A DNA stretch of 64,000 nucleotides from Escherichia coli (GTDB taxonomy: Bacteria; Pseudomonadota; Gammaproteobacteria; Enterobacterales; Enterobacteriaceae): the NCBI RefSeq assembly GCF_044324785.1, contig NZ_CP172127.1; one strand, given 5' to 3'. Every line of letters begins with the position of its first letter. Position 1 is the stretch's first letter. Shown here in pieces: positions 1 to 64,000 of the stretch. The notes under the pieces are model-generated. The model had not been told where the DNA came from. It did not search any database and saw nothing but the letters and a program-made list of their open reading frames with translations. A program made the position numbers and the translations under genes.

Positions 1-199
1 GTGTAAATGGGAGTTTAAAATAGCGAGATGGCTCTTTCACATAAGCAGAGATATTTTCTTTCGGGATAGCGGGTAATACTCCGACTGAGGAAGGCTTATG
101 AATTACTGTATCTGTAGCCGATGCTGTATTTGCCTGGTAAAAACATAGTAACCCCAAGCCAATTATTGCAGCACTTAATCTCAAAAATTTTCTTTCCAT
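1..199 (-). CDS. Partial CDS (N-terminus only; runs off window start): secreted protein with signal peptide, immediately downstream of the BcsA-like gene
   Basis: Reverse strand translates from ATG at 199 as MERKFLRLSAAIIGLGLLCFYQANTASATDTV..., a hydrophobic core followed by an ASA-type cleavage motif; an in-frame ATG also lies at 220. Frame stays open to position 1. Not in the ORF track because it is truncated by the window edge. Confidence 0.4.
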   Translation of the reverse strand, partial: MERKFLRLSAAIIGLGLLCFYQANTASATDTVIHKPSSVGVLPAIPKENISAYVKEPSRYFKLPFT

Positions 200-258
200 T
201 TTAAAAAATTCAACAACCATAATAAATACAAATAATATATTTAATTAGCAATCAGAAA

Positions 259-2379
259 TTAGAACTGACTTTTAGAACTGCCTTTCAGTGTCCGGAGAAT
301 ATAAAAAACCATATTGCAATAACCTTTCAGAGAGATAAAACATATTTCAATAAAACTCTTTAAAATATTGTCTCGTTTAATTTTATCATTCCACTCTTGC
401 CATAGTGAATCACGAGAAAACGTTGCTCTGACATAATTAACATTTTGTTCATGACTCATTGGCATAATCTTCAGACCAATTTTATTATTGTAGGCATGAA
501 CTATTTCTACCGGTATATCACACTTTCCGTTACTATCATCCAGATAAAGAGACAACCGCTGTGTTTTAACAATATTTTTTACGTCGGAGATATTATCAAG
601 GATAACGCCTAATCCTCCTTCGGAAAAATCAAGAACAGAACAAGGATAGCTCCGTCCATCTTCCAGTTGTATAACGCCCTTGAAAGAAACATCAATACGG
701 GGAGAAAAACGCACCTGCTTTTGTTCAATAGAAACAGCCAAAGTTGCGCCAATAATAATTGTATTATAAAACAGCCAAATCAAACAAAAAAAATTCAGGA
801 TGGCGATATGCCCTTGCAAACTATAAACATTAACAATACCTATTATCAGTCCAATTACATTTAAAATGGCAAAAATAAGATAGGGGTAGGAAATTCGCCA
901 GTCAACAAACTTATTTTTTATCAGCCCTCCTTTGGCCGTAACGTTGAAACGCCCTTTTGCTGGTGCAAGTAAAGCTACAAGAGTTGGTAGCGTAATATAC
1001 CAAGCCAGAACCATTTCATAAATCTCATTCCAGAATGAATGTCTGTATTTACCCTGTACTCTTGAATTAGTTAAAATAATAACAAATAAATAAGGTAAAA
1101 CATAAGACATAATATCTGCAACCGATGCTTCGATCAGGTTGACCGAAAAGAAAATAGGACATAACGGTGCGAACAAGAAAATCAGTCGTGGCACACCTGA
1201 TAAAAAATGCATCATGCTGCTGAGATAGCAAAGGCGCTGTGATAATGTCAGCCCCTTGCCCAATAATGGATTGTCAATACGCAAGATTTGAATCATGCCT
1301 CGAGCCCATCGAATCCGTTGTCCAATATGAGCAGACAATGTTTCTGTGGCTAGCCCGGCAGCCAGAGGATAGCGAAGATATGCAGAGCTATAACCTGCAC
1401 GATGCAAGCGTAACGACGTATGCGCATCTTCAGTTACTGTTTCGACTGCAATGCCTCCAACCTCATCCAGAGCAGATCTACGGATGATTGCACATGAACC
1501 ACAAAAAAATGAAGCATTCCATGTATCCGTACCATTCTGGATTAACCCATAAAAAAGGTGTCCTTCATTTGGCTTTTGCCGAAACTGCCCCAAATTTCGC
1601 TCAAAAGGATCGGGGGAAAAAAAATGATGTGGTGTTTGCAACATCGATAATTTTTTATCTGCAATAAACCAGCCCATCGTTTTCTTTAAAAAAGATACCG
1701 AGGGTATATGATCGCAATCGAAAATAGCAACAAATTCGCCATTAGCTATTTTAAGCGCATTATTTATATTTCCGGCCTTAGCATGTTCATGTGTTTCTCT
1801 TGCGACATAGTAAATTCCTGACTCGTTCGCAAATTTCCTGAACTCATCCCTGGCGCCATCATCAAGGATCCAGATATGTAATTTATCCTTTGGCCAGTCT
1901 AAAGCCAACGCACCATAAACTGTATTCTTCACGACTGTAAAAGGTTCGTTATATGTGGGTATTAATATATCTACGATGGGCCATTCTTCTTTATTCTCTG
2001 GTAAAGGTATACTTTCTCTGTTCAGCGGGAAGCAAACCTGAAAGTAACCAAGTAATAAAACAAACCAAGCATACGTTTCAGCAGTTAATAACGTGACTGA
2101 AAATAAGCAGTCTGGAAATTCATTCAGGATGACTGAAGAAGAGTACCGCCACCATAGATATCGGGATGAGATGAGTATTCCAACACCCATTAATATCAGG
2201 GTAATCATCCTTCCCTTGAACAAATTAAGGAAAATGACAGCGATGCAAATAATAATTGAAAATAATATTTGTTGATAAAATCCAAGTGGCTGCTCAACAA
2301 TTGATAAAAAGACAAAACATAGCAATATAGCAACAACCAAAAGGATTTTGTTTAATATTTCTTTATTTTTTAAGATCAT
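259..2379 (-). CDS. Processive family-2 glycosyltransferase, cellulose-synthase (BcsA)-like, with C-terminal PilZ c-di-GMP-binding domain
   Basis: 706 aa with multiple TM segments. Catalytic motifs visible in the translation: IPTYNE, DDG, FDCDH, QTPHHF, FFCGSCAIIRRSAL, TED, QRIRWARG (QxxRW). C-terminal PilZ signature RFSPR...DFSEGG. Gene is visibly AT-rich. Confidence 0.8.
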   Translation of the reverse strand: MILKNKEILNKILLVVAILLCFVFLSIVEQPLGFYQQILFSIIICIAVIFLNLFKGRMITLILMGVGILISSRYLWWRYSSSVILNEFPDCLFSVTLLTAETYAWFVLLLGYFQVCFPLNRESIPLPENKEEWPIVDILIPTYNEPFTVVKNTVYGALALDWPKDKLHIWILDDGARDEFRKFANESGIYYVARETHEHAKAGNINNALKIANGEFVAIFDCDHIPSVSFLKKTMGWFIADKKLSMLQTPHHFFSPDPFERNLGQFRQKPNEGHLFYGLIQNGTDTWNASFFCGSCAIIRRSALDEVGGIAVETVTEDAHTSLRLHRAGYSSAYLRYPLAAGLATETLSAHIGQRIRWARGMIQILRIDNPLLGKGLTLSQRLCYLSSMMHFLSGVPRLIFLFAPLCPIFFSVNLIEASVADIMSYVLPYLFVIILTNSRVQGKYRHSFWNEIYEMVLAWYITLPTLVALLAPAKGRFNVTAKGGLIKNKFVDWRISYPYLIFAILNVIGLIIGIVNVYSLQGHIAILNFFCLIWLFYNTIIIGATLAVSIEQKQVRFSPRIDVSFKGVIQLEDGRSYPCSVLDFSEGGLGVILDNISDVKNIVKTQRLSLYLDDSNGKCDIPVEIVHAYNNKIGLKIMPMSHEQNVNYVRATFSRDSLWQEWNDKIKRDNILKSFIEICFISLKGYCNMVFYILRTLKGSSKSQF

Positions 2380-2463
2380 TATACTTAGCGATTCATTAAC
2401 AATACAGCTTGAATAGTGTGATTTTTATAAACATTGATGACCAATGCCATGCAAATTTAAATA

Positions 2464-3795
2464 TCAACACCACGTTATCTGTGCTCTGCCATTTTGCTTA
2501 CTTTTGTATAACCGTTCATCTGCCAGCAATTTCAACCGTTCAATGTTATTCATGCACTCATCTGTACTGGCAACTCCTATGCTGCAACTACAATTTAACC
2601 CACCGATTGCGAAATGAACAACTCTGTGCAAAATTCTTGATAGTTTATTTTTATCTTTCTCATAATAAATAATAGCAAACTCATCACCGCCAAACCGGTA
2701 TATTTCCCCTTCACGACGGGGTAACTCATCTTTAATAAGGTTAACAAGTTTGATGAGTACTTCATCACCAAACAGATGGCCAAACTTATCATTAATGGTT
2801 TTAAATTTATCCACATCAAATAGACACAGGTAGCCAAAATTCTTGCTCAGCATCTTGATTTCCTTATCAAAACTCCGACGACCAGAAGCCCGAGTTAATG
2901 CATCACAAGTGCCAAAGTCATATATCTCTCGAATTGCATTAATCTCTTCCGTATTAAAGAATAGATTTTCTCCACATAAATCATATTGATGATTCGATAA
3001 TATAGATTCTTTTTCCAATCTACCCTTATTTATAATATTTCGTAGTAATTTAATATAATAAACATACAGTATAACTGCAGATATTGCCGATGCAAAAACG
3101 AATAGCATACATATATAGAGATATTTACTTTTTTTATAGGCAACAATAAACATCATTTCTGGAAGGTAAGAATACGACAGAGTGATAGCTGACATCTCAA
3201 ATACAGCATCATTTATCAAAAAATCATCACCTGTGATTTTCTTTTCATTATCATTAATATCATAAAATGAGATATAGATATCTTCTCGTTCCCCTGACTG
3301 ATTTCTAATCAAAGATAAATAACGTTCAGGATCTACCACTGATATCAAAATTGTTCGTTTGGCAATGGGATGAGCATAATAAACATAGTACTTATCTTTT
3401 AAACCAATAACACCTCTCTCAAATTCGTTCATTACTCGAATAGAGGAAACTATGTCGCCACAAAAATCATCCCCTTTCGTTGTAACTTTGATACATTTAC
3501 CATCGCTAATAATATAAGGACCGAGATCATACAAATATCCAGGATTTTCATAGCCAGCAAAGCTATTGCGTATTTTTTTTACCAATTCTTCTGGGGCAAT
3601 ATCTAGTTCATAAAATATATCATTAGATACTGAGCGGCGATACTCAGAAACATTAGCTATTGCAAGCCCACTATCTACAATAGATACCTTCACCGAATTA
3701 ATGCGGCCCTTAACATAAATGGTGTATAAATAACAAGTTACTACAGCGACGAACAAAAAACAGATTACTGCCGCCTTTTTCTTATATTTGAACAT
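2464..3795 (-). CDS. Membrane-anchored diguanylate cyclase (GGDEF domain) with predicted periplasmic sensor region
   Basis: 443 aa; N-terminal TM, ~190-aa loop, second TM, then a GGDEF domain with an intact RFGGDEF motif. No obvious RxxD I-site immediately upstream of the motif. AT-rich; 4-bp gap to the upstream EAL gene. Confidence 0.8.
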   Translation of the reverse strand: MFKYKKKAAVICFLFVAVVTCYLYTIYVKGRINSVKVSIVDSGLAIANVSEYRRSVSNDIFYELDIAPEELVKKIRNSFAGYENPGYLYDLGPYIISDGKCIKVTTKGDDFCGDIVSSIRVMNEFERGVIGLKDKYYVYYAHPIAKRTILISVVDPERYLSLIRNQSGEREDIYISFYDINDNEKKITGDDFLINDAVFEMSAITLSYSYLPEMMFIVAYKKSKYLYICMLFVFASAISAVILYVYYIKLLRNIINKGRLEKESILSNHQYDLCGENLFFNTEEINAIREIYDFGTCDALTRASGRRSFDKEIKMLSKNFGYLCLFDVDKFKTINDKFGHLFGDEVLIKLVNLIKDELPRREGEIYRFGGDEFAIIYYEKDKNKLSRILHRVVHFAIGGLNCSCSIGVASTDECMNNIERLKLLADERLYKSKQNGRAQITWC

Positions 3796-3799
3796 TGCT

Positions 3800-6148
3800 T
3801 TATTTTCTTTTTTTCGGTTTGCTGTCTATATGCCATTCTGAAAACGGTAGCGGTTTCTGGTATAAGTATCCCTGAACATGAGAGAATCCTAATTTTTGCA
3901 ATTCTCTGGCCTGACTTTCAGTTTCAACACCTTCAGCTATTACCGGCATATTTTCTTCACGAGCAAGGCTGGATATAAAGTACACAATTTTGTTAGTTTC
4001 GTTGAAAATACCAGAGGTAAACTCTGAATCAATTTTAATACTATCAGGTCTTACTTTATAAAGTTTTTTCAGGTCAGCTAATCCACTACCGAAATCATCA
4101 AGAGAAATCTTGATACCGTTTTCTTTTAAAATGTTTATATTATTGTAAAAGCTATCATTTATATCTTTTACTGCTGACTCGGTGATCTCCAGACAGATTT
4201 GTTCAGCATTTACATCAAATGCATTAATTAAAGTAAGAACACGAGTGTGGAAGTCAATTTCATTTAATTGCCATGGAGAAACATTGATATGCAGGAGAAA
4301 ATCGTTAGCAACCTCATATTCACGGCTAAAGGCACCAAATTCGCTAATAGCCGTTTCGAGAATAAAATCACCCAGTTCTTTAATTAATCCTATTTCTTCA
4401 GCAACAGGTACAAAAATTGATGGCGGTATTGCCCCATTTTCGACGGATAACCAGCGGCATAACGCCTCAGCACCGACAACCCTATTATTATCCATATCAA
4501 CAATCGGTTGATATACTAAATAAAGTTCACTACTCAAAATCGCTTTTTTTATATTTCCTGCCACCCAGACCTTTTGATCAAGTTCATGAACTTTGATATC
4601 ATCATAAAACATAAATTCAGATTCTTTATTTTCCCGCATAGCTGTTAATGCCAGTTTCAACTTCCCTTCATAAATCGAAACATTTTCCCCTGAAAAAGTT
4701 TCACAAATGGCAATCTTATGAATATAAATATTTCTTATGCAAAATATATGTTCAGGGAAGTTTAAAACAGATAATCTTTCGATGAACTCTTCGCAGTGCG
4801 TGTGGCACAGCAACAAGTATGTTTCAGTTGAGAATTTTACGATATCACAATATTTTGAATATTTTTGTGAAATCTTCGATTTTATATCATTAACAATTTC
4901 ATAAAATTTCTGACTTCCATATATCGCCTCAACAAACTCTAATCCATAGATGCAAAGCATACCAACTGCCAAATAGGTTTTATTATTAGTTTCAATAACA
5001 GCCTTATTAATATAGAAACAACTTCCTTGTTCATAGGACACAAGATTAAGTAAACGGTCCATACGCTCCTTGTATTTATCACTGATATTATTAATGATTT
5101 TTTTGAGTTCAACAATTTCGCTACTATCATTTTGCACAATATCAATTGTGTCATTGCGATATACTGAGTTAGCTAATTTTTTCAGATGTTCTATTAGTTT
5201 ACTGGATTCTCGTTTAATTTTTTTTGTTATATTTTCAACGATATACCATAATAAACAGAAACAAACCAAGCCACATAAAAACATCAATGTAAAATATTTA
5301 TTGATGTTTGCATCTTCTGCTTTTTGATAGTAAAAGTAATGGAATCTGACATCAGGAAGCCTGGGGAGTGAGATAATATTGTCTGTATAGTTTCCACTAT
5401 TATTACTTATGTTATAACTTCCCGATGACTCACGGACAATAAGATGTAACATTGATTTTTCATTACCTACCATTATCCTTTTATTTTGTTCCATGAATAG
5501 AATATCAGCATCACTACCTAGTTTATTTAAAAAATTACTGAAATATTTTTCATCAAGATCCAGATGCATTAACTTCAGAGCAAATGAATCTTTTTCTTCT
5601 TCGGATGGCCGTAGTGAAAACGAAAAACATTTTTTTCCGGCAATACCATAACAATTATACCATGGTGACCATTTTGAATAAGTCCCTGCCGGTAATTTAT
5701 TCCAGGGGCGTGATTCCGGGTTAAAGTAGTTATCGCTAATATTACCATCGTCCCCAATAAAAGGTTTGCCGGCTTCTGATTTCCCCAGGAATTTTACCTC
5801 ACCATCCTCAGTTCGAATAAAGCTAAGATAGTTTCCATTATTGAGCATTATCCCTACTAAATTAACAGCGTCTATTTTTTTCATGCGATGAAGGACTGCT
5901 CGCTTTATTTCACCTTCATCATTTAACAGATAAATTGCATCTTTTAATGCATCAGCCTCTTTTTCAACTTTAGAAAAAAAATTATTCAAATTGTTATTGA
6001 TGAGTATAAGGTTAATCCGTGAAGAGTTTTCTGCTATTTTTTTATGGAAGTCAATTGCGGTAATAAATGAAAAGACAATATAGACAGTAACAGCTAATAT
6101 AACCGCAGTGTTAAATCTTGAGTTTAATTTTTCGGTAATGCTATACAT
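3800..6148 (-). CDS. Membrane sensor c-di-GMP phosphodiesterase (EAL domain) with large periplasmic region
   Basis: 782 aa; two TM segments flanking a ~260-aa loop. C-terminal EAL domain with conserved YQPIVD, GAEALCRW, EITES, LDDFGSG, IKIDSEF, AEGVETE and QGYLYQKP motifs. First gene of an apparent three- or four-gene minus-strand operon. Confidence 0.8.
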   Translation of the reverse strand: MYSITEKLNSRFNTAVILAVTVYIVFSFITAIDFHKKIAENSSRINLILINNNLNNFFSKVEKEADALKDAIYLLNDEGEIKRAVLHRMKKIDAVNLVGIMLNNGNYLSFIRTEDGEVKFLGKSEAGKPFIGDDGNISDNYFNPESRPWNKLPAGTYSKWSPWYNCYGIAGKKCFSFSLRPSEEEKDSFALKLMHLDLDEKYFSNFLNKLGSDADILFMEQNKRIMVGNEKSMLHLIVRESSGSYNISNNSGNYTDNIISLPRLPDVRFHYFYYQKAEDANINKYFTLMFLCGLVCFCLLWYIVENITKKIKRESSKLIEHLKKLANSVYRNDTIDIVQNDSSEIVELKKIINNISDKYKERMDRLLNLVSYEQGSCFYINKAVIETNNKTYLAVGMLCIYGLEFVEAIYGSQKFYEIVNDIKSKISQKYSKYCDIVKFSTETYLLLCHTHCEEFIERLSVLNFPEHIFCIRNIYIHKIAICETFSGENVSIYEGKLKLALTAMRENKESEFMFYDDIKVHELDQKVWVAGNIKKAILSSELYLVYQPIVDMDNNRVVGAEALCRWLSVENGAIPPSIFVPVAEEIGLIKELGDFILETAISEFGAFSREYEVANDFLLHINVSPWQLNEIDFHTRVLTLINAFDVNAEQICLEITESAVKDINDSFYNNINILKENGIKISLDDFGSGLADLKKLYKVRPDSIKIDSEFTSGIFNETNKIVYFISSLAREENMPVIAEGVETESQARELQKLGFSHVQGYLYQKPLPFSEWHIDSKPKKRK

Positions 6149-7247
6149 ACTGGTGTTCTGACTAAAATGTTATCAATAGCTTTAATATAAGATCGTATAA
6201 AGTTCTGTATATTAGCCGATGTTACCCTCCTCTTTATGACTTTCTTAATTTCATTATCCCCATATAACAAATATGTCATGATGAGAAGATTAATTTTTTC
6301 TTAATTTCCACAAGTGATTATCATGCTTCTTATTTTAACCAGAACAATATTGTTATATGTAACACTCATCTTTGTATCTTTCACCCACGCTACCGCCTTT
6401 CGTTAATCATTCAACGAAATAATTTAGATATGAAAAAATTACCCTGTAACAACACAACTAGCACATCCTGCCGAGTTGTGACATCTACTCTATAATTATC
6501 CAAAAGAGGTATTAGTATCTATTGTCAGTAATCCATTCTGTTTATTTATCTTATTTAAGACATGTGTAATACGACTCTCTTAGCCCAAATATATTAATCA
6601 GTAACTTTAAAGTAAGATTTAGTCAGAAAGTGATCGTGAAAATTTCACTGCCCAGGCTGTAATTTGTCCATCAACCTAACAGATAAATATTTTCAGGAAC
6701 ACACGTTCGATAAAACAATAGATGCAACATTAGAGCACTATTTTATTTTTAAAACAAAAGACTGTGAACTACACCAGGCATGAGAAGATTCTGTCGTGAG
6801 ATGATTTTTTCCAGATTAAAACACTATAAAATATAACTTTTACAGAATATTACGCCAGTAAATCAATATGCCATCTGCATATTCAAACAATAACTGCAAT
6901 CATTCTCAGCAAATTTAACCATAATTAGCAACGTGCAAATTCATTGATGCAGATCAAAAATCCGAGTTTACATTACCAATCTTTGTTGAAAATTTAGCCG
7001 TAAAAATCATGTTATTACTATACGCAAGAGTTTACTCCAGAGCCCAAAATAATAACTTGCAAAATAACCAATAATTAAAACTATCACCATATCTAAAAAT
7101 AAAGGTCTCCGATAACTAAAATTCGTATTATCACGGTAGCGTTGATATTCTTCCATCTCTTAAGAAAAACTTAACTTTTACCCTATCAGGCCTGATCTAA
7201 TTTTAAACTATTTGATATCATAGCCCCGGCGAACCGGGGCATGATGA

Positions 7248-8678
7248 CTATTTTGTATTCGCTTTACGTGCAAGCAGCGGGAATATCAGCCCCAGTCCAA
7301 CGAGGACAAATGGCGTAGTTATGTTCAGTGCCAATTGGAATGTCCACTCTGCAGTGAAGGCTTCCATTTTAGGGAAAATTCCTGTCAGGCAGGCAAAAGC
7401 GGTAAAGGCAAAACACCAAATTCCGACGGTCATTGCCAGCGGCTTATTACGAATAAAGACATATTCCGGCTTATATTTCTGCGCCAGGCGAACAACTGCA
7501 ATAAATGCAACAAATACCCATAAATAACGCAGCGGCATCACTACCGAGTTAAGATTCAACAGCCATTTATAGAGATTGTTCATATCACCAATGCCGAGAG
7601 TCGGCAGCATTATCAGGATCGCCACCAGCACCAGGGTCAGAAAATAGCCATTAACGGGCGTACCAGAAGCGTTGGTACGACATAAACTGGCTGGAATATA
7701 TTTGCTGTCAGCATCGCCTAATAACACTTTAAGCGGCGCATCAATCGAGAATACCAGCGCAGCTACTTGTCCCAGGGTATTCGCAATGGCATAAATCACC
7801 ATTAAAGTATTACCCATGTTGTAATACTCGCCCAGCTTCTGAAAGGCGTAATACTGACCGTTAGTCATTAAGTCATCCGGGATATTACGCGAGTCAAACA
7901 TCATCCCCATCGCCAGTGAGCCCAGAATGGCACAAACCGCAACCATCACCGCCAGACATAACATCCCTTTTGGAAATTCTTTTCCTGGGTTGCGCGTTTG
8001 ATTAACGTAAGGAGAAATCTTCTCTGCTCCGCCAACCGCGAAAACCAGCATTGAAATAGTGGTAATGTAGGTAAAGTCGATATGAGGAATGAACGTTTCC
8101 CAGGTAATGTTTGTGGTCGCAATATGCACTTCAGTAATCGCAGGCGCGGTTACCGCCATCGCCACATACAGGAGCGACATAACAAACATCGCAATCCCTG
8201 CCACAGAACCGACGATTTTCAGCGATTTCATACCGCGTGAAGCAACCCACATAAAGAAGATAAACAGCACCAGCGTTAACCCCTGTAACGCTACGACTGA
8301 ATATTCTTTGATTAGCGAACCGTCGCCTTTCATCGCCCAACCGAGCGCAATCAGTATTGCCTGGGGTTTTTGTGCCAGATAGGGAATATGCACTACCCAG
8401 TAGGTCCACGCGGCGAGGTAAGCCAGTCCGGGTCCCATCGTGTGTTTAATCCAGGTACTGACCCCGCCCTTCCCATCTTTGAAGGTCGAGCCTAACTGAC
8501 CAACAATTAGCGCATAAGGTGTGAAATAGAGCGCAAAGATAAACACCCACGAAAAAACAACCACCAGCCCCTGGTTGGCGTAGTTATTAACAACGTTGCC
8601 AAAACCCCAGACAGTGATAAAAGACATCAGCGCAATGTTGTACCATCGCAGCTGTTTTTCCTGAACATTCCCAGCCAT
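7248..8678 (-). CDS. ycaM: Putative amino-acid/polyamine transporter YcaM
   Basis: The ORF-track frame extends to 8870, but the internal Met at 8678 (MAGNVQEKQLRWYNIALMSF...) gives 476 aa, matching the YcaM length as I recall it. Multi-TM permease. Confidence 0.8.
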   Translation of the reverse strand: MAGNVQEKQLRWYNIALMSFITVWGFGNVVNNYANQGLVVVFSWVFIFALYFTPYALIVGQLGSTFKDGKGGVSTWIKHTMGPGLAYLAAWTYWVVHIPYLAQKPQAILIALGWAMKGDGSLIKEYSVVALQGLTLVLFIFFMWVASRGMKSLKIVGSVAGIAMFVMSLLYVAMAVTAPAITEVHIATTNITWETFIPHIDFTYITTISMLVFAVGGAEKISPYVNQTRNPGKEFPKGMLCLAVMVAVCAILGSLAMGMMFDSRNIPDDLMTNGQYYAFQKLGEYYNMGNTLMVIYAIANTLGQVAALVFSIDAPLKVLLGDADSKYIPASLCRTNASGTPVNGYFLTLVLVAILIMLPTLGIGDMNNLYKWLLNLNSVVMPLRYLWVFVAFIAVVRLAQKYKPEYVFIRNKPLAMTVGIWCFAFTAFACLTGIFPKMEAFTAEWTFQLALNITTPFVLVGLGLIFPLLARKANTK

Positions 8679-8887
8679 AGACAAATCCTTCGCCAAAATT
8701 AAAGGGGCATCTGTAAAACGAGGGATTATGCGCGGCAAATAAGAAGTGCGGAAATAGCGAAATGCAAAATTATAACCTGCTGCACATTTTATTTTGAAAC
8801 GAATAAAATTTGGAAAAAAGCAAGTCAGAGAGAAGAAACAGAAAAGCAGAGTGTGAAACAGTAAGTTCACACTCTGCGTTAATTCAT

Positions 8888-10036
8888 TTACACGTGAGCA
8901 ACGGGTTTCGGCGTATGACCGGCGTTGCGAAGCAGCATCAGCAAATAGATAAACGATACGCTGGCGATCATGATAAACAATAAATTATCGGAGAAATTCT
9001 GCATTAGCATGGCAGTAAATGACGGGCCAAGCAGACTTCCCACAGTATAGCTCAACAGTAAGGCCTGGTTCATCGCCACCAGTTGATGATGTTCAACTTT
9101 CTCGCAAGCCCATGCCATCGCCACCGGATATAGCGTAAAGCCAGCGGCACCGAGGATGAATAACGCTGGGGCCATCGCCGCCTGGCTAAGCATCGCGATA
9201 CTGCCGAGAATGACGACAAAGACCTGAACACGCAACACCAGCAGTCGACCAAACTTATCCGCCAGACGTCCGATCGGCCATTGTCCGAGGATACCCGCAC
9301 TGACCAGTACCGCCATCCAGAAACCAATGCTGGCATTGCTCACCCCTTTGTGATTGAGGTACAGCGGCATCAGGCCATATAGAGATCCCAGCACGATTCC
9401 TGAGATAATGCAGCCATTCACGCCAAGCCGCGCCTGACGGAGTTTTAGCATTGACGTAATTGACGTCGAATCATGGTTTTCAGCCTGCTGATTCAGCACA
9501 CGCGTAAACAACAGCGGTAAGATCCCTGCCAACGTCAAACCTGTAACCCACGGCAATACGCTCATCAGCTCGGTTGAGACTTTGCTGACCAGTAACTGGC
9601 CTAAAAACGTTCCCACGTAATAAACCATCATGTATGCGGCAAGCAAACGCCCACGGTTACGTGACGTCCCACTGCACATCAGCGCGCTCTCAACGACTAC
9701 CCAAATCATGGCACAGCCGACGCCCGCGACAAAACGCCACGCCAACCAGCTCCAGAAACCAATCATCAGGCCAAGGCCGACACAGCCAGCGGCAAAAATG
9801 AAGGAGGCCAGATAATAGCTGCGGTTAAAGCCAATGCGCTTAATGACATACCCTGTCAGCAATGTACCGACCAGGTTGCCGGTAAAATAGGATGAGCTGA
9901 CAACGCCTACCTGCCATGTGGACATGTGTTCCTGGGCGAGCCAAAGCGGCACGAGTGTATTTAACACTGCGATCGCCAGAGTCAACAAAAGCAGGCCAGA
10001 CAGCAAAAGCATGACAGGCCGGGTATACGTGGACAT
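8888..10036 (-). CDS. ycaD: MFS transporter YcaD
   Basis: 382-aa 12-TM protein; sequence and position between ycaM and ycaC match K-12 synteny. Confidence 0.85.
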
Positions 10037-10350
10037 GAATTAAAACCGTGAGGAAGTTCAAATTTCATGCGCATCATGCCACCGCCAAAAACATTGTCAA
10101 TGGGTGAAAATACGCGCATATCGCAGCGGAGGTATTATCGATTTATATTACTCATTCATAACGCTAATGCTGGAGAGACGATTAATCTCATCTGATTGTT
10201 TTTATTGATCTAACACAAATTTCATACGCTTCGTTCAGTCGAAAAATTTCATGGTCACAGCAAACTCATATTTCCCGTCTATGCTTTCAGAGCAATGCAT
10301 CGCGTCTGACCGATTTCAGACGTACCACTGACTCTCGAAAGGAGAAGAGG

Positions 10351-10977
10351 ATGACCAAACCGTATGTTCGTCTTGATAAAAATGATGCTGCCGTTTTGCT
10401 TGTTGATCACCAGGCTGGTTTACTTTCCCTTGTACGGGATATCGAACCCGATAAGTTTAAAAATAACGTGCTGGCGCTGGGTGACCTGGCTAAGTATTTC
10501 AACTTACCAACTATTCTTACCACCAGTTTTGAAACCGGTCCTAACGGCCCATTAGTTCCAGAACTGAAAGCACAATTCCCCGATGCACCTTACATTGCTC
10601 GCCCGGGCAATATTAACGCCTGGGATAACGAAGATTTTGTAAAAGCAGTCAAAGCGACAGGTAAAAAACAGTTAATTATTGCCGGTGTGGTAACCGAAGT
10701 TTGCGTGGCATTCCCGGCGCTTTCAGCCATTGAAGAAGGGTTTGACGTCTTTGTCGTGACTGACGCGTCAGGGACCTTTAATGAAATTACCCGGCATTCG
10801 GCATGGGATCGCATGTCGCAAGCTGGTGCGCAATTGATGACATGGTTCGGCGTGGCGTGCGAGCTGCATCGCGACTGGCGTAATGATATTGAAGGACTGG
10901 CGACGTTGTTCTCTAACCATATTCCTGATTATCGTAATTTGATGACCAGTTATGACACGTTAACGAAGCAGAAATAA
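10351..10977 (+). CDS. ycaC: Isochorismatase-family hydrolase YcaC
   Basis: 208 aa; RBS-like GGAGAAGAGG upstream; conserved position next to dmsC. Confidence 0.85.
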   Translation: MTKPYVRLDKNDAAVLLVDHQAGLLSLVRDIEPDKFKNNVLALGDLAKYFNLPTILTTSFETGPNGPLVPELKAQFPDAPYIARPGNINAWDNEDFVKAVKATGKKQLIIAGVVTEVCVAFPALSAIEEGFDVFVVTDASGTFNEITRHSAWDRMSQAGAQLMTWFGVACELHRDWRNDIEGLATLFSNHIPDYRNLMTSYDTLTKQK

Positions 10978-10982
10978 AAGAG

Positions 10983-11004
10983 AACCGGGGCCGAAACCCC
11001 GGTT
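10983..11004. terminator. Hairpin between convergent ycaC and dmsC (candidate bidirectional terminator)
   Basis: aaccgggg-ccgaaa-ccccggtt perfect 8-bp stem directly after the ycaC stop. Confidence 0.5.
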
Positions 11005-11011
11005 GTTATGA

Positions 11012-11875
11012 TTAGCTTGCGACGGCCATCCCCACGGTCATATGCAAACCATAGAATACGCCACGACCGATTAATTCCCCTGCCAGAAGCAGAATGAATG
11101 ATACGGATAGTAGCGGAACCGCAGGCTGATAACCTTTTAGCTGTGGTGCAATCCACAAACACAGGGCAACAGCCAAAAGCACGATCCGCCAGGACATCAG
11201 CGCACCATAGTCCGGCACCAGCGCTGCGGCCTGCTGCACAGAGCTATGAATAGTCGCCAGCTCTGCGCCCTGCATCACTGACACCACGCCACTCACTACC
11301 AGGGCCAGTACAGAAATGGCTGGCAGCAGACGCATCGCCCAGCCATCGACGCCAGCCAGACTCAGCAACAGGTAACCCAGTAACGGGCCGCCCATAAACA
11401 TCGTCAGGAAGAAGCCCATCGGCGTCCAGATGCTGTACCAGGTCGGAACGGTATCAATGCTGTTATACACACGCACCATCATCCAGACAAAGATGACGCC
11501 AAGAACCATCGTCACTATCAGCCACAGCGTACGCAATGCCGGTGACAGCTTTTTCAGCATTGCCAGCAACCAGCCGATGCCACCAACAGCAAAAAAGATC
11601 GAACCGCTGGCGATTTCGTTACTGAGTGCTGAAGCCCCTACCCGGTTGAGCGAGTTAAAGGCGCGCATCGGTGAACCAAGATGAAGCATAGAGGCGATAA
11701 AGCCAATGCCCATCAGCACCCATAAACCAAACATGCAGGCAATAACACGCTGCTGGGCTTCTGCTCGCAGGTCGCCTTTGAGCAGCGCCAAAGCCAGAAC
11801 GATAAAACTACCCGCTACACATTGCCCGAAGACCGTGAAGATCATCAGCGGCCATTCATGCCATCCACTTCCCAT
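11012..11875 (-). CDS. dmsC: DMSO reductase membrane anchor subunit DmsC
   Basis: Multi-TM protein. Start placed at the internal Met (MGSGWHEWPLMIFTVF...), which overlaps the dmsB stop as in K-12; the ORF-track frame extends to 11938. Confidence 0.8.
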   Translation of the reverse strand: MGSGWHEWPLMIFTVFGQCVAGSFIVLALALLKGDLRAEAQQRVIACMFGLWVLMGIGFIASMLHLGSPMRAFNSLNRVGASALSNEIASGSIFFAVGGIGWLLAMLKKLSPALRTLWLIVTMVLGVIFVWMMVRVYNSIDTVPTWYSIWTPMGFFLTMFMGGPLLGYLLLSLAGVDGWAMRLLPAISVLALVVSGVVSVMQGAELATIHSSVQQAAALVPDYGALMSWRIVLLAVALCLWIAPQLKGYQPAVPLLSVSFILLLAGELIGRGVFYGLHMTVGMAVAS

Positions 11876-11876
11876 C

Positions 11877-12494
11877 TCACACCTCCTTCGGGTTTGCCAG
11901 ATAGCCAGTGGTATCCCCGGTCGGGCGGCTGTTGGCATTGGGTTTGATCACAATATTCGGTTTGGTAAAGTGAGCTCGCGGCAACGGCGCAACGGCCGCC
12001 AGATCGCCATGTTTTTTACGCAGCTCGTCGATAGGGCCGAAATCCAGCGCCCGCAGCGGGCAAGATTCAACACAGATCGGCTTTTTCCCCTCCGCAACAC
12101 GGTCATAACAACCATCGCATTTGGTCATATGGCCTTTCGTTTCGTTATATTGCGGTGCGCCATACGGGCAAGCCATATGGCAGTAGCGGCAGCCAATGCA
12201 CACATCTTCATCGACCACAACAAAACCATCTTCACGTTTATGCATCGCACCGCTCGGGCAGACTTTAGTACAAGCCGGATCTTCGCAGTGGTTACATGAA
12301 ATCGACAGATAGTAGGCAAACACGTTCTGATGCCAGACACCGTTATCTTCCTGCCAGTCACCGCCAGCATATTCATAAATGCGGCGGAAGCTGACTTCCG
12401 GCGTCAGATCTTTATAGTCTTTACAGGCCAGCTCGCAGGTTTTGCAACCGGTGCAACGGCTGGAATCAATAAAAAATCCATACTGGGTTGTCAT
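11877..12494 (-). CDS. dmsB: DMSO reductase iron-sulfur subunit DmsB
   Basis: 205 aa with four Cys-rich ferredoxin-type motifs (CxxCxxCxxxCP). Confidence 0.9.
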   Translation of the reverse strand: MTTQYGFFIDSSRCTGCKTCELACKDYKDLTPEVSFRRIYEYAGGDWQEDNGVWHQNVFAYYLSISCNHCEDPACTKVCPSGAMHKREDGFVVVDEDVCIGCRYCHMACPYGAPQYNETKGHMTKCDGCYDRVAEGKKPICVESCPLRALDFGPIDELRKKHGDLAAVAPLPRAHFTKPNIVIKPNANSRPTGDTTGYLANPKEV

Positions 12495-12504
12495 CGGTTA
12501 CTCC

Positions 12505-14949
12505 TTACACCTTTTCAACCTGAACAAGGTTTGTATGTGACGGATTCCCCTTAGCGAGAGGAGACGGACGTTGAGTGGTCAGTACGTTGATACAACCGCC
12601 CTTATCGACACGTTTTGCATCCGGGTCATACCAGGCACCTTCACCCAGTGCGACCACACCCGGCATCATTCGTGGCGTCACTTTCGCCTCAATATGAACC
12701 TCACCACGGTCGTTAAAGATCCTGACCTTATCGCCGTTGTTGATACCGCGTTTTTGTGCATCAAGCGGGTTGATCCACATTTCCTGACGGCAAGCTGCTT
12801 TCAGCACATCAACGTTGCCGTAAGTTGAGTGAACGCGAGATTTATAGTGGAAGCCAGTAAGCTGCAGCGGATATTGTTTGTTCAGCGGATCCTGATAACT
12901 TTCAAAGCCCGGCGTGTAGATCGGCAGTGGATCGATCACGTCGCCTTCTGGCAATTCCCAGGTAGCGGCAATGTCAGCCAGCGCCTGCGAATAAATCTCA
13001 ATTTTACCCGATGGCGTGGTCAGTGGATTTGCCTGCGGATCTTCACGGAAGGCTTTATAAGCAACGTGATGCCCTTGTGGGTCGCGCTTTTTAAAGATCC
13101 CCTGCTTGCGGAACTCTTCAAACGTTGGCAGTTCAGGAATCGCTTCCCGCGACTGGGCATACAGATGCCGCATCCACTCTTCCTGGGTACGGCCTTCAGT
13201 AAACTGTTGCTCAACGCCAAGACGTTTTGCCAGTTCGCTGGTCATTTCATAGATGGTCTTACATTCAAAGCGCGGTTTAATCACCTGATCGTTGAAAATC
13301 ACGTAAGACATATTCCCGCAGGATGCATCCAGTGCAAAGTCCATCTGTTCGGAAGCGGTGCAGTCAGGTAGCAGGATGTCAGCATATTTCGCCGATGAGG
13401 TCATGTGGCAGTCGATAACCACAATCAGCTCGCACTTCTTATCATCCTGAAGGATTTCATGGGTACGGTTGATTTCAGAATGCTGGTTAATCAGGCAGTT
13501 ACCGGCATAGTTCCAGATCATTTTGATCGGCACATCCAGCTTATCTTTCCCGCGCACACCATCACGCAGCGCCGTCATTTCCGGGCCACGTTCAATGGCA
13601 TCGGTCCACATAAACATAGAAATGCTGGTCTGGATCGGGTTTTCGAGGGTCGGCATACGGACAAACGGTAAGCTGTATGAACCTTCACGCGCGCCGCTGT
13701 TCCCTCCATTAATACCAACGTTACCGGTCAGAATCGCCAGCATCGAGATAGCACGGGTTGCGATTTCACCGTTAGCGTGACGCTGCGGGCCCCATCCCTG
13801 GCTGATAAACGCCGGTTTGGTACTACCGATTTCACGAGCCAATTTGATGATTTTGTCTGCCGGAACACCGGTGATTTGCGAGGCCCATTCCGGCGTTTTA
13901 GCCACGCCATCTGGCCCTTCACCCAGAATATAAGCTTTATAGTGACCATTTTTCGGCGCACTGGCTGGCAGTGTTTTCTCGTCGTAGCCAACGCAATATT
14001 TATCGAGGAATGCCTGATCCACCAGGTTTTCGGTGATCATGACATACGCCAGACCGTTAACCAGTGCGGCATCTGTTCCCGGACGAATAGGGATCCACTC
14101 ATCTTCACGCCCGGCACCGGTGTCGGTATAGCGCGGATCGATGATGATCATGCGAGCATTAGATTTCTGGCGCGCCTGTTCAAGATAGTAAGTCACCCCA
14201 CCGCCACTCATTCGCGTTTCGCCAGGGTTATTACCAAACAGCACTACCAGCTTACTGTTTTCGATATCCGACGGGCTGTTACCATCTGCCCAGCCGCCGT
14301 AGGTATAGTTCAAACCTTCCGCAATTTGCGCGGAAGAGTAGTCACCGTAATGGTTCAGATAACCGCCGCAGCAGTTCATCAGGCGCGCGACCAGGGTATT
14401 TCCCGGCGGCCAGGAGCGGGTCATGGTACCGCCCAGCGTACCGGTGCCATAGTTCAGATAGATAGACTCGTTGCCGTACTCTTTGATAAGGCGCTGCATA
14501 TTGGTCGCGATGATGTCGTAGGCTTCTTCCCAGCTAATGCGCTCGAATTTGCCTTCACCGCGCGCCCCGACTCGTTTCATCGGATATTTCAGGCGGTCCG
14601 GATTGTAGACACGGCGACGCATGGAACGACCACGCAGACAGGCGCGCACCTGGTGCAGGCCGTCATAGTTGTCATCGCCAGTATTATCCGTTTCAACATA
14701 TTTGATTTCACCGTCCACGACGTGCATACGTAGCGGGCAGCGACTACCACAGTTAACTGTACAGGCGCTCCAGATAACCTTTTCGTCTGATTTTGTTGGA
14801 ATGGCGCTATCGACAGCGTGCGCAATCCGACTAAAAGGTAATGTTAATGCGCTGCTGGCCATTGCCAGGCCGCCGATCGCTGTCGTTTTTACCAAACCAC
14901 GGCGACTCACCTCAGCAGCCAATACCGCATCAGGGATTTTCGTTTTCAT
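12505..14949 (-). CDS. dmsA: DMSO reductase catalytic subunit DmsA (molybdopterin oxidoreductase)
   Basis: 814 aa; twin-arginine signal (SRRGLVKTTAIGGLA); molybdopterin oxidoreductase fold. Confidence 0.9.
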   Translation of the reverse strand: MKTKIPDAVLAAEVSRRGLVKTTAIGGLAMASSALTLPFSRIAHAVDSAIPTKSDEKVIWSACTVNCGSRCPLRMHVVDGEIKYVETDNTGDDNYDGLHQVRACLRGRSMRRRVYNPDRLKYPMKRVGARGEGKFERISWEEAYDIIATNMQRLIKEYGNESIYLNYGTGTLGGTMTRSWPPGNTLVARLMNCCGGYLNHYGDYSSAQIAEGLNYTYGGWADGNSPSDIENSKLVVLFGNNPGETRMSGGGVTYYLEQARQKSNARMIIIDPRYTDTGAGREDEWIPIRPGTDAALVNGLAYVMITENLVDQAFLDKYCVGYDEKTLPASAPKNGHYKAYILGEGPDGVAKTPEWASQITGVPADKIIKLAREIGSTKPAFISQGWGPQRHANGEIATRAISMLAILTGNVGINGGNSGAREGSYSLPFVRMPTLENPIQTSISMFMWTDAIERGPEMTALRDGVRGKDKLDVPIKMIWNYAGNCLINQHSEINRTHEILQDDKKCELIVVIDCHMTSSAKYADILLPDCTASEQMDFALDASCGNMSYVIFNDQVIKPRFECKTIYEMTSELAKRLGVEQQFTEGRTQEEWMRHLYAQSREAIPELPTFEEFRKQGIFKKRDPQGHHVAYKAFREDPQANPLTTPSGKIEIYSQALADIAATWELPEGDVIDPLPIYTPGFESYQDPLNKQYPLQLTGFHYKSRVHSTYGNVDVLKAACRQEMWINPLDAQKRGINNGDKVRIFNDRGEVHIEAKVTPRMMPGVVALGEGAWYDPDAKRVDKGGCINVLTTQRPSPLAKGNPSHTNLVQVEKV

Positions 14950-15141
14950 AATGGCTCACTCAAGCTTGCTCACGATTGATTCCAGTAACAAACCGTATTG
15001 TGTAATTATTTCTATAGCAGGTCGCTATATAGGCTTGTATACATCGAATAATTTGAAAATCAAAGAGATAGGTAGATTTTCACTCGAAAGTAGTATTACG
15101 TGTAAGTGAGGAGTAATTATTGTTCGGTATCAAAGGGAGAC

Positions 15142-15167
15142 AAAAAAAGCGCCCGCAGGCGCTTTTT
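15142..15167 (-). terminator. Rho-independent terminator downstream of serS
   Basis: caaaaaaagcgcccgcaggcgcttttt: GC-rich stem with an A-run on one side and a T-run on the other; sits between the serS stop and the dmsA upstream region. Confidence 0.6.
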
Positions 15168-15187
15168 AGATTCAGAAAAATTGGGTA

Positions 15188-16501
<1,314 letters not shown>

Positions 16502-16570
16502 TTAAATGGGAGATGTGGCCACAGCCTGCGACCACAGGGATACAGTAACAACATTACCGCAACGATAACA

Positions 16571-17914
16571 TTAACGGTAGCGTTTTATGGGGCTATTTTG
16601 ATCCTGTTCAGCCAGCCAGGCGAGCTTTTCGCCAATCTTGCCTTCAAGGCCCCTGTTTGTCGGGAAATAATAGCGTGTTTGTGCTATTTCCGGCGGGAAG
16701 TAAACCTCACCGGCAGCATAAGCGTTTGCTTCATCATGAGCGTAACGATATTCCTGCCCGTAGCCCATTTCCTTCATTAATTTCGTCGGCGCATTACGCA
16801 AATGAACCGGCACGTCATAATCCGGACGTTCGCGAGCATCCGCCAGCGCGGCTTTAAACGCAGTGTAGACAGCGTTGCTTTTTGGCGCGCAGGCCAGGTA
16901 AACAATCGCCTGAGCAATGGCGCGTTCACCTTCCGCCGGGCCCACTCGGGTAAAGCAATCCCAGGCCGCAATTGCCACCTGCATCGCTCGTGGGTCAGCA
17001 TTACCAACGTCTTCCGACGCTATCGCCAGACAGCGACGCGCAACATATAACGGATCGCCACCGGCGGTAATAATTCGCGCATACCAGTACAGCGCCGCAT
17101 CGGGTGCGCTACCACGTACCGACTTATGCAGCGCAGAGATCAGATCGTAAAAGCGATCGCCTTTGTTATCAAAGCGGGCGCTACGTTCACCAGCGATTTC
17201 GGTCAGTAATTCAGGCTTCAGGACACGCTTGCCGCAGTCATCAACTTCGGCCATATCCGCCATCATTTCCAGCGTATTCAACGCCCGGCGCGCGTCACCA
17301 TTCACCAGTTCAGCAATGGCGCGTCGCGTTTCATCTGGCAGAACTATATCCTGACCACCATAGCCACGGGTTTTGTCTTCCATCGCCTGAGTAAGCACCT
17401 GCTCAATATCCTCTGTACTCAGGGATTTCAGCAGATAGACACGGGCACGGGAAAGCAGTGCCGAGTTAAGTTCAAACGACGGGTTTTCAGTGGTTGCGCC
17501 AATAAAAGTGATGGTGCCGTCTTCAATATGTGGCAGAAATGCATCCTGCTGGCTTTTGTTGAAACGGTGAACTTCGTCAACAAAAAGAATAGTGCGGCGA
17601 CCAGCATTGCGGTTTTGCCGAGCGCGCTCGATCGCCTCGCGAATCTCTTTCACGCCAGAAGTAACGGCAGAAATACGTTCCACATCAGCGTTCGCATAGC
17701 GGGCAATCACTTCAGCGAGGGTTGTTTTGCCGGTACCCGGTGGCCCCCAGAGGATCATAGAATGCAAATGCCCGGCTTCGATAGCACGCGGCAACGGCTT
17801 CCCCGCAGCCAACAAATGTTGTTGGCCGATATACTGTGCTAAATTTTCTGGCCGCATACGCGCGGCCAGAGGTTGAAAAGTATTATCCGAAAAATCGAGC
17901 GACAGATTGCTCAC
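16571..17914 (-). CDS. rarA: Replication-associated recombination protein A (AAA+ ATPase)
   Basis: 447 aa; Walker [10 protein letters not shown]. Confidence 0.9.
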
Positions 17915-17924
17915 TCAGGTGCCT

Positions 17925-18536
17925 CTACTTACGTTGATCATCTACCGTGACGCCTTGCGGCGGGGTGAAGGTAAATTTCGCTGCATCCACAGCCCCATTT
18001 TGCTGGGATTTCAGTTGATAACTGCTGCGCTGATCGTCCTGCTCCACCGCGCTAAACTGATGGATTGTGCCATCACGTCCCACGTTAATGGTGAACTGCT
18101 TCAGATTGCCATTGCTGGCTTTCGGCGTCAGGACAAAGTCATCGCCATTCTGTTTGATATTGTACTGCTGCCAGTCGCTGGACTGGTTGCGGGCAATCAG
18201 CATAAACGGCGTATTACCGGTGGCATCTTTCAGCCAGGTTGCCGTAGCTTGCTCAACGAACGGGTTATAGAACCACAGTGTTTTACCGTCAGAAACCAGA
18301 ATGCTTTCATCAGGTTGAGTCATATGCCAGTTGAATAAGTTTGGACGTTTCACCCACAGATCGCCCTGACCTTCCTGCACCGCCGCGCCGCTACCGTCAG
18401 TCACTTTTTGTGTGAAGCTGGCGTGGAAGCTGCTGACTTTATCCAGGCGGCTTTTCAGATCGCTTGCGGCATCAGCCCAAACGCTGCTTGCTACTAAGCT
18501 TGAGAGTAATGCACAGGTGATGGCAATTTTTTTCAT
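17925..18536 (-). CDS. lolA: Outer-membrane lipoprotein carrier protein LolA
   Basis: Signal peptide [21 protein letters not shown]; ~203 aa from the second Met. Confidence 0.9.
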
Positions 18537-18666
18537 CATTATTCCTCAAATTACGTCACTCCCGACCGGGAGTTCCCTCTACTCTCTATTCCAGGCTAAT
18601 AATCAGCTTGAGGAAAGAAGAAAATACTGAATTTTCAGTTGATAGAGTGCCGGATGCAACGCTACC

Positions 18667-19421
<755 letters not shown>

Positions 19422-19525
19422 ATCAGCATACTTGTCCTTAGCCTTCTGCAGTGACAGCTGGTAGTACAGCGTGCTTCTGGCCAGCCCTGCAGCCTTTAAC
19501 AGGTCAGACTGGCAGTGTCCGCACC

Positions 19526-20056
19526 TCAGGCTCCGGATGACTTTCGTTTTTTCTCCAGCTCCTGGCGCTTTTTTTCCAGGAGATGCTCCTGCATGGCTTT
19601 CAGATATGCATTTTCTGCGCGAAGATAACGCAGCTCATTCTTCATCTCTTCCGGCGTCATGTTTGCCTCGTTTTCATGGGTATCATCAGAACGGGTCATG
19701 CTTTTCTCCTTCCTGCGCCTGATAAAGGCCTCATTACCAGATTTGCGGTAGCCTTTTATCCAGTTTTTAACCGTGTTGTGGCTGGGAATGTTAAACCGGG
19801 CAGCTACCCGGGGTAGAGACTCAGAATGCCCGAGAGCATAAAGAACCACGCAAAGTTTATCTTCAGGAGAATAGCTACGCTTGTGTCTGCAATCCAGTGC
19901 CCGAGGACCGTGAAGAAGAAAAAGATTAATCCAGTGTGAGAGGCTGGTGTGAGAAAGTTGAAAGAGTTTTGCCGTAGAAATGATGCCTGCATGACCAGCC
20001 AGGTAATGATTTACAGCGGCAAGTTTTACTTCAAATGAATGTTTCATAAACTGCAC
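19526..20056 (-). CDS. IS3-family transposase OrfA (HTH DNA-binding)
   Basis: 176 aa with an HTH region and a C-terminal leucine-zipper-like coiled coil (ELRYLRAENAYLKAMQEHL). Confidence 0.75.
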   Translation of the reverse strand: MQFMKHSFEVKLAAVNHYLAGHAGIISTAKLFQLSHTSLSHWINLFLLHGPRALDCRHKRSYSPEDKLCVVLYALGHSESLPRVAARFNIPSHNTVKNWIKGYRKSGNEAFIRRRKEKSMTRSDDTHENEANMTPEEMKNELRYLRAENAYLKAMQEHLLEKKRQELEKKRKSSGA

Positions 20057-20102
20057 CTTCAGATGTCAGATTATGTCCAACATTTGGGGTGCAGTTCATA
20101 CC

Positions 20103-20123
20103 GCGCCTTATCCGGCCTACGAT
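20103..20123. repeat. REP-like (repetitive extragenic palindrome) remnant just 3' of ftsK
   Basis: cgccttatccggcctacg matches the canonical enterobacterial REP core as I recall it. Confidence 0.4.
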
Positions 20124-20130
20124 GCATTAA

Positions 20131-23100
20131 TTAGTCAAACGGCGGTGGGGCCAGCACTTCACGATTACCGTTGTGCCCCTGTTCGCTGACAATCCCCTGC
20201 GCTTCCATCTGTTCGATAATACGCGCTGCACGGTTATAACCAATGCGGAACTGACGCTGTACGCCAGAAATTGATGCTTTGCGTTTTTCAGTGACAAACT
20301 GCACCGCCTGATCGAACAACGGATCCAGTTCTTCAGCGCCATCGAAACCGCCCGCGCCACCTTCGCTTTCACTGTCGGAGGTGATGCCATCAACATACTG
20401 TGGGCGACCACGCGCTTTCCAGTCCTGCACCACGGCATGAACTTCCTGATCGCGAACAAAAGCACCATGAACACGTACCGGCAACGTGGAGTTCGGCCCA
20501 GAGTAAAGCATATCCCCCATACCCAGCAGTGATTCCGCGCCAGCCTGATCAAGAATGGTACGTGAGTCAATCTTACTGGATACGGTAAAGGCGATACGGG
20601 TCGGAATATTCGCTTTAATCAGACCAGTAATAACATCAACCGATGGACGCTGCGTTGCCAGTACGAGGTGGATACCCGCGGCACGGGCTTTTTGCGCCAG
20701 ACGTGCTATCAGCTCTTCCACTTTTTTACCTACCGTCATCATCAGGTCGGCAAATTCGTCCACCAACACCACAATGTACGGTTCTTTTTTCAGCACCGGA
20801 TGCTGGGCATCCATACTGTCACCCGGCTTCCAGTACGGGTCTGGAATCGGACGCATCATCCTATCGGCTTCAGCAATTTTTTCGTTATAACCCGCCAGAT
20901 TACGCACACCCAGCGCAGACATCAGTTTATAACGACGCTCCATCTCGTTAACACACCAGCGCAGCGCGTTGGCGGCATCTTTCATATCAGTAACGACTTC
21001 CGTTAACAGATGCGGGATGCCTTCATAAACCGAAAGCTCCAGCATTTTCGGGTCGATCATGATGAAACGCACATCTTCTGGCTGTGCTTTATAAAGCATG
21101 CTCAGGATCATCGCGTTCACACCGACAGACTTACCGGAACCGGTAGTCCCCGCAACCAACAAGTGCGGCATTTTCGCCAGATCGGCAACCACCGGCTCAC
21201 CGGCGATATCTTTACCCAGCACCACGGTTAATGGCGACGGATTATCGCGGAATTTGGCGTTATCCAAAACTTCGCGCAGATATACGGTTTGTCGTTTTTT
21301 ATTCGGTAACTCCAGACCTACATAGGGTTTGCCAGGAATAACTTCAACGACACGCACCGCCACCGTCGAAAGTGAACGGGCAAGGTCCCGTGACAAGTTA
21401 GAAATGCGCGCCGCTTTTACGCCCGGTGCCAGGTTCAATTCAAAGCGAGTGATAACCGGCCCCGGAGAATAATTGACGACATCGGCTTTAATACGGAAAT
21501 CAGCCAGACGCGCTTCCACCAGACGCGCCATTTGTTCAAGCGCAAAGGTATCTACCGGCTCCACTTCGCTCGGCGGAGGTGTCAGCAAATCCAGAGAAGG
21601 CAGCGGCGTCGTCGGTTTATGCAACGGACGGCTGTCGCCATTACGCATCAACAGCGGATGAAGCAGGGTATCCTGCGGCTGTGGCGCAACTGGCTGTTGT
21701 GGCTGCTGATACTGCGGCTGCGGTGCAACCGGTTGTTGTGGCTGCTGATACTGCGGCTGCGGCGCAACCGGTTGTTGTGGCTGCTGATACTGCGGCTGCG
21801 GTGCAACCGGTTGTTGCGGCTGCTGATATTGTGGCTGCGGCGCAACCTGCTGTTGTGGCTGCTGATACTGCGGCTGCGGCGCAACCGGCTGTTGCGGCTG
21901 CTGATATTGCTGCTGTGGCGCAACCGGCTGTTGTGGCTGCTGATACTGCTGCTGCGGTGCAACCGGTTGTTGCGGCTGCTGTACAGGTTCAACAATTGGC
22001 GTAAACAACGGTTCGTGTGGACCATCATCCAGCAACGCTTTCATTGGCGAAAATTCAAAATCATCCAGCGAGAACGGATTCGCCCCAGCCGGTTGTTCGC
22101 CGGAATAACGTTGTTGTTGAGTTTGCGCAAACTGACGAGCCAGTTCAGCCTCTGCCGCAGCATCTGCATCTTCTGCGTTTACGGGCACATCATGTTGATA
22201 CTGTTCGCCATAGCGTTGCTGCTGTGTCTGGGCGAACTGACGTGCCAGTTCATCCTGCTGCATCGCATCGATTTCATCATCGTTGTACTGATCGCCAGAA
22301 TCGTACTGATTGCGCTGGGCTTCACGGGCTTTTTCTTCCGCCGCACGCTGTGAGGGCAGCTTAATACCGTAAGACGCCAATTCACGACGAGTTGGCACGC
22401 GGATACGTTTCGGTCGTGGCAACTGCGGGCCAATCCCCTCTTTGACCTGCGGACGCGGTCCAGCGCTATTTGCCAGACTGAAGACTGGCGCGGCAACGGT
22501 TGCGGCAGCCCCCGTCGCCAGTGTCGCTTTTTTCACGCCAGATGCCAAAGGGGAAACAGCGGCAGCGGCTTCCACTGGAGGTACTGCTGCAACAGAAGGT
22601 GCTTTCAGCGAAGATTTGATCGGTTCTGGTTCTTTAACCGGTTCAGGAATCGGTTGATACCAGGCTGCAAGTTGTTCACGTTCACGGGCTCGCTTCTCTT
22701 CCACTTCTTCAAAGTAGTAAAGCGGCGGACGCGCGGGTTTTGTCTCTTCTACAACGGGTTCAGGCTCCACAACAGGCTGCTGTTCAACAGGTTGCGGCTG
22801 TTGGTACAACGGCTCCTGAGCGACTGGCTGCTGATAAGTTTGCTCAGTCTGGTATGTAGACTGTGGAGCAAAAGTGGATTGCTGCTCTTCGGCTTGCCAG
22901 GCGTTACCTGCCACCGATTGTTCTGGCGCAGGGGCGTAATACGGCTGTTGCGCAGACTGTTCCGCCGCAGTTGCATAATACGGCTGCTGAACAGGTTGTT
23001 CCGCCGCAGGCGCATAATACGGCTGCTGTGGCTGTACAGGTTGTTGCAGCGGCTCATTATATTGCACTGCAGGCTGCGCATATTGTGGCTGCTGTGGGTA

Positions 23101-24237
23101 ACCTTCCGGTGCAGGAGCAATCACCGGCTCTCCCGTTTGTGGCCCCGGTACAGGCTGCCAGGCTACTGTAGGTTGTGCAGGTGCAACATCAACAGAGGCA
23201 ACAGATGGCGTCTGAGTCACAGGTTCAACCGGTGCAGCCCAGCTTTGCGTCGCCGTGGTAGCAGCAGCTGCTACAGCAACAGGTTCGGTAATTGGCGCAC
23301 CGTTTAATAATGGATCGTACTCGTCATATTCTGGCTGCGTTGCACGATTGCCCGAAAAGAGGACGTCGTCAGGGTCGGCAGCCACACCGCGTGCAGTGTA
23401 GGTAATCTCTTCGTCATCATCCATCCGCTTACCGGAGAACAACGCAGCGTCTGTTTGCCGCCCCATCGGATTAATGAATTTTTCCGCCAACCGTTTACGA
23501 CGCGCTAGCGCGCCGCGAAGAATACGAGCACGGCGTGATTCATGCTGTTTGCCGTGATTTTCATCTTCATACTCTTCGTCATCTTCATACTCATCTTCAT
23601 CGACCCAGGTATCATCGCGACGGGTACGATTACTGGCGAAGGTGAGAATGTTTAAAATCCAGCCGCCGAGTTTTTCAGCAATGGTCACCCATGACCAACC
23701 GGTGAACAGCGTCAGACCCGCAGCCCAAACGCAGAGCAGCGCAATAGTTCCCCCGCTACTGTGTAGCAGTGGTTGTAGCGTAGTGCTTAGTAAGCTGCCA
23801 ATGACGCCACCGGAGGCAAAATACCAGATATCGTCAGCGTTGATTGCCGCCAGACCACAGGAGGTAAGGATGAGCGCCAAAACGCCAATGATGCGTAGCG
23901 AAACGGCAAAATAATCAATGTATTCGTCGCTGGACTGATGACGCCAGGCAAACCAACAACCGCCGACAATAATGACGGGAATGGTGTAAGCCATCACGCC
24001 AAAAATAAAGAACAGCGTATCTGCCAGCCATGCACCGGGCATCCCACCTAAATTATGGATAGGTTCATGCCAGGCCGTTTGCGACCAGCTGGGGTCCGAA
24101 GGGTTAAAGCTTAGTAAGGCAGCCATCAACCAGACGGCAAACAGGACAATAAGGATCAGCAACGCCTCCAGAAGGCGGCGGCCGCTACTTAACTTTGTCA
24201 ATGTGACTTCTTTGTCTTCAGTGTATTCCTGGCTCAA
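20131..24237 (-). CDS. ftsK: DNA translocase FtsK
   Basis: 1368 aa; N-terminal TM domain, long Pro/Gln-rich linker, C-terminal motor with Walker A GTTGSGKS. Confidence 0.9.
21680..21990. repeat. In-frame tandem 39-bp repeats within the ftsK linker (encoding [13 protein letters not shown] units)
   Basis: About 7-8 near-identical copies of ctgctgatactgcggctgcggtgcaaccggttgttgtgg read directly from the sequence. Confidence 0.8.
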
Positions 24238-24371
24238 GAAAGGCTCTCCAGGTTACAGGCTTTTCCTGCCCGATGCTAAAACGGACAACAGTACCAGGTT
24301 ACCCCAGTACTGTTGCTGTATGGATTAACAGGAGTGTAATCAAAATACGCCGATTTTGCACCTGTTCCGTG

Positions 24372-24866
24372 TTAGCGCGTCTTAATAACCAGACGATTAC
24401 TCTGCTTGACTTCTTCCATAACAACGTATGTCCGTGTGTCATTGACGCCAGGCAGACGCAGCAGGGTTTCCCCCAGCAACTTACGGTAAGCTGACATATC
24501 CGGCACGCGTGTTTTCAACAGGTAGTCGAAATCACCGGATACTAAATGACACTCCTGAATTTCTTCAAGTTTTTGTACAGCGGTATTGAATTGTTCAAAC
24601 ACATCCGGTGCGCCACGATTCAGAGTAATCTCAACGAATACCAGAAGTGATGCATCCAGATAATGAGGGTTCAGCAGCGCCGTATAGCCCTGAATAAACC
24701 CTTGTCTTTCCAGCCGACGCACACGCTCAAGGCACGGCGTTGGGGAAAGTCCCACACGTTTAGAAAGCTCGACGTTAGAAATACGCCCATCCTTTTGCAA
24801 CTCATTAAGAATGTTACGATCGATACGGTCGAGATCTTTGCCAGGGCGCTTCTTGCTATCTACCAT
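24372..24866 (-). CDS. lrp: Leucine-responsive regulatory protein Lrp
   Basis: 164 aa from MVDSKKRPGKDLDRIDRNIL...; the ORF-track frame extends 18 codons further upstream. Confidence 0.95.
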   Translation of the reverse strand: MVDSKKRPGKDLDRIDRNILNELQKDGRISNVELSKRVGLSPTPCLERVRRLERQGFIQGYTALLNPHYLDASLLVFVEITLNRGAPDVFEQFNTAVQKLEEIQECHLVSGDFDYLLKTRVPDMSAYRKLLGETLLRLPGVNDTRTYVVMEEVKQSNRLVIKTR

Positions 24867-25293
24867 TATTATTGTCTCTCTGTATTCCTTCCCTACTCCT
24901 GTCTGACCCTGAAACATCACTGTTCAGAGTCGCTACCCGTCACGATAGACCGAAATCATGAAGATTCACGGCGCGCAATGCCTGGGTCTACGGTGAGAAG
25001 ACCGTTGCCTTGTGGCAGCTATCGACATCACGAATGGCGTCTGTCCACGCCATACGTAGATTTCACTAGCACGGTAAACATGGTATTTACATGCATGGTT
25101 ATGCGCATATAAGAATACTGTTTTTTTTCTTCCTCGAATGTTTTCGCAAAACACCAGGGGATTGTCAAAGCAAAACATCGATTTTTAGTACAACATGCCA
25201 GATATTCATTACCAGGGGCGTTTATTCATCATTTAATCGGCTTATAAAGCGGGAAATTTAAGTAGCAGAGGTGATAATGACGGGAGAATTTGA

Positions 25294-26376
<1,083 letters not shown>

Positions 26377-26405
26377 TTTTACAAATCAGTAACAAAAGTA
26401 AAGAA

Positions 26406-26441
26406 GGCGACACCATGCGACTATGGGTCGCCTTTATTTTT
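26406..26441 (+). terminator. Rho-independent terminator after trxB
   Basis: ggcgac...gtcgcc stem followed by tttatttttt. Confidence 0.6.
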
Positions 26442-26498
26442 TCCTCGTTGTAACATTGCTCTGCAAATAATTCTGATAACTCACCTGCTAAGCGTGCA

Positions 26499-28265
26499 AT
26501 GAATAAATCCCGTCAAAAAGAGTTAACCCGCTGGTTAAAACAGCAAAGCGTCATCTCCCAACGTTGGCTGAATATTTCTCGTCTGCTGGGCTTTGTGAGC
26601 GGCATATTGATCATTGCCCAGGCCTGGTTCATGGCGCGAATTCTGCAACATATGATTATGGAGAATATTCCCCGTGAAGCCCTGCTGCTTCCCTTTACGT
26701 TACTGGTTCTGACCTTTGTACTGCGCGCATGGGTGGTCTGGTTACGCGAACGGGTGGGTTATCACGCCGGGCAGCATATCCGCTTTGCCATCCGCCGTCA
26801 GGTTCTCGACCGTCTGCAACAAGCAGGGCCAGCGTGGATTCAGGGTAAACCGGCGGGGAGCTGGGCGACGCTGGTACTCGAGCAAATTGACGATATGCAT
26901 GATTACTATGCACGCTACCTGCCGCAAATGGCGCTGGCAGTGTCGGTGCCGTTGCTGATTGTGGTAGCTATCTTCCCCTCTAACTGGGCTGCGGCGCTCA
27001 TTCTGCTGGGCACTGCTCCGTTAATTCCGTTGTTTATGGCGCTGGTTGGAATGGGGGCTGCCGATGCTAACCGACGTAACTTTCTCGCTCTTGCTCGCTT
27101 AAGTGGGCATTTTCTCGATCGCCTGCGCGGCATGGAAACATTGCGTATTTTTGGTCGTGGTGAAGCTGAAATTGAAAGTATTCGTTCTGCTTCGGAAGAT
27201 TTCCGCCAACGGACAATGGAAGTGCTACGGCTGGCGTTTTTATCCTCCGGCATTCTCGAATTTTTTACCTCGCTGTCAATTGCTCTGGTGGCGGTCTACT
27301 TTGGTTTTTCCTATCTCGGCGAGCTGGATTTTGGTCACTATGATACTGGCGTGACGCTGGCTGCGGGTTTTCTGGCCCTGATCCTTGCGCCGGAGTTTTT
27401 CCAGCCATTACGCGATCTCGGTACGTTTTATCATGCTAAAGCCCAGGCTGTTGGCGCAGCTGACAGTCTGAAAACGTTTATGGAAACCCCGCTCGCCCAT
27501 CCGCAACGTGGTGAGGCGGAATTAGCATCAACCGATCCGGTGACCATTGAAGCCGAGGATCTGTTTATTACATCACCAGAAGGTAAAACGCTGGCTGGAC
27601 CGCTGAACTTTACTTTGCCAGCAGGCCAACGTGCAGTGTTGGTTGGTCGCAGCGGTTCAGGTAAAAGCTCACTGCTGAACGCGCTTTCTGGTTTTCTCTC
27701 ATATCAGGGATCGCTACGAATCAACGGGATAGAATTACGCGATTTATCACCGGAATCATGGCGTAAGCATCTCTCCTGGGTTGGGCAAAACCCACAATTA
27801 CCGGCAGCAACACTACGGGATAACGTACTACTGGCACGACCTGATGCCAGCGAACACGAGTTACAAACAGCGCTGGATAACGCCTGGGTCAGTGAGTTTC
27901 TACCGCTCCTGCCACAAGGCGTTGATACGCCTGTTGGCGACCAGGCTGCCCGCCTTTCCGTGGGGCAGGCACAGCGCGTGGCGGTGGCCCGAGCATTACT
28001 AAATCCCTGTTCGCTATTACTGTTGGATGAACCCGCTGCCAGCCTTGATGCTCACAGTGAACAGCGCGTAATGGAGGCGCTTAATGCCGCCTCTCTGCGC
28101 CAGACAACGTTAATGGTCACCCACCAGTTAGAAGATCTTGCTGACTGGGATGTCATTTGGGTAATGCAGGATGGTCAGATTATTGAGCAAGGACGTTACG
28201 CGGAATTAAGCGTGGCTGGTGGTCCTTTCGCCACATTGCTGGCCCATCGTCAGGAGGAGATTTAA
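26499..28265 (+). CDS. cydD: Cysteine/glutathione ABC exporter subunit CydD
   Basis: 588 aa; TM domain plus ABC ATPase (GRSGSGKSS, LSVGQAQR). Confidence 0.95.
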   Translation: MNKSRQKELTRWLKQQSVISQRWLNISRLLGFVSGILIIAQAWFMARILQHMIMENIPREALLLPFTLLVLTFVLRAWVVWLRERVGYHAGQHIRFAIRRQVLDRLQQAGPAWIQGKPAGSWATLVLEQIDDMHDYYARYLPQMALAVSVPLLIVVAIFPSNWAAALILLGTAPLIPLFMALVGMGAADANRRNFLALARLSGHFLDRLRGMETLRIFGRGEAEIESIRSASEDFRQRTMEVLRLAFLSSGILEFFTSLSIALVAVYFGFSYLGELDFGHYDTGVTLAAGFLALILAPEFFQPLRDLGTFYHAKAQAVGAADSLKTFMETPLAHPQRGEAELASTDPVTIEAEDLFITSPEGKTLAGPLNFTLPAGQRAVLVGRSGSGKSSLLNALSGFLSYQGSLRINGIELRDLSPESWRKHLSWVGQNPQLPAATLRDNVLLARPDASEHELQTALDNAWVSEFLPLLPQGVDTPVGDQAARLSVGQAQRVAVARALLNPCSLLLLDEPAASLDAHSEQRVMEALNAASLRQTTLMVTHQLEDLADWDVIWVMQDGQIIEQGRYAELSVAGGPFATLLAHRQEEI

Positions 28266-29987
28266 ATGCGCGCTTTGCTACCCTATCTGGCACTGTATAA
28301 ACGTCATAAATGGATGTTAAGTCTTGGTATTGTGCTAGCAATTGTCACGCTGCTCGCCAGTATCGGTCTGTTGACACTTTCCGGCTGGTTCCTCTCCGCC
28401 TCAGCGGTAGCGGGGGTTGCCGGACTGTACAGCTTCAACTATATGCTACCCGCTGCGGGCGTGCGTGGCGCAGCAATCATCCGTACTGCCGGGCGCTATT
28501 TTGAACGTCTGGTAAGTCACGACGCGACTTTCCGCGTGTTGCAGCATCTGCGCATTTACACCTTCAGCAAATTGCTGCCCCTCTCCCCTGCCGGACTGGC
28601 GCGCTATCGTCAGGGCGAATTGCTCAACCGCGTGGTGGCGGATGTTGATACGCTCGATCATCTTTACCTGCGCGTTATCTCGCCGCTGGTGGGCGCTTTT
28701 GTGGTGATTATGGTGGTGACAATCGGGTTAAGTTTCCTTGATTTCACCCTCGCCTTTACGCTGGGCGGCATTATGTTACTGACGCTTTTCCTGATGCCAC
28801 CACTGTTTTATCGTGCGGGAAAAAGCACCGGGCAAAATCTGACTCATCTTCGCGGGCAGTATCGCCAACAACTGACGGCCTGGCTGCAAGGGCAAGCTGA
28901 GCTGACCATTTTTGGTGCCAGCGATCGTTATCGCGCGCAGTTAGAGAATACCGAAATTCAGTGGCTGGAAGCGCAACGTCGTCAATCTGAACTCACCGCA
29001 TTGTCGCAAGCGATAATGCTGCTCATTGGCGCGTTAGCGGTGATCCTGATGCTGTGGATGGCGTCTGGCGGCGTTGGCGGCAATGCTCAACCCGGCGCGT
29101 TAATTGCCCTGTTTGTCTTCTGCGCGTTAGCCGCGTTTGAAGCACTGGCACCAGTAACGGGTGCATTTCAGCATCTGGGGCAAGTCATTGCCTCTGCCGT
29201 ACGGATCACTGACTTAACGGATCAAAAACCGGAGGTCACCTTCCCTGATACCCAAACTCGTGTTGTCGATCGCGTTTCGCTGACGTTACGGGATGTTCAG
29301 TTCACTTATCCGGAGCAATCCCAACAGGCACTTAAAGGGATTTCTCTTCAGGTAAACGCCGGAGAACATATAGCGATTCTCGGGCGAACCGGATGCGGCA
29401 AATCAACACTGTTACAACTGCTGACCCGCGCATGGGACCCGCAACAGGGCGAGATTTTGCTTAACGATAGCCCCATAGCCAGCCTGAATGAAGCGACTCT
29501 ACGACAGACCATCAGCGTTGTGCCACAGCGAGTGCATCTGTTTAGCGCCACGCTGCGTGATAATCTGTTACTCGCCTCGCCTGGCAGTAGTGATGAGGCT
29601 CTGGCGGAGATCTTACGTCGCGTTGGTCTGGAGAAGCTGCTCGAGGATGCAGGTCTCAACAGTTGGTTAGGTGAAGGCGGACGCCAGCTCTCCGGTGGTG
29701 AACTACGCCGTCTGGCTATCGCCCGTGCGCTGTTACATAATGCGCCGCTGGTATTGCTGGATGAACCTACAGAAGGCTTAGATGCCACAACCGAAAGTCA
29801 GATCCTTGAATTGCTTGCAGAAATGATGCATGAGAAAACGGTGTTAATGGTCACCCATCGACTTCGCGGACTCTCTCGTTTCCAACAAATAATAGTGATG
29901 GACAACGGGCAAATTATTGAGCAAGGTACTCACGCAGAACTGCTTACCAGACAGGGGCGTTATTACCAGTTTAAGCAGGGTTTGTAA
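28266..29987 (+). CDS. cydC: Cysteine/glutathione ABC exporter subunit CydC
   Basis: 573 aa; TM domain plus ABC ATPase (GRTGCGKST, LSGGELRR); start abuts the cydD stop. Confidence 0.95.
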   Translation: MRALLPYLALYKRHKWMLSLGIVLAIVTLLASIGLLTLSGWFLSASAVAGVAGLYSFNYMLPAAGVRGAAIIRTAGRYFERLVSHDATFRVLQHLRIYTFSKLLPLSPAGLARYRQGELLNRVVADVDTLDHLYLRVISPLVGAFVVIMVVTIGLSFLDFTLAFTLGGIMLLTLFLMPPLFYRAGKSTGQNLTHLRGQYRQQLTAWLQGQAELTIFGASDRYRAQLENTEIQWLEAQRRQSELTALSQAIMLLIGALAVILMLWMASGGVGGNAQPGALIALFVFCALAAFEALAPVTGAFQHLGQVIASAVRITDLTDQKPEVTFPDTQTRVVDRVSLTLRDVQFTYPEQSQQALKGISLQVNAGEHIAILGRTGCGKSTLLQLLTRAWDPQQGEILLNDSPIASLNEATLRQTISVVPQRVHLFSATLRDNLLLASPGSSDEALAEILRRVGLEKLLEDAGLNSWLGEGGRQLSGGELRRLAIARALLHNAPLVLLDEPTEGLDATTESQILELLAEMMHEKTVLMVTHRLRGLSRFQQIIVMDNGQIIEQGTHAELLTRQGRYYQFKQGL

Positions 29988-30028
29988 GCTATTATTGAAC
30001 GATCCGACTTGCGTGGAGTTTTGCGGTC

Positions 30029-30733
30029 ATGCGCCTGGTTCAGCTTTCTCGCCATTCAATAGCCTTCCCTTCCCCGGAAGGCGCATTACGTGAGCCTAAC
30101 GGCCTGCTGGCACTTGGGGGCGATCTTAGCCCTGCGCGCCTGTTAATGGCTTACCAGCGTGGTATTTTTCCGTGGTTTTCTCCCGGCGACCCCATCCTCT
30201 GGTGGTCGCCCGATCCCCGCGCGGTGCTATGGCCAGAATCACTGCATATCAGCCGTAGTATGAAGCGATTTCATAAACGCTCGCCCTATCGAGTCACGAT
30301 GAATTACGCTTTTGGTCAGGTCATTGAAGGCTGTGCCAGCGATCGCGAAGAAGGAACCTGGATCACGCGTGGCGTGGTCGAAGCCTACCATCGCCTTCAC
30401 GAACTCGGTCATGCCCACTCCATTGAAGTCTGGCGTGAAGATGAGCTTGTCGGCGGTATGTACGGCGTGGCCCAGGGAACGCTATTTTGTGGCGAGTCCA
30501 TGTTCAGCCGGATGGAAAATGCGTCTAAAACGGCGCTTCTGGTATTCTGTGAGGAATTTCTTGGTCATGGCGGTAAACTTATCGACTGCCAGGTCCTTAA
30601 CGATCACACAGCGTCGCTTGGTGCCTGCGAAATTCCCCGCCGGGATTACCTCAATTATCTCAATCAAATGCGCCTCGGACGATTGCCGAATAATTTCTGG
30701 GTACCACGGTGCTTGTTTTCACCACAAGAATGA
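30029..30733 (+). CDS. aat: Leucyl/phenylalanyl-tRNA--protein transferase
   Basis: 234 aa; conserved position between cydC and infA. Confidence 0.9.
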
Positions 30734-31014
30734 ATGTTTTCGGCACATTTCTCCCCAGAGTGTTATAATTGCGGTCGCAGAGTTGGTTACGCTCATTACC
30801 CCGCTGCCGATAAGGAATTTTTCGCGTCAGGTAACGCCCATCGTTTATCTCACCGCTCCCTTATACGTTGCGCTTTTGGTGCGGCTTAGCCGTGTGTTTT
30901 CGGAGTAATGTGCCGAACCTGTTTGTTGCGATTTAGCGCGCAAATCTTTACTTATTTACAGAACTTCGGCATTATCTTGCCGGTTCAAATTACGGTAGTG
31001 ATACCCCAGAGGAT

Positions 31015-31236
<222 letters not shown>

Positions 31237-31275
31237 TTGTTTTACCGCCTGATGGGCGAAGAGAAAGAACGAGTA

Positions 31276-31305
31276 AAAGGTCGGTTTAACCGGCCTTTTT
31301 ATTTT
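31276..31305 (+). terminator. Rho-independent terminator after infA
   Basis: aaaggtcgg-tttaa-ccggccttt stem (one G-U pair) followed by a T-run. Confidence 0.6.
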
Positions 31306-31489
31306 GTGATATGTATGAAGTACTTTGGAAGTATAAATCCATAACTTGTCTCGATGTAGATATACTGCACAACTTGTTTACAGTATGAGCAAACAATAAT
31401 TATCATTAAAATTCTTCTTGACCGTTTTACTCCAACTCCCTATAGTAGCGCCCCGTTGCCACCCATGAGGTTTGGCAGCAAAACAATTT

Positions 31490-31577
31490 GGTGAGGTGTC
31501 CGAGTGGCTGAAGGAGCACGCCTGGAAAGTGTGTATACGGCAACGTATCGGGGGTTCGAATCCCCCCCTCACCGCCA
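31490..31577 (+). tRNA. serW: tRNA-Ser (anticodon GGA)
   Basis: 88-nt sequence GGTGAGGTGTCCGAGTGGCTGAAGGAGCACGCCTGGAAAGTG...GGTTCGAATCCCCCCCTCACCGCCA with a long variable arm and an encoded CCA; adjacent to infA as serW is in K-12. Confidence 0.95.
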
Positions 31578-31583
31578 GATTAT

Positions 31584-31620
31584 AAGCGCATGTTATTGTT
31601 TAACATGCGCTTTTTTATTT
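31584..31620 (+). terminator. Rho-independent terminator after tRNA-Ser
   Basis: agcgcatgtta-ttgtt-taacatgcgct perfect stem followed by ttttttattt. Confidence 0.65.
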
Positions 31621-31726
31621 ATCCTTCCGGACAGTATGCCATCGGGTATGCCATCTGAAACCGGTTTATATGCCCCGCGATCATATCTTATCGGACAATT
31701 TCCGATCTTTGAGCATACTGGCAAAG

Positions 31727-32569
31727 CTATACTGCCAGCATGTCAGGATAGTGTTTTGCGATAATATCATTCAGTCTGTCAACCAGTTCTGGTTTCCTGA
31801 ACGTGATGTGTGCGGAGCCCTTCTTAAAGTATCTGATGCTGAACATCTCATCTTCATAGTCCTCTTTACCCTGAACAGACTGGATGTGGTCATCCAGACG
31901 AAGGGTGATGTTTTCCCGGTTGTCGGGGATCGGTTTGCCGCTGAACAGGTGCAGCATTCTTTCCAGGTCGGCAAGTCGATCTACCTGGTGCCCGGTGATA
32001 AGATGAAATCCCCACCGGTCCCATCTCACCAGATTGTTGACGATAATTTTACTGCCAAATTTACAGGGGCAATTAGTTTTGTAATTCCAGCTCAATCCCC
32101 TGAAGACGTTGATCACCCCTCGCTCAAACACTTCATCTTTGTTCTGGTGCAGTTGTTCAAATGTGCTCAGAATGTTCGCTTCACTGACTTCCGGAAAATT
32201 ATCATACTCCAGTGACCGGTACCATGTATCACGGGCCTGTGCATCCATTAAGGAAAGCATCCCTGAACGTTGCATCAGGTCACGCCAGATTTCTCGGTCA
32301 AGATTCCGGGTAATGGCTTTCATTGCTGTTTCGGGTTTCTCCATCAGCCAGCAACCGCAGCGAAAATCCTGTTTCATGGCCCAGTCCGGGGCGGTTTTAC
32401 CTCCAATACTTTCTGTCATTGATGAGATTTCAGCCAGTTGCCGGATAAGTGTGTCGATTTGCAGCAGTGTACTCTTTCGTACAGCCAGAATGTGGCTGAC
32501 TGAGGTTGAGCAGATAACGTCCGTATGCCCGTTGACCACTTCCGGATGGGAGAGTGTGATTGCAGACAT
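31727..32569 (-). CDS. Island-associated DUF4942-like protein (methyltransferase-like), distal end of the CP4-44-like module
   Basis: 280 aa; resembles the protein that follows cbtA-linked genes in E. coli islands (recalled from memory, not searched). Confidence 0.6.
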   Translation of the reverse strand: MSAITLSHPEVVNGHTDVICSTSVSHILAVRKSTLLQIDTLIRQLAEISSMTESIGGKTAPDWAMKQDFRCGCWLMEKPETAMKAITRNLDREIWRDLMQRSGMLSLMDAQARDTWYRSLEYDNFPEVSEANILSTFEQLHQNKDEVFERGVINVFRGLSWNYKTNCPCKFGSKIIVNNLVRWDRWGFHLITGHQVDRLADLERMLHLFSGKPIPDNRENITLRLDDHIQSVQGKEDYEDEMFSIRYFKKGSAHITFRKPELVDRLNDIIAKHYPDMLAV

Positions 32570-32653
32570 AATTGATATTCCTTTTGGTTTATAAACGAAA
32601 ACGCCAGCCGTATTCAGGCTGGCGTCAGTGGAATGAAGTCTGGTGAGTAAGAC

Positions 32654-32851
32654 TCACCTGTTCTGTTGCAGAAGCTGCTGTTGGCGCAGGGTACGGATAT
32701 CTTCCCTGGCCTGTTCAATGCAGGGCAGCAGTGCTGCTGAATCCGTTTTATCCTCATCGTTGTCGAAGATAATCCCTGATTCGCAGTCAATATTGTCCTG
32801 CAGCCACGCAATCAGAATATCCAGCGCCGTTTCTGTGGTTAATGATTTCAT
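32654..32851 (-). CDS. Small island protein (DUF957-like)
   Basis: 65-aa acidic protein; position in the CP4-44-like gene order. Confidence 0.45.
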   Translation of the reverse strand: MKSLTTETALDILIAWLQDNIDCESGIIFDNDEDKTDSAALLPCIEQAREDIRTLRQQQLLQQNR

Positions 32852-32867
32852 GTTGTGAATTTACGGG

Positions 32868-33356
32868 TTACCAGTCGAAAGTGGGGAACCCCGGCAGACA
32901 TTCTGCGCCGGCGTCCAGATGAATGAGACTGACGCCATAACGCCGGGTGAGAGTGACGACCAGACGACGGAACGTTCTTGACAGGCCCAGGCGTTTAAGC
33001 CGCAGAACCGGGTACGACCATGCATCGGTACGTAACAGATAGCCGCTGCCTGTAAAATGAATCCATTCTGTTTCGCCGTCGTCATTAGTCTGGTGTGACA
33101 GCGAGTACAGCCAGGCGTTGTCCGTTTCCGTGATATGTGCGGTACTGCAACGTATGCCGGTAAGGGTTGTTAACGGTGGTGGTGTACTGGTTGACTGCTG
33201 GTCGGATTTATCGACCACGCGGAGTGAATAACCGTTTTCAGAGACCTTGTTAATCAGTTCAGCGAGATTAACACCATCGACGTCAACGACAATGCGCCCC
33301 ATGTTCAGCGCCTGCATGTTAATGCTGTCGGCTTCCGGCGTCAGGGAAAGGTTCAT
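32868..33356 (-). CDS. YeeW-like protein (DUF5983-like) downstream of cbtA
   Basis: 162 aa; start overlaps the cbtA stop by 4 bp, suggesting translational coupling. Confidence 0.5.
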
Positions 33357-33736
33357 TGTTTCGCCTCCTCCGGATGCTTGCCCAGGGTAATGTTATTTAC
33401 CATTCTGTAATTGTCCCGGGTCATCAGGCCGGTCGCCCTGCGAGCCCGGAGAATATCAATGCTGTTGATTAACTGAGACGACGGGGCTCCTGCGCTGAAT
33501 CCCGGCTGGTCAGTTCGTACCAGCACGTATTTTTCAACGAGAAAGTTCACCGCGTCACACAGTGAAATCCCTGCCTCAATATGCTGCTCAATCACACGTT
33601 CATCAGCGAACGGTGTGTCATTCAACGTAAGGCCATAGTGCTGGTCCAGCAGTCGGGTGAGCAGTGTCTGCCAGATTTCAACCGGAGACGGGCAGCGCGA
33701 TGCCGCCCGTACGTGTGTGTCGGGTAATGTTTTCAT
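33353..33736 (-). CDS. cbtA: Type IV toxin-antitoxin toxin CbtA (YeeV family; cytoskeleton-binding toxin)
   Basis: Start at the internal Met ([59 protein letters not shown]...), which closely matches K-12 YeeV as I recall it. Confidence 0.85.
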
Positions 33737-33812
33737 ACTGAAGGTTTTCCTGATATGCAGAGATGAAAAATGGAAAAGTGGCGTGGTGAAAGCACCAGGC
33801 CGGAGCAGAAGG

Positions 33813-34193
33813 CTATTCCGGAGGGTTACTTTCCGTTTCGGTCGCAGGATAAACAGCCAGATAAACGTAACCACAGGAGCCGAGGGTGTCGGCATCGCAG
33901 GTCAGCCCTTTCGCATACAGCGTGACGGTATGCTGATGCCGGGGATTCAGTTCACCGCTGGTGAGCATGAGTTCCAGTTGTTTCATCAGCAGTGGAAAAG
34001 CCTGGTCCAGATGGTATGCATCCGCATTGCTGAACCGGCCTCTGATACCGGCGCGGTCTGCAAGGTAATGCAACCGGTTACCCTCCTGCACCAGACGTGC
34101 CCCGAAACAGGGCGTCACGATGCAGGGCAGCCCCCACCAGGGGCGGTCTTTGTTGTCGTCGGGAAGCGTTGTCCCGGGGAGTGTGTCTGACAC
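33813..34193 (-). CDS. cbeA: Type IV toxin-antitoxin antitoxin CbeA (YeeU family)
   Basis: GTG start at 34193 gives [49 protein letters not shown]..., matching YeeU as I recall it. Confidence 0.85.
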
Positions 34194-34203
34194 GATAAAA
34201 TCC

Positions 34204-34887
34204 TCACAGAAAATCGGTGAATGATAGTTTAACGATGACGGGGCAGCCGGCGCGCAGACCGGCTTCGGTGAAGGTATATTCGTTGATGAGAAGGGCCTCA
34301 TCCACAGCGGCGTCTGAGGTCAGCCAGTCGTACTCGTTTTCCAGTTGACGGTACAACCAGAAGGCCAGGTCGCGCAGGGCTTCGCTGACTGCGGCTTCCG
34401 CATCGGTTGTCATAGCCTGACCAGTCGGACTGTTCCGGGTGACGGTGATATCCATGCAGTACGGATGGCAGTAACGTCCCCGGTGGTGGATTTCAGCCTG
34501 CAGTTGCCAGAAGTTACGCTTCTGCACCGCCTGCAGGGCATCCGCGATACGATGAAGCTCACGGTCCTGCGGGGCATACACCCCGACTCTCCTGGCTGTT
34601 GCTGACTGCCAGTGCCAGCGTCCTTCAAAACAGGCTCCGTCCCCCTGGCTGCAGAATCCGCTGAACCAGATGCACGGCTCTTCCATAAACCTGCCGTTGC
34701 TGAGCCGGATAACACGCTGGCGGAGGTCAATCCCGAAAATGCCACAGACCTCCCTGAAGTCCCCATACACGTTTTCATACCAGTTGCTGTCAGCATGATG
34801 CTGACGGTACCAGTCGCGGGCTTTTTCCTGTGCGGTGGAGGATAGCTCATTCAGTGTATACACAGTGGTGGTGATAATTCTGCTCAT
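34204..34887 (-). CDS. Hypothetical protein (227 aa), no family recognised, inserted between yeeT and cbeA
   Basis: Uninterrupted ORF tightly packed between yeeT (stop 34906) and cbeA (start 34193). I recognise no motifs. Confidence 0.5.
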   Translation of the reverse strand: MSRIITTTVYTLNELSSTAQEKARDWYRQHHADSNWYENVYGDFREVCGIFGIDLRQRVIRLSNGRFMEEPCIWFSGFCSQGDGACFEGRWHWQSATARRVGVYAPQDRELHRIADALQAVQKRNFWQLQAEIHHRGRYCHPYCMDITVTRNSPTGQAMTTDAEAAVSEALRDLAFWLYRQLENEYDWLTSDAAVDEALLINEYTFTEAGLRAGCPVIVKLSFTDFL

Positions 34888-34905
34888 CAGAGTGCCCTTA
34901 CTGAC

Positions 34906-35127
34906 TCAGTTCAGAGTGACGTTCATCAGCCGGACATACGGGCCAAAACTGTCCTTACGGCGTTCAGCAAACACGGCCAGCACACCGGGAATATCCTGCA
35001 CTTCACGACCGGTATACGCCTCAGCACTGCCGTGCCAGCGGTATTTGCCGGTACAGAAAGGAAAAAGACGGGATGCCGGATGTTGTTGGTGAATACGCAT
35101 GGCTTCACCACGGGTGATGATTTTCAT
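34906..35127 (-). CDS. yeeT: YeeT-family protein (DUF987)
   Basis: 73 aa MKIITRGEAMRIHQQHPASRLFPFCTGKYRWHGSAEAY..., matching YeeT as I recall it. Confidence 0.8.
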   Translation of the reverse strand: MKIITRGEAMRIHQQHPASRLFPFCTGKYRWHGSAEAYTGREVQDIPGVLAVFAERRKDSFGPYVRLMNVTLN

Positions 35128-35189
35128 AGTGTGATACCTCTGAAGACAGAAGATAAAAGTGCAAACAAGCGTGATGTGGTTGTGACGGG

Positions 35190-35681
35190 TTAAAGCAGAC
35201 CATGTTCGGCAAAGGAGAAAACCTGGTTGCCACCGACTATCAGATGGTCCGGCACCCGGATATCCACCAGGCCCAGTGCCTGTACCAGACGTTCCGTGAT
35301 AAGGCGGTCTGCCTTGCTGGGTGTGACTTCACCGGACGGGTGATTGTGCGCCAGCACCACGGCAGCGGCATTGTGGTACAGGGCGCGTTTAATCACTTCC
35401 CGGGGATGGACTTCCGTGCGGTTGATGGTGCCGGTGAAGAGGGTTTCACCGGCAATCAGCTGATTCTGGTTGTTCAGATACAGCACCCGGAATTCTTCAC
35501 GCTCCAGTCCCGCCATGTTCAGAATCAGCCATTCCCGTGCCGCACGGGTGGAGGTGAAGGCCACGCCGGGTTCATGAAGATGGCGGTCCAGAGTTTTCAG
35601 GGCCCGCAGAATGAGACTGCGCTCGCCGGGCGTCATCTCTCCGGGCAGAAAGGAAAGCTGCTGCATTGTCCCTGCCTCCAT
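35190..35681 (-). CDS. yeeS: RadC-like JAB-domain protein (YeeS family)
   Basis: JAB/MPN metalloprotease-like motif HNHPSGEVTPSKAD; the true start may be the Met at 35666. Confidence 0.8.
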   Translation of the reverse strand: MEAGTMQQLSFLPGEMTPGERSLILRALKTLDRHLHEPGVAFTSTRAAREWLILNMAGLEREEFRVLYLNNQNQLIAGETLFTGTINRTEVHPREVIKRALYHNAAAVVLAHNHPSGEVTPSKADRLITERLVQALGLVDIRVPDHLIVGGNQVFSFAEHGLL

Positions 35682-36167
35682 TCAGTCGATGATGCGCATA
35701 ATGGCGCTGCATTCCGGATGCTGCAGGGCGTAATCCCGCAGCCGGTAATAATGGACCGTCATGGCATAACACTCCGTACGACAGGCGTGATGACTGTACG
35801 TCATCAGACAGGCAGCAATGCCGGCAGCTTCCGGACTCATTTCAGCGCGGTTACCGTTCATGGCATTGAACAGTACCCATGTTTCGTCATCATCGTCATC
35901 CGGTTCGGGTGCCATAAATGCCCCGCCGTTGTTCAGGGTGTACAGATTCCAGATACCACCGCAGTAGTCTTCACACAGACGGTCCATCCAGCCGAAGACA
36001 CGGGGCTCCAGGGCCACCCACTGTGGAATGAGGCCAAAGTGCTGCGGCCAGAAGCTGATGCGCTGTTCATCAGGGACTATGGTGGCAACCAGCTGAGGCT
36101 GGTCATTCCCTGATGCAGCGGTTACGGAAACAGAAGGAGTGGTGGAATTATGCAAGACGGTTGTCAT
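35682..36167 (-). CDS. Antirestriction-like protein (YfjX/KlcA-like family)
   Basis: 161-aa acidic protein containing a DDDDDE stretch; position upstream of radC-like as in CP4-type modules. Confidence 0.65.
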   Translation of the reverse strand: MTTVLHNSTTPSVSVTAASGNDQPQLVATIVPDEQRISFWPQHFGLIPQWVALEPRVFGWMDRLCEDYCGGIWNLYTLNNGGAFMAPEPDDDDDETWVLFNAMNGNRAEMSPEAAGIAACLMTYSHHACRTECYAMTVHYYRLRDYALQHPECSAIMRIID

Positions 36168-36258
36168 GAGATTATTCCTTATAAAAAGTAAATGAATGGA
36201 AGAAATCCCGGGGGAAGGGACAGACGTGAGTCAGAACTGCGCTTTCAGGGAAACGGCA

Positions 36259-37077
36259 TCAGCGCATACTCTCCAGCAGCGTTTCAGCCATCACCCACAA
36301 TGCGCGGTTGAGCTTAATGTCGGTGTCGATGCTGTGAATGGCACGGGTATGGATACGTTTTCCTCTGGCACTGCGACCGGAAATCCCGCCTTTCAGCATA
36401 TTCTCCTGAATGGTCTGATAAGCACTCCACAGGTCCTTACCGTAATCCTCCCGGCGTCGTGGCGTCAGAATGTCGGCGGTGGTGACGGGCCGATGTTCGT
36501 CACCATAACGGTAAGTCAGTGCCGCCTGTGCCAGCGCCTGGCGTGCCGGTGGCGGCAGAATCAGCGACTGCATGGCATCACGCTTTTCCTCAATCCGGTC
36601 AAAAACCCCCACCACCTCGTAAGCCCCTTCAATAACTTTCTCCACCACATTTCCCCGGTGCGGAACACGCACTTCCCCCAGAGACTGACCACAGACGCAT
36701 CCGTTCTGACAGACGAACCTGAAGTAACCCGGCAGCATCTGGTAGCTGGAGGTACCGTCATGGGAGTTGAGCAGAATGATTTCAGGGACATGTTCTCCGT
36801 TTATCTCTCCGGCCCGCCGCAGACGCAGCATATGTTTTGTGTATCCCCGGCGGCCCGGGTCGCGCACACGGGTCTGGCAGGCGAAGAATGGCTGAAAGCC
36901 TTCCCGCTGCAGGCTTTCCAGTACGGTGATGGTGGGAATGTACGCATATCGTTTACTGCGGGAAGTATGCCGGTCTTCACCGAAAATACTGGGAACATAG
37001 TGCATCAGTTCTTCGTGTGTCAGCGGACGGTCACGGCGTATCTGGTTCGTATAACCAAAACGACTGGCTAGTCGCAT
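36259..37077 (-). CDS. DUF932-like island protein (YafZ family)
   Basis: 272 aa; position within the CP4-type module. The overlapping plus-strand ORF 36196-37071 is taken as an artefact. Confidence 0.65.
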   Translation of the reverse strand: MRLASRFGYTNQIRRDRPLTHEELMHYVPSIFGEDRHTSRSKRYAYIPTITVLESLQREGFQPFFACQTRVRDPGRRGYTKHMLRLRRAGEINGEHVPEIILLNSHDGTSSYQMLPGYFRFVCQNGCVCGQSLGEVRVPHRGNVVEKVIEGAYEVVGVFDRIEEKRDAMQSLILPPPARQALAQAALTYRYGDEHRPVTTADILTPRRREDYGKDLWSAYQTIQENMLKGGISGRSARGKRIHTRAIHSIDTDIKLNRALWVMAETLLESMR

Positions 37078-37403
37078 AATTTGCTCCTTATGAATGAGTT
37101 AGCGGTATAAATGAAAAAGCCGCGTCTCCCGGAGAAGACACGGCCTGACAGATGAAATGAATGACGTTTATTGTCTGAGAAGCCCTTCACTGGCGAGCTG
37201 CGTATTTTTATGGAAGGAGATCACCCAATAACCCCATCGGGATCGGGTAATAACCGGCCAGACTGTGATCGATTCAGATGCCATTTGGCAGCAAAAGAGC
37301 CTTCGGCAATAAACGTGATGTACAACCCGGCATATCTGTTACTCCCTGAAAGTAAAAGGCCCCGGTCATTATGACCGGGGCCTGAAGGGGAGTGACCTGA
37401 TTA

Positions 37404-40250
37404 TCAGAAAGTCACATTCAGCGTGGCCTGACCGTTATAGCCTTCGGCGCTGCTGCCGCTGACGCTGTGGGCATAACCGGCCTGAACGCCCAGGGTGATA
37501 TTTTCCCGGACACGGGCTTCCAGTCCGGCCTGCAGGTCCAGTGACGTGCCATTCTGGGACGGTGAGAACGTCATGTTACTGCCGGCGGCGGCTGTCCCCA
37601 TGCTCATGTCACCCCGGGAACTGAAGGTGCGGATAACAGAAGGCTGTACCCACCAGTTCACCGGCAGTTCACGCACACGGTGTTTTGCACTGTCGCGCAG
37701 GGTGTCACGGGATGAGGTGCCTTCACCAAAGCTCATATCGTTGTGGCTGCCCAGACGGAAGCCGGCACGCATATGTTGTGCACTGCCATGCCCGAACTTC
37801 ACATAACCGGCGTTATCCTGGCCGTCATCCAGGGAAAGTCCCTGCCAGGTGTACTGCAGTTGTGGTTCCAGCATCAGGTTGTCAGTGATACTGAAGGGCA
37901 GACCGGTTTCCAGTGAGCCCAGCCAGCCCCAGCCCCGGGCGCGGAAGTCGTTATTGTCCGATGACGCTTTCATGCTGTGGCGGGTTCCCTGTGCCATAAT
38001 GTCAGCCCACAGGCCGGAGGACGTGTGTACCAGATTCAGGTATCCGCCCAGGCTGCCGGCATCATCCCGGACCGTGCCGGCGCGGGAGCCGTCATCATCC
38101 TTAACATCAACGGAAGAATGGCCAGCAGCACTATATACCCCCGCGGTCACAGACATACCGGCAACCTCTGTTCTCAGCAGGTCACTCTCCAGACGGACGA
38201 AGCCATAGCTGCCGCTGCTTTCCGGCGTGGCCCCACGGGCAATACCGCCGTTGTTATCGTGACCGAGATGACCGCCCTGAATGCTGAGACGGACGCTGTT
38301 ATTTTCACCGTTTACACCGGTCTGATGGCTGCGGGAGCCTGCCAGAATCCGGTCATAGTCCATTGCCTGTGTCAGCATGGAGGCATACAGGGGGACTTCA
38401 GCACGATAAGCATTTTCACTGCGCAGGTACCAGTCTTCATCGCTGTCACGGTTCAGGGTGTAGTTAAAGGCACCGGCCTGAAGCGGGCGACTCAGGGCAA
38501 ACGCACCTTCTTCTGTGGTGGCACCATTCTGTGCATCCACAACCCGGATACCCTGTCCGGAAGTTGCCACCCCGAGGTTACTGTTTCCGACATTTGTGAA
38601 CGCAAGCCAGGTTTTGCCGGTTGCCTGACCACCATTAATCACCAGCTGGTCAGAGGCATTGCTGCCATCAAGGCGAACACGCATATTGATGGTGCCACCC
38701 TGACCGGTGAGGTTACTGGTGGTCAGTTTATGGAACGTTACCGGGGCGTCGCCTTTTGCAACAGCACGGCTCAGGACGGCATCCTGTGTCGTCTGATTAT
38801 CAAAGCGAATCTCCCCTGCGTTAACAATATCGCCGGTACTGACCACATCACCATTCAGTACCATGCTGGCGCCTTTACTGAGCTGTGTTCTGCCACTCAG
38901 ACTTCCCCCGGCAGCCAGCGTCAGTGTTCCACGATGTCCGACAGTGGTGTTGCCAGCCTGTCCCCCGGCATTAACCGTAAAGCTGCCGCCATTTTCCAGC
39001 AGCAGGCCGCTGGCCTGACCGGATATGCCATCAATACTGAACTTACCGCTGGCATTGGTCCCCTCAACAGTGGCACCACTGTCTGCAATCAGGGCACCAC
39101 CGGATGTCATGGTGACACCTGTCGCCTTACCACCGGCAGACACTGCCAGGGTACCGCCGTCATCCACCCGTGTTTTCTGCGCTGAATGACCCTCCAGTAC
39201 ATCCAGACGACCGCCGGACTCCAGAACAACACCGTCAGCCTTACCGTTTTCCACCGCGAAATTGCCCAGACGGTTGCTGCCGGTGACGGTTGCCGCCGTA
39301 CTGGTGACCAGTGCGCCTCCCTGCTTCAGGGTGACATTCGTGGCTGTACCACCGGCGTTCACCTGCAGTTTGCCTTTCTGGTTAACGGTGGTGAAATCCG
39401 CCAGACCACCTTCCTTGATAATCTGCCAGCCGTCACTGTTCACAACAGTGTCAGACGTTGTACCGCCGTTGTGTACATACTGGTTACCGCCATTCAGCGT
39501 GGTATCCAGTGCGTGGCCATGTACCGTCTGGTCGCCGCCGGCATAAACCACAGTGGTATTTGCTGTTCCTTCAACAGTCACAATCTGACGACCATTTTTA
39601 TTGATGGTGGTACGTACGGCATTTCCGCGAACAAACTGCCCGGTATCACCATTTTCTGCATCCGGTCCTCCTTCTGCGCCGGTATTCACAACGGTGTCTG
39701 TTGCCACTGCGCCGGGTTTGACGACCTGCCAGCCCTTATCATTAATGACGGTTCCTGTGGCTATCGCACCTTCATGCATCCACTGCTCGCCACCATTCAG
39801 CGTGGTGTTCAGTGCCAGTCCCTTCAGGCTTTGTCCGCCTCCTTCATTGATTATTGTGTCTGTAGCCTTTCCCCCGGCACCTACAAACTGGAGCCCGCCG
39901 CTGCTGATGGTGGTATTACTGGCTGTGCCGCCATCCTGTACCCATTGCCCGCCGGTATTGGCCTCGTTATCCGTCCCATACTCCAGCCCGGTACTGATGG
40001 TCATTCCGTTGGTCGTACCGAAGACAATCTGGTTGTCATGATTTGTCAGTGTTCCGCCGTTCACGGTTTCTCCCGCCTCTACAACCGTGTCAGCAGCCAG
40101 TGCCGGGACTGGCGTGACAGCAGCAAGAGACAGCGCAACCGCCACACCGGCGCGTTTTCCCCGTGAGCGGGCCAGTTCGGAAGCCACCACCAGGGTGCCC
40201 GTAATGTGATTCCATACCAGCCTGTAGCTGGTGTTCAGATGTCGTTTCAT
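37404..40250 (-). CDS. flu: Antigen 43 (Ag43/Flu) self-associating autotransporter adhesin
   Basis: Start taken at MKRHLNTSYRLVWNHITGTLVVASE... (extended autotransporter signal peptide); Gly/Thr-rich beta-helix passenger; C-terminal beta-barrel ending ...GQATLNVTF. The ORF-track frame extends 25 codons further upstream. Confidence 0.9.
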   Translation of the reverse strand: MKRHLNTSYRLVWNHITGTLVVASELARSRGKRAGVAVALSLAAVTPVPALAADTVVEAGETVNGGTLTNHDNQIVFGTTNGMTISTGLEYGTDNEANTGGQWVQDGGTASNTTISSGGLQFVGAGGKATDTIINEGGGQSLKGLALNTTLNGGEQWMHEGAIATGTVINDKGWQVVKPGAVATDTVVNTGAEGGPDAENGDTGQFVRGNAVRTTINKNGRQIVTVEGTANTTVVYAGGDQTVHGHALDTTLNGGNQYVHNGGTTSDTVVNSDGWQIIKEGGLADFTTVNQKGKLQVNAGGTATNVTLKQGGALVTSTAATVTGSNRLGNFAVENGKADGVVLESGGRLDVLEGHSAQKTRVDDGGTLAVSAGGKATGVTMTSGGALIADSGATVEGTNASGKFSIDGISGQASGLLLENGGSFTVNAGGQAGNTTVGHRGTLTLAAGGSLSGRTQLSKGASMVLNGDVVSTGDIVNAGEIRFDNQTTQDAVLSRAVAKGDAPVTFHKLTTSNLTGQGGTINMRVRLDGSNASDQLVINGGQATGKTWLAFTNVGNSNLGVATSGQGIRVVDAQNGATTEEGAFALSRPLQAGAFNYTLNRDSDEDWYLRSENAYRAEVPLYASMLTQAMDYDRILAGSRSHQTGVNGENNSVRLSIQGGHLGHDNNGGIARGATPESSGSYGFVRLESDLLRTEVAGMSVTAGVYSAAGHSSVDVKDDDGSRAGTVRDDAGSLGGYLNLVHTSSGLWADIMAQGTRHSMKASSDNNDFRARGWGWLGSLETGLPFSITDNLMLEPQLQYTWQGLSLDDGQDNAGYVKFGHGSAQHMRAGFRLGSHNDMSFGEGTSSRDTLRDSAKHRVRELPVNWWVQPSVIRTFSSRGDMSMGTAAAGSNMTFSPSQNGTSLDLQAGLEARVRENITLGVQAGYAHSVSGSSAEGYNGQATLNVTF

Positions 40251-40459
40251 CAGCTTTTCCTTACAGAGGGTGAATAAAAAAGCCGGTACCCACAAATGTG
40301 GATACCGGCAGGTACAAAACAGCATGGTCAGATAAAGTGGTTTTTCCCGGACATAAATGCTTCCCCTCTCTCATCCGCCAGAGAAGTATCAGTCCGTTGT
40401 GTGCAATTCCGTTCTGCATGATGAAGAGATTCAGCTGCCTTTTCGCAGACCATTAACCA

Positions 40460-40510
40460 CCATAAACGATCGATGACAACGATCGATACCTGTTTTATCG
40501 ATCGTTTTAT
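40460..40510 (-). promoter_or_regulatory. Ag43 phase-variation switch: cluster of three GATC (Dam) sites in the flu upstream region (expected OxyR-binding region)
   Basis: GATC at 40468, 40481 and 40500 within ~35 bp, 210-260 bp upstream of the flu start. Confidence 0.6.
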
Positions 40511-40621
40511 TCTATTAACAGCAAGGCAGTCACGCAAGAGAAAGAGGTGGGTATGAGGTGTTTGTATCATGTTTTCAGTTGGTTAACGCAATGTAATCAG
40601 GCATTTCCCCTGGCAGAATGT

Positions 40622-41494
40622 TCAGAAGAAAATCCAGTTCCATACAGCGCGGGCAACAGAGACCACCGTGTCACGGACGACACGCAGAACCGTACGAGCC
40701 ACAGAGGCAACACAGACGCTCTCCGCCGTGTCAAATATCCGGTCCACCGCACCGGTAAACTGTTCACGGGCCTGCCCCCGGACAGATTCCGTGCACAGCT
40801 CGTCCTGCAGGCGGGTCATCAGGGGACTGGCGGCATGGTCGGGAAGTGCTGTCATGAGCGCACTGACCAGCGTATCCAGTTCCCAGCCGGTGCGGGCCGA
40901 TACGGCCACAACCGGATGTACGGGCCGGAACAGACGGAATACCGCCTCCGTTTTTTCGCGAATGTTCTGTGCCTGTGCGGGAGAAGGCTGAATACCGGCC
41001 ATATCCCATTCATGGCAGGGCTCCGTTTTATCGGCCTGCGTCACCACAAACAGCACCTGCTGATGTCCCCGGTGCAGGATGTGTCGCCAGAAATACTCAT
41101 CCACAGACAGGGCACGGTCATCGGCTTTAATCAGCCACAGTACCAGGTCAAGTTCAGGCAGAATGTCACGGTACAGGGCTTCATACTCTGCATCCCTGTC
41201 CCGGCTCTCGCCCACCCCGGGCAGGTCAGTGATAACCATGCTGTGACCGTGGCCACTCAGACGGAAGCGCCGCACTTCCCGGGTGCCGGCGTGAACATCA
41301 CTGACCGGGGTGACCTCCCCCTGAAACAGTGCATTACAGAGTGAGGATTTACCGGCCCCGCTTTTCCCCATAATGCCAATCACGGGTTCGTGACTGGTGA
41401 GTTTACGCAGATGTTCCAGGATGTGACGGGAAAGTGAGTAAGGCAGGGAAGAAAGTGGTTTTTCAATTGCCTCAATGGCATCAGACGGATTCAT
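40622..41494 (-). CDS. YeeP/YkfA-like GTPase (50S ribosome-binding GTPase family)
   Basis: P-loop GIMGKSGAGKSSLCNALF and DLPG G3-like motif; start taken at MNPSDAIEAI... Confidence 0.75.
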   Translation of the reverse strand: MNPSDAIEAIEKPLSSLPYSLSRHILEHLRKLTSHEPVIGIMGKSGAGKSSLCNALFQGEVTPVSDVHAGTREVRRFRLSGHGHSMVITDLPGVGESRDRDAEYEALYRDILPELDLVLWLIKADDRALSVDEYFWRHILHRGHQQVLFVVTQADKTEPCHEWDMAGIQPSPAQAQNIREKTEAVFRLFRPVHPVVAVSARTGWELDTLVSALMTALPDHAASPLMTRLQDELCTESVRGQAREQFTGAVDRIFDTAESVCVASVARTVLRVVRDTVVSVARAVWNWIFF

Positions 41495-41757
41495 ACATGT
41501 ATTCCCGGTGAAAAAAGACAAAACCCCGCGCACCGGAAAGGTGGCGGGGGATTCACGGAGATAATATCTGTCTGAAATTATTTAGAATGCACCTGGTGCA
41601 CTGCAAAGGAAAGGCAATATTCCGTTCCTCCTCCTTGTCGTGAATACCCCAGGTATCTCACAATGTACACCGACTTACTCCGGGGCTGCCTGAACCACAA
41701 GATTGCTGTAGAATTGCCCCCAATGATTCAGGTCCAAACCAGGAAAATGGATTAAAA

Positions 41758-43167
41758 ATGACAAGTATTCAACAACGAGCAGAACTGCACCGCCAGATAT
41801 GGCAAATTGCCAATGATGTCAGAGGTTCTGTTGACGGATGGGATTTTAAGCAATACGTTCTGGGCGCGCTTTTCTACCGTTTTATCAGCGAAAATTTTTC
41901 CAGCTATATTGAAGCCGGTGATGACAGTATCTGTTATGCGAAACTGGATGACAGCGTAATTACTGATGACATTAAAGACGATGCCATCAAAACTAAAGGC
42001 TACTTCATCTACCCAAGTCAGCTTTTCTGCAACGTAGCTGCGAAAGCAAATACCAATGACAGACTGAATGCAGATTTAAACAGTATCTTCGTTGCTATCG
42101 AAAGTTCTGCTTACGGTTACCCTTCAGAAGCTGACATCAAAGGTTTGTTTGCTGATTTCGATACCACCAGTAACCGCCTGGGTAACACCGTTAAGGATAA
42201 AAATGCCCGCCTGGCTGCGGTTCTGAAAGGGGTTGAAGGGTTAAAACTTGGTGACTTCAACGAACATCAGATTGACCTGTTCGGCGATGCCTATGAGTTC
42301 CTGATTTCTAACTATGCGGCGAATGCTGGTAAGTCAGGCGGCGAGTTTTTTACACCGCAGCATGTCTCTAAGCTGATTGCACAACTGGCTATGCACGGGC
42401 AGACCCACGTTAACAAAATCTACGACCCAGCCGCAGGTTCCGGTTCGCTGTTGTTACAGGCGAAAAAGCAGTTTGATGACCATATCATCGAAGAAGGCTT
42501 TTTTGGTCAGGAGATCAACCATACGACCTATAACCTGGCGCGTATGAACATGTTTTTGCACAACATCAACTACGACAAGTTTGATATCAAGCTGGGCAAT
42601 ACGCTGACTGAGCCGCACTTCAGAGATGAAAAACCGTTTGATGCCATCGTTTCTAACCCGCCGTATTCAGTGAAATGGATTGGCAGCGATGACCCGACGC
42701 TGATTAACGATGAGCGTTTTGCCCCGGCTGGCGTCCTGGCCCCCAAATCAAAAGCTGACTTCGCGTTTGTATTACATGCGCTGAACTATCTTTCGGCCAA
42801 AGGTCGCGCCGCGATTGTCTGCTTCCCGGGTATTTTTTACCGTGGCGGCGCAGAGCAGAAAATCCGTCAGTATCTGGTCGATAATAACTATGTCGAAACC
42901 GTGATTTCACTGGCACCGAACCTGTTCTTTGGCACCACCATTGCCGTAAACATTCTGGTGCTGTCTAAACATAAAACGGATACCAAAGTTCAGTTTATTG
43001 ACGCCAGCGAACTGTTCAAAAAAGAGACTAACAACAATATCCTGACCGATGCCCATATCGAACAGATTATGCAGGTATTTGCCAGCAAGGAAGATGTTGC
43101 TCATCTGGCGAAATCTGTTGCGTTTGAGACTGTTGTCGCGAATGACTATAACGGCTTTGTTGAATAA
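41758..43167 (+). pseudogene. hsdM: Type I restriction-modification methyltransferase subunit HsdM (IC/EcoR124-like), 3'-truncated by IS903; no hsdR or hsdS present
   Basis: N-terminus [47 protein letters not shown]; SAM-binding motif [10 protein letters not shown]; catalytic NPPY motif ([11 protein letters not shown]). The last 4 codons plus stop (GFVE*) are encoded by the IS903 terminal repeat starting at 43153. 469 aa versus ~520 expected. Confidence 0.75.
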
Positions 43168-44209
43168 ATCAGATTTCGGGTAAGTCTCCCCCGTAGCGGG
43201 TTGTGTTTTCAGGCAATACGCACGCTTTCAGGCATACCTGCTTTCGTCATTTTGTTCAGCGCTCGTACCAGGGCCATAGCCTCCGCAACCTGACCATCGT
43301 AGTCACGCAGCGTCAGTGAACCCCCGAACAGCTGTTTTACCCGGTACATCGCCGTTTCCGCTATCGAGCGACGGTTGTAATCTGTTGTCCATTTCCACCG
43401 CGCATTACTCCCGGTCATTCGCTGATTAGCCACTGCACGGTTACGGTCTGCATATTCACCGGGCCAGTAACCCGCACCTTTTCGGGGAGGGATAAGCGCG
43501 CTGATTTTCTTACGCCGCAGTTCATCGTGACATAGCCGGGTATCGTAAGCGCCATCGGCGGCGGCTGACCTGATTTTCCGGTGGGTTTGCCGGATTAACC
43601 CGGGGAAGGCCTCTGAGTCCGTAACGTTGTTCAGCGACAGGTCAGCGCAGATGATTTCATGTGTTTTACTGTCAACGGCGAGATGCAGCTTACGCCAGAT
43701 ACGGCGGCGTTCCTGGCCATGCTTTTTGACTTTCCACTCGCCTTCACCGAAGACCTTCAGCCCGGTGGAATCAATTACCAGGTGTGCGATTTCACCCCGG
43801 GTGGGCGTTTTGAAACTGACATTAACCGACTTTGCCCGCCTGCTGACACAGCTGTAATCCGGGCAGCGTAGCGGAACGTTCATCAGAGAAAAAATGGAAT
43901 CAATAAAGCCCTGCGCAGCCCGCAGGGTCAGCCTGAATACGCGTTTAATGACCAGCACAGTAGTGATGGCAAGGTCAGAATAGCGCTGAGGTCTGCCTCG
44001 TGAAGAAGGTGTTGCTGACTCATACCAGGCCTGAATAGCTTCATCATCCAGCCAGAAAGTTATGGAGCCACGGTTGATGAGGGCTTTATTGTAGGTGGGC
44101 CAGTTGGTGATTTTGAACTTTTGCTTTGCCACGGAACGGTCTGCGTTGTCGGGAAGATACGTGATCTGATCCTTCAACTCAGCAAAAGTTCGATTTATTC
44201 AACAAAGCC
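43153..44209 (-). mobile_element. IS903-like insertion sequence (IS5 family), 1057 bp, without target-site duplication
   Basis: 18-bp terminal inverted repeats GGCTTTGTTGAATAAATC at 43153-43170 and, inverted, at 44192-44209. Length equals IS903 as I recall it. The 9-bp flanks differ (gactataac vs gttacccgc). Confidence 0.85.
43209..44132 (-). CDS. IS903 transposase (DDE)
   Basis: GTG start at 44132 gives a 307-aa product (VAKQKFKITNWPTYNKALINRGSITFWLDDEAIQAWY...); the ORF-track frame extends to 44177. Confidence 0.85.
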   Translation of the reverse strand: MAKQKFKITNWPTYNKALINRGSITFWLDDEAIQAWYESATPSSRGRPQRYSDLAITTVLVIKRVFRLTLRAAQGFIDSIFSLMNVPLRCPDYSCVSRRAKSVNVSFKTPTRGEIAHLVIDSTGLKVFGEGEWKVKKHGQERRRIWRKLHLAVDSKTHEIICADLSLNNVTDSEAFPGLIRQTHRKIRSAAADGAYDTRLCHDELRRKKISALIPPRKGAGYWPGEYADRNRAVANQRMTGSNARWKWTTDYNRRSIAETAMYRVKQLFGGSLTLRDYDGQVAEAMALVRALNKMTKAGMPESVRIA

Positions 44210-45339
44210 GTTACCCGCTCTTCAATCTCATGCAATTGATTATGCAATATCGCATTTTCATCCTTTTGCCCGGCTAATGAGTGGGTAAGCGTCTCAACTT
44301 CTTGCTGTAATGCGGAGCTCCTGGCCTGGAAAAACTCAAGTTCCTTCAGAACCCGATCTTTAAGAGAGAATAGGTACTCTTCAGCTGACAGCGTGGTGAT
44401 CCTATGATGGGCGGCGGCGATAAATTCATCATAAAAATCATCACTCTTTGCATCCAGGGCAACAACAAACTCTTTCACTTGCTGATAAAACGGGTGAAAT
44501 GCCGGACCAGAAATCGTGTTTAAATGCCACTCAAGGAACACGACAACATAGTTTTTATAATCTCTGAGACGGTGTTCCATCATCCCCTGCTGACAGATAA
44601 ACGCTTTAAGCGCCACCAATGCTTCAACAGCACAGCGGTGCGACTCTGCTCGCGTGGCGGATAGGGATTCACTACGGTTGATGGTATGAGAAATTAACGT
44701 TTCATTTAAGACCGAAATTCTGTTCGCCATGAGCATAAATGCGCAGACGAAGAAAAGATCGTTGGTCGTCCTGATTTCCTGAAAGCGAAGCTGATGACTA
44801 GTAATAAATTGACGCCTGAGAAGCTTGTCCCATGGCCACCAGACAAAGGTGCGGAAAAAGTCAGAGGGAATATCCTGGGATGAAAAAAACTTGAGATCAG
44901 GTAACAGCTCCTGGCGCACTGACCACGGCATCGGAGCATAAACCTGCAAGGCGGGATCAAAAGACTGGCTGCGACAGATAACGACATCCGCTTGTATATC
45001 GCTAGCACGTGCGTACATGCGCTCCAACATCATGTTATCGACATAATCGTCGTCATCAAGAAAAATAACGTACTCACCGGTAGCAGCATCCAACCCGATG
45101 TTTCTTGAGCCTCCCCCACCAAGATTTGTCGTGTTGTTAATGACTCTAATTCGTGAATCAGTTTCAGCCAGCGCCGAGACAATCTCTAAGGTATTATCGT
45201 CAGAACAATCGTTGACAATAATGATTTCAATATCATTTAATGTTTGCGACAAAACAGTGCTCAATGTGTCGGAAATATATCCCGCCGCATTGTGCACAGG
45301 GATAATAACGGAAACAGCTATACTCTCTTTTTCAGACAT
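44179..45339 (-). CDS. Family-2 glycosyltransferase; C-terminus replaced by IS903-derived codons
   Basis: N-terminal GT-A fold (VIIPVHNAAGYISDTLSTVLSQTLNDIEIIIVNDCSDDNT ... FLDDDD). The last 9 codons and the stop lie inside the IS903 right inverted repeat (IS boundary 44209). Confidence 0.7.
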   Translation of the reverse strand: MSEKESIAVSVIIPVHNAAGYISDTLSTVLSQTLNDIEIIIVNDCSDDNTLEIVSALAETDSRIRVINNTTNLGGGGSRNIGLDAATGEYVIFLDDDDYVDNMMLERMYARASDIQADVVICRSQSFDPALQVYAPMPWSVRQELLPDLKFFSSQDIPSDFFRTFVWWPWDKLLRRQFITSHQLRFQEIRTTNDLFFVCAFMLMANRISVLNETLISHTINRSESLSATRAESHRCAVEALVALKAFICQQGMMEHRLRDYKNYVVVFLEWHLNTISGPAFHPFYQQVKEFVVALDAKSDDFYDEFIAAAHHRITTLSAEEYLFSLKDRVLKELEFFQARSSALQQEVETLTHSLAGQKDENAILHNQLHEIEERVTALLNKSNFC

Positions 45340-45460
45340 GCAATCACCTTGACGCTTAGCTTATAAACGTAATTATATTTATTTATGGGTAGCGTTTAAT
45401 TTGTAGGTTGCCAGTTTATTAAGGATGGGTAAGATGAAAGCGACTGAGCTTCATCAAAAA

Positions 45461-46606
45461 TTACTCTTCAACAACATCACGATATGTTTTTAATGTTTTA
45501 TTAATGATCATCACACTCGAGAATTTATCTTGAATGCGTTTTCTGCCATTGATACCCATTGCGACGCGCGTTTCTGGGTTATCCAACAGGAAACCGAGTT
45601 TCTCCGCTAATTCCTCGACAGATTTACTTTTTACAATCAACCCATTATAGTTATTGATAATTAAGCTATCACAGCCACCAACATCATAAGCGATACAAGC
45701 GCGCCCGACAGAGGAAGCTTCCAGCAAGATACGCGGTACGCCTTCGGCGTAGACCGACGGCAAAGCAACGATATTTGATTCTTCAATTAAATCAAATACA
45801 TTAGAGCAATGACCGAGCCAGTTAATCACGCCTTCGCTTTGCCACTTCTGTATCGTCGCCAGCGGAATTGCGTCTTTATCATTCTCAACTAAAATACCGG
45901 CAACATTCAGCGTAAAGTGAATATTTTTATTACTCAGTATTTTTTTGGCTTCAATCAGGTCACCCAGTCCTTTACTCCACAGCATACGGCTGGCAAAAAG
46001 GACGACCGGAACATCACGCTGCTGCTCCAGAGAGTATTTGTAAATCTCTGGATTAATACCCGCGCCATCAATAACAATAGTCTGTTTGTAATCGATACCA
46101 ACCAGATCGGCAAGTTTAGCTCTGTCTTTATCATGTTCGAACATAAACAAACTGCATTTGTTACTGGCGATATACTTATATGCCATAACAGTAAAACTTC
46201 GCAGCAGCTTAAGACAGGCAGACTCTGCGGAAAATACTCGGCCCAAACCGACAAAACTCAGAATAACAGGACGATGGGTACTTTTAGCCAGAAAACCGCC
46301 GATCAAACAGGGCTTGATGGTAATGCAGTGCAACAAATCTGGATTGATGTTTTGAATAATTTTCCGAGCCTTAGAAAAGGCCCGAAAGAAAATCAAAACG
46401 TTGAATGATTGGGCGACAAGTGGAATGTTATGGCAAACAAAACCTAATGTCCTGAATTTTTCCGCTATTTTATCATCGACAAAATGGCTAATAATGTGAA
46501 TCTCATAACCGGCATCTCGGGCGGCAATTGCACGATCGGTCCAATGCAAATCAAAATACCAATCCGAATTTATGAAATAACACAGTTTTTTCATTGCTAT
46601 GTCCAC
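45461..46606 (-). CDS. wbbO: GT4-family glycosyltransferase, WbbO-like (galactosyltransferase of D-galactan I pathway)
   Basis: 381 aa; GT-B C-terminal signature EGVPRILLEASSVGRACIAYDVGG; position matches the last gene of the Klebsiella wzm-wzt-wbbM-glf-wbbN-wbbO order. Confidence 0.75.
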   Translation of the reverse strand: MDIAMKKLCYFINSDWYFDLHWTDRAIAARDAGYEIHIISHFVDDKIAEKFRTLGFVCHNIPLVAQSFNVLIFFRAFSKARKIIQNINPDLLHCITIKPCLIGGFLAKSTHRPVILSFVGLGRVFSAESACLKLLRSFTVMAYKYIASNKCSLFMFEHDKDRAKLADLVGIDYKQTIVIDGAGINPEIYKYSLEQQRDVPVVLFASRMLWSKGLGDLIEAKKILSNKNIHFTLNVAGILVENDKDAIPLATIQKWQSEGVINWLGHCSNVFDLIEESNIVALPSVYAEGVPRILLEASSVGRACIAYDVGGCDSLIINNYNGLIVKSKSVEELAEKLGFLLDNPETRVAMGINGRKRIQDKFSSVMIINKTLKTYRDVVEE

Positions 46607-48666
<2,060 letters not shown>

Positions 48667-50559
48667 TTAGCCAAGAATCGAACGGCGAACTTTATAATAA
48701 TATTTGATGAGCTTATTTCTTCTTGGCGAACCGACAGGAGCATATTTGTTAACATATGGCATTAAAGCTCTTTTAATCTTTGTCTGCAGTAACACGGTTT
48801 GCTGCAGTTCAGTATGTTGGTTAGGTACTACCGTGGCCACAGGTAACTGGCGATAGTAGATTTCTTTCTCCCATGGCGTACTTAAAACATTCTCAAGAAA
48901 ATCATCATAGAAATCGACTTTCTCAGTATTCCATGGTTTGTTTTCACCCGCATAGTGAATCATTTTTGGATTTCTTCTGGCTTGCAAAAAGCGCATATAG
49001 GTTGAAAACTTGAGATTCGGGAAGAAATCATCGGTATTACCATTACCATGGTACACGTTCCATTCTAATGGTAAGAATTTGACTCGGCCAAAGAAGACTT
49101 TGTTCATGATATCCTGATCTAAGAACCAATACTTTTTGGCTTTCAATGCTGACATCAATTGAGCAAAGGTATTCTCTGTAACCATTTGTTCGACATTAAA
49201 AACAATAATCCCGGCCTGAAAATATTCGTCAGGATTAGTCATTCCTAATGTCTTTTTCAGGTATTGCTCTGCAGGCATAATGCCATCATCTGATTCTGAC
49301 ATGGTACCAAACTTCACAAACCCTTCCATGACGATGTCTTTAACAGCGGCAACCAGGTTAGTGCCGATCTCGACATCCAGAAGTGTCGCCAAATCAGCCT
49401 TCACCACGGTGTCAGAATCGATAAACACAACTTTTTTATACTCGCGGAAAAGTTGCGGGATGAACAAGCGCGCATAGGTCGACGCACTAAAATGTGCACG
49501 GGTATGAACATCACTCATCTCAGTGAATGAATTCACATCAAAAAAGCGCAATGATATGTTGTTATGACCAGCAACTAGCTTGATAAGGCGTTGTTTATTT
49601 AAATGACTGACCTTATTTTCCAGAACAACGATATCATAGTTTCTGCTCGCATCAGAATGGAGAACAATTGAATTGATTAATGCCCCGCCACTTAATGCAT
49701 AGTTATTATCAAAACTAATAACAACCGGTACGCTTTCGTCAAAAACGGGCTTTAATTTACCATTAAATGTTTCAGCAGTAACAAACGTGCGCTGTAGTTC
49801 TTTTATTTTTAGCTGTTTATCTTGTTGACATTTGATGATATAGATATTGAATAAACGCTCAGCAATGTGTCCTATAACTCGTTTTTCTTGAGCGTTGTAG
49901 TTATTCATCGAAATCCGATCTTCAAGATTAGACAAAATAGCAAAAAGCCATTCAGAATAATCCAGGAACATGTCTTTGCGCATAACAAACATGTTCGTAT
50001 AATAACCATCAGTTGCATTATTGAATTGTTGAATCGCAGCTTTATATTGTGGATACAGCTCTTCAACGACATCCAGGGCAGACTGATAGTCTTTAATGTG
50101 TAAAAACTCACCTTTTGCATAATGATCAAGGTTATTCTTACTTCCTGCCGATGTTACCGACCATTTTTTGGGTAACAGCAGATCATATCCATCGACGCAG
50201 GTGCTTATGGATTCATCACTTAATCCAAACTGGCTTTCGTATTCGGCATTGATGAGCGGGTAGTTGACTACCCCCCAGTTATCCTCAGGATGATTTTGTT
50301 GTTCTGCAAAGTTCAAGTGTCTGCGGTAATGCATGAATCCCACATAGTCAGCCAGAGATTCATTCTTCCACACCCAGTAGTGGGCCGTCAGCTCACAATA
50401 GAAGGGGTTTTTAAAGGAAATGTTGTCTCCGCTATCATCCCCTTCACAGCCAATATCATTATAAGTATTAGCCTTCCCGACATGCAGTGGTTTAATAATA
50501 GAGGCATTTAGAAAAGCACTGGGTTTGTGGTGACATGTATAAATTTTGATACTATTCAT
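48667..50559 (-). CDS. wbbM: WbbM-like bifunctional glycosyltransferase (N-terminal DUF4422-like domain + C-terminal GT8 domain)
   Basis: 630 aa; C-terminal GT8-like region (VVISFDNNYA...FIDSDTVV). Size and position match Klebsiella WbbM. Confidence 0.8.
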   Translation of the reverse strand: MNSIKIYTCHHKPSAFLNASIIKPLHVGKANTYNDIGCEGDDSGDNISFKNPFYCELTAHYWVWKNESLADYVGFMHYRRHLNFAEQQNHPEDNWGVVNYPLINAEYESQFGLSDESISTCVDGYDLLLPKKWSVTSAGSKNNLDHYAKGEFLHIKDYQSALDVVEELYPQYKAAIQQFNNATDGYYTNMFVMRKDMFLDYSEWLFAILSNLEDRISMNNYNAQEKRVIGHIAERLFNIYIIKCQQDKQLKIKELQRTFVTAETFNGKLKPVFDESVPVVISFDNNYALSGGALINSIVLHSDASRNYDIVVLENKVSHLNKQRLIKLVAGHNNISLRFFDVNSFTEMSDVHTRAHFSASTYARLFIPQLFREYKKVVFIDSDTVVKADLATLLDVEIGTNLVAAVKDIVMEGFVKFGTMSESDDGIMPAEQYLKKTLGMTNPDEYFQAGIIVFNVEQMVTENTFAQLMSALKAKKYWFLDQDIMNKVFFGRVKFLPLEWNVYHGNGNTDDFFPNLKFSTYMRFLQARRNPKMIHYAGENKPWNTEKVDFYDDFLENVLSTPWEKEIYYRQLPVATVVPNQHTELQQTVLLQTKIKRALMPYVNKYAPVGSPRRNKLIKYYYKVRRSILG

Positions 50560-50573
50560 CTTATTACCAATTA

Positions 50574-51314
50574 TTAAGCCATTGCTTGCTTGTAAAGTTC
50601 AATGATTCTCTCTGCTGAGCCAATTTCGCGGAGTTTATGGTTTTCGATCCAAACAACTCTGTCACAGATTTTTTCAACATCACTCATATTGTGGCTAACG
50701 AATAATATCGTTACACCCTTATTTTTGAAGTCTCGTATTGTTTGTATACATTTGGCCTGGAACGAAATGTCACCGACAGCAAGTACCTCATCGATAATAA
50801 GTATATCGGGTTCTACCTGGCTGATGACAGAGAATCCAAGCTTCGCAAGCATACCACTTGAGTACACGCGAATAGGTTCGTCAATGAAATCACCCAGCTC
50901 GGAGAACTCAATTATCCGATCCATCCGTTGCTGAACCTCTTTGCGGCGTAGCCCAAGCAGGGTCGCATTGAGATAAATATTTTCTCGCCCGGTTAATTCA
51001 GGGTGAAAACCGCCGCCTAGCTCAAGCATTGAGGCAACGCGTCCCTGGGTTGTAACAGTGCCTTTTGTAGGCTTAATGACGCCGGCCACCAGCCCGAGGG
51101 AGGTACTTTTCCCTGCGCCGTTACGACCAATCAGCGCTACGGCCTCGCCTTTACCCACGGTGAAGGTAATGTCTTCGATCGCAAGATATTTACGCCCTTT
51201 TAACAGCTGAAAAGCTCTTTTAGGGTGAAATACGAGATCCTTAATTCCTGAGCCAATATGGTGGTAAAGAGGATACTCTTTCGTAACGTGACTAAAGTTT
51301 ATTACTGGTTCCAT
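50574..51314 (-). CDS. wzt: O-polysaccharide ABC transporter ATP-binding protein Wzt (short form, no carbohydrate-binding extension)
   Basis: 246 aa; Walker A GRNGAGKST, signature YSSGMLAKL, Walker B ILIIDE. Confidence 0.9.
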   Translation of the reverse strand: MEPVINFSHVTKEYPLYHHIGSGIKDLVFHPKRAFQLLKGRKYLAIEDITFTVGKGEAVALIGRNGAGKSTSLGLVAGVIKPTKGTVTTQGRVASMLELGGGFHPELTGRENIYLNATLLGLRRKEVQQRMDRIIEFSELGDFIDEPIRVYSSGMLAKLGFSVISQVEPDILIIDEVLAVGDISFQAKCIQTIRDFKNKGVTILFVSHNMSDVEKICDRVVWIENHKLREIGSAERIIELYKQAMA

Positions 51315-52093
51315 TACAAAATCTCTGCAAATCGATATTTTAATTTATTAAAAATACTCAGGCCCACAATTGTCAGGACTAAACCTGTAATGTAAAGGAT
51401 TGAAATATATTCATAATTTAAGACGCCATCCATGAACAGCTGCCGCCAGCTGAGGATCATGCTTGCCAGAGGATTATAGGTAATAATCCAGCTAAATTTT
51501 TCAGGAATCATATCTGACGCATATAATATCGGCGTGCAATAAAACATGAGCATGATACCAAGGCTGACAAATCGCTCTAAATCCCTGAAGAACAGATTTA
51601 GCGTAGAAAATATGATTGAAATACCAAATGTAAAAATCACCTGACCAAGCGCAATAATTGGTACGCCCCAGAGCCATGAGAGCGATGGACGCATACCATA
51701 CACGAACAGGAATGCAATAATCACAGGAATTGTACACAAGAAATGTACCCCTTCCATCATGACATTACTCAATGGAATAACTGAGCGCGGAAAAACTGTT
51801 TTTTTGATTATTTGCGCATTGGCTATAAACGAAAACAAGGAATTTGTCGCCGAGCTGGCAAACCATTGCCACGGAAATAAACCGGTAATCAAGAAAAGGG
51901 TATAATTCGGGATCTGCACTCGCATAACGAGCTTAAAAATGAAATAATATATCATTGCAAAAAGCAGTGGATTCGCAATTGACCATAAGTAACCAAATAC
52001 GCTGCTTTTATAACGTACCTTTAAATCTTTGTTTGTTATAACAACAAGAAGATCAAACAAATACCCTATATTATACTTCATTTTTATACTCAT
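51314..52093 (-). CDS. wzm: O-polysaccharide ABC transporter permease Wzm
   Basis: 259 aa; six-TM ABC-2-type permease; stop overlaps the wzt start. Confidence 0.9.
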   Translation of the reverse strand: MSIKMKYNIGYLFDLLVVITNKDLKVRYKSSVFGYLWSIANPLLFAMIYYFIFKLVMRVQIPNYTLFLITGLFPWQWFASSATNSLFSFIANAQIIKKTVFPRSVIPLSNVMMEGVHFLCTIPVIIAFLFVYGMRPSLSWLWGVPIIALGQVIFTFGISIIFSTLNLFFRDLERFVSLGIMLMFYCTPILYASDMIPEKFSWIITYNPLASMILSWRQLFMDGVLNYEYISILYITGLVLTIVGLSIFNKLKYRFAEIL

Positions 52094-52390
52094 AAATTAT
52101 TCTACAAAAAATTCCGTACGTAATATGTATCAAACAGAATTATCGATAAGATCTGCTGTGCTCGAGAGACGAACAGCTATTCCCATAAACAAAGACCAAT
52201 TGTAACATCATTTTGCACAAGCAATATGTAAACAATCTTTCCTGCGCATTAGCACTCCGGAATCGGAGATGATCGCTAACCTCAGTAACCGCTGAATGAA
52301 AATGTGATTCTCGTGGAAGATACATAAACCATCCTTTAAGATTGTAAATAAAATGTTAAATCGAACAATGAGTTTATTCTAAAATTCAGA

Positions 52391-52402
52391 CACGCTACCG
52401 CC
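52391..52402 (-). promoter_or_regulatory. ops element (RfaH recruitment site, part of a JUMPstart) in the leader of the wzm operon
   Basis: Plus strand reads cacgctaccgcc; its reverse complement is the exact ops sequence GGCGGTAGCGTG, on the operon strand about 300 bp upstream of wzm. Confidence 0.7.
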
Positions 52403-53051
52403 ATTGGCTATCGCAACCAAAATGCGGACTCCCCTCTCTAAAGTGTCTGTCTTACCCGGTCTTACCGTAACGAAGAGGATACGCTCGTCGTTAGCTCCAC
52501 AAGCATTACCGGCGCAGCATTCATGAAGCCACAAACAGCCTAGTCAGCGTTCGGCAAAAAAGCTAAAAACAAACGGATATCTGTACTCAGCGCCCCTCTC
52601 CGGACTCACATCCATCGCTACACCGCAACAAATGCACCGCTACTTTCCCCAGTTTATGGCATCCTATCCATCAGGACTTTCTCATTTCACCCTTGAAACC
52701 AACAAAAAGCGTCACTCTCGGCAGTATGACTTCAACAGCCATGTAGCTGGGCGCTCCGCATCTCTACATGAGTCAGGCAGAGTATTAAGTTCGCGGGCAG
52801 GCAGCGGCAACACCACCAGGATAACGTACTTCCTCATCCTATCTTGCATAAAAGTGAATTTGACTTTTCTTCAAAAGTGGTCAAATCCGAGCGTCGTAGG
52901 GTACGTTTGCTGCGCATTATCAATAATGCATCCGTAGGACGTGAATTACGCGCGCATTATAGCTCTGGTCTGGAAGAATAAAAATGAAAAAGCATGACCA
53001 ATCCATCCAGCCAAAAAATACTGAAGTGGTCAACAAAAACTGGCCACCGAG

Positions 53052-53455
<404 letters not shown>

Positions 53456-53640
53456 GTAAGCGTCGTCTGAGTACCGTCTGGTCCCGAATCCAGGATCCTG
53501 TAACTTAAGCACCCACTTATTTTGCAGGTGGACACCTCATGCGCACCAAAGAACGACTCCCCCGGAAACGCTATTCTCCTGAATTTAAAATGGAACTGGT
53601 CAGGCTGGCCCTTGAACAAGATGTCACGAACGGTGCAATA

Positions 53641-55366
53641 GTGGTTCTTCCGCAACTTGGGTGGAAGAAAATGGATGAAACTTTCTGGTGAACAAGGATC
53701 TAAGCTGTTTTAAGTTATGGGCAACGCAATGCACTCTCTTAAGACACTTCTACAGTTACCTTGCGGATGGCGATGCAGTCGACAAATTATTAGCTCTGAC
53801 GGTATCACCCTCCATCTCCACGGAAAACGCAAAACAGCACAATGTCCTGAATGCTCTAAGCGTAGCGACTCTGTTCATAGTTCTCGTCGGCGCCGGATAC
53901 AGCATCTACCCTGCTCCGGGCAGACGCTATGGCTTGTATTTTCCGTCCGCCACTGGTACTGCCGTAACCCTGTTTGTTCACGAAAAATTTTTGCCGAGTC
54001 GCTTGCTCCCTTCGCCGGTTCACACCAGCAGTCTTCACAGGCGTTACAAAATTTACAACGTCAACTGGGATTAATAGCCGGAGGTGAGGCTGGAAAACGG
54101 GCTGCAACGGCAGTGGGTCTCCGTTGCAGTGCAGATACTCTTCTTCGCAGGGTTATCAATACCCCGGGGACGAAACAGTCAGGCGCGCCTCATGTCGGTA
54201 TTGATGAGTGGGCGTGGCATCGGGGCCACCGTTACGGTAAGTTAATCGTCAATCTTGATACTCACCGTCCCCTCGTCCTGCTTCCCGGTCGTGATCAGCG
54301 TACGCTGGCGACCTGGTTCAGAAAATATCCGGAAATACAGGTTGTCTCGCGTGATCGCAGTGGAGTCTATGCAACAGCAGCACGTGAAGGTGCACCTCAG
54401 GCCAGACAGGTGGCCGATCGATGGCACCTGCTAAAAAATATTGGCGATGCGCTTGAACGAATGATGTACAGACATATACCTCTGATACGTCTTGTTGCCA
54501 GTGAGTTGTCACTAAAGAAATCACCTGAGCCAGAACTGTCTGTGCCTGCAGTATCGCTCCGTCGTCCGGAACGCCTTAAACAGCAAACCCGCAAAAAACG
54601 GCATCAGCGTTGGACAGAGGTTATGGCCCTGCATAACAAGGGATGTAGTTTCAGGGAAATATCCCGTATTACAGGCCTGTCGCGTGTGACAGTCAGTCGC
54701 TGGGTGCGTTCAGGAACATTCCCTGAAATGTCAACCCGACCTCCAAAGCGAGGGCTTCTGGACCCATGGAGGGAGTGGTTAAAAGAGCAACGAGAAAGCG
54801 GTAATTATAACGCCAGCCGGATATGGCGGGAAATGGTGGCCCGGGGGTTTACAGGCAGTGAAACCATCGTCAGGGATGCTGTTGCCAAATGGCGTAAAGG
54901 CTGGATCCCACCGGTTACTACTGCCGCCAGACTTCCTTCAGTGTCCCGGGTAAGCCGGTGGTTGATGCCCTGGAGAATAATCAGGGGGGAAGAAAATTAT
55001 GCTTCCCGATTTATTAGTCTGATGTGTGAAAAAGAACCGGAGCTGAAAATAGCGCAGCAACTGGTACTCGAGTTCTACCGTATTCTGAAAACCCAAAATA
55101 AATCACAGCTTAGCAGCTGGTTCACTCGAGTCCACGAAAGCGGCTCAGCAGAACTTCGGCGCGTGGCTGCGGGGATGGAAGCTGATGCTGCGGCTATATG
55201 TGAGGCAATCAGCAGTCGCTGGAGTAATGGTGTTGTCGAAGGTCATGTAAATCGCCTGAAGATGTTGAAACGCCAGATGTATGGTCGAGCCGGATTTGAA
55301 CTGCTCAGGCAGAGGGTCATGAGTCCACTGGCATGAAAATCTCCACCCAAGTTGCGGAAGAACCAC
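53641..55366 (+). mobile_element. ISL3-family insertion sequence nested inside the IS66-like orfA
   Basis: 25-bp perfect terminal inverted repeats GTGGTTCTTCCGCAACTTGGGTGGA at 53641-53665 and, inverted, at 55342-55366; encloses a single transposase gene. Confidence 0.75.
53717..55336 (+). CDS. ISL3-family transposase
   Basis: 539 aa; N-terminal zinc-finger-like region (CGWRC...CPEC); ISL3-like architecture. The second Met at 53729 is an alternative start. Confidence 0.8.
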   Translation: MGNAMHSLKTLLQLPCGWRCSRQIISSDGITLHLHGKRKTAQCPECSKRSDSVHSSRRRRIQHLPCSGQTLWLVFSVRHWYCRNPVCSRKIFAESLAPFAGSHQQSSQALQNLQRQLGLIAGGEAGKRAATAVGLRCSADTLLRRVINTPGTKQSGAPHVGIDEWAWHRGHRYGKLIVNLDTHRPLVLLPGRDQRTLATWFRKYPEIQVVSRDRSGVYATAAREGAPQARQVADRWHLLKNIGDALERMMYRHIPLIRLVASELSLKKSPEPELSVPAVSLRRPERLKQQTRKKRHQRWTEVMALHNKGCSFREISRITGLSRVTVSRWVRSGTFPEMSTRPPKRGLLDPWREWLKEQRESGNYNASRIWREMVARGFTGSETIVRDAVAKWRKGWIPPVTTAARLPSVSRVSRWLMPWRIIRGEENYASRFISLMCEKEPELKIAQQLVLEFYRILKTQNKSQLSSWFTRVHESGSAELRRVAAGMEADAAAICEAISSRWSNGVVEGHVNRLKMLKRQMYGRAGFELLRQRVMSPLA

Positions 55367-55467
55367 TTTTCATCCGTCGTTGACACAAGAGGGCAGTATC
55401 GCTGCTCTGGCCCGTCAACATGACGTCAACGATAATCTGCTCTTTAAATGGATAAGGCTCTAGCAAC

Positions 55468-55695
55468 GTGAAGGGCGGGCGGGTCTGTCGACCCCGAAAA
55501 AATGCATCGTCGCTTCCTACCCTGATACCCGTGCAACTTCAGGCGGAGCCTTCTCTCCCGGAATTCGAACCACTATCCTGTTCACCTCCCACTGCCTGCC
55601 ACATAAAATGTCGGGGCGGAGAAATAACGCTGACCTCTCCCTCAGTTGAGCTTATGAGCACTGTCCTGCGCGAACTGATGCGGGGGTCTGTATGA
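55468..55695 (+). pseudogene. IS66-family OrfA C-terminal fragment
   Basis: 75-aa ORF ending ...LMSTVLRELMRGSV, whose stop overlaps the orfB start in the typical IS66 arrangement. Confidence 0.5.
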
Positions 55696-56057
55696 TAAAT
55701 CTTCCCGCAGGCACAAAAATCTGGCTGGTTGCCGGTATCACCGATATGCGCAACGGCTTCAATGGTCTCGCCGCAAAGGTGCAGACAGCGTTGAAAGATG
55801 ACCCGATGTCCGGCCACGTCTTCATCTTCCGGGGCCGCAGCGGCAGTCAGGTCAAACTGCTGTGGTCCACCGGCGACGGACTGTGCCTGCTGACCAAAAG
55901 GCTGGAGCGTGGCCGCTTCGCCTGGCCGTCGACCCGCGATGGCAAAGTGTTCCTGATGCCGGCGCAGCTGGCGATGCTGATGGAAGGTATCGACTGGCGA
56001 CAGCCAAAGCGGTTACTGACGTCCCTGACATGTTGTAGCCCAGGTCTTCTTCGTTGA
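55692..56057 (+). CDS. IS66-family accessory protein TnpB (OrfB)
   Basis: MINLPAGTKIWLVAGITDMRNGFNGLAAKVQTALKDDPMSGHVFIFRGRSGSQVKLLWSTGDGLCLLTKRLERGRFAWP matches the IS66 OrfB family as I recall it. Confidence 0.8.
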   Translation: MINLPAGTKIWLVAGITDMRNGFNGLAAKVQTALKDDPMSGHVFIFRGRSGSQVKLLWSTGDGLCLLTKRLERGRFAWPSTRDGKVFLMPAQLAMLMEGIDWRQPKRLLTSLTCCSPGLLR

Positions 56058-56877
56058 TAAAGTTCACATCCAGAGGATGGATACTTCCTGTAGCCCGTAA
56101 TATCGTCGATTCAATATCCTGCACATTCATCGGGATCACCGATGCAAGAAAAGCCCATTGATCAGAATAAGGCTGGAAATTAATATCAACAAAAACGCTT
56201 CCCCCCGATGCACGCGGTCTTTTTTGCAGAGGTAACGCGATAAGATTACCAAATCCTCCTTTTGGCATAGTATCCTGATTAGGAAATAATCGGTCATAAG
56301 AACTCAATTGCAGCTGTCGGGTCCGGCTGCACGTATAGCTAATAATAGCAGTCCCCAGACGGCGAGCTTCGCGGGCCGAAACTCGTGAAGCAAAAAATAT
56401 CCAGACATGCGCTCCCTGACGTGAGCGGGATATTTCCAGCGCAGCAGGTACACTCAGCTCATCACAGGCTCGCATGAACGCGGATGCATCCTTCTGCCAT
56501 TCAGCTTTATCAAAATCAACAGCCAGAAAATAACAGGAATCATCTTCCAGCAACGGATATAACCCGGCAGTATGCGTGCCTGCCAGATGCTGGTAGATGA
56601 CAAGATCAGATACAGGGAGTAACTGACGGTGCGTACAGTCCCCGCATTTTATCCGGGGTTTACCGCATATTCTCGCCTGCCATTCGTTAGCGCAGGCAGG
56701 AGAGTACCCTGATTTGCCGCTGGTTTTACTTTCCCAACGAAGGGCCCATATATCATCACGCCCACGAAACAACCGACGAAATAATGCAACCTTCTCGTCG
56801 GTGGATAATACGGAAACGCGCTGCACAGGGCTCGGCGGTTTACGTCGCCATTCCAAGTAATGAGACCAGACGGGCAT
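56058..56877 (-). pseudogene. Primase-like protein (archaeo-eukaryotic primase / prim-pol type N-terminal domain), 3'-truncated at the IS66 boundary
   Basis: Motifs LAVDFD (DxD) and RQGAHVWIFF (H-containing motif). The reading frame continues into antisense IS66 orfB sequence (to 55852), so the native C-terminus, where a helicase domain would be expected, is missing. Confidence 0.5.
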
Positions 56878-57080
56878 TTTCTGCCCTCAATGCAGCTAAT
56901 TCATCGCTGTCAGATTTATGAACCATATTCGTTACCTGTATCCGATCCACTGAGGCACCACGGCAGAAATTCGGGTCCCCTACACTGATGACAAAGCGCC
57001 CCGCCCTCTTCTGCCTATTAACTCAAGCACCTCCCAACAACTTACAGAAACTTAATTCTAATACCTAATACAGCTGTAAT

Positions 57081-57644
57081 TCAGTTGTGTCGTGGTCGGC
57101 CCCGGTTACTTTTTTCGGGAAGCCTGCTACGGCCCAGAATAATACCGTGTTCTTTCTGATCCTGTTTAGCCAGGTAGCTGAGGGCGTAACGTAAGTCGTC
57201 TACTGCGGACTTATCACTATAGTGAATCACGTGATCGATACGCACCGGGTATTTATCTTTAGCCCGGCACAGATGAAAATAACCCTCCCCTTCCGTGATC
57301 CGCCTCCAGATATCCCCCAGTTGCCTGGATATCTGATAAGAGTTCTTGTGACGTTGCCCATCCAGATAGCCGATAAAATGAATATGAAGCCCTTTGTCTG
57401 GTGTATATTCCATAACCCAGTAATATCCTGCCAACATCGTCTGGGTTTCGCTAAGTAAACGGTATATTTCCATACACATACTGTGCTTACAGGAATGCCC
57501 GAAACTGGGCGTGTCTTTCCTGTAGGCAAAATCAATTCTGAAAGGTAACAGTTTAGAAAAACGTTGAAACAATCCCTCCATGTGTTCATTCACATCTTTC
57601 AGAATCGCGAAATTCATTTCGTAATTGGGATTGGCATTATACAT
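57081..57644 (-). CDS. Inovirus Gp2-family protein (YfjJ/YagK-like), typical of CP4-57/P4-like elements
   Basis: 187 aa; resembles the YfjJ family recalled from CP4-57. Confidence 0.65.
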   Translation of the reverse strand: MYNANPNYEMNFAILKDVNEHMEGLFQRFSKLLPFRIDFAYRKDTPSFGHSCKHSMCMEIYRLLSETQTMLAGYYWVMEYTPDKGLHIHFIGYLDGQRHKNSYQISRQLGDIWRRITEGEGYFHLCRAKDKYPVRIDHVIHYSDKSAVDDLRYALSYLAKQDQKEHGIILGRSRLPEKSNRGRPRHN

Positions 57645-58775
57645 TTTATAGTCCTTAATTTATAAAACTCACAGGAAGAGGAAATTATGTAAATACTGAG
57701 AGAACATAAACGCCGTAGCACGGCATTAATAAACGAAGTAAACCAGCAGCACAGACACCCTGATAAAACTGTTTTGTATTACCGCATCGCTGTAACGAGG
57801 TAATACTTCAGAATTCAGTGAGGCTCTCTTAAACAGAGGACCAGTAAGAATTACAATGGTAAAAACACACCTCATAGAATTGAGTTTAAGGAAGCACCAT
57901 TCACTCAACCTGACATTCACAAAAGTCAGTACCAGGTGGCCTCAGGTAACATCGCTATTAATATTATCCTGCCATTAAGTAAAAACAGAAACTCTGTGAG
58001 GAAGTCTCACCAATATTTGACCAGTAGCATAAAGAATAACGATATGAGAGATACGCCCACACCAGAGATGATTACCCCATACAAAAAGATAATATTTATT
58101 AATACCACCGCACCTCAATAGACTAATAACACACTAATAGCGTTTTGGTACACACTTAACACTAACTATGCACCAGACACATACTCAGGATTAACATTCC
58201 CAACATTTATGGTACTCTCAAAGAGTATAATTCACCACACAGGTAAACTCTCACACCAGTAGTATGGAGATAATGCTGTACACATACTTACAGAGTAAAG
58301 TGTACAGTTAGCATACAGTGGCGAGCAGACATTACAACATAAAGACATAAGATAGCATAATAAGAACATAACAAAACTCCCACTAATAATACTAATTAAC
58401 CTTAATTCTTTTTTGAACAGGAAATCAACATAGCTCCAGACCTCTTCAGGTCATACACTTTTGTATTGGATGTTCAATGTGTACTTCTGCACAAACAAAA
58501 AAATAAAACCCGCAAAATAAAATATCAGCCCCAAAAATACAGCGTGAAACACCACGTTATGGATATGTTTTCATATCACCAGAAGCATATTTCACACATA
58601 CAATACAGAAACAATTCATCATATAATCAGGGTTACTGTTCACTCCTCTCGGTTATCCGCGAGACGATAAAACATGACACTAATCACAAAAACGAGAGAT
58701 AGTATTTGCGAAATATAAACAACATAAAAATCAATGCGTTGCGATTTTTTATTTTTTCAGACATGCATGCCCCCT

Positions 58776-58811
58776 CTGCTATTGTTGCTAGCCGGCTAGC
58801 AACAATAGCAG
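58776..58811. repeat. Perfect 36-bp palindrome (18-bp arms, no spacer) just downstream of the 607-aa gene
   Basis: ctgctattgttgctagcc|ggctagcaacaatagcag read directly; preceded on the plus strand by tttttatttttt. Confidence 0.7.
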
Positions 58812-58853
58812 GGATATACAAACATCGGATGCCAAAAACACGTTCCGATAATA

Positions 58854-60677
58854 TCATCGAGGATCTGACTGGTTGTTTTTAGTATCATCACCACAAATGA
58901 TGGTTAATGCGTTGTAGATCAGTCTGCGTCTGTTCTTGTTTTCAGCATTATTTCCATACAACATCATGACGTTTTTAATATCATCAACCGGTGATATTAC
59001 ATAATCAACCAATACGCCAAGCTTCTCAATACATTGCAGTAAAGTATATTTGTGTCTGCCCGTAAATAATCCTATCAGGTTTTCTTTACTTTCACGACTG
59101 GATAATATTTTGTTCTCTGTAATTAATTCAGCCAACGTTTCACCATCGTAAACACGTTCTTTATCTATCAGAATATTTATCTTATCTAACGCCCTCTCTA
59201 CATTATCAAGAAGACCTGTAATATACGGAGGCTGAATATCTGACTTTGTACTAATATTTGCAAGCATCGAATTATACATTTTAATGACACGCATCAGAGT
59301 AAAATTATTCGCATCATATTGTATTTCATCTTCATTATACGCAGGATCCGTCACGACCCTTAAGTCCATAAATGCATCCTGATAAGCTTTTACATAATCA
59401 AGTAATTCGAACAGTGAACCATGCTTTATTTTCTCCCTGTTTAATTTGATCTCCAGCGCTATCCTGAGAACTGAAAAAGCGCCGGGAAGATACCCAGAAG
59501 GTAACTCGTATTTTGGGGATTCATCATAAAACCGAAGAGCTTTGTGGAGTTTGTTCCGCCGAATCAGATAAATAAGGACGGCCAGTAACATGTAGCACCT
59601 GGTCACATAACCACGGGCATTCTGCAACTGTTCAAAATAATTAATAATGTTTTCCAGATATACATCATCATAACTTTTCTTATCAGAAAGATTAAACACC
59701 ATATCTTTTAAAGATTCGATATATTCTTGTGATTTATCATCAAGTGACACAATATAACGAGTTAATGCTCCTTTGGGGCCACTCTCAAACTCATGAAACC
59801 GTTCAAGTAATGCTCTTGCATAAGGCGTTGTGTCAAAAATATTAAAATCATAAAGATAGCGTGCAGCGTAGCCATACAACCCATGTACCCAAAGCCCTTC
59901 TCTTATCAGCACTCTGAGATAATATGCAATACTGTCAAGTATCTTTACCTTCCGTTGCATATCAAGCAAAATACTTAATGAATAAAATGCATAATAGAAC
60001 TTGTCAATGTTGTTGAGTATTCTGTCCAGCTCACTCTTATCAAGCTTCTTCTCTCTGTAATCCTTCTTGTATTCATTCTTACAGGCCTTTATATATTGTT
60101 TCATAAGGCTCTTCCTTTTACCGTACCCTTTTCGAATAGTTCCCTGGTATTTTCCCAGCTCATACATTTTTCCGTTTTCCCGAAAATCTTCTCTGTTAAA
60201 TCCCAGTTCAGCAAGATACTCCCGGAGATAACGTTTAACGGCAGCCTCATCGCTTTCTGTACCAGAGTAATCCAGGCAGGGACAATATGATTTTTGCAAA
60301 AAATTATAGATATGATAATAAAACCCTGTTTCATTCTCCGGACGATATGTGTTATATATATCCAGCACAATAAAAACAACTCCAAAGCTTTTCAGAAAAT
60401 AGTTACGGATATATTCGGACTTTAATGTTGAATACACAGGGTAAGAATTCATCATGTAATAAAAATATTCATACCGGGAAAATATAATTCGCCGTTGTTC
60501 CAGACTATACACCCCTTCAGCATCAATAATTTGACTGAGCTCATTATAACGTTGATCCCAGAATCTTTGATGCGCTCCAAAATCAGTACTCTTCCGCTTA
60601 TCTCTCGGACTCTCTCCTTCCTTAAACAACTCAAAAACTGTACAAATATCATACAAAAGATTTGTAAACATGCGCAT
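58854..60677 (-). CDS. Hypothetical protein (607 aa), no recognisable domain; AT-rich orphan gene in a P4/CP4-57-like module
   Basis: Long uninterrupted ORF in a visibly AT-rich block; Lys/Tyr/Asn/Glu-rich; no P-loop or nuclease motif identified by eye; divergently arranged with alpA. Confidence 0.6.
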   Translation of the reverse strand: MRMFTNLLYDICTVFELFKEGESPRDKRKSTDFGAHQRFWDQRYNELSQIIDAEGVYSLEQRRIIFSRYEYFYYMMNSYPVYSTLKSEYIRNYFLKSFGVVFIVLDIYNTYRPENETGFYYHIYNFLQKSYCPCLDYSGTESDEAAVKRYLREYLAELGFNREDFRENGKMYELGKYQGTIRKGYGKRKSLMKQYIKACKNEYKKDYREKKLDKSELDRILNNIDKFYYAFYSLSILLDMQRKVKILDSIAYYLRVLIREGLWVHGLYGYAARYLYDFNIFDTTPYARALLERFHEFESGPKGALTRYIVSLDDKSQEYIESLKDMVFNLSDKKSYDDVYLENIINYFEQLQNARGYVTRCYMLLAVLIYLIRRNKLHKALRFYDESPKYELPSGYLPGAFSVLRIALEIKLNREKIKHGSLFELLDYVKAYQDAFMDLRVVTDPAYNEDEIQYDANNFTLMRVIKMYNSMLANISTKSDIQPPYITGLLDNVERALDKINILIDKERVYDGETLAELITENKILSSRESKENLIGLFTGRHKYTLLQCIEKLGVLVDYVISPVDDIKNVMMLYGNNAENKNRRRLIYNALTIICGDDTKNNQSDPR

Positions 60678-60765
60678 CTGCTCTGATCTCCGGTTGGTTT
60701 CCGTTTTATCACAGGGGACATTCTGGCCTTAACGTAGCAAATTAATGACATAGCCTTCAACTCAC

Positions 60766-61026
60766 ATGGAGAACAATATGTCAACCCAGACCGGACATTT
60801 TTATACCCCCTCACGCATCCTGCGTATGGCTGAACTTACCCGACTCCTTGGTATATCAAGATCGACCATCTACGAAAAAATGAATCCGGCATCAAAATAC
60901 TACGATGCCACCTTTCCCCGGCCTGTCCGGCTTGGGAGTTCGGCTGTAGGCTGGCGGGCATCTGCCATTGATGAGTGGTTAACTTTACATACAACACCAA
61001 CCAGATCCGTAACTAAGGATAAATAA
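60766..61026 (+). CDS. alpA: AlpA-family transcriptional regulator (prophage/island excisionase-like HTH)
   Basis: LRMAELTRLLGISRSTIYEKM...FPRPVRLGSSAVGWRASAIDEW is the AlpA signature; immediately upstream of the DUF3987-like gene. Confidence 0.7.
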   Translation: MENNMSTQTGHFYTPSRILRMAELTRLLGISRSTIYEKMNPASKYYDATFPRPVRLGSSAVGWRASAIDEWLTLHTTPTRSVTKDK

Positions 61027-61041
61027 GGAAAACTGTACGCC

Positions 61042-62607
61042 ATGACAAAATTATCCCCCCCTGAACTTGACATAACTAAACTGCCTGACAGGTGCCAGGC
61101 ATTACTTGATGAAATGCATGAAGAAACGGGAATAAGCCGTGAAATACTGCTGTCTGTTATGCTGACGGTCAAGGCTGTCTCGGTCCAGGATACGCATGAA
61201 GTTGAACTTTCTGGAGGGCAGCGTACCAGTCTTCAGATATATATGTGTCTTTCATCAGCATCAGGCAGTGGAAAAACCTCTGCCTGCGCAAAATTAATCG
61301 CCCCTGTTCATGAAACAGAAGAAGAACTACATCAGGCATATATCGACGATAAAAAAAACTATGATCGCATGATGGAAATGTGGACAACAGATAAAAAAAT
61401 CCTGGAGCGGAGATATAAAAAGGAAATGGAAAGATCCCCGGAAAATGCTGCTGCTGCACGAGCAGCGCTTGAAAAGTGTATAGCAAATAAACCCGTACCT
61501 CCCGTACAACAGGTTCTCATCGTGAATGACGCGACACCAGAAGGGATAGCTTTGAAACTCAGCCAGTCACCTTCTCTTCTGTTGCTGTCTGATGAAGGAG
61601 GAACTATTCTGGATAAGCGTTTCGAACGCAAATCGGCGCTGTACAACACATTATGGAGTGGGCAACCAGTCACCGTAGAACGGGCATCCAGACCCGGGTT
61701 CCGGGTAAAGGATTCCCGTCTCACTATGCTTATACTGACTCAACCGGTAATATTTGATAAGTTTTTTACTCTCACTGGCGACCAGATCCGGGGCAATGGC
61801 TTTCTGGCCCGGGTGCTATTTTGCGAACCCGGAGCAAATAAAATAATGACGACAGAACCGCATACTGCCACTCCTGTTGTAACGCAGCAATGTGCAACCT
61901 GTTTTCATGAGAAAAGTTTTGGCAGTCAGATCAGAGACTCTCTGAGAGCGTCCCGGGAAAGGCGTGCAAAAGGTGAGCAACGCATCCGCATGACATTATC
62001 ACACGCAGCATCCCACGATCTGGAAATCTTTCACGAAGAAAATATGAGTGCTGTCAGGCAGAACCCACGTATGACCACTTTCGAAGACATTATCGTCAGG
62101 AAAAGAGAACAGGCTGTTCGAATAGCCGCACTTCTGGAGCTGGAGAACAATCCACATGGTACAGTAATAACACGAGAAAGTATCAATAGTGCTATTTATC
62201 TCGTTGATTTTTATTTTCAGCATCTTATATCCAAACTGGAATCACTTCGGGAAATATCTCCTGCAGAAAAACTGGATAAATGGCTCAGAGAAAATATCAT
62301 CCGGGTAAAAGGATACGAATATCAAAAAAGCCATATACTACAATATGGTCCATATGCTCTCAGGAATAAATGTGTTCTTGATGAAGCACTTGATATACTT
62401 GCAGAACAGAAAAAAATCGTAATTGATTATTCAATCGGCCAAAAAATCATTTATATCGGTGACGCGATTACACCTTGTGAATTAGCAAATGAGGCAAACA
62501 TCCCGATAATGGAGCGTGGAATGTTTATAGTCTGTTGGGACCATAAGCTGAATAAGTACAGAAATGAAGAACAGACTAAAATATGGAACATAACTACAAA
62601 AAATTAA
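61042..62607 (+). CDS. DUF3987-like protein (YfjI-like), typical partner of alpA in P4/CP4-57-like elements
   Basis: 521 aa; operon position after alpA as in CP4-57 (alpA-yfjI), recalled from memory. Confidence 0.65.
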   Translation: MTKLSPPELDITKLPDRCQALLDEMHEETGISREILLSVMLTVKAVSVQDTHEVELSGGQRTSLQIYMCLSSASGSGKTSACAKLIAPVHETEEELHQAYIDDKKNYDRMMEMWTTDKKILERRYKKEMERSPENAAAARAALEKCIANKPVPPVQQVLIVNDATPEGIALKLSQSPSLLLLSDEGGTILDKRFERKSALYNTLWSGQPVTVERASRPGFRVKDSRLTMLILTQPVIFDKFFTLTGDQIRGNGFLARVLFCEPGANKIMTTEPHTATPVVTQQCATCFHEKSFGSQIRDSLRASRERRAKGEQRIRMTLSHAASHDLEIFHEENMSAVRQNPRMTTFEDIIVRKREQAVRIAALLELENNPHGTVITRESINSAIYLVDFYFQHLISKLESLREISPAEKLDKWLRENIIRVKGYEYQKSHILQYGPYALRNKCVLDEALDILAEQKKIVIDYSIGQKIIYIGDAITPCELANEANIPIMERGMFIVCWDHKLNKYRNEEQTKIWNITTKN

Positions 62608-62830
62608 AGTTCCCGTCTTTTATCATTCAGTTACCAACCTGAATATCTGAAACAATGCCAGACATCGGTTACAAACTGGCATTGTTTTTATCATTCAATT
62701 TATAAACTACAATATTACGTATTATTTTTACATTTATGTCATTGCAAATATCAGACAAACAAGCATTATAACTCAATAAGTATATTTTTCGTGATTACAG
62801 ACGACATCTGCAAATCTGTGAGATGTGATT

Positions 62831-63985
62831 TCATCGCTGGTTTTCCATAATCTGAGACATCACATAATCCGCCCATGCCTGCATCATCGGTATACGCTGA
62901 TCCAGCAGATCAGTCCGGTGATATGCCGCCTCAACCTTATTTTTCAGCGTATGGGCAAGCGCCCTTTCCGCCAAATCCCGCGAATATCCCTGTTCGCTAC
63001 ACCAGTCCCTGAATGTTGAACGAAAACCATGTGCTGTAGCCACTCGTCCGGGTATATCACTGATGGCCTTCTTTTTACGCAGAAAACTCGTCAACACCAT
63101 ATCTGAAAGGATCTGCTGCTTTCTGGGAGAAGGAAACACCAGTTCGTCATGCAGACCACGTATATTTTCCAGAACGTGAATGGCCTGTCGGGATAAAGGA
63201 ACACGATGCTGTATCCTGGCTTTCATTCTTTCTGCGGGTATCGTCCATATCCGCTTATGAAAATCAATTTCAGCCCAGCGCATTCCCCTTGCTTCGCCCG
63301 AGCGGGTTGCTGTCAGTATCACCATTAATAACAGTGCCCGGGTAACATTATAAGGTTCATCTGTATACACACTGGTCGCCACAAAAAGCGGTAACTGCCT
63401 CCAGGGCATTGCCGGCTGGTGTTCATCACGTCCTCTTGATTGCTGTGGAAGCAAATGATCAACCACATCAACAGGATTCGCCACACAAAAACCATGCGCC
63501 CAGCCCCACTGCATAACAACATGAATGCGCTGTTTAACCCGGCTTGCCGTTTCTGACAAGGTTAACCAGACTGGACGCAGTGTTTCTGCCACGTCCGCAG
63601 CCGTAATCGAATCCAGCGTTTTTGCTCCCAGTTGAGGAAACGCGTAATTCTCAAGCGTCGATAACCACTGCCTTACATGCTTTGGATTTTCCCATCCAGG
63701 AGACAGTTCTGCATGTACACGCCTGGCTGCATCGGCAAATGTTGGGATAACAACTTTTTCAGCTTCAGCCTTTTTAATCTCCAGAGGATCATCACCTGCA
63801 GCAAGTTGCTCTCGCATTATCCGGGCAGTACGTGCAGCTTCAGCAATACTGACCTCAGGATAAGTTCCCAATCCAGCATTACGCCTTTTTTGTGTCACCG
63901 GACTTACATAACGAAAAACCCATTTACCCCTCCCCTTTACTGAAGAAGGATGAAGAGTCAGTCCTGTAATTCCCCCATGGGGCAA
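62831..63985 (-). CDS. int: Tyrosine recombinase / P4-type integrase (N-terminus may extend beyond the window)
   Basis: N-terminal arm-binding region (GGITGLTLHPSSVKGRGKWVFRY), AYPEVS-like motif (GTYPEVS) and C-terminal catalytic region (HGFRSTFRDW ... AYHRTDLLDQR). The ORF-track start is a TTG and the frame is still open at position 64000. Confidence 0.85.
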   Translation of the reverse strand: MPHGGITGLTLHPSSVKGRGKWVFRYVSPVTQKRRNAGLGTYPEVSIAEAARTARIMREQLAAGDDPLEIKKAEAEKVVIPTFADAARRVHAELSPGWENPKHVRQWLSTLENYAFPQLGAKTLDSITAADVAETLRPVWLTLSETASRVKQRIHVVMQWGWAHGFCVANPVDVVDHLLPQQSRGRDEHQPAMPWRQLPLFVATSVYTDEPYNVTRALLLMVILTATRSGEARGMRWAEIDFHKRIWTIPAERMKARIQHRVPLSRQAIHVLENIRGLHDELVFPSPRKQQILSDMVLTSFLRKKKAISDIPGRVATAHGFRSTFRDWCSEQGYSRDLAERALAHTLKNKVEAAYHRTDLLDQRIPMMQAWADYVMSQIMENQR

Positions 63986-64000
63986 TGGTTTGTCATCAGG

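Follow-up and report, generated by a model that had tools for sequence, protein, structure and literature searches.

Gene layout at the integrase-proximal end of a serW island of Escherichia coli related to SRL PAI

Results

Genes at the locus

The window analysed here is a 64,000-bp stretch of the Escherichia coli contig NZ_CP172127.1, and all positions refer to it. Close to its end lie an alpA gene, a DUF3987 gene and an integrase gene. The alpA gene (60766-61026, plus strand) encodes a rox-type, excisionase-like HTH protein that matches Phage_AlpA in Pfam (6.9e-19) and the PHROG family 'excisionase and transcriptional regulator'. RefSeq starts this gene at 60778 (82 aa), with GGAG 7 nt upstream, which is as plausible as 60766. 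The DUF3987 gene (61042-62607, plus strand) is co-transcribed with alpA and encodes a P-loop NTPase of the YfjI family (Pfam DUF3987, 3e-63). Convergent with these two is the gene of a P4-family tyrosine integrase of the SRL PAI and OI-43/48 type (minus strand, from 62831 to past the window end at 64000). Its translation has the domain architecture Arm-DNA-bind_3 (7.7e-13), Phage_int_M (1.8e-24) and Phage_integrase (6.5e-20), with matches far beyond chance, and carries the catalytic motifs TRSGE, HGFR, LAH and AAYHR. The open reading frame end at 63985 merely reflects where the window stops. The full integrase has 402 aa and starts at the window-equivalent position 64039, as read in the SMS-3-5 sequence (L001, 25932-27140), from one of the genomes identical to the window over 55800-64000. 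All three genes are intact. With these corrections at the edge and at the alpA start, the Pfam matches bear out the initial annotation, which had described alpA and DUF3987-like genes and, convergent with them, a gene for an integrase with P4-type features.

Divergent from alpA lies the gene of a 607-aa all-alpha protein (58854-60677, minus strand), which the initial annotation had termed an orphan and which we call X. On the other side, the convergent DUF3987 and int genes are separated by a gap of 223 bp (62608-62830) that contains no cargo. A hairpin with a 12-bp stem (62650-62661 / 62676-62687), read from the sequence, is likely a terminator within this gap; a scan of the region for promoter and terminator consensus sequences gave counts not above those in shuffled sequence. 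Related islands carry 0-3 cargo genes, for example H-NS and Abi genes, in the convergent gap between int and the operon.

Island ends and candidate integrase sites

These genes belong to a genomic island of ~32.6 kb that is inserted at serW, between serW and clpA, and ends ~210 bp past the window end. The tRNA-Ser(GGA) gene serW was located with ARAGORN at 31490-31577 (plus strand), and its last 14 bp (31564-31577) are the attL core CCCCCTCACCGCCA at the tRNA-proximal island end. Alignment with the empty K-12 serW site placed the junction exactly after ...CACCGCCA and fixed both island junctions, so that the island begins at 31578 and, in window-equivalent numbering, stops at about 64200. The initial annotation had suggested that an att site be sought beyond the window, and an attR core CCCCCTCACCGCCA was found there at window-equivalent 64200-64213 (27301-27314 of the SMS-3-5 sequence), ~160 bp beyond the int start, a position read in the identical genomes and not in the window's own continuation. 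The 14-bp direct repeat that bounds the island is the reverse complement of the published repeat TGGCGGTGAGGGGG, which flanks OI-43/OI-48 and SRL PAI at the 3' end of serW or serX (PMC3064760). The island shows these marks of the serW/serX family, insertion at the serW 3' end and the flanking 14-bp repeat. Excision of OI-43/48 and SRL PAI occurs at 1e-3 to 1e-4 (PMC3064760), and that of SRL PAI requires int (PMC7545054). With intact int and alpA genes and both repeats present, the island in the window is predicted to be still able to excise. An Rfam scan of the region and attR gave sub-threshold matches only (MicC, 38.6 bits against a gathering score of 90).

Two copies of GTATGCCAT with a 12-bp period lie at 31634-31654 (plus strand), 57-77 bp inside attL. 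A second such pair lies at window-equivalent 64061-64081, 20-40 bp upstream of the int start and 119-139 bp from the core. These four copies, arranged as two pairs, are the only ones in the window and the SMS-3-5 sequence together (~100 kb of non-overlapping sequence). The attP of P4 likewise has a tRNA-derived core and paired arm repeats of 12-bp period, annotated at 54-77 bp and, on the int side, at 113-136 bp (that is, at ~55-77 and ~115-140 bp in the two elements). From this similar spacing we infer that the GTATGCCAT pairs are candidate arm-type integrase binding sites. The spacing, like the domain architecture of the integrase, is P4-like. At the sequence level the integrase is only 32% identical to P4 Int.

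Gene order in related islands

The integrase is 97% identical in amino acid sequence to those of the O157, ATCC 25922 and O104:H4 islands, and it falls into the same 90% cluster as a 405-aa integrase of S. flexneri. The OI-43/48 int gene is 99% nucleotide-identical to that of SRL PAI and 15 bp shorter (PMC3064760), and the 400-aa and 405-aa integrase forms seen here agree with this published difference in length. Related integrase DNA was detected in 1265 of 5426 E. coli genomes.

The gene order of the window is int, DUF3987, alpA, X and a Gp2/YfjJ-like gene, with alpA and DUF3987 pointing towards int and X pointing towards the Gp2-like gene. The same order and strands were found on S. flexneri contigs (L008-L011) and in O104:H4. 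Among 5426 complete E. coli genomes, about 245 carried the window-type block; the O157-type block was present in 1400. The published ORF order of SRL PAI corresponds, with orf2 YfjI-like, orf4 of 'no similarity', orf5 Gp2 and orf6 a frameshifted YfjJ (PMC6980539); the strand of rox in SRL PAI was deduced from the Shigella contigs and this ORF order, not from the type sequence AF326777. Among more distant X-bearing loci, int was convergent with the alpA operon in all seven where the integrase was in view, in a survey that was seeded by the contexts of X homologues and is thus biased towards X-bearing islands. The initial annotation had regarded the layout as rearranged, a view that would fall if a described island family had this arrangement as its standard. 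By gene order and strand, an integrase that faces alpA-DUF3987 is instead the normal, already known layout of one such family, the SRL-PAI-type islands.

The island resembles SRL PAI in further respects, namely an integrase 97% identical to the 405-aa one of the O104/Shigella type, the 14-bp repeat derived from the 3' ends of the serW/serX tRNA-Ser(GGA) genes and the position of the integrase at the tRNA-distal junction. It differs in its insertion at serW rather than serX, and in an O-antigen-type polysaccharide cluster and IS elements that take the place of the resistance locus and fec. Its alleles are distinct from those of the SRL/O104 type, with 77% identity for AlpA, 83% for DUF3987 and 72% for X.

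The closest islands with the opposite arrangement are OI-43/OI-48 (the tellurite resistance/adherence islands, SpLE1) of O157:H7 and serX islands such as that of ATCC 25922. They share with the window the integrase (97%), the repeat and tRNA targets, a backbone with the Gp2-like (94-97%) and TOTE primase (91%) genes, AlpA (80%) and an X-family gene divergent from alpA. In contrast, their [X, alpA, DUF3987] block is reversed into a CP4-57-like layout, in which int and X converge and alpA, yfjI and Gp2 all point away from int; yfjI and X are only 26% and 30% identical to the window genes. In addition, an IS1 remnant splits the X/alpA control region in these islands, and yfjI is split into two ORFs. 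By blastn, collinear flanks (56039-58428 and 62846-64253, 89-95% identity) enclosed an alpA that matched in reverse. The block is thus the most divergent part of a backbone otherwise 89-97% conserved, and occurs in both orientations among islands with the same integrase.

These two orientations could be taken to mean that the segment is phase-variable and flips in vivo through the adjacent integrase or another recombinase. We consider this extremely improbable. In two of the three genes, the proteins of the two orientations share only 26-30% identity, indicating old lineages rather than switch states, and near-identical copies are collinear with the window: of 167 genomes with the block at >=99% identity, ~160 match over the whole 7.1 kb at >=99%, which points to a fixed orientation. 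Only weak, chance-level inverted repeats were found at the block ends, and a site-specific invertible switch was dropped for that reason.

The initial annotation implied that a local inversion or displacement had created a variable-cargo slot, with the 607-aa gene as cargo. Opposite orientations in islands that share a 97% integrase and a 94-97% Gp2-like gene, together with a block far more divergent (X 30%, DUF3987 26%) than its flanks at 89-95% DNA identity, suggest that the interval was exchanged or inverted at some time, and CP4-57 has the unrelated yfjH at the corresponding position. The proposal is nevertheless improbable as an account of the window, where the layout is common to Shigella SRL-type contigs, O104:H4 and 245 E. 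coli genomes, the near-identical blocks are almost all collinear, convincing flanking inverted repeats are lacking and convergence is the rule in X-bearing relatives. Moreover, X is a conserved partner of the alpA operon, as set out below, and the only true cargo position in relatives, between the 3' ends of int and the operon, is the empty 223-bp gap.

CP4-57 of K-12 (intA, yfjH, alpA, yfjI, yfjJ), to which the initial annotation had likened the alpA and DUF3987 genes, likewise combines a P4-family integrase with AlpA, DUF3987 and YfjJ-type genes and follows the same island plan, including a distal module of GTPase, DUF932, antirestriction, RadC-like and toxin-antitoxin genes. The likeness holds at the family level and is otherwise remote, with identities of 49% for AlpA, 25% for YfjI and 34% for IntA. 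CP4-57 is integrated at ssrA and its int adjoins the RNA gene, whereas the window island is at serW with int tRNA-distal; its alpA, yfjI and yfjJ are co-directional with int, whereas alpA-DUF3987 in the window is convergent with int. The gene divergent from alpA also differs, since comparison of X with YfjH by hhalign gave a probability of 0.06, indicating no homology.

AlpA and the replication genes

AlpA is 77% identical to its O104/Shigella-type homologue, which we took as Rox for comparison, and 80% to its O157 homologue. Rox, the AlpA homologue of SRL PAI, stimulates excision and is a proven excision factor (PMC2704930, PMC3014918). Across islands, the identities of Int and AlpA run in parallel (97/80, 73/68 and 34/49%), as fits a cognate factor. 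Together with its family assignment, this suggests that the alpA product is a putative recombination directionality factor of the Rox type. AlpA of CP4-57 has been reported to activate intA transcription and Rox has been reported not to.

The DUF3987 protein matches PHROG 2373 'DNA helicase' (2.4e-40), and a Walker A motif GSGKT and an SDE motif are invariant in its family alignment. Among its homologues, the SRL-type protein stands apart with 83% identity, all others being at 25-34%. PDB sequence searches with it and with AlpA returned nothing significant. Most likely, it is a putative helicase/primase-type replication protein of the excised island. The precedent for such a role is a distant one, the PICMI satellites, whose replication depends on the DUF3987 gene and for whose excision alpA is both necessary and sufficient (PMC10803314); a scan of the region for tandem repeats or iterons as a possible origin was empty.

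Two possible partners lie beyond X. One is a putative replication-initiator-like gene (57081-57644, minus strand), annotated as inovirus Gp2-type, which matches REP_ORF2-G2P and YagK_YfjJ_C only weakly (the latter with a Pfam E of 0.0026, which misses the cut-off). The initial annotation had placed a YfjJ-like gene here; its position was right and the gene is a distant YagK/YfjJ relative only. It is 94-97% identical in the O157, ATCC 25922 and O104 islands, marking conserved backbone, and is the counterpart of SRL PAI orf5 by the published ORF order (PMC6980539). The other is a truncated gene for a TOTE-type archaeo-eukaryotic primase (55852-56877, minus strand; Pfam AEP-TOTE, 5.5e-100), of which ~276 of 786 aa are left. 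The truncation, a further difference from SRL PAI, is due to IS66-family and ISL3 elements at 53717-56057, and RefSeq lists the gene as a pseudogene; the remnant shares 91-92% identity with the N-terminal part of the full-length genes in O104 and O157. Since both partners are weakly assigned and the TOTE gene is truncated, the replication module may be defective here.

In PICMI satellites of Vibrionaceae, int, alpA and the DUF3987 'prim' gene form the mandatory core that defines the class (PMC10803314), and experiments have shown alpA to trigger excision and prim to support replication. The same three genes in the window, and the P4-like integrase and att architecture, raise the question of a P4-like or PICI/PICMI-type satellite core that is induced and packaged by a helper phage. 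We regard this as very unlikely. PICMI are six-gene elements inserted beside fis and packaged by virulent phages, whereas the window element is a 32.6-kb tRNA island with no packaging genes annotated; it carries Ag43 (an adhesin), a CbtA/YeeU toxin-antitoxin pair, antirestriction, DUF932 and RadC-like genes and an O-antigen cluster. Neither the RefSeq annotation of this island in SMS-3-5 nor the ORFs of the region searched against Pfam included psu, sid, delta, capsid or packaging genes, or P4 alpha and epsilon. P4 itself has an AlpA-family protein, Vis. It differs from the window island, which is without the alpha primase-helicase, sid, delta, psu, epsilon and cos, and vis/alpha and int of the P4 prophage are on the same strand at opposite ends.

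The X family

X had no match in Pfam, NCBIfam, PHROGs or PADLOC. Distant relatives were recovered by a full HMMER search, a word-indexed search being swamped by near-identical E. coli sequences, and X proved to be a member of a small family. In 10 of 10 distant loci, the X gene is divergent from an alpA-DUF3987 operon. This constant linkage indicates that X is core and not cargo. The divergent X/alpA region (60678-60777, ~100 bp) has a conserved stretch, TTGGTTTCC...CTGnCAG...TGGCA, and some columns remain nearly invariant in an alignment of the region across 10 loci, even though the proteins of these loci share only 25-30% identity. We infer that the ~100-bp region is a control region. X itself is only 30% identical to the O157-type protein, despite 97%-identical integrases.

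An AlphaFold model of X built with a 24-sequence alignment was all-alpha with a pLDDT of 85.9 (45 with a 4-sequence alignment). The predicted fold had no close solved relative and only weak TPR-type similarity to RRNPP regulators. One member of the family has an N-terminal HTH. The constant divergence from alpA-DUF3987 across the conserved region, the very fast evolution of X and its confident all-alpha fold, with the weak RRNPP likeness and the HTH in one member, hint that X may be a sensor or regulator of an excision-replication switch, comparable to Stl in SaPIs or RapI in ICEBs1. We offer this role as a tentative and rather doubtful suggestion.

Discussion

The gene identities, island ends, synteny and layout frequencies computed here, combined with published excision at the repeats and stimulation by Rox in close relatives, make it very probable that a ~32.6-kb island of the SRL-PAI / OI-43/48 family is inserted in the serW 3' end and that the region forms its integrase-proximal control end. 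In such an island, the P4-family integrase would recombine the 14-bp core at both ends, with the paired repeats that flank the core as the predicted targets of its arm-binding domain. As directionality factor, the AlpA/Rox-type protein would tip recombination towards excision. The DUF3987 protein could then act on the excised circle in a helicase/primase-type function, maybe with the Gp2-like protein and the TOTE primase. Compared with the CP4-57/O157-type layout, the only difference would be the reversed [X, alpA, DUF3987] block between conserved flanks.

These results assign the locus to the excisable tRNA-Ser islands, a family that is well described and in which the seemingly odd orientation is the norm. 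Because a single backbone can carry the unit of int, DUF3987-alpA and X in either of two orientations, rearrangements in these islands should not be called from gene order alone. For annotation, the analysis fixes the island ends. Of wider interest is the uncharacterised X family, found in many islands in close linkage with alpA operons. If X does regulate the switch, its family would be a new group of regulators in a class of enterobacterial islands that is very common.

The serW island and its ends

The ORF list, Pfam and PHROGs bore out the gene identities, coordinates and strands initially assigned at 60766-63985. The gene alpA lies at 60766-61026 on the plus strand (Pfam Phage_AlpA, 6.9e-19; PHROGs excisionase/regulator) and is followed by a 521-aa DUF3987 gene at 61042-62607 (+), which matches Pfam DUF3987 (3e-63) and a PHROGs DNA helicase (2.4e-40) and whose Walker motifs are conserved in the alignment. 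The integrase gene is on the minus strand and runs from 62831 up to the end of the window. Its Pfam domains (Arm-DNA-bind_3, Phage_int_M and Phage_integrase) form a P4-type architecture, PHROGs also assigns it as an integrase, and the catalytic motifs were found in its translation. The ORF is interrupted by the window end; read from genomes identical over 55800-64000, its full length is 402 aa and its start is at window-equivalent position 64039. On the other side of alpA are X, a 607-aa gene at 58854-60677 (-) lying in DNA of ~36% G+C, and a YfjJ-like gene at 57081-57644 (-), for which YagK/YfjJ and Gp2 matches were all sub-threshold.

The window derives from the E. coli chromosome: many complete genomes match 56900-64000 at 100% identity, with at least 80% of that segment covered in 199 of them. 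In strain SMS-3-5, clpA comes after the integrase and the island starts at serW. In the window, the island starts at serW tRNA-Ser(GGA), located at 31490-31577. The final 14 bp of serW, CCCCCTCACCGCCA, are repeated ~160 bp past the integrase start, and both junctions were set by alignment to the empty serW-clpA site of K-12. Since serW, the recurring repeat and the empty site define both ends, the island extends from 31578 to window-equivalent ~64200 (~32.6 kb), with the integrase at the tRNA-distal junction, reading inward. Only four copies of the motif GTATGCCAT occur in the window and the SMS-3-5 locus (~100 kb of non-overlapping sequence). They are arranged as two pairs, each with a 12-bp period; the tRNA-side pair is 57-77 bp from the core and the integrase-side pair 119-139 bp from it. 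Nearly this geometry is seen in P4 attP, whose annotated arm repeats are at 54-77 and 113-136 bp, and this makes the GTATGCCAT repeats candidate arm-type sites.

At the loci scanned (L004 from O157:H7, L013, L023, L024 and the window island), no tRNA gene adjoined int for the SRL and OI-43/48-type integrases or a 73%-identical relative. In serW and serX islands, int is at the tRNA-distal junction next to a displaced tRNA fragment. By contrast, locus L020 has an IntA-like integrase immediately after the tmRNA gene. In O104:H4 (L006), 54 bp comprising the attR core and flank are present twice (12411-12464 and 12592-12645, ~180 bp apart), with an annotated 'RtT sRNA' between the copies; the doubled segment may be a tandem att remnant.

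Elsewhere in the island, 44179-52093 (~40% G+C) holds an ABC-transporter-dependent polysaccharide cluster with glf, a DUF4422 and GT8 protein, several glycosyltransferases, and an ABC transporter ATPase and permease, which we take to resemble Klebsiella galactan O-antigen loci. At 41758-44177, a type I restriction-modification hsdM ends at 43167 beside an IS5/IS903-type transposase gene (43209-44177); since neither hsdS nor hsdR comes after hsdM, the type I system appears truncated. Outside the island, a three-gene cluster at 259-6148 (33% G+C) encodes a GT2/cellulose-synthase-like protein with a PilZ domain, a GAPES2-GGDEF cyclase and a CHASE9-EAL phosphodiesterase, and is missing at the corresponding place in SMS-3-5.

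The convergent layout is standard in the SRL PAI and OI-43/48 family

The 14-bp repeat is the published repeat of OI-43 and OI-48 in O157:H7 and of the Shigella SRL pathogenicity island (PAI), islands that undergo precise excision with frequencies of 1e-3 to 1e-4 per cell (PMC3064760). The window integrase shares 97% identity with its counterparts in O157:H7, ATCC 25922 and O104:H4. Of the 5426 complete E. coli genomes, 1265 contain related integrase DNA. The Shigella integrase is 405 aa, consistent with the O157 gene being 15 bp shorter than the SRL PAI gene (PMC3064760).

Layouts were compared with the integrase drawn pointing right, and three arrangements were seen. In type A (CP4-57, O157:H7 and ATCC 25922), int is followed by X or yfjH pointing left and then by alpA, yfjI and yfjJ/Gp2 pointing right. 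In type C (the window, O104:H4 and S. flexneri contigs), int is followed by DUF3987 and alpA pointing left, then X and Gp2 pointing right. In type B (more distant islands), zero to three cargo genes follow int, then yfjJ, DUF3987 and alpA pointing left, and X pointing right. The SRL PAI was described with a YfjI-like orf2, orf4 and orf5 of 'no similarity' and a frameshifted YfjJ as orf6 (PMC6980539); orf5 is now Gp2, and the published order agrees with type C. Among E. coli genomes, 245 have the window-type block and 1400 the O157-type block. Because the SRL PAI ORF order, O104:H4, the S. flexneri contigs and these 245 genomes share it, the convergent arrangement, read as rearranged in the initial annotation, is the standard layout of a described island family: a known element in a known layout. 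The initial annotation had set this outcome as its own refutation, and its reading of a rearranged layout marking a cargo slot is not supported.

Blastn of the window against the O157 type revealed collinear flanks (56039-58428 and 62846-64253, 89-95% identity), and the alpA segment matched reversed at 74%. Protein identities were 97% for Int, 94% for the Gp2-like protein and 91% for the TOTE primase, compared to 80% for AlpA, 30% for X and 26% for DUF3987. By sequence comparison, the 4.4-kb block of X, alpA and DUF3987 faces the other way between conserved flanks and has diverged far beyond them, which points to an old inversion or module exchange rather than a recent flip. A search for inverted repeats bordering the block gave no convincing pair. 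It is at least 99% identical in 167 genomes, ~160 of which match the whole 7.1 kb at that level, and neither the flanks nor these genomes gave any sign of an active switch. Int and AlpA identities fall in step across islands (97/80, 73/68 and 34/49%), as would be expected of a factor having to fit its integrase and att sites. In O157:H7 (L004, 5156-6791) and ATCC 25922 (L005, 5153-6790), the X/alpA control region contains an IS1 remnant, and yfjI is broken into two ORFs, one of 65 aa and one of 461/480 aa.

Predicted excision and replication

In the SRL PAI, int is required for excision (PMC7545054), which the AlpA homologue Rox stimulates without activating int transcription (PMC2704930, PMC3014918). 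As published for these close relatives, the window integrase would recombine the 14-bp core and AlpA would stimulate excision. Since the integrase with its catalytic motifs, alpA and both repeats are intact, the island should still be able to excise. DUF3987 would be dispensable for excision itself, because O157-type islands, in which yfjI is split and the control region holds an IS1 remnant, are reported to excise (PMC3064760). In PICMI satellites, excision requires alpA, which is also sufficient for it, and replication depends on the DUF3987 gene (PMC10803314); by analogy, the window DUF3987 probably helps the excised circle to replicate. Downstream, at 53717-56877, a TOTE-type archaeo-eukaryotic primase-helicase gene is cut short by a TnpB gene of the IS66 family and an ISL3 transposase, leaving ~276 matching residues of the 786 aa in O104:H4, and any replication module in the window island may therefore be impaired.

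X is a conserved partner of the alpA operon

X had been regarded as an orphan gene, in a layout read as marking a variable-cargo slot. It is 72% identical to a 611-aa O104/Shigella protein and 30% identical, over its full length, to a 605-aa O157 protein. When 1.84 billion representative proteins were searched with a profile, 59 matched, ~20 of them full length, so X has a family, albeit a small and fast-evolving one; no family match was found in Pfam, NCBIfam, PHROG or PADLOC. In 10 of 10 distant contexts, X adjoins and diverges from the AlpA-DUF3987(-YfjJ) operon, usually with ~100 bp between. Alignment of the X/alpA intergenic region (60678-60777) across 10 loci revealed a conserved stretch, TTGGTTTCC ... 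CTGnCAG ... TGGCA, partly an inverted repeat, kept where the flanking proteins share just 25-30% identity. This suggests a shared operator or promoter. The constant adjacency and the conserved intergenic region together argue that X is a core partner of the alpA operon. The variable position in relatives is instead the convergent gap between the 3' ends of integrase and operon, which holds H-NS genes, DUF4062 with Abi_alpha and Abi_C, or a small ORF. The window's own gap measures 223 bp and contains a hairpin but no gene. The CP4-57 gene at the X position, yfjH, showed no relation to X, so CP4-like islands do not all have the same family at this position. A perfect 36-bp palindrome (58776-58811), made of two 18-bp halves without a spacer, is located 43 bp beyond the X stop codon, with no T-run after it on either strand.

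The AlphaFold model of X, from a 24-sequence alignment, is all-alpha (pLDDT 85.9, pTM 0.85), and Foldseek against PDB and BFVD returned nothing at E < 0.001. One member of the family carries an additional HTH at its N-terminus. X is possibly a regulator or sensor, and a role in defence or another accessory function is equally possible.
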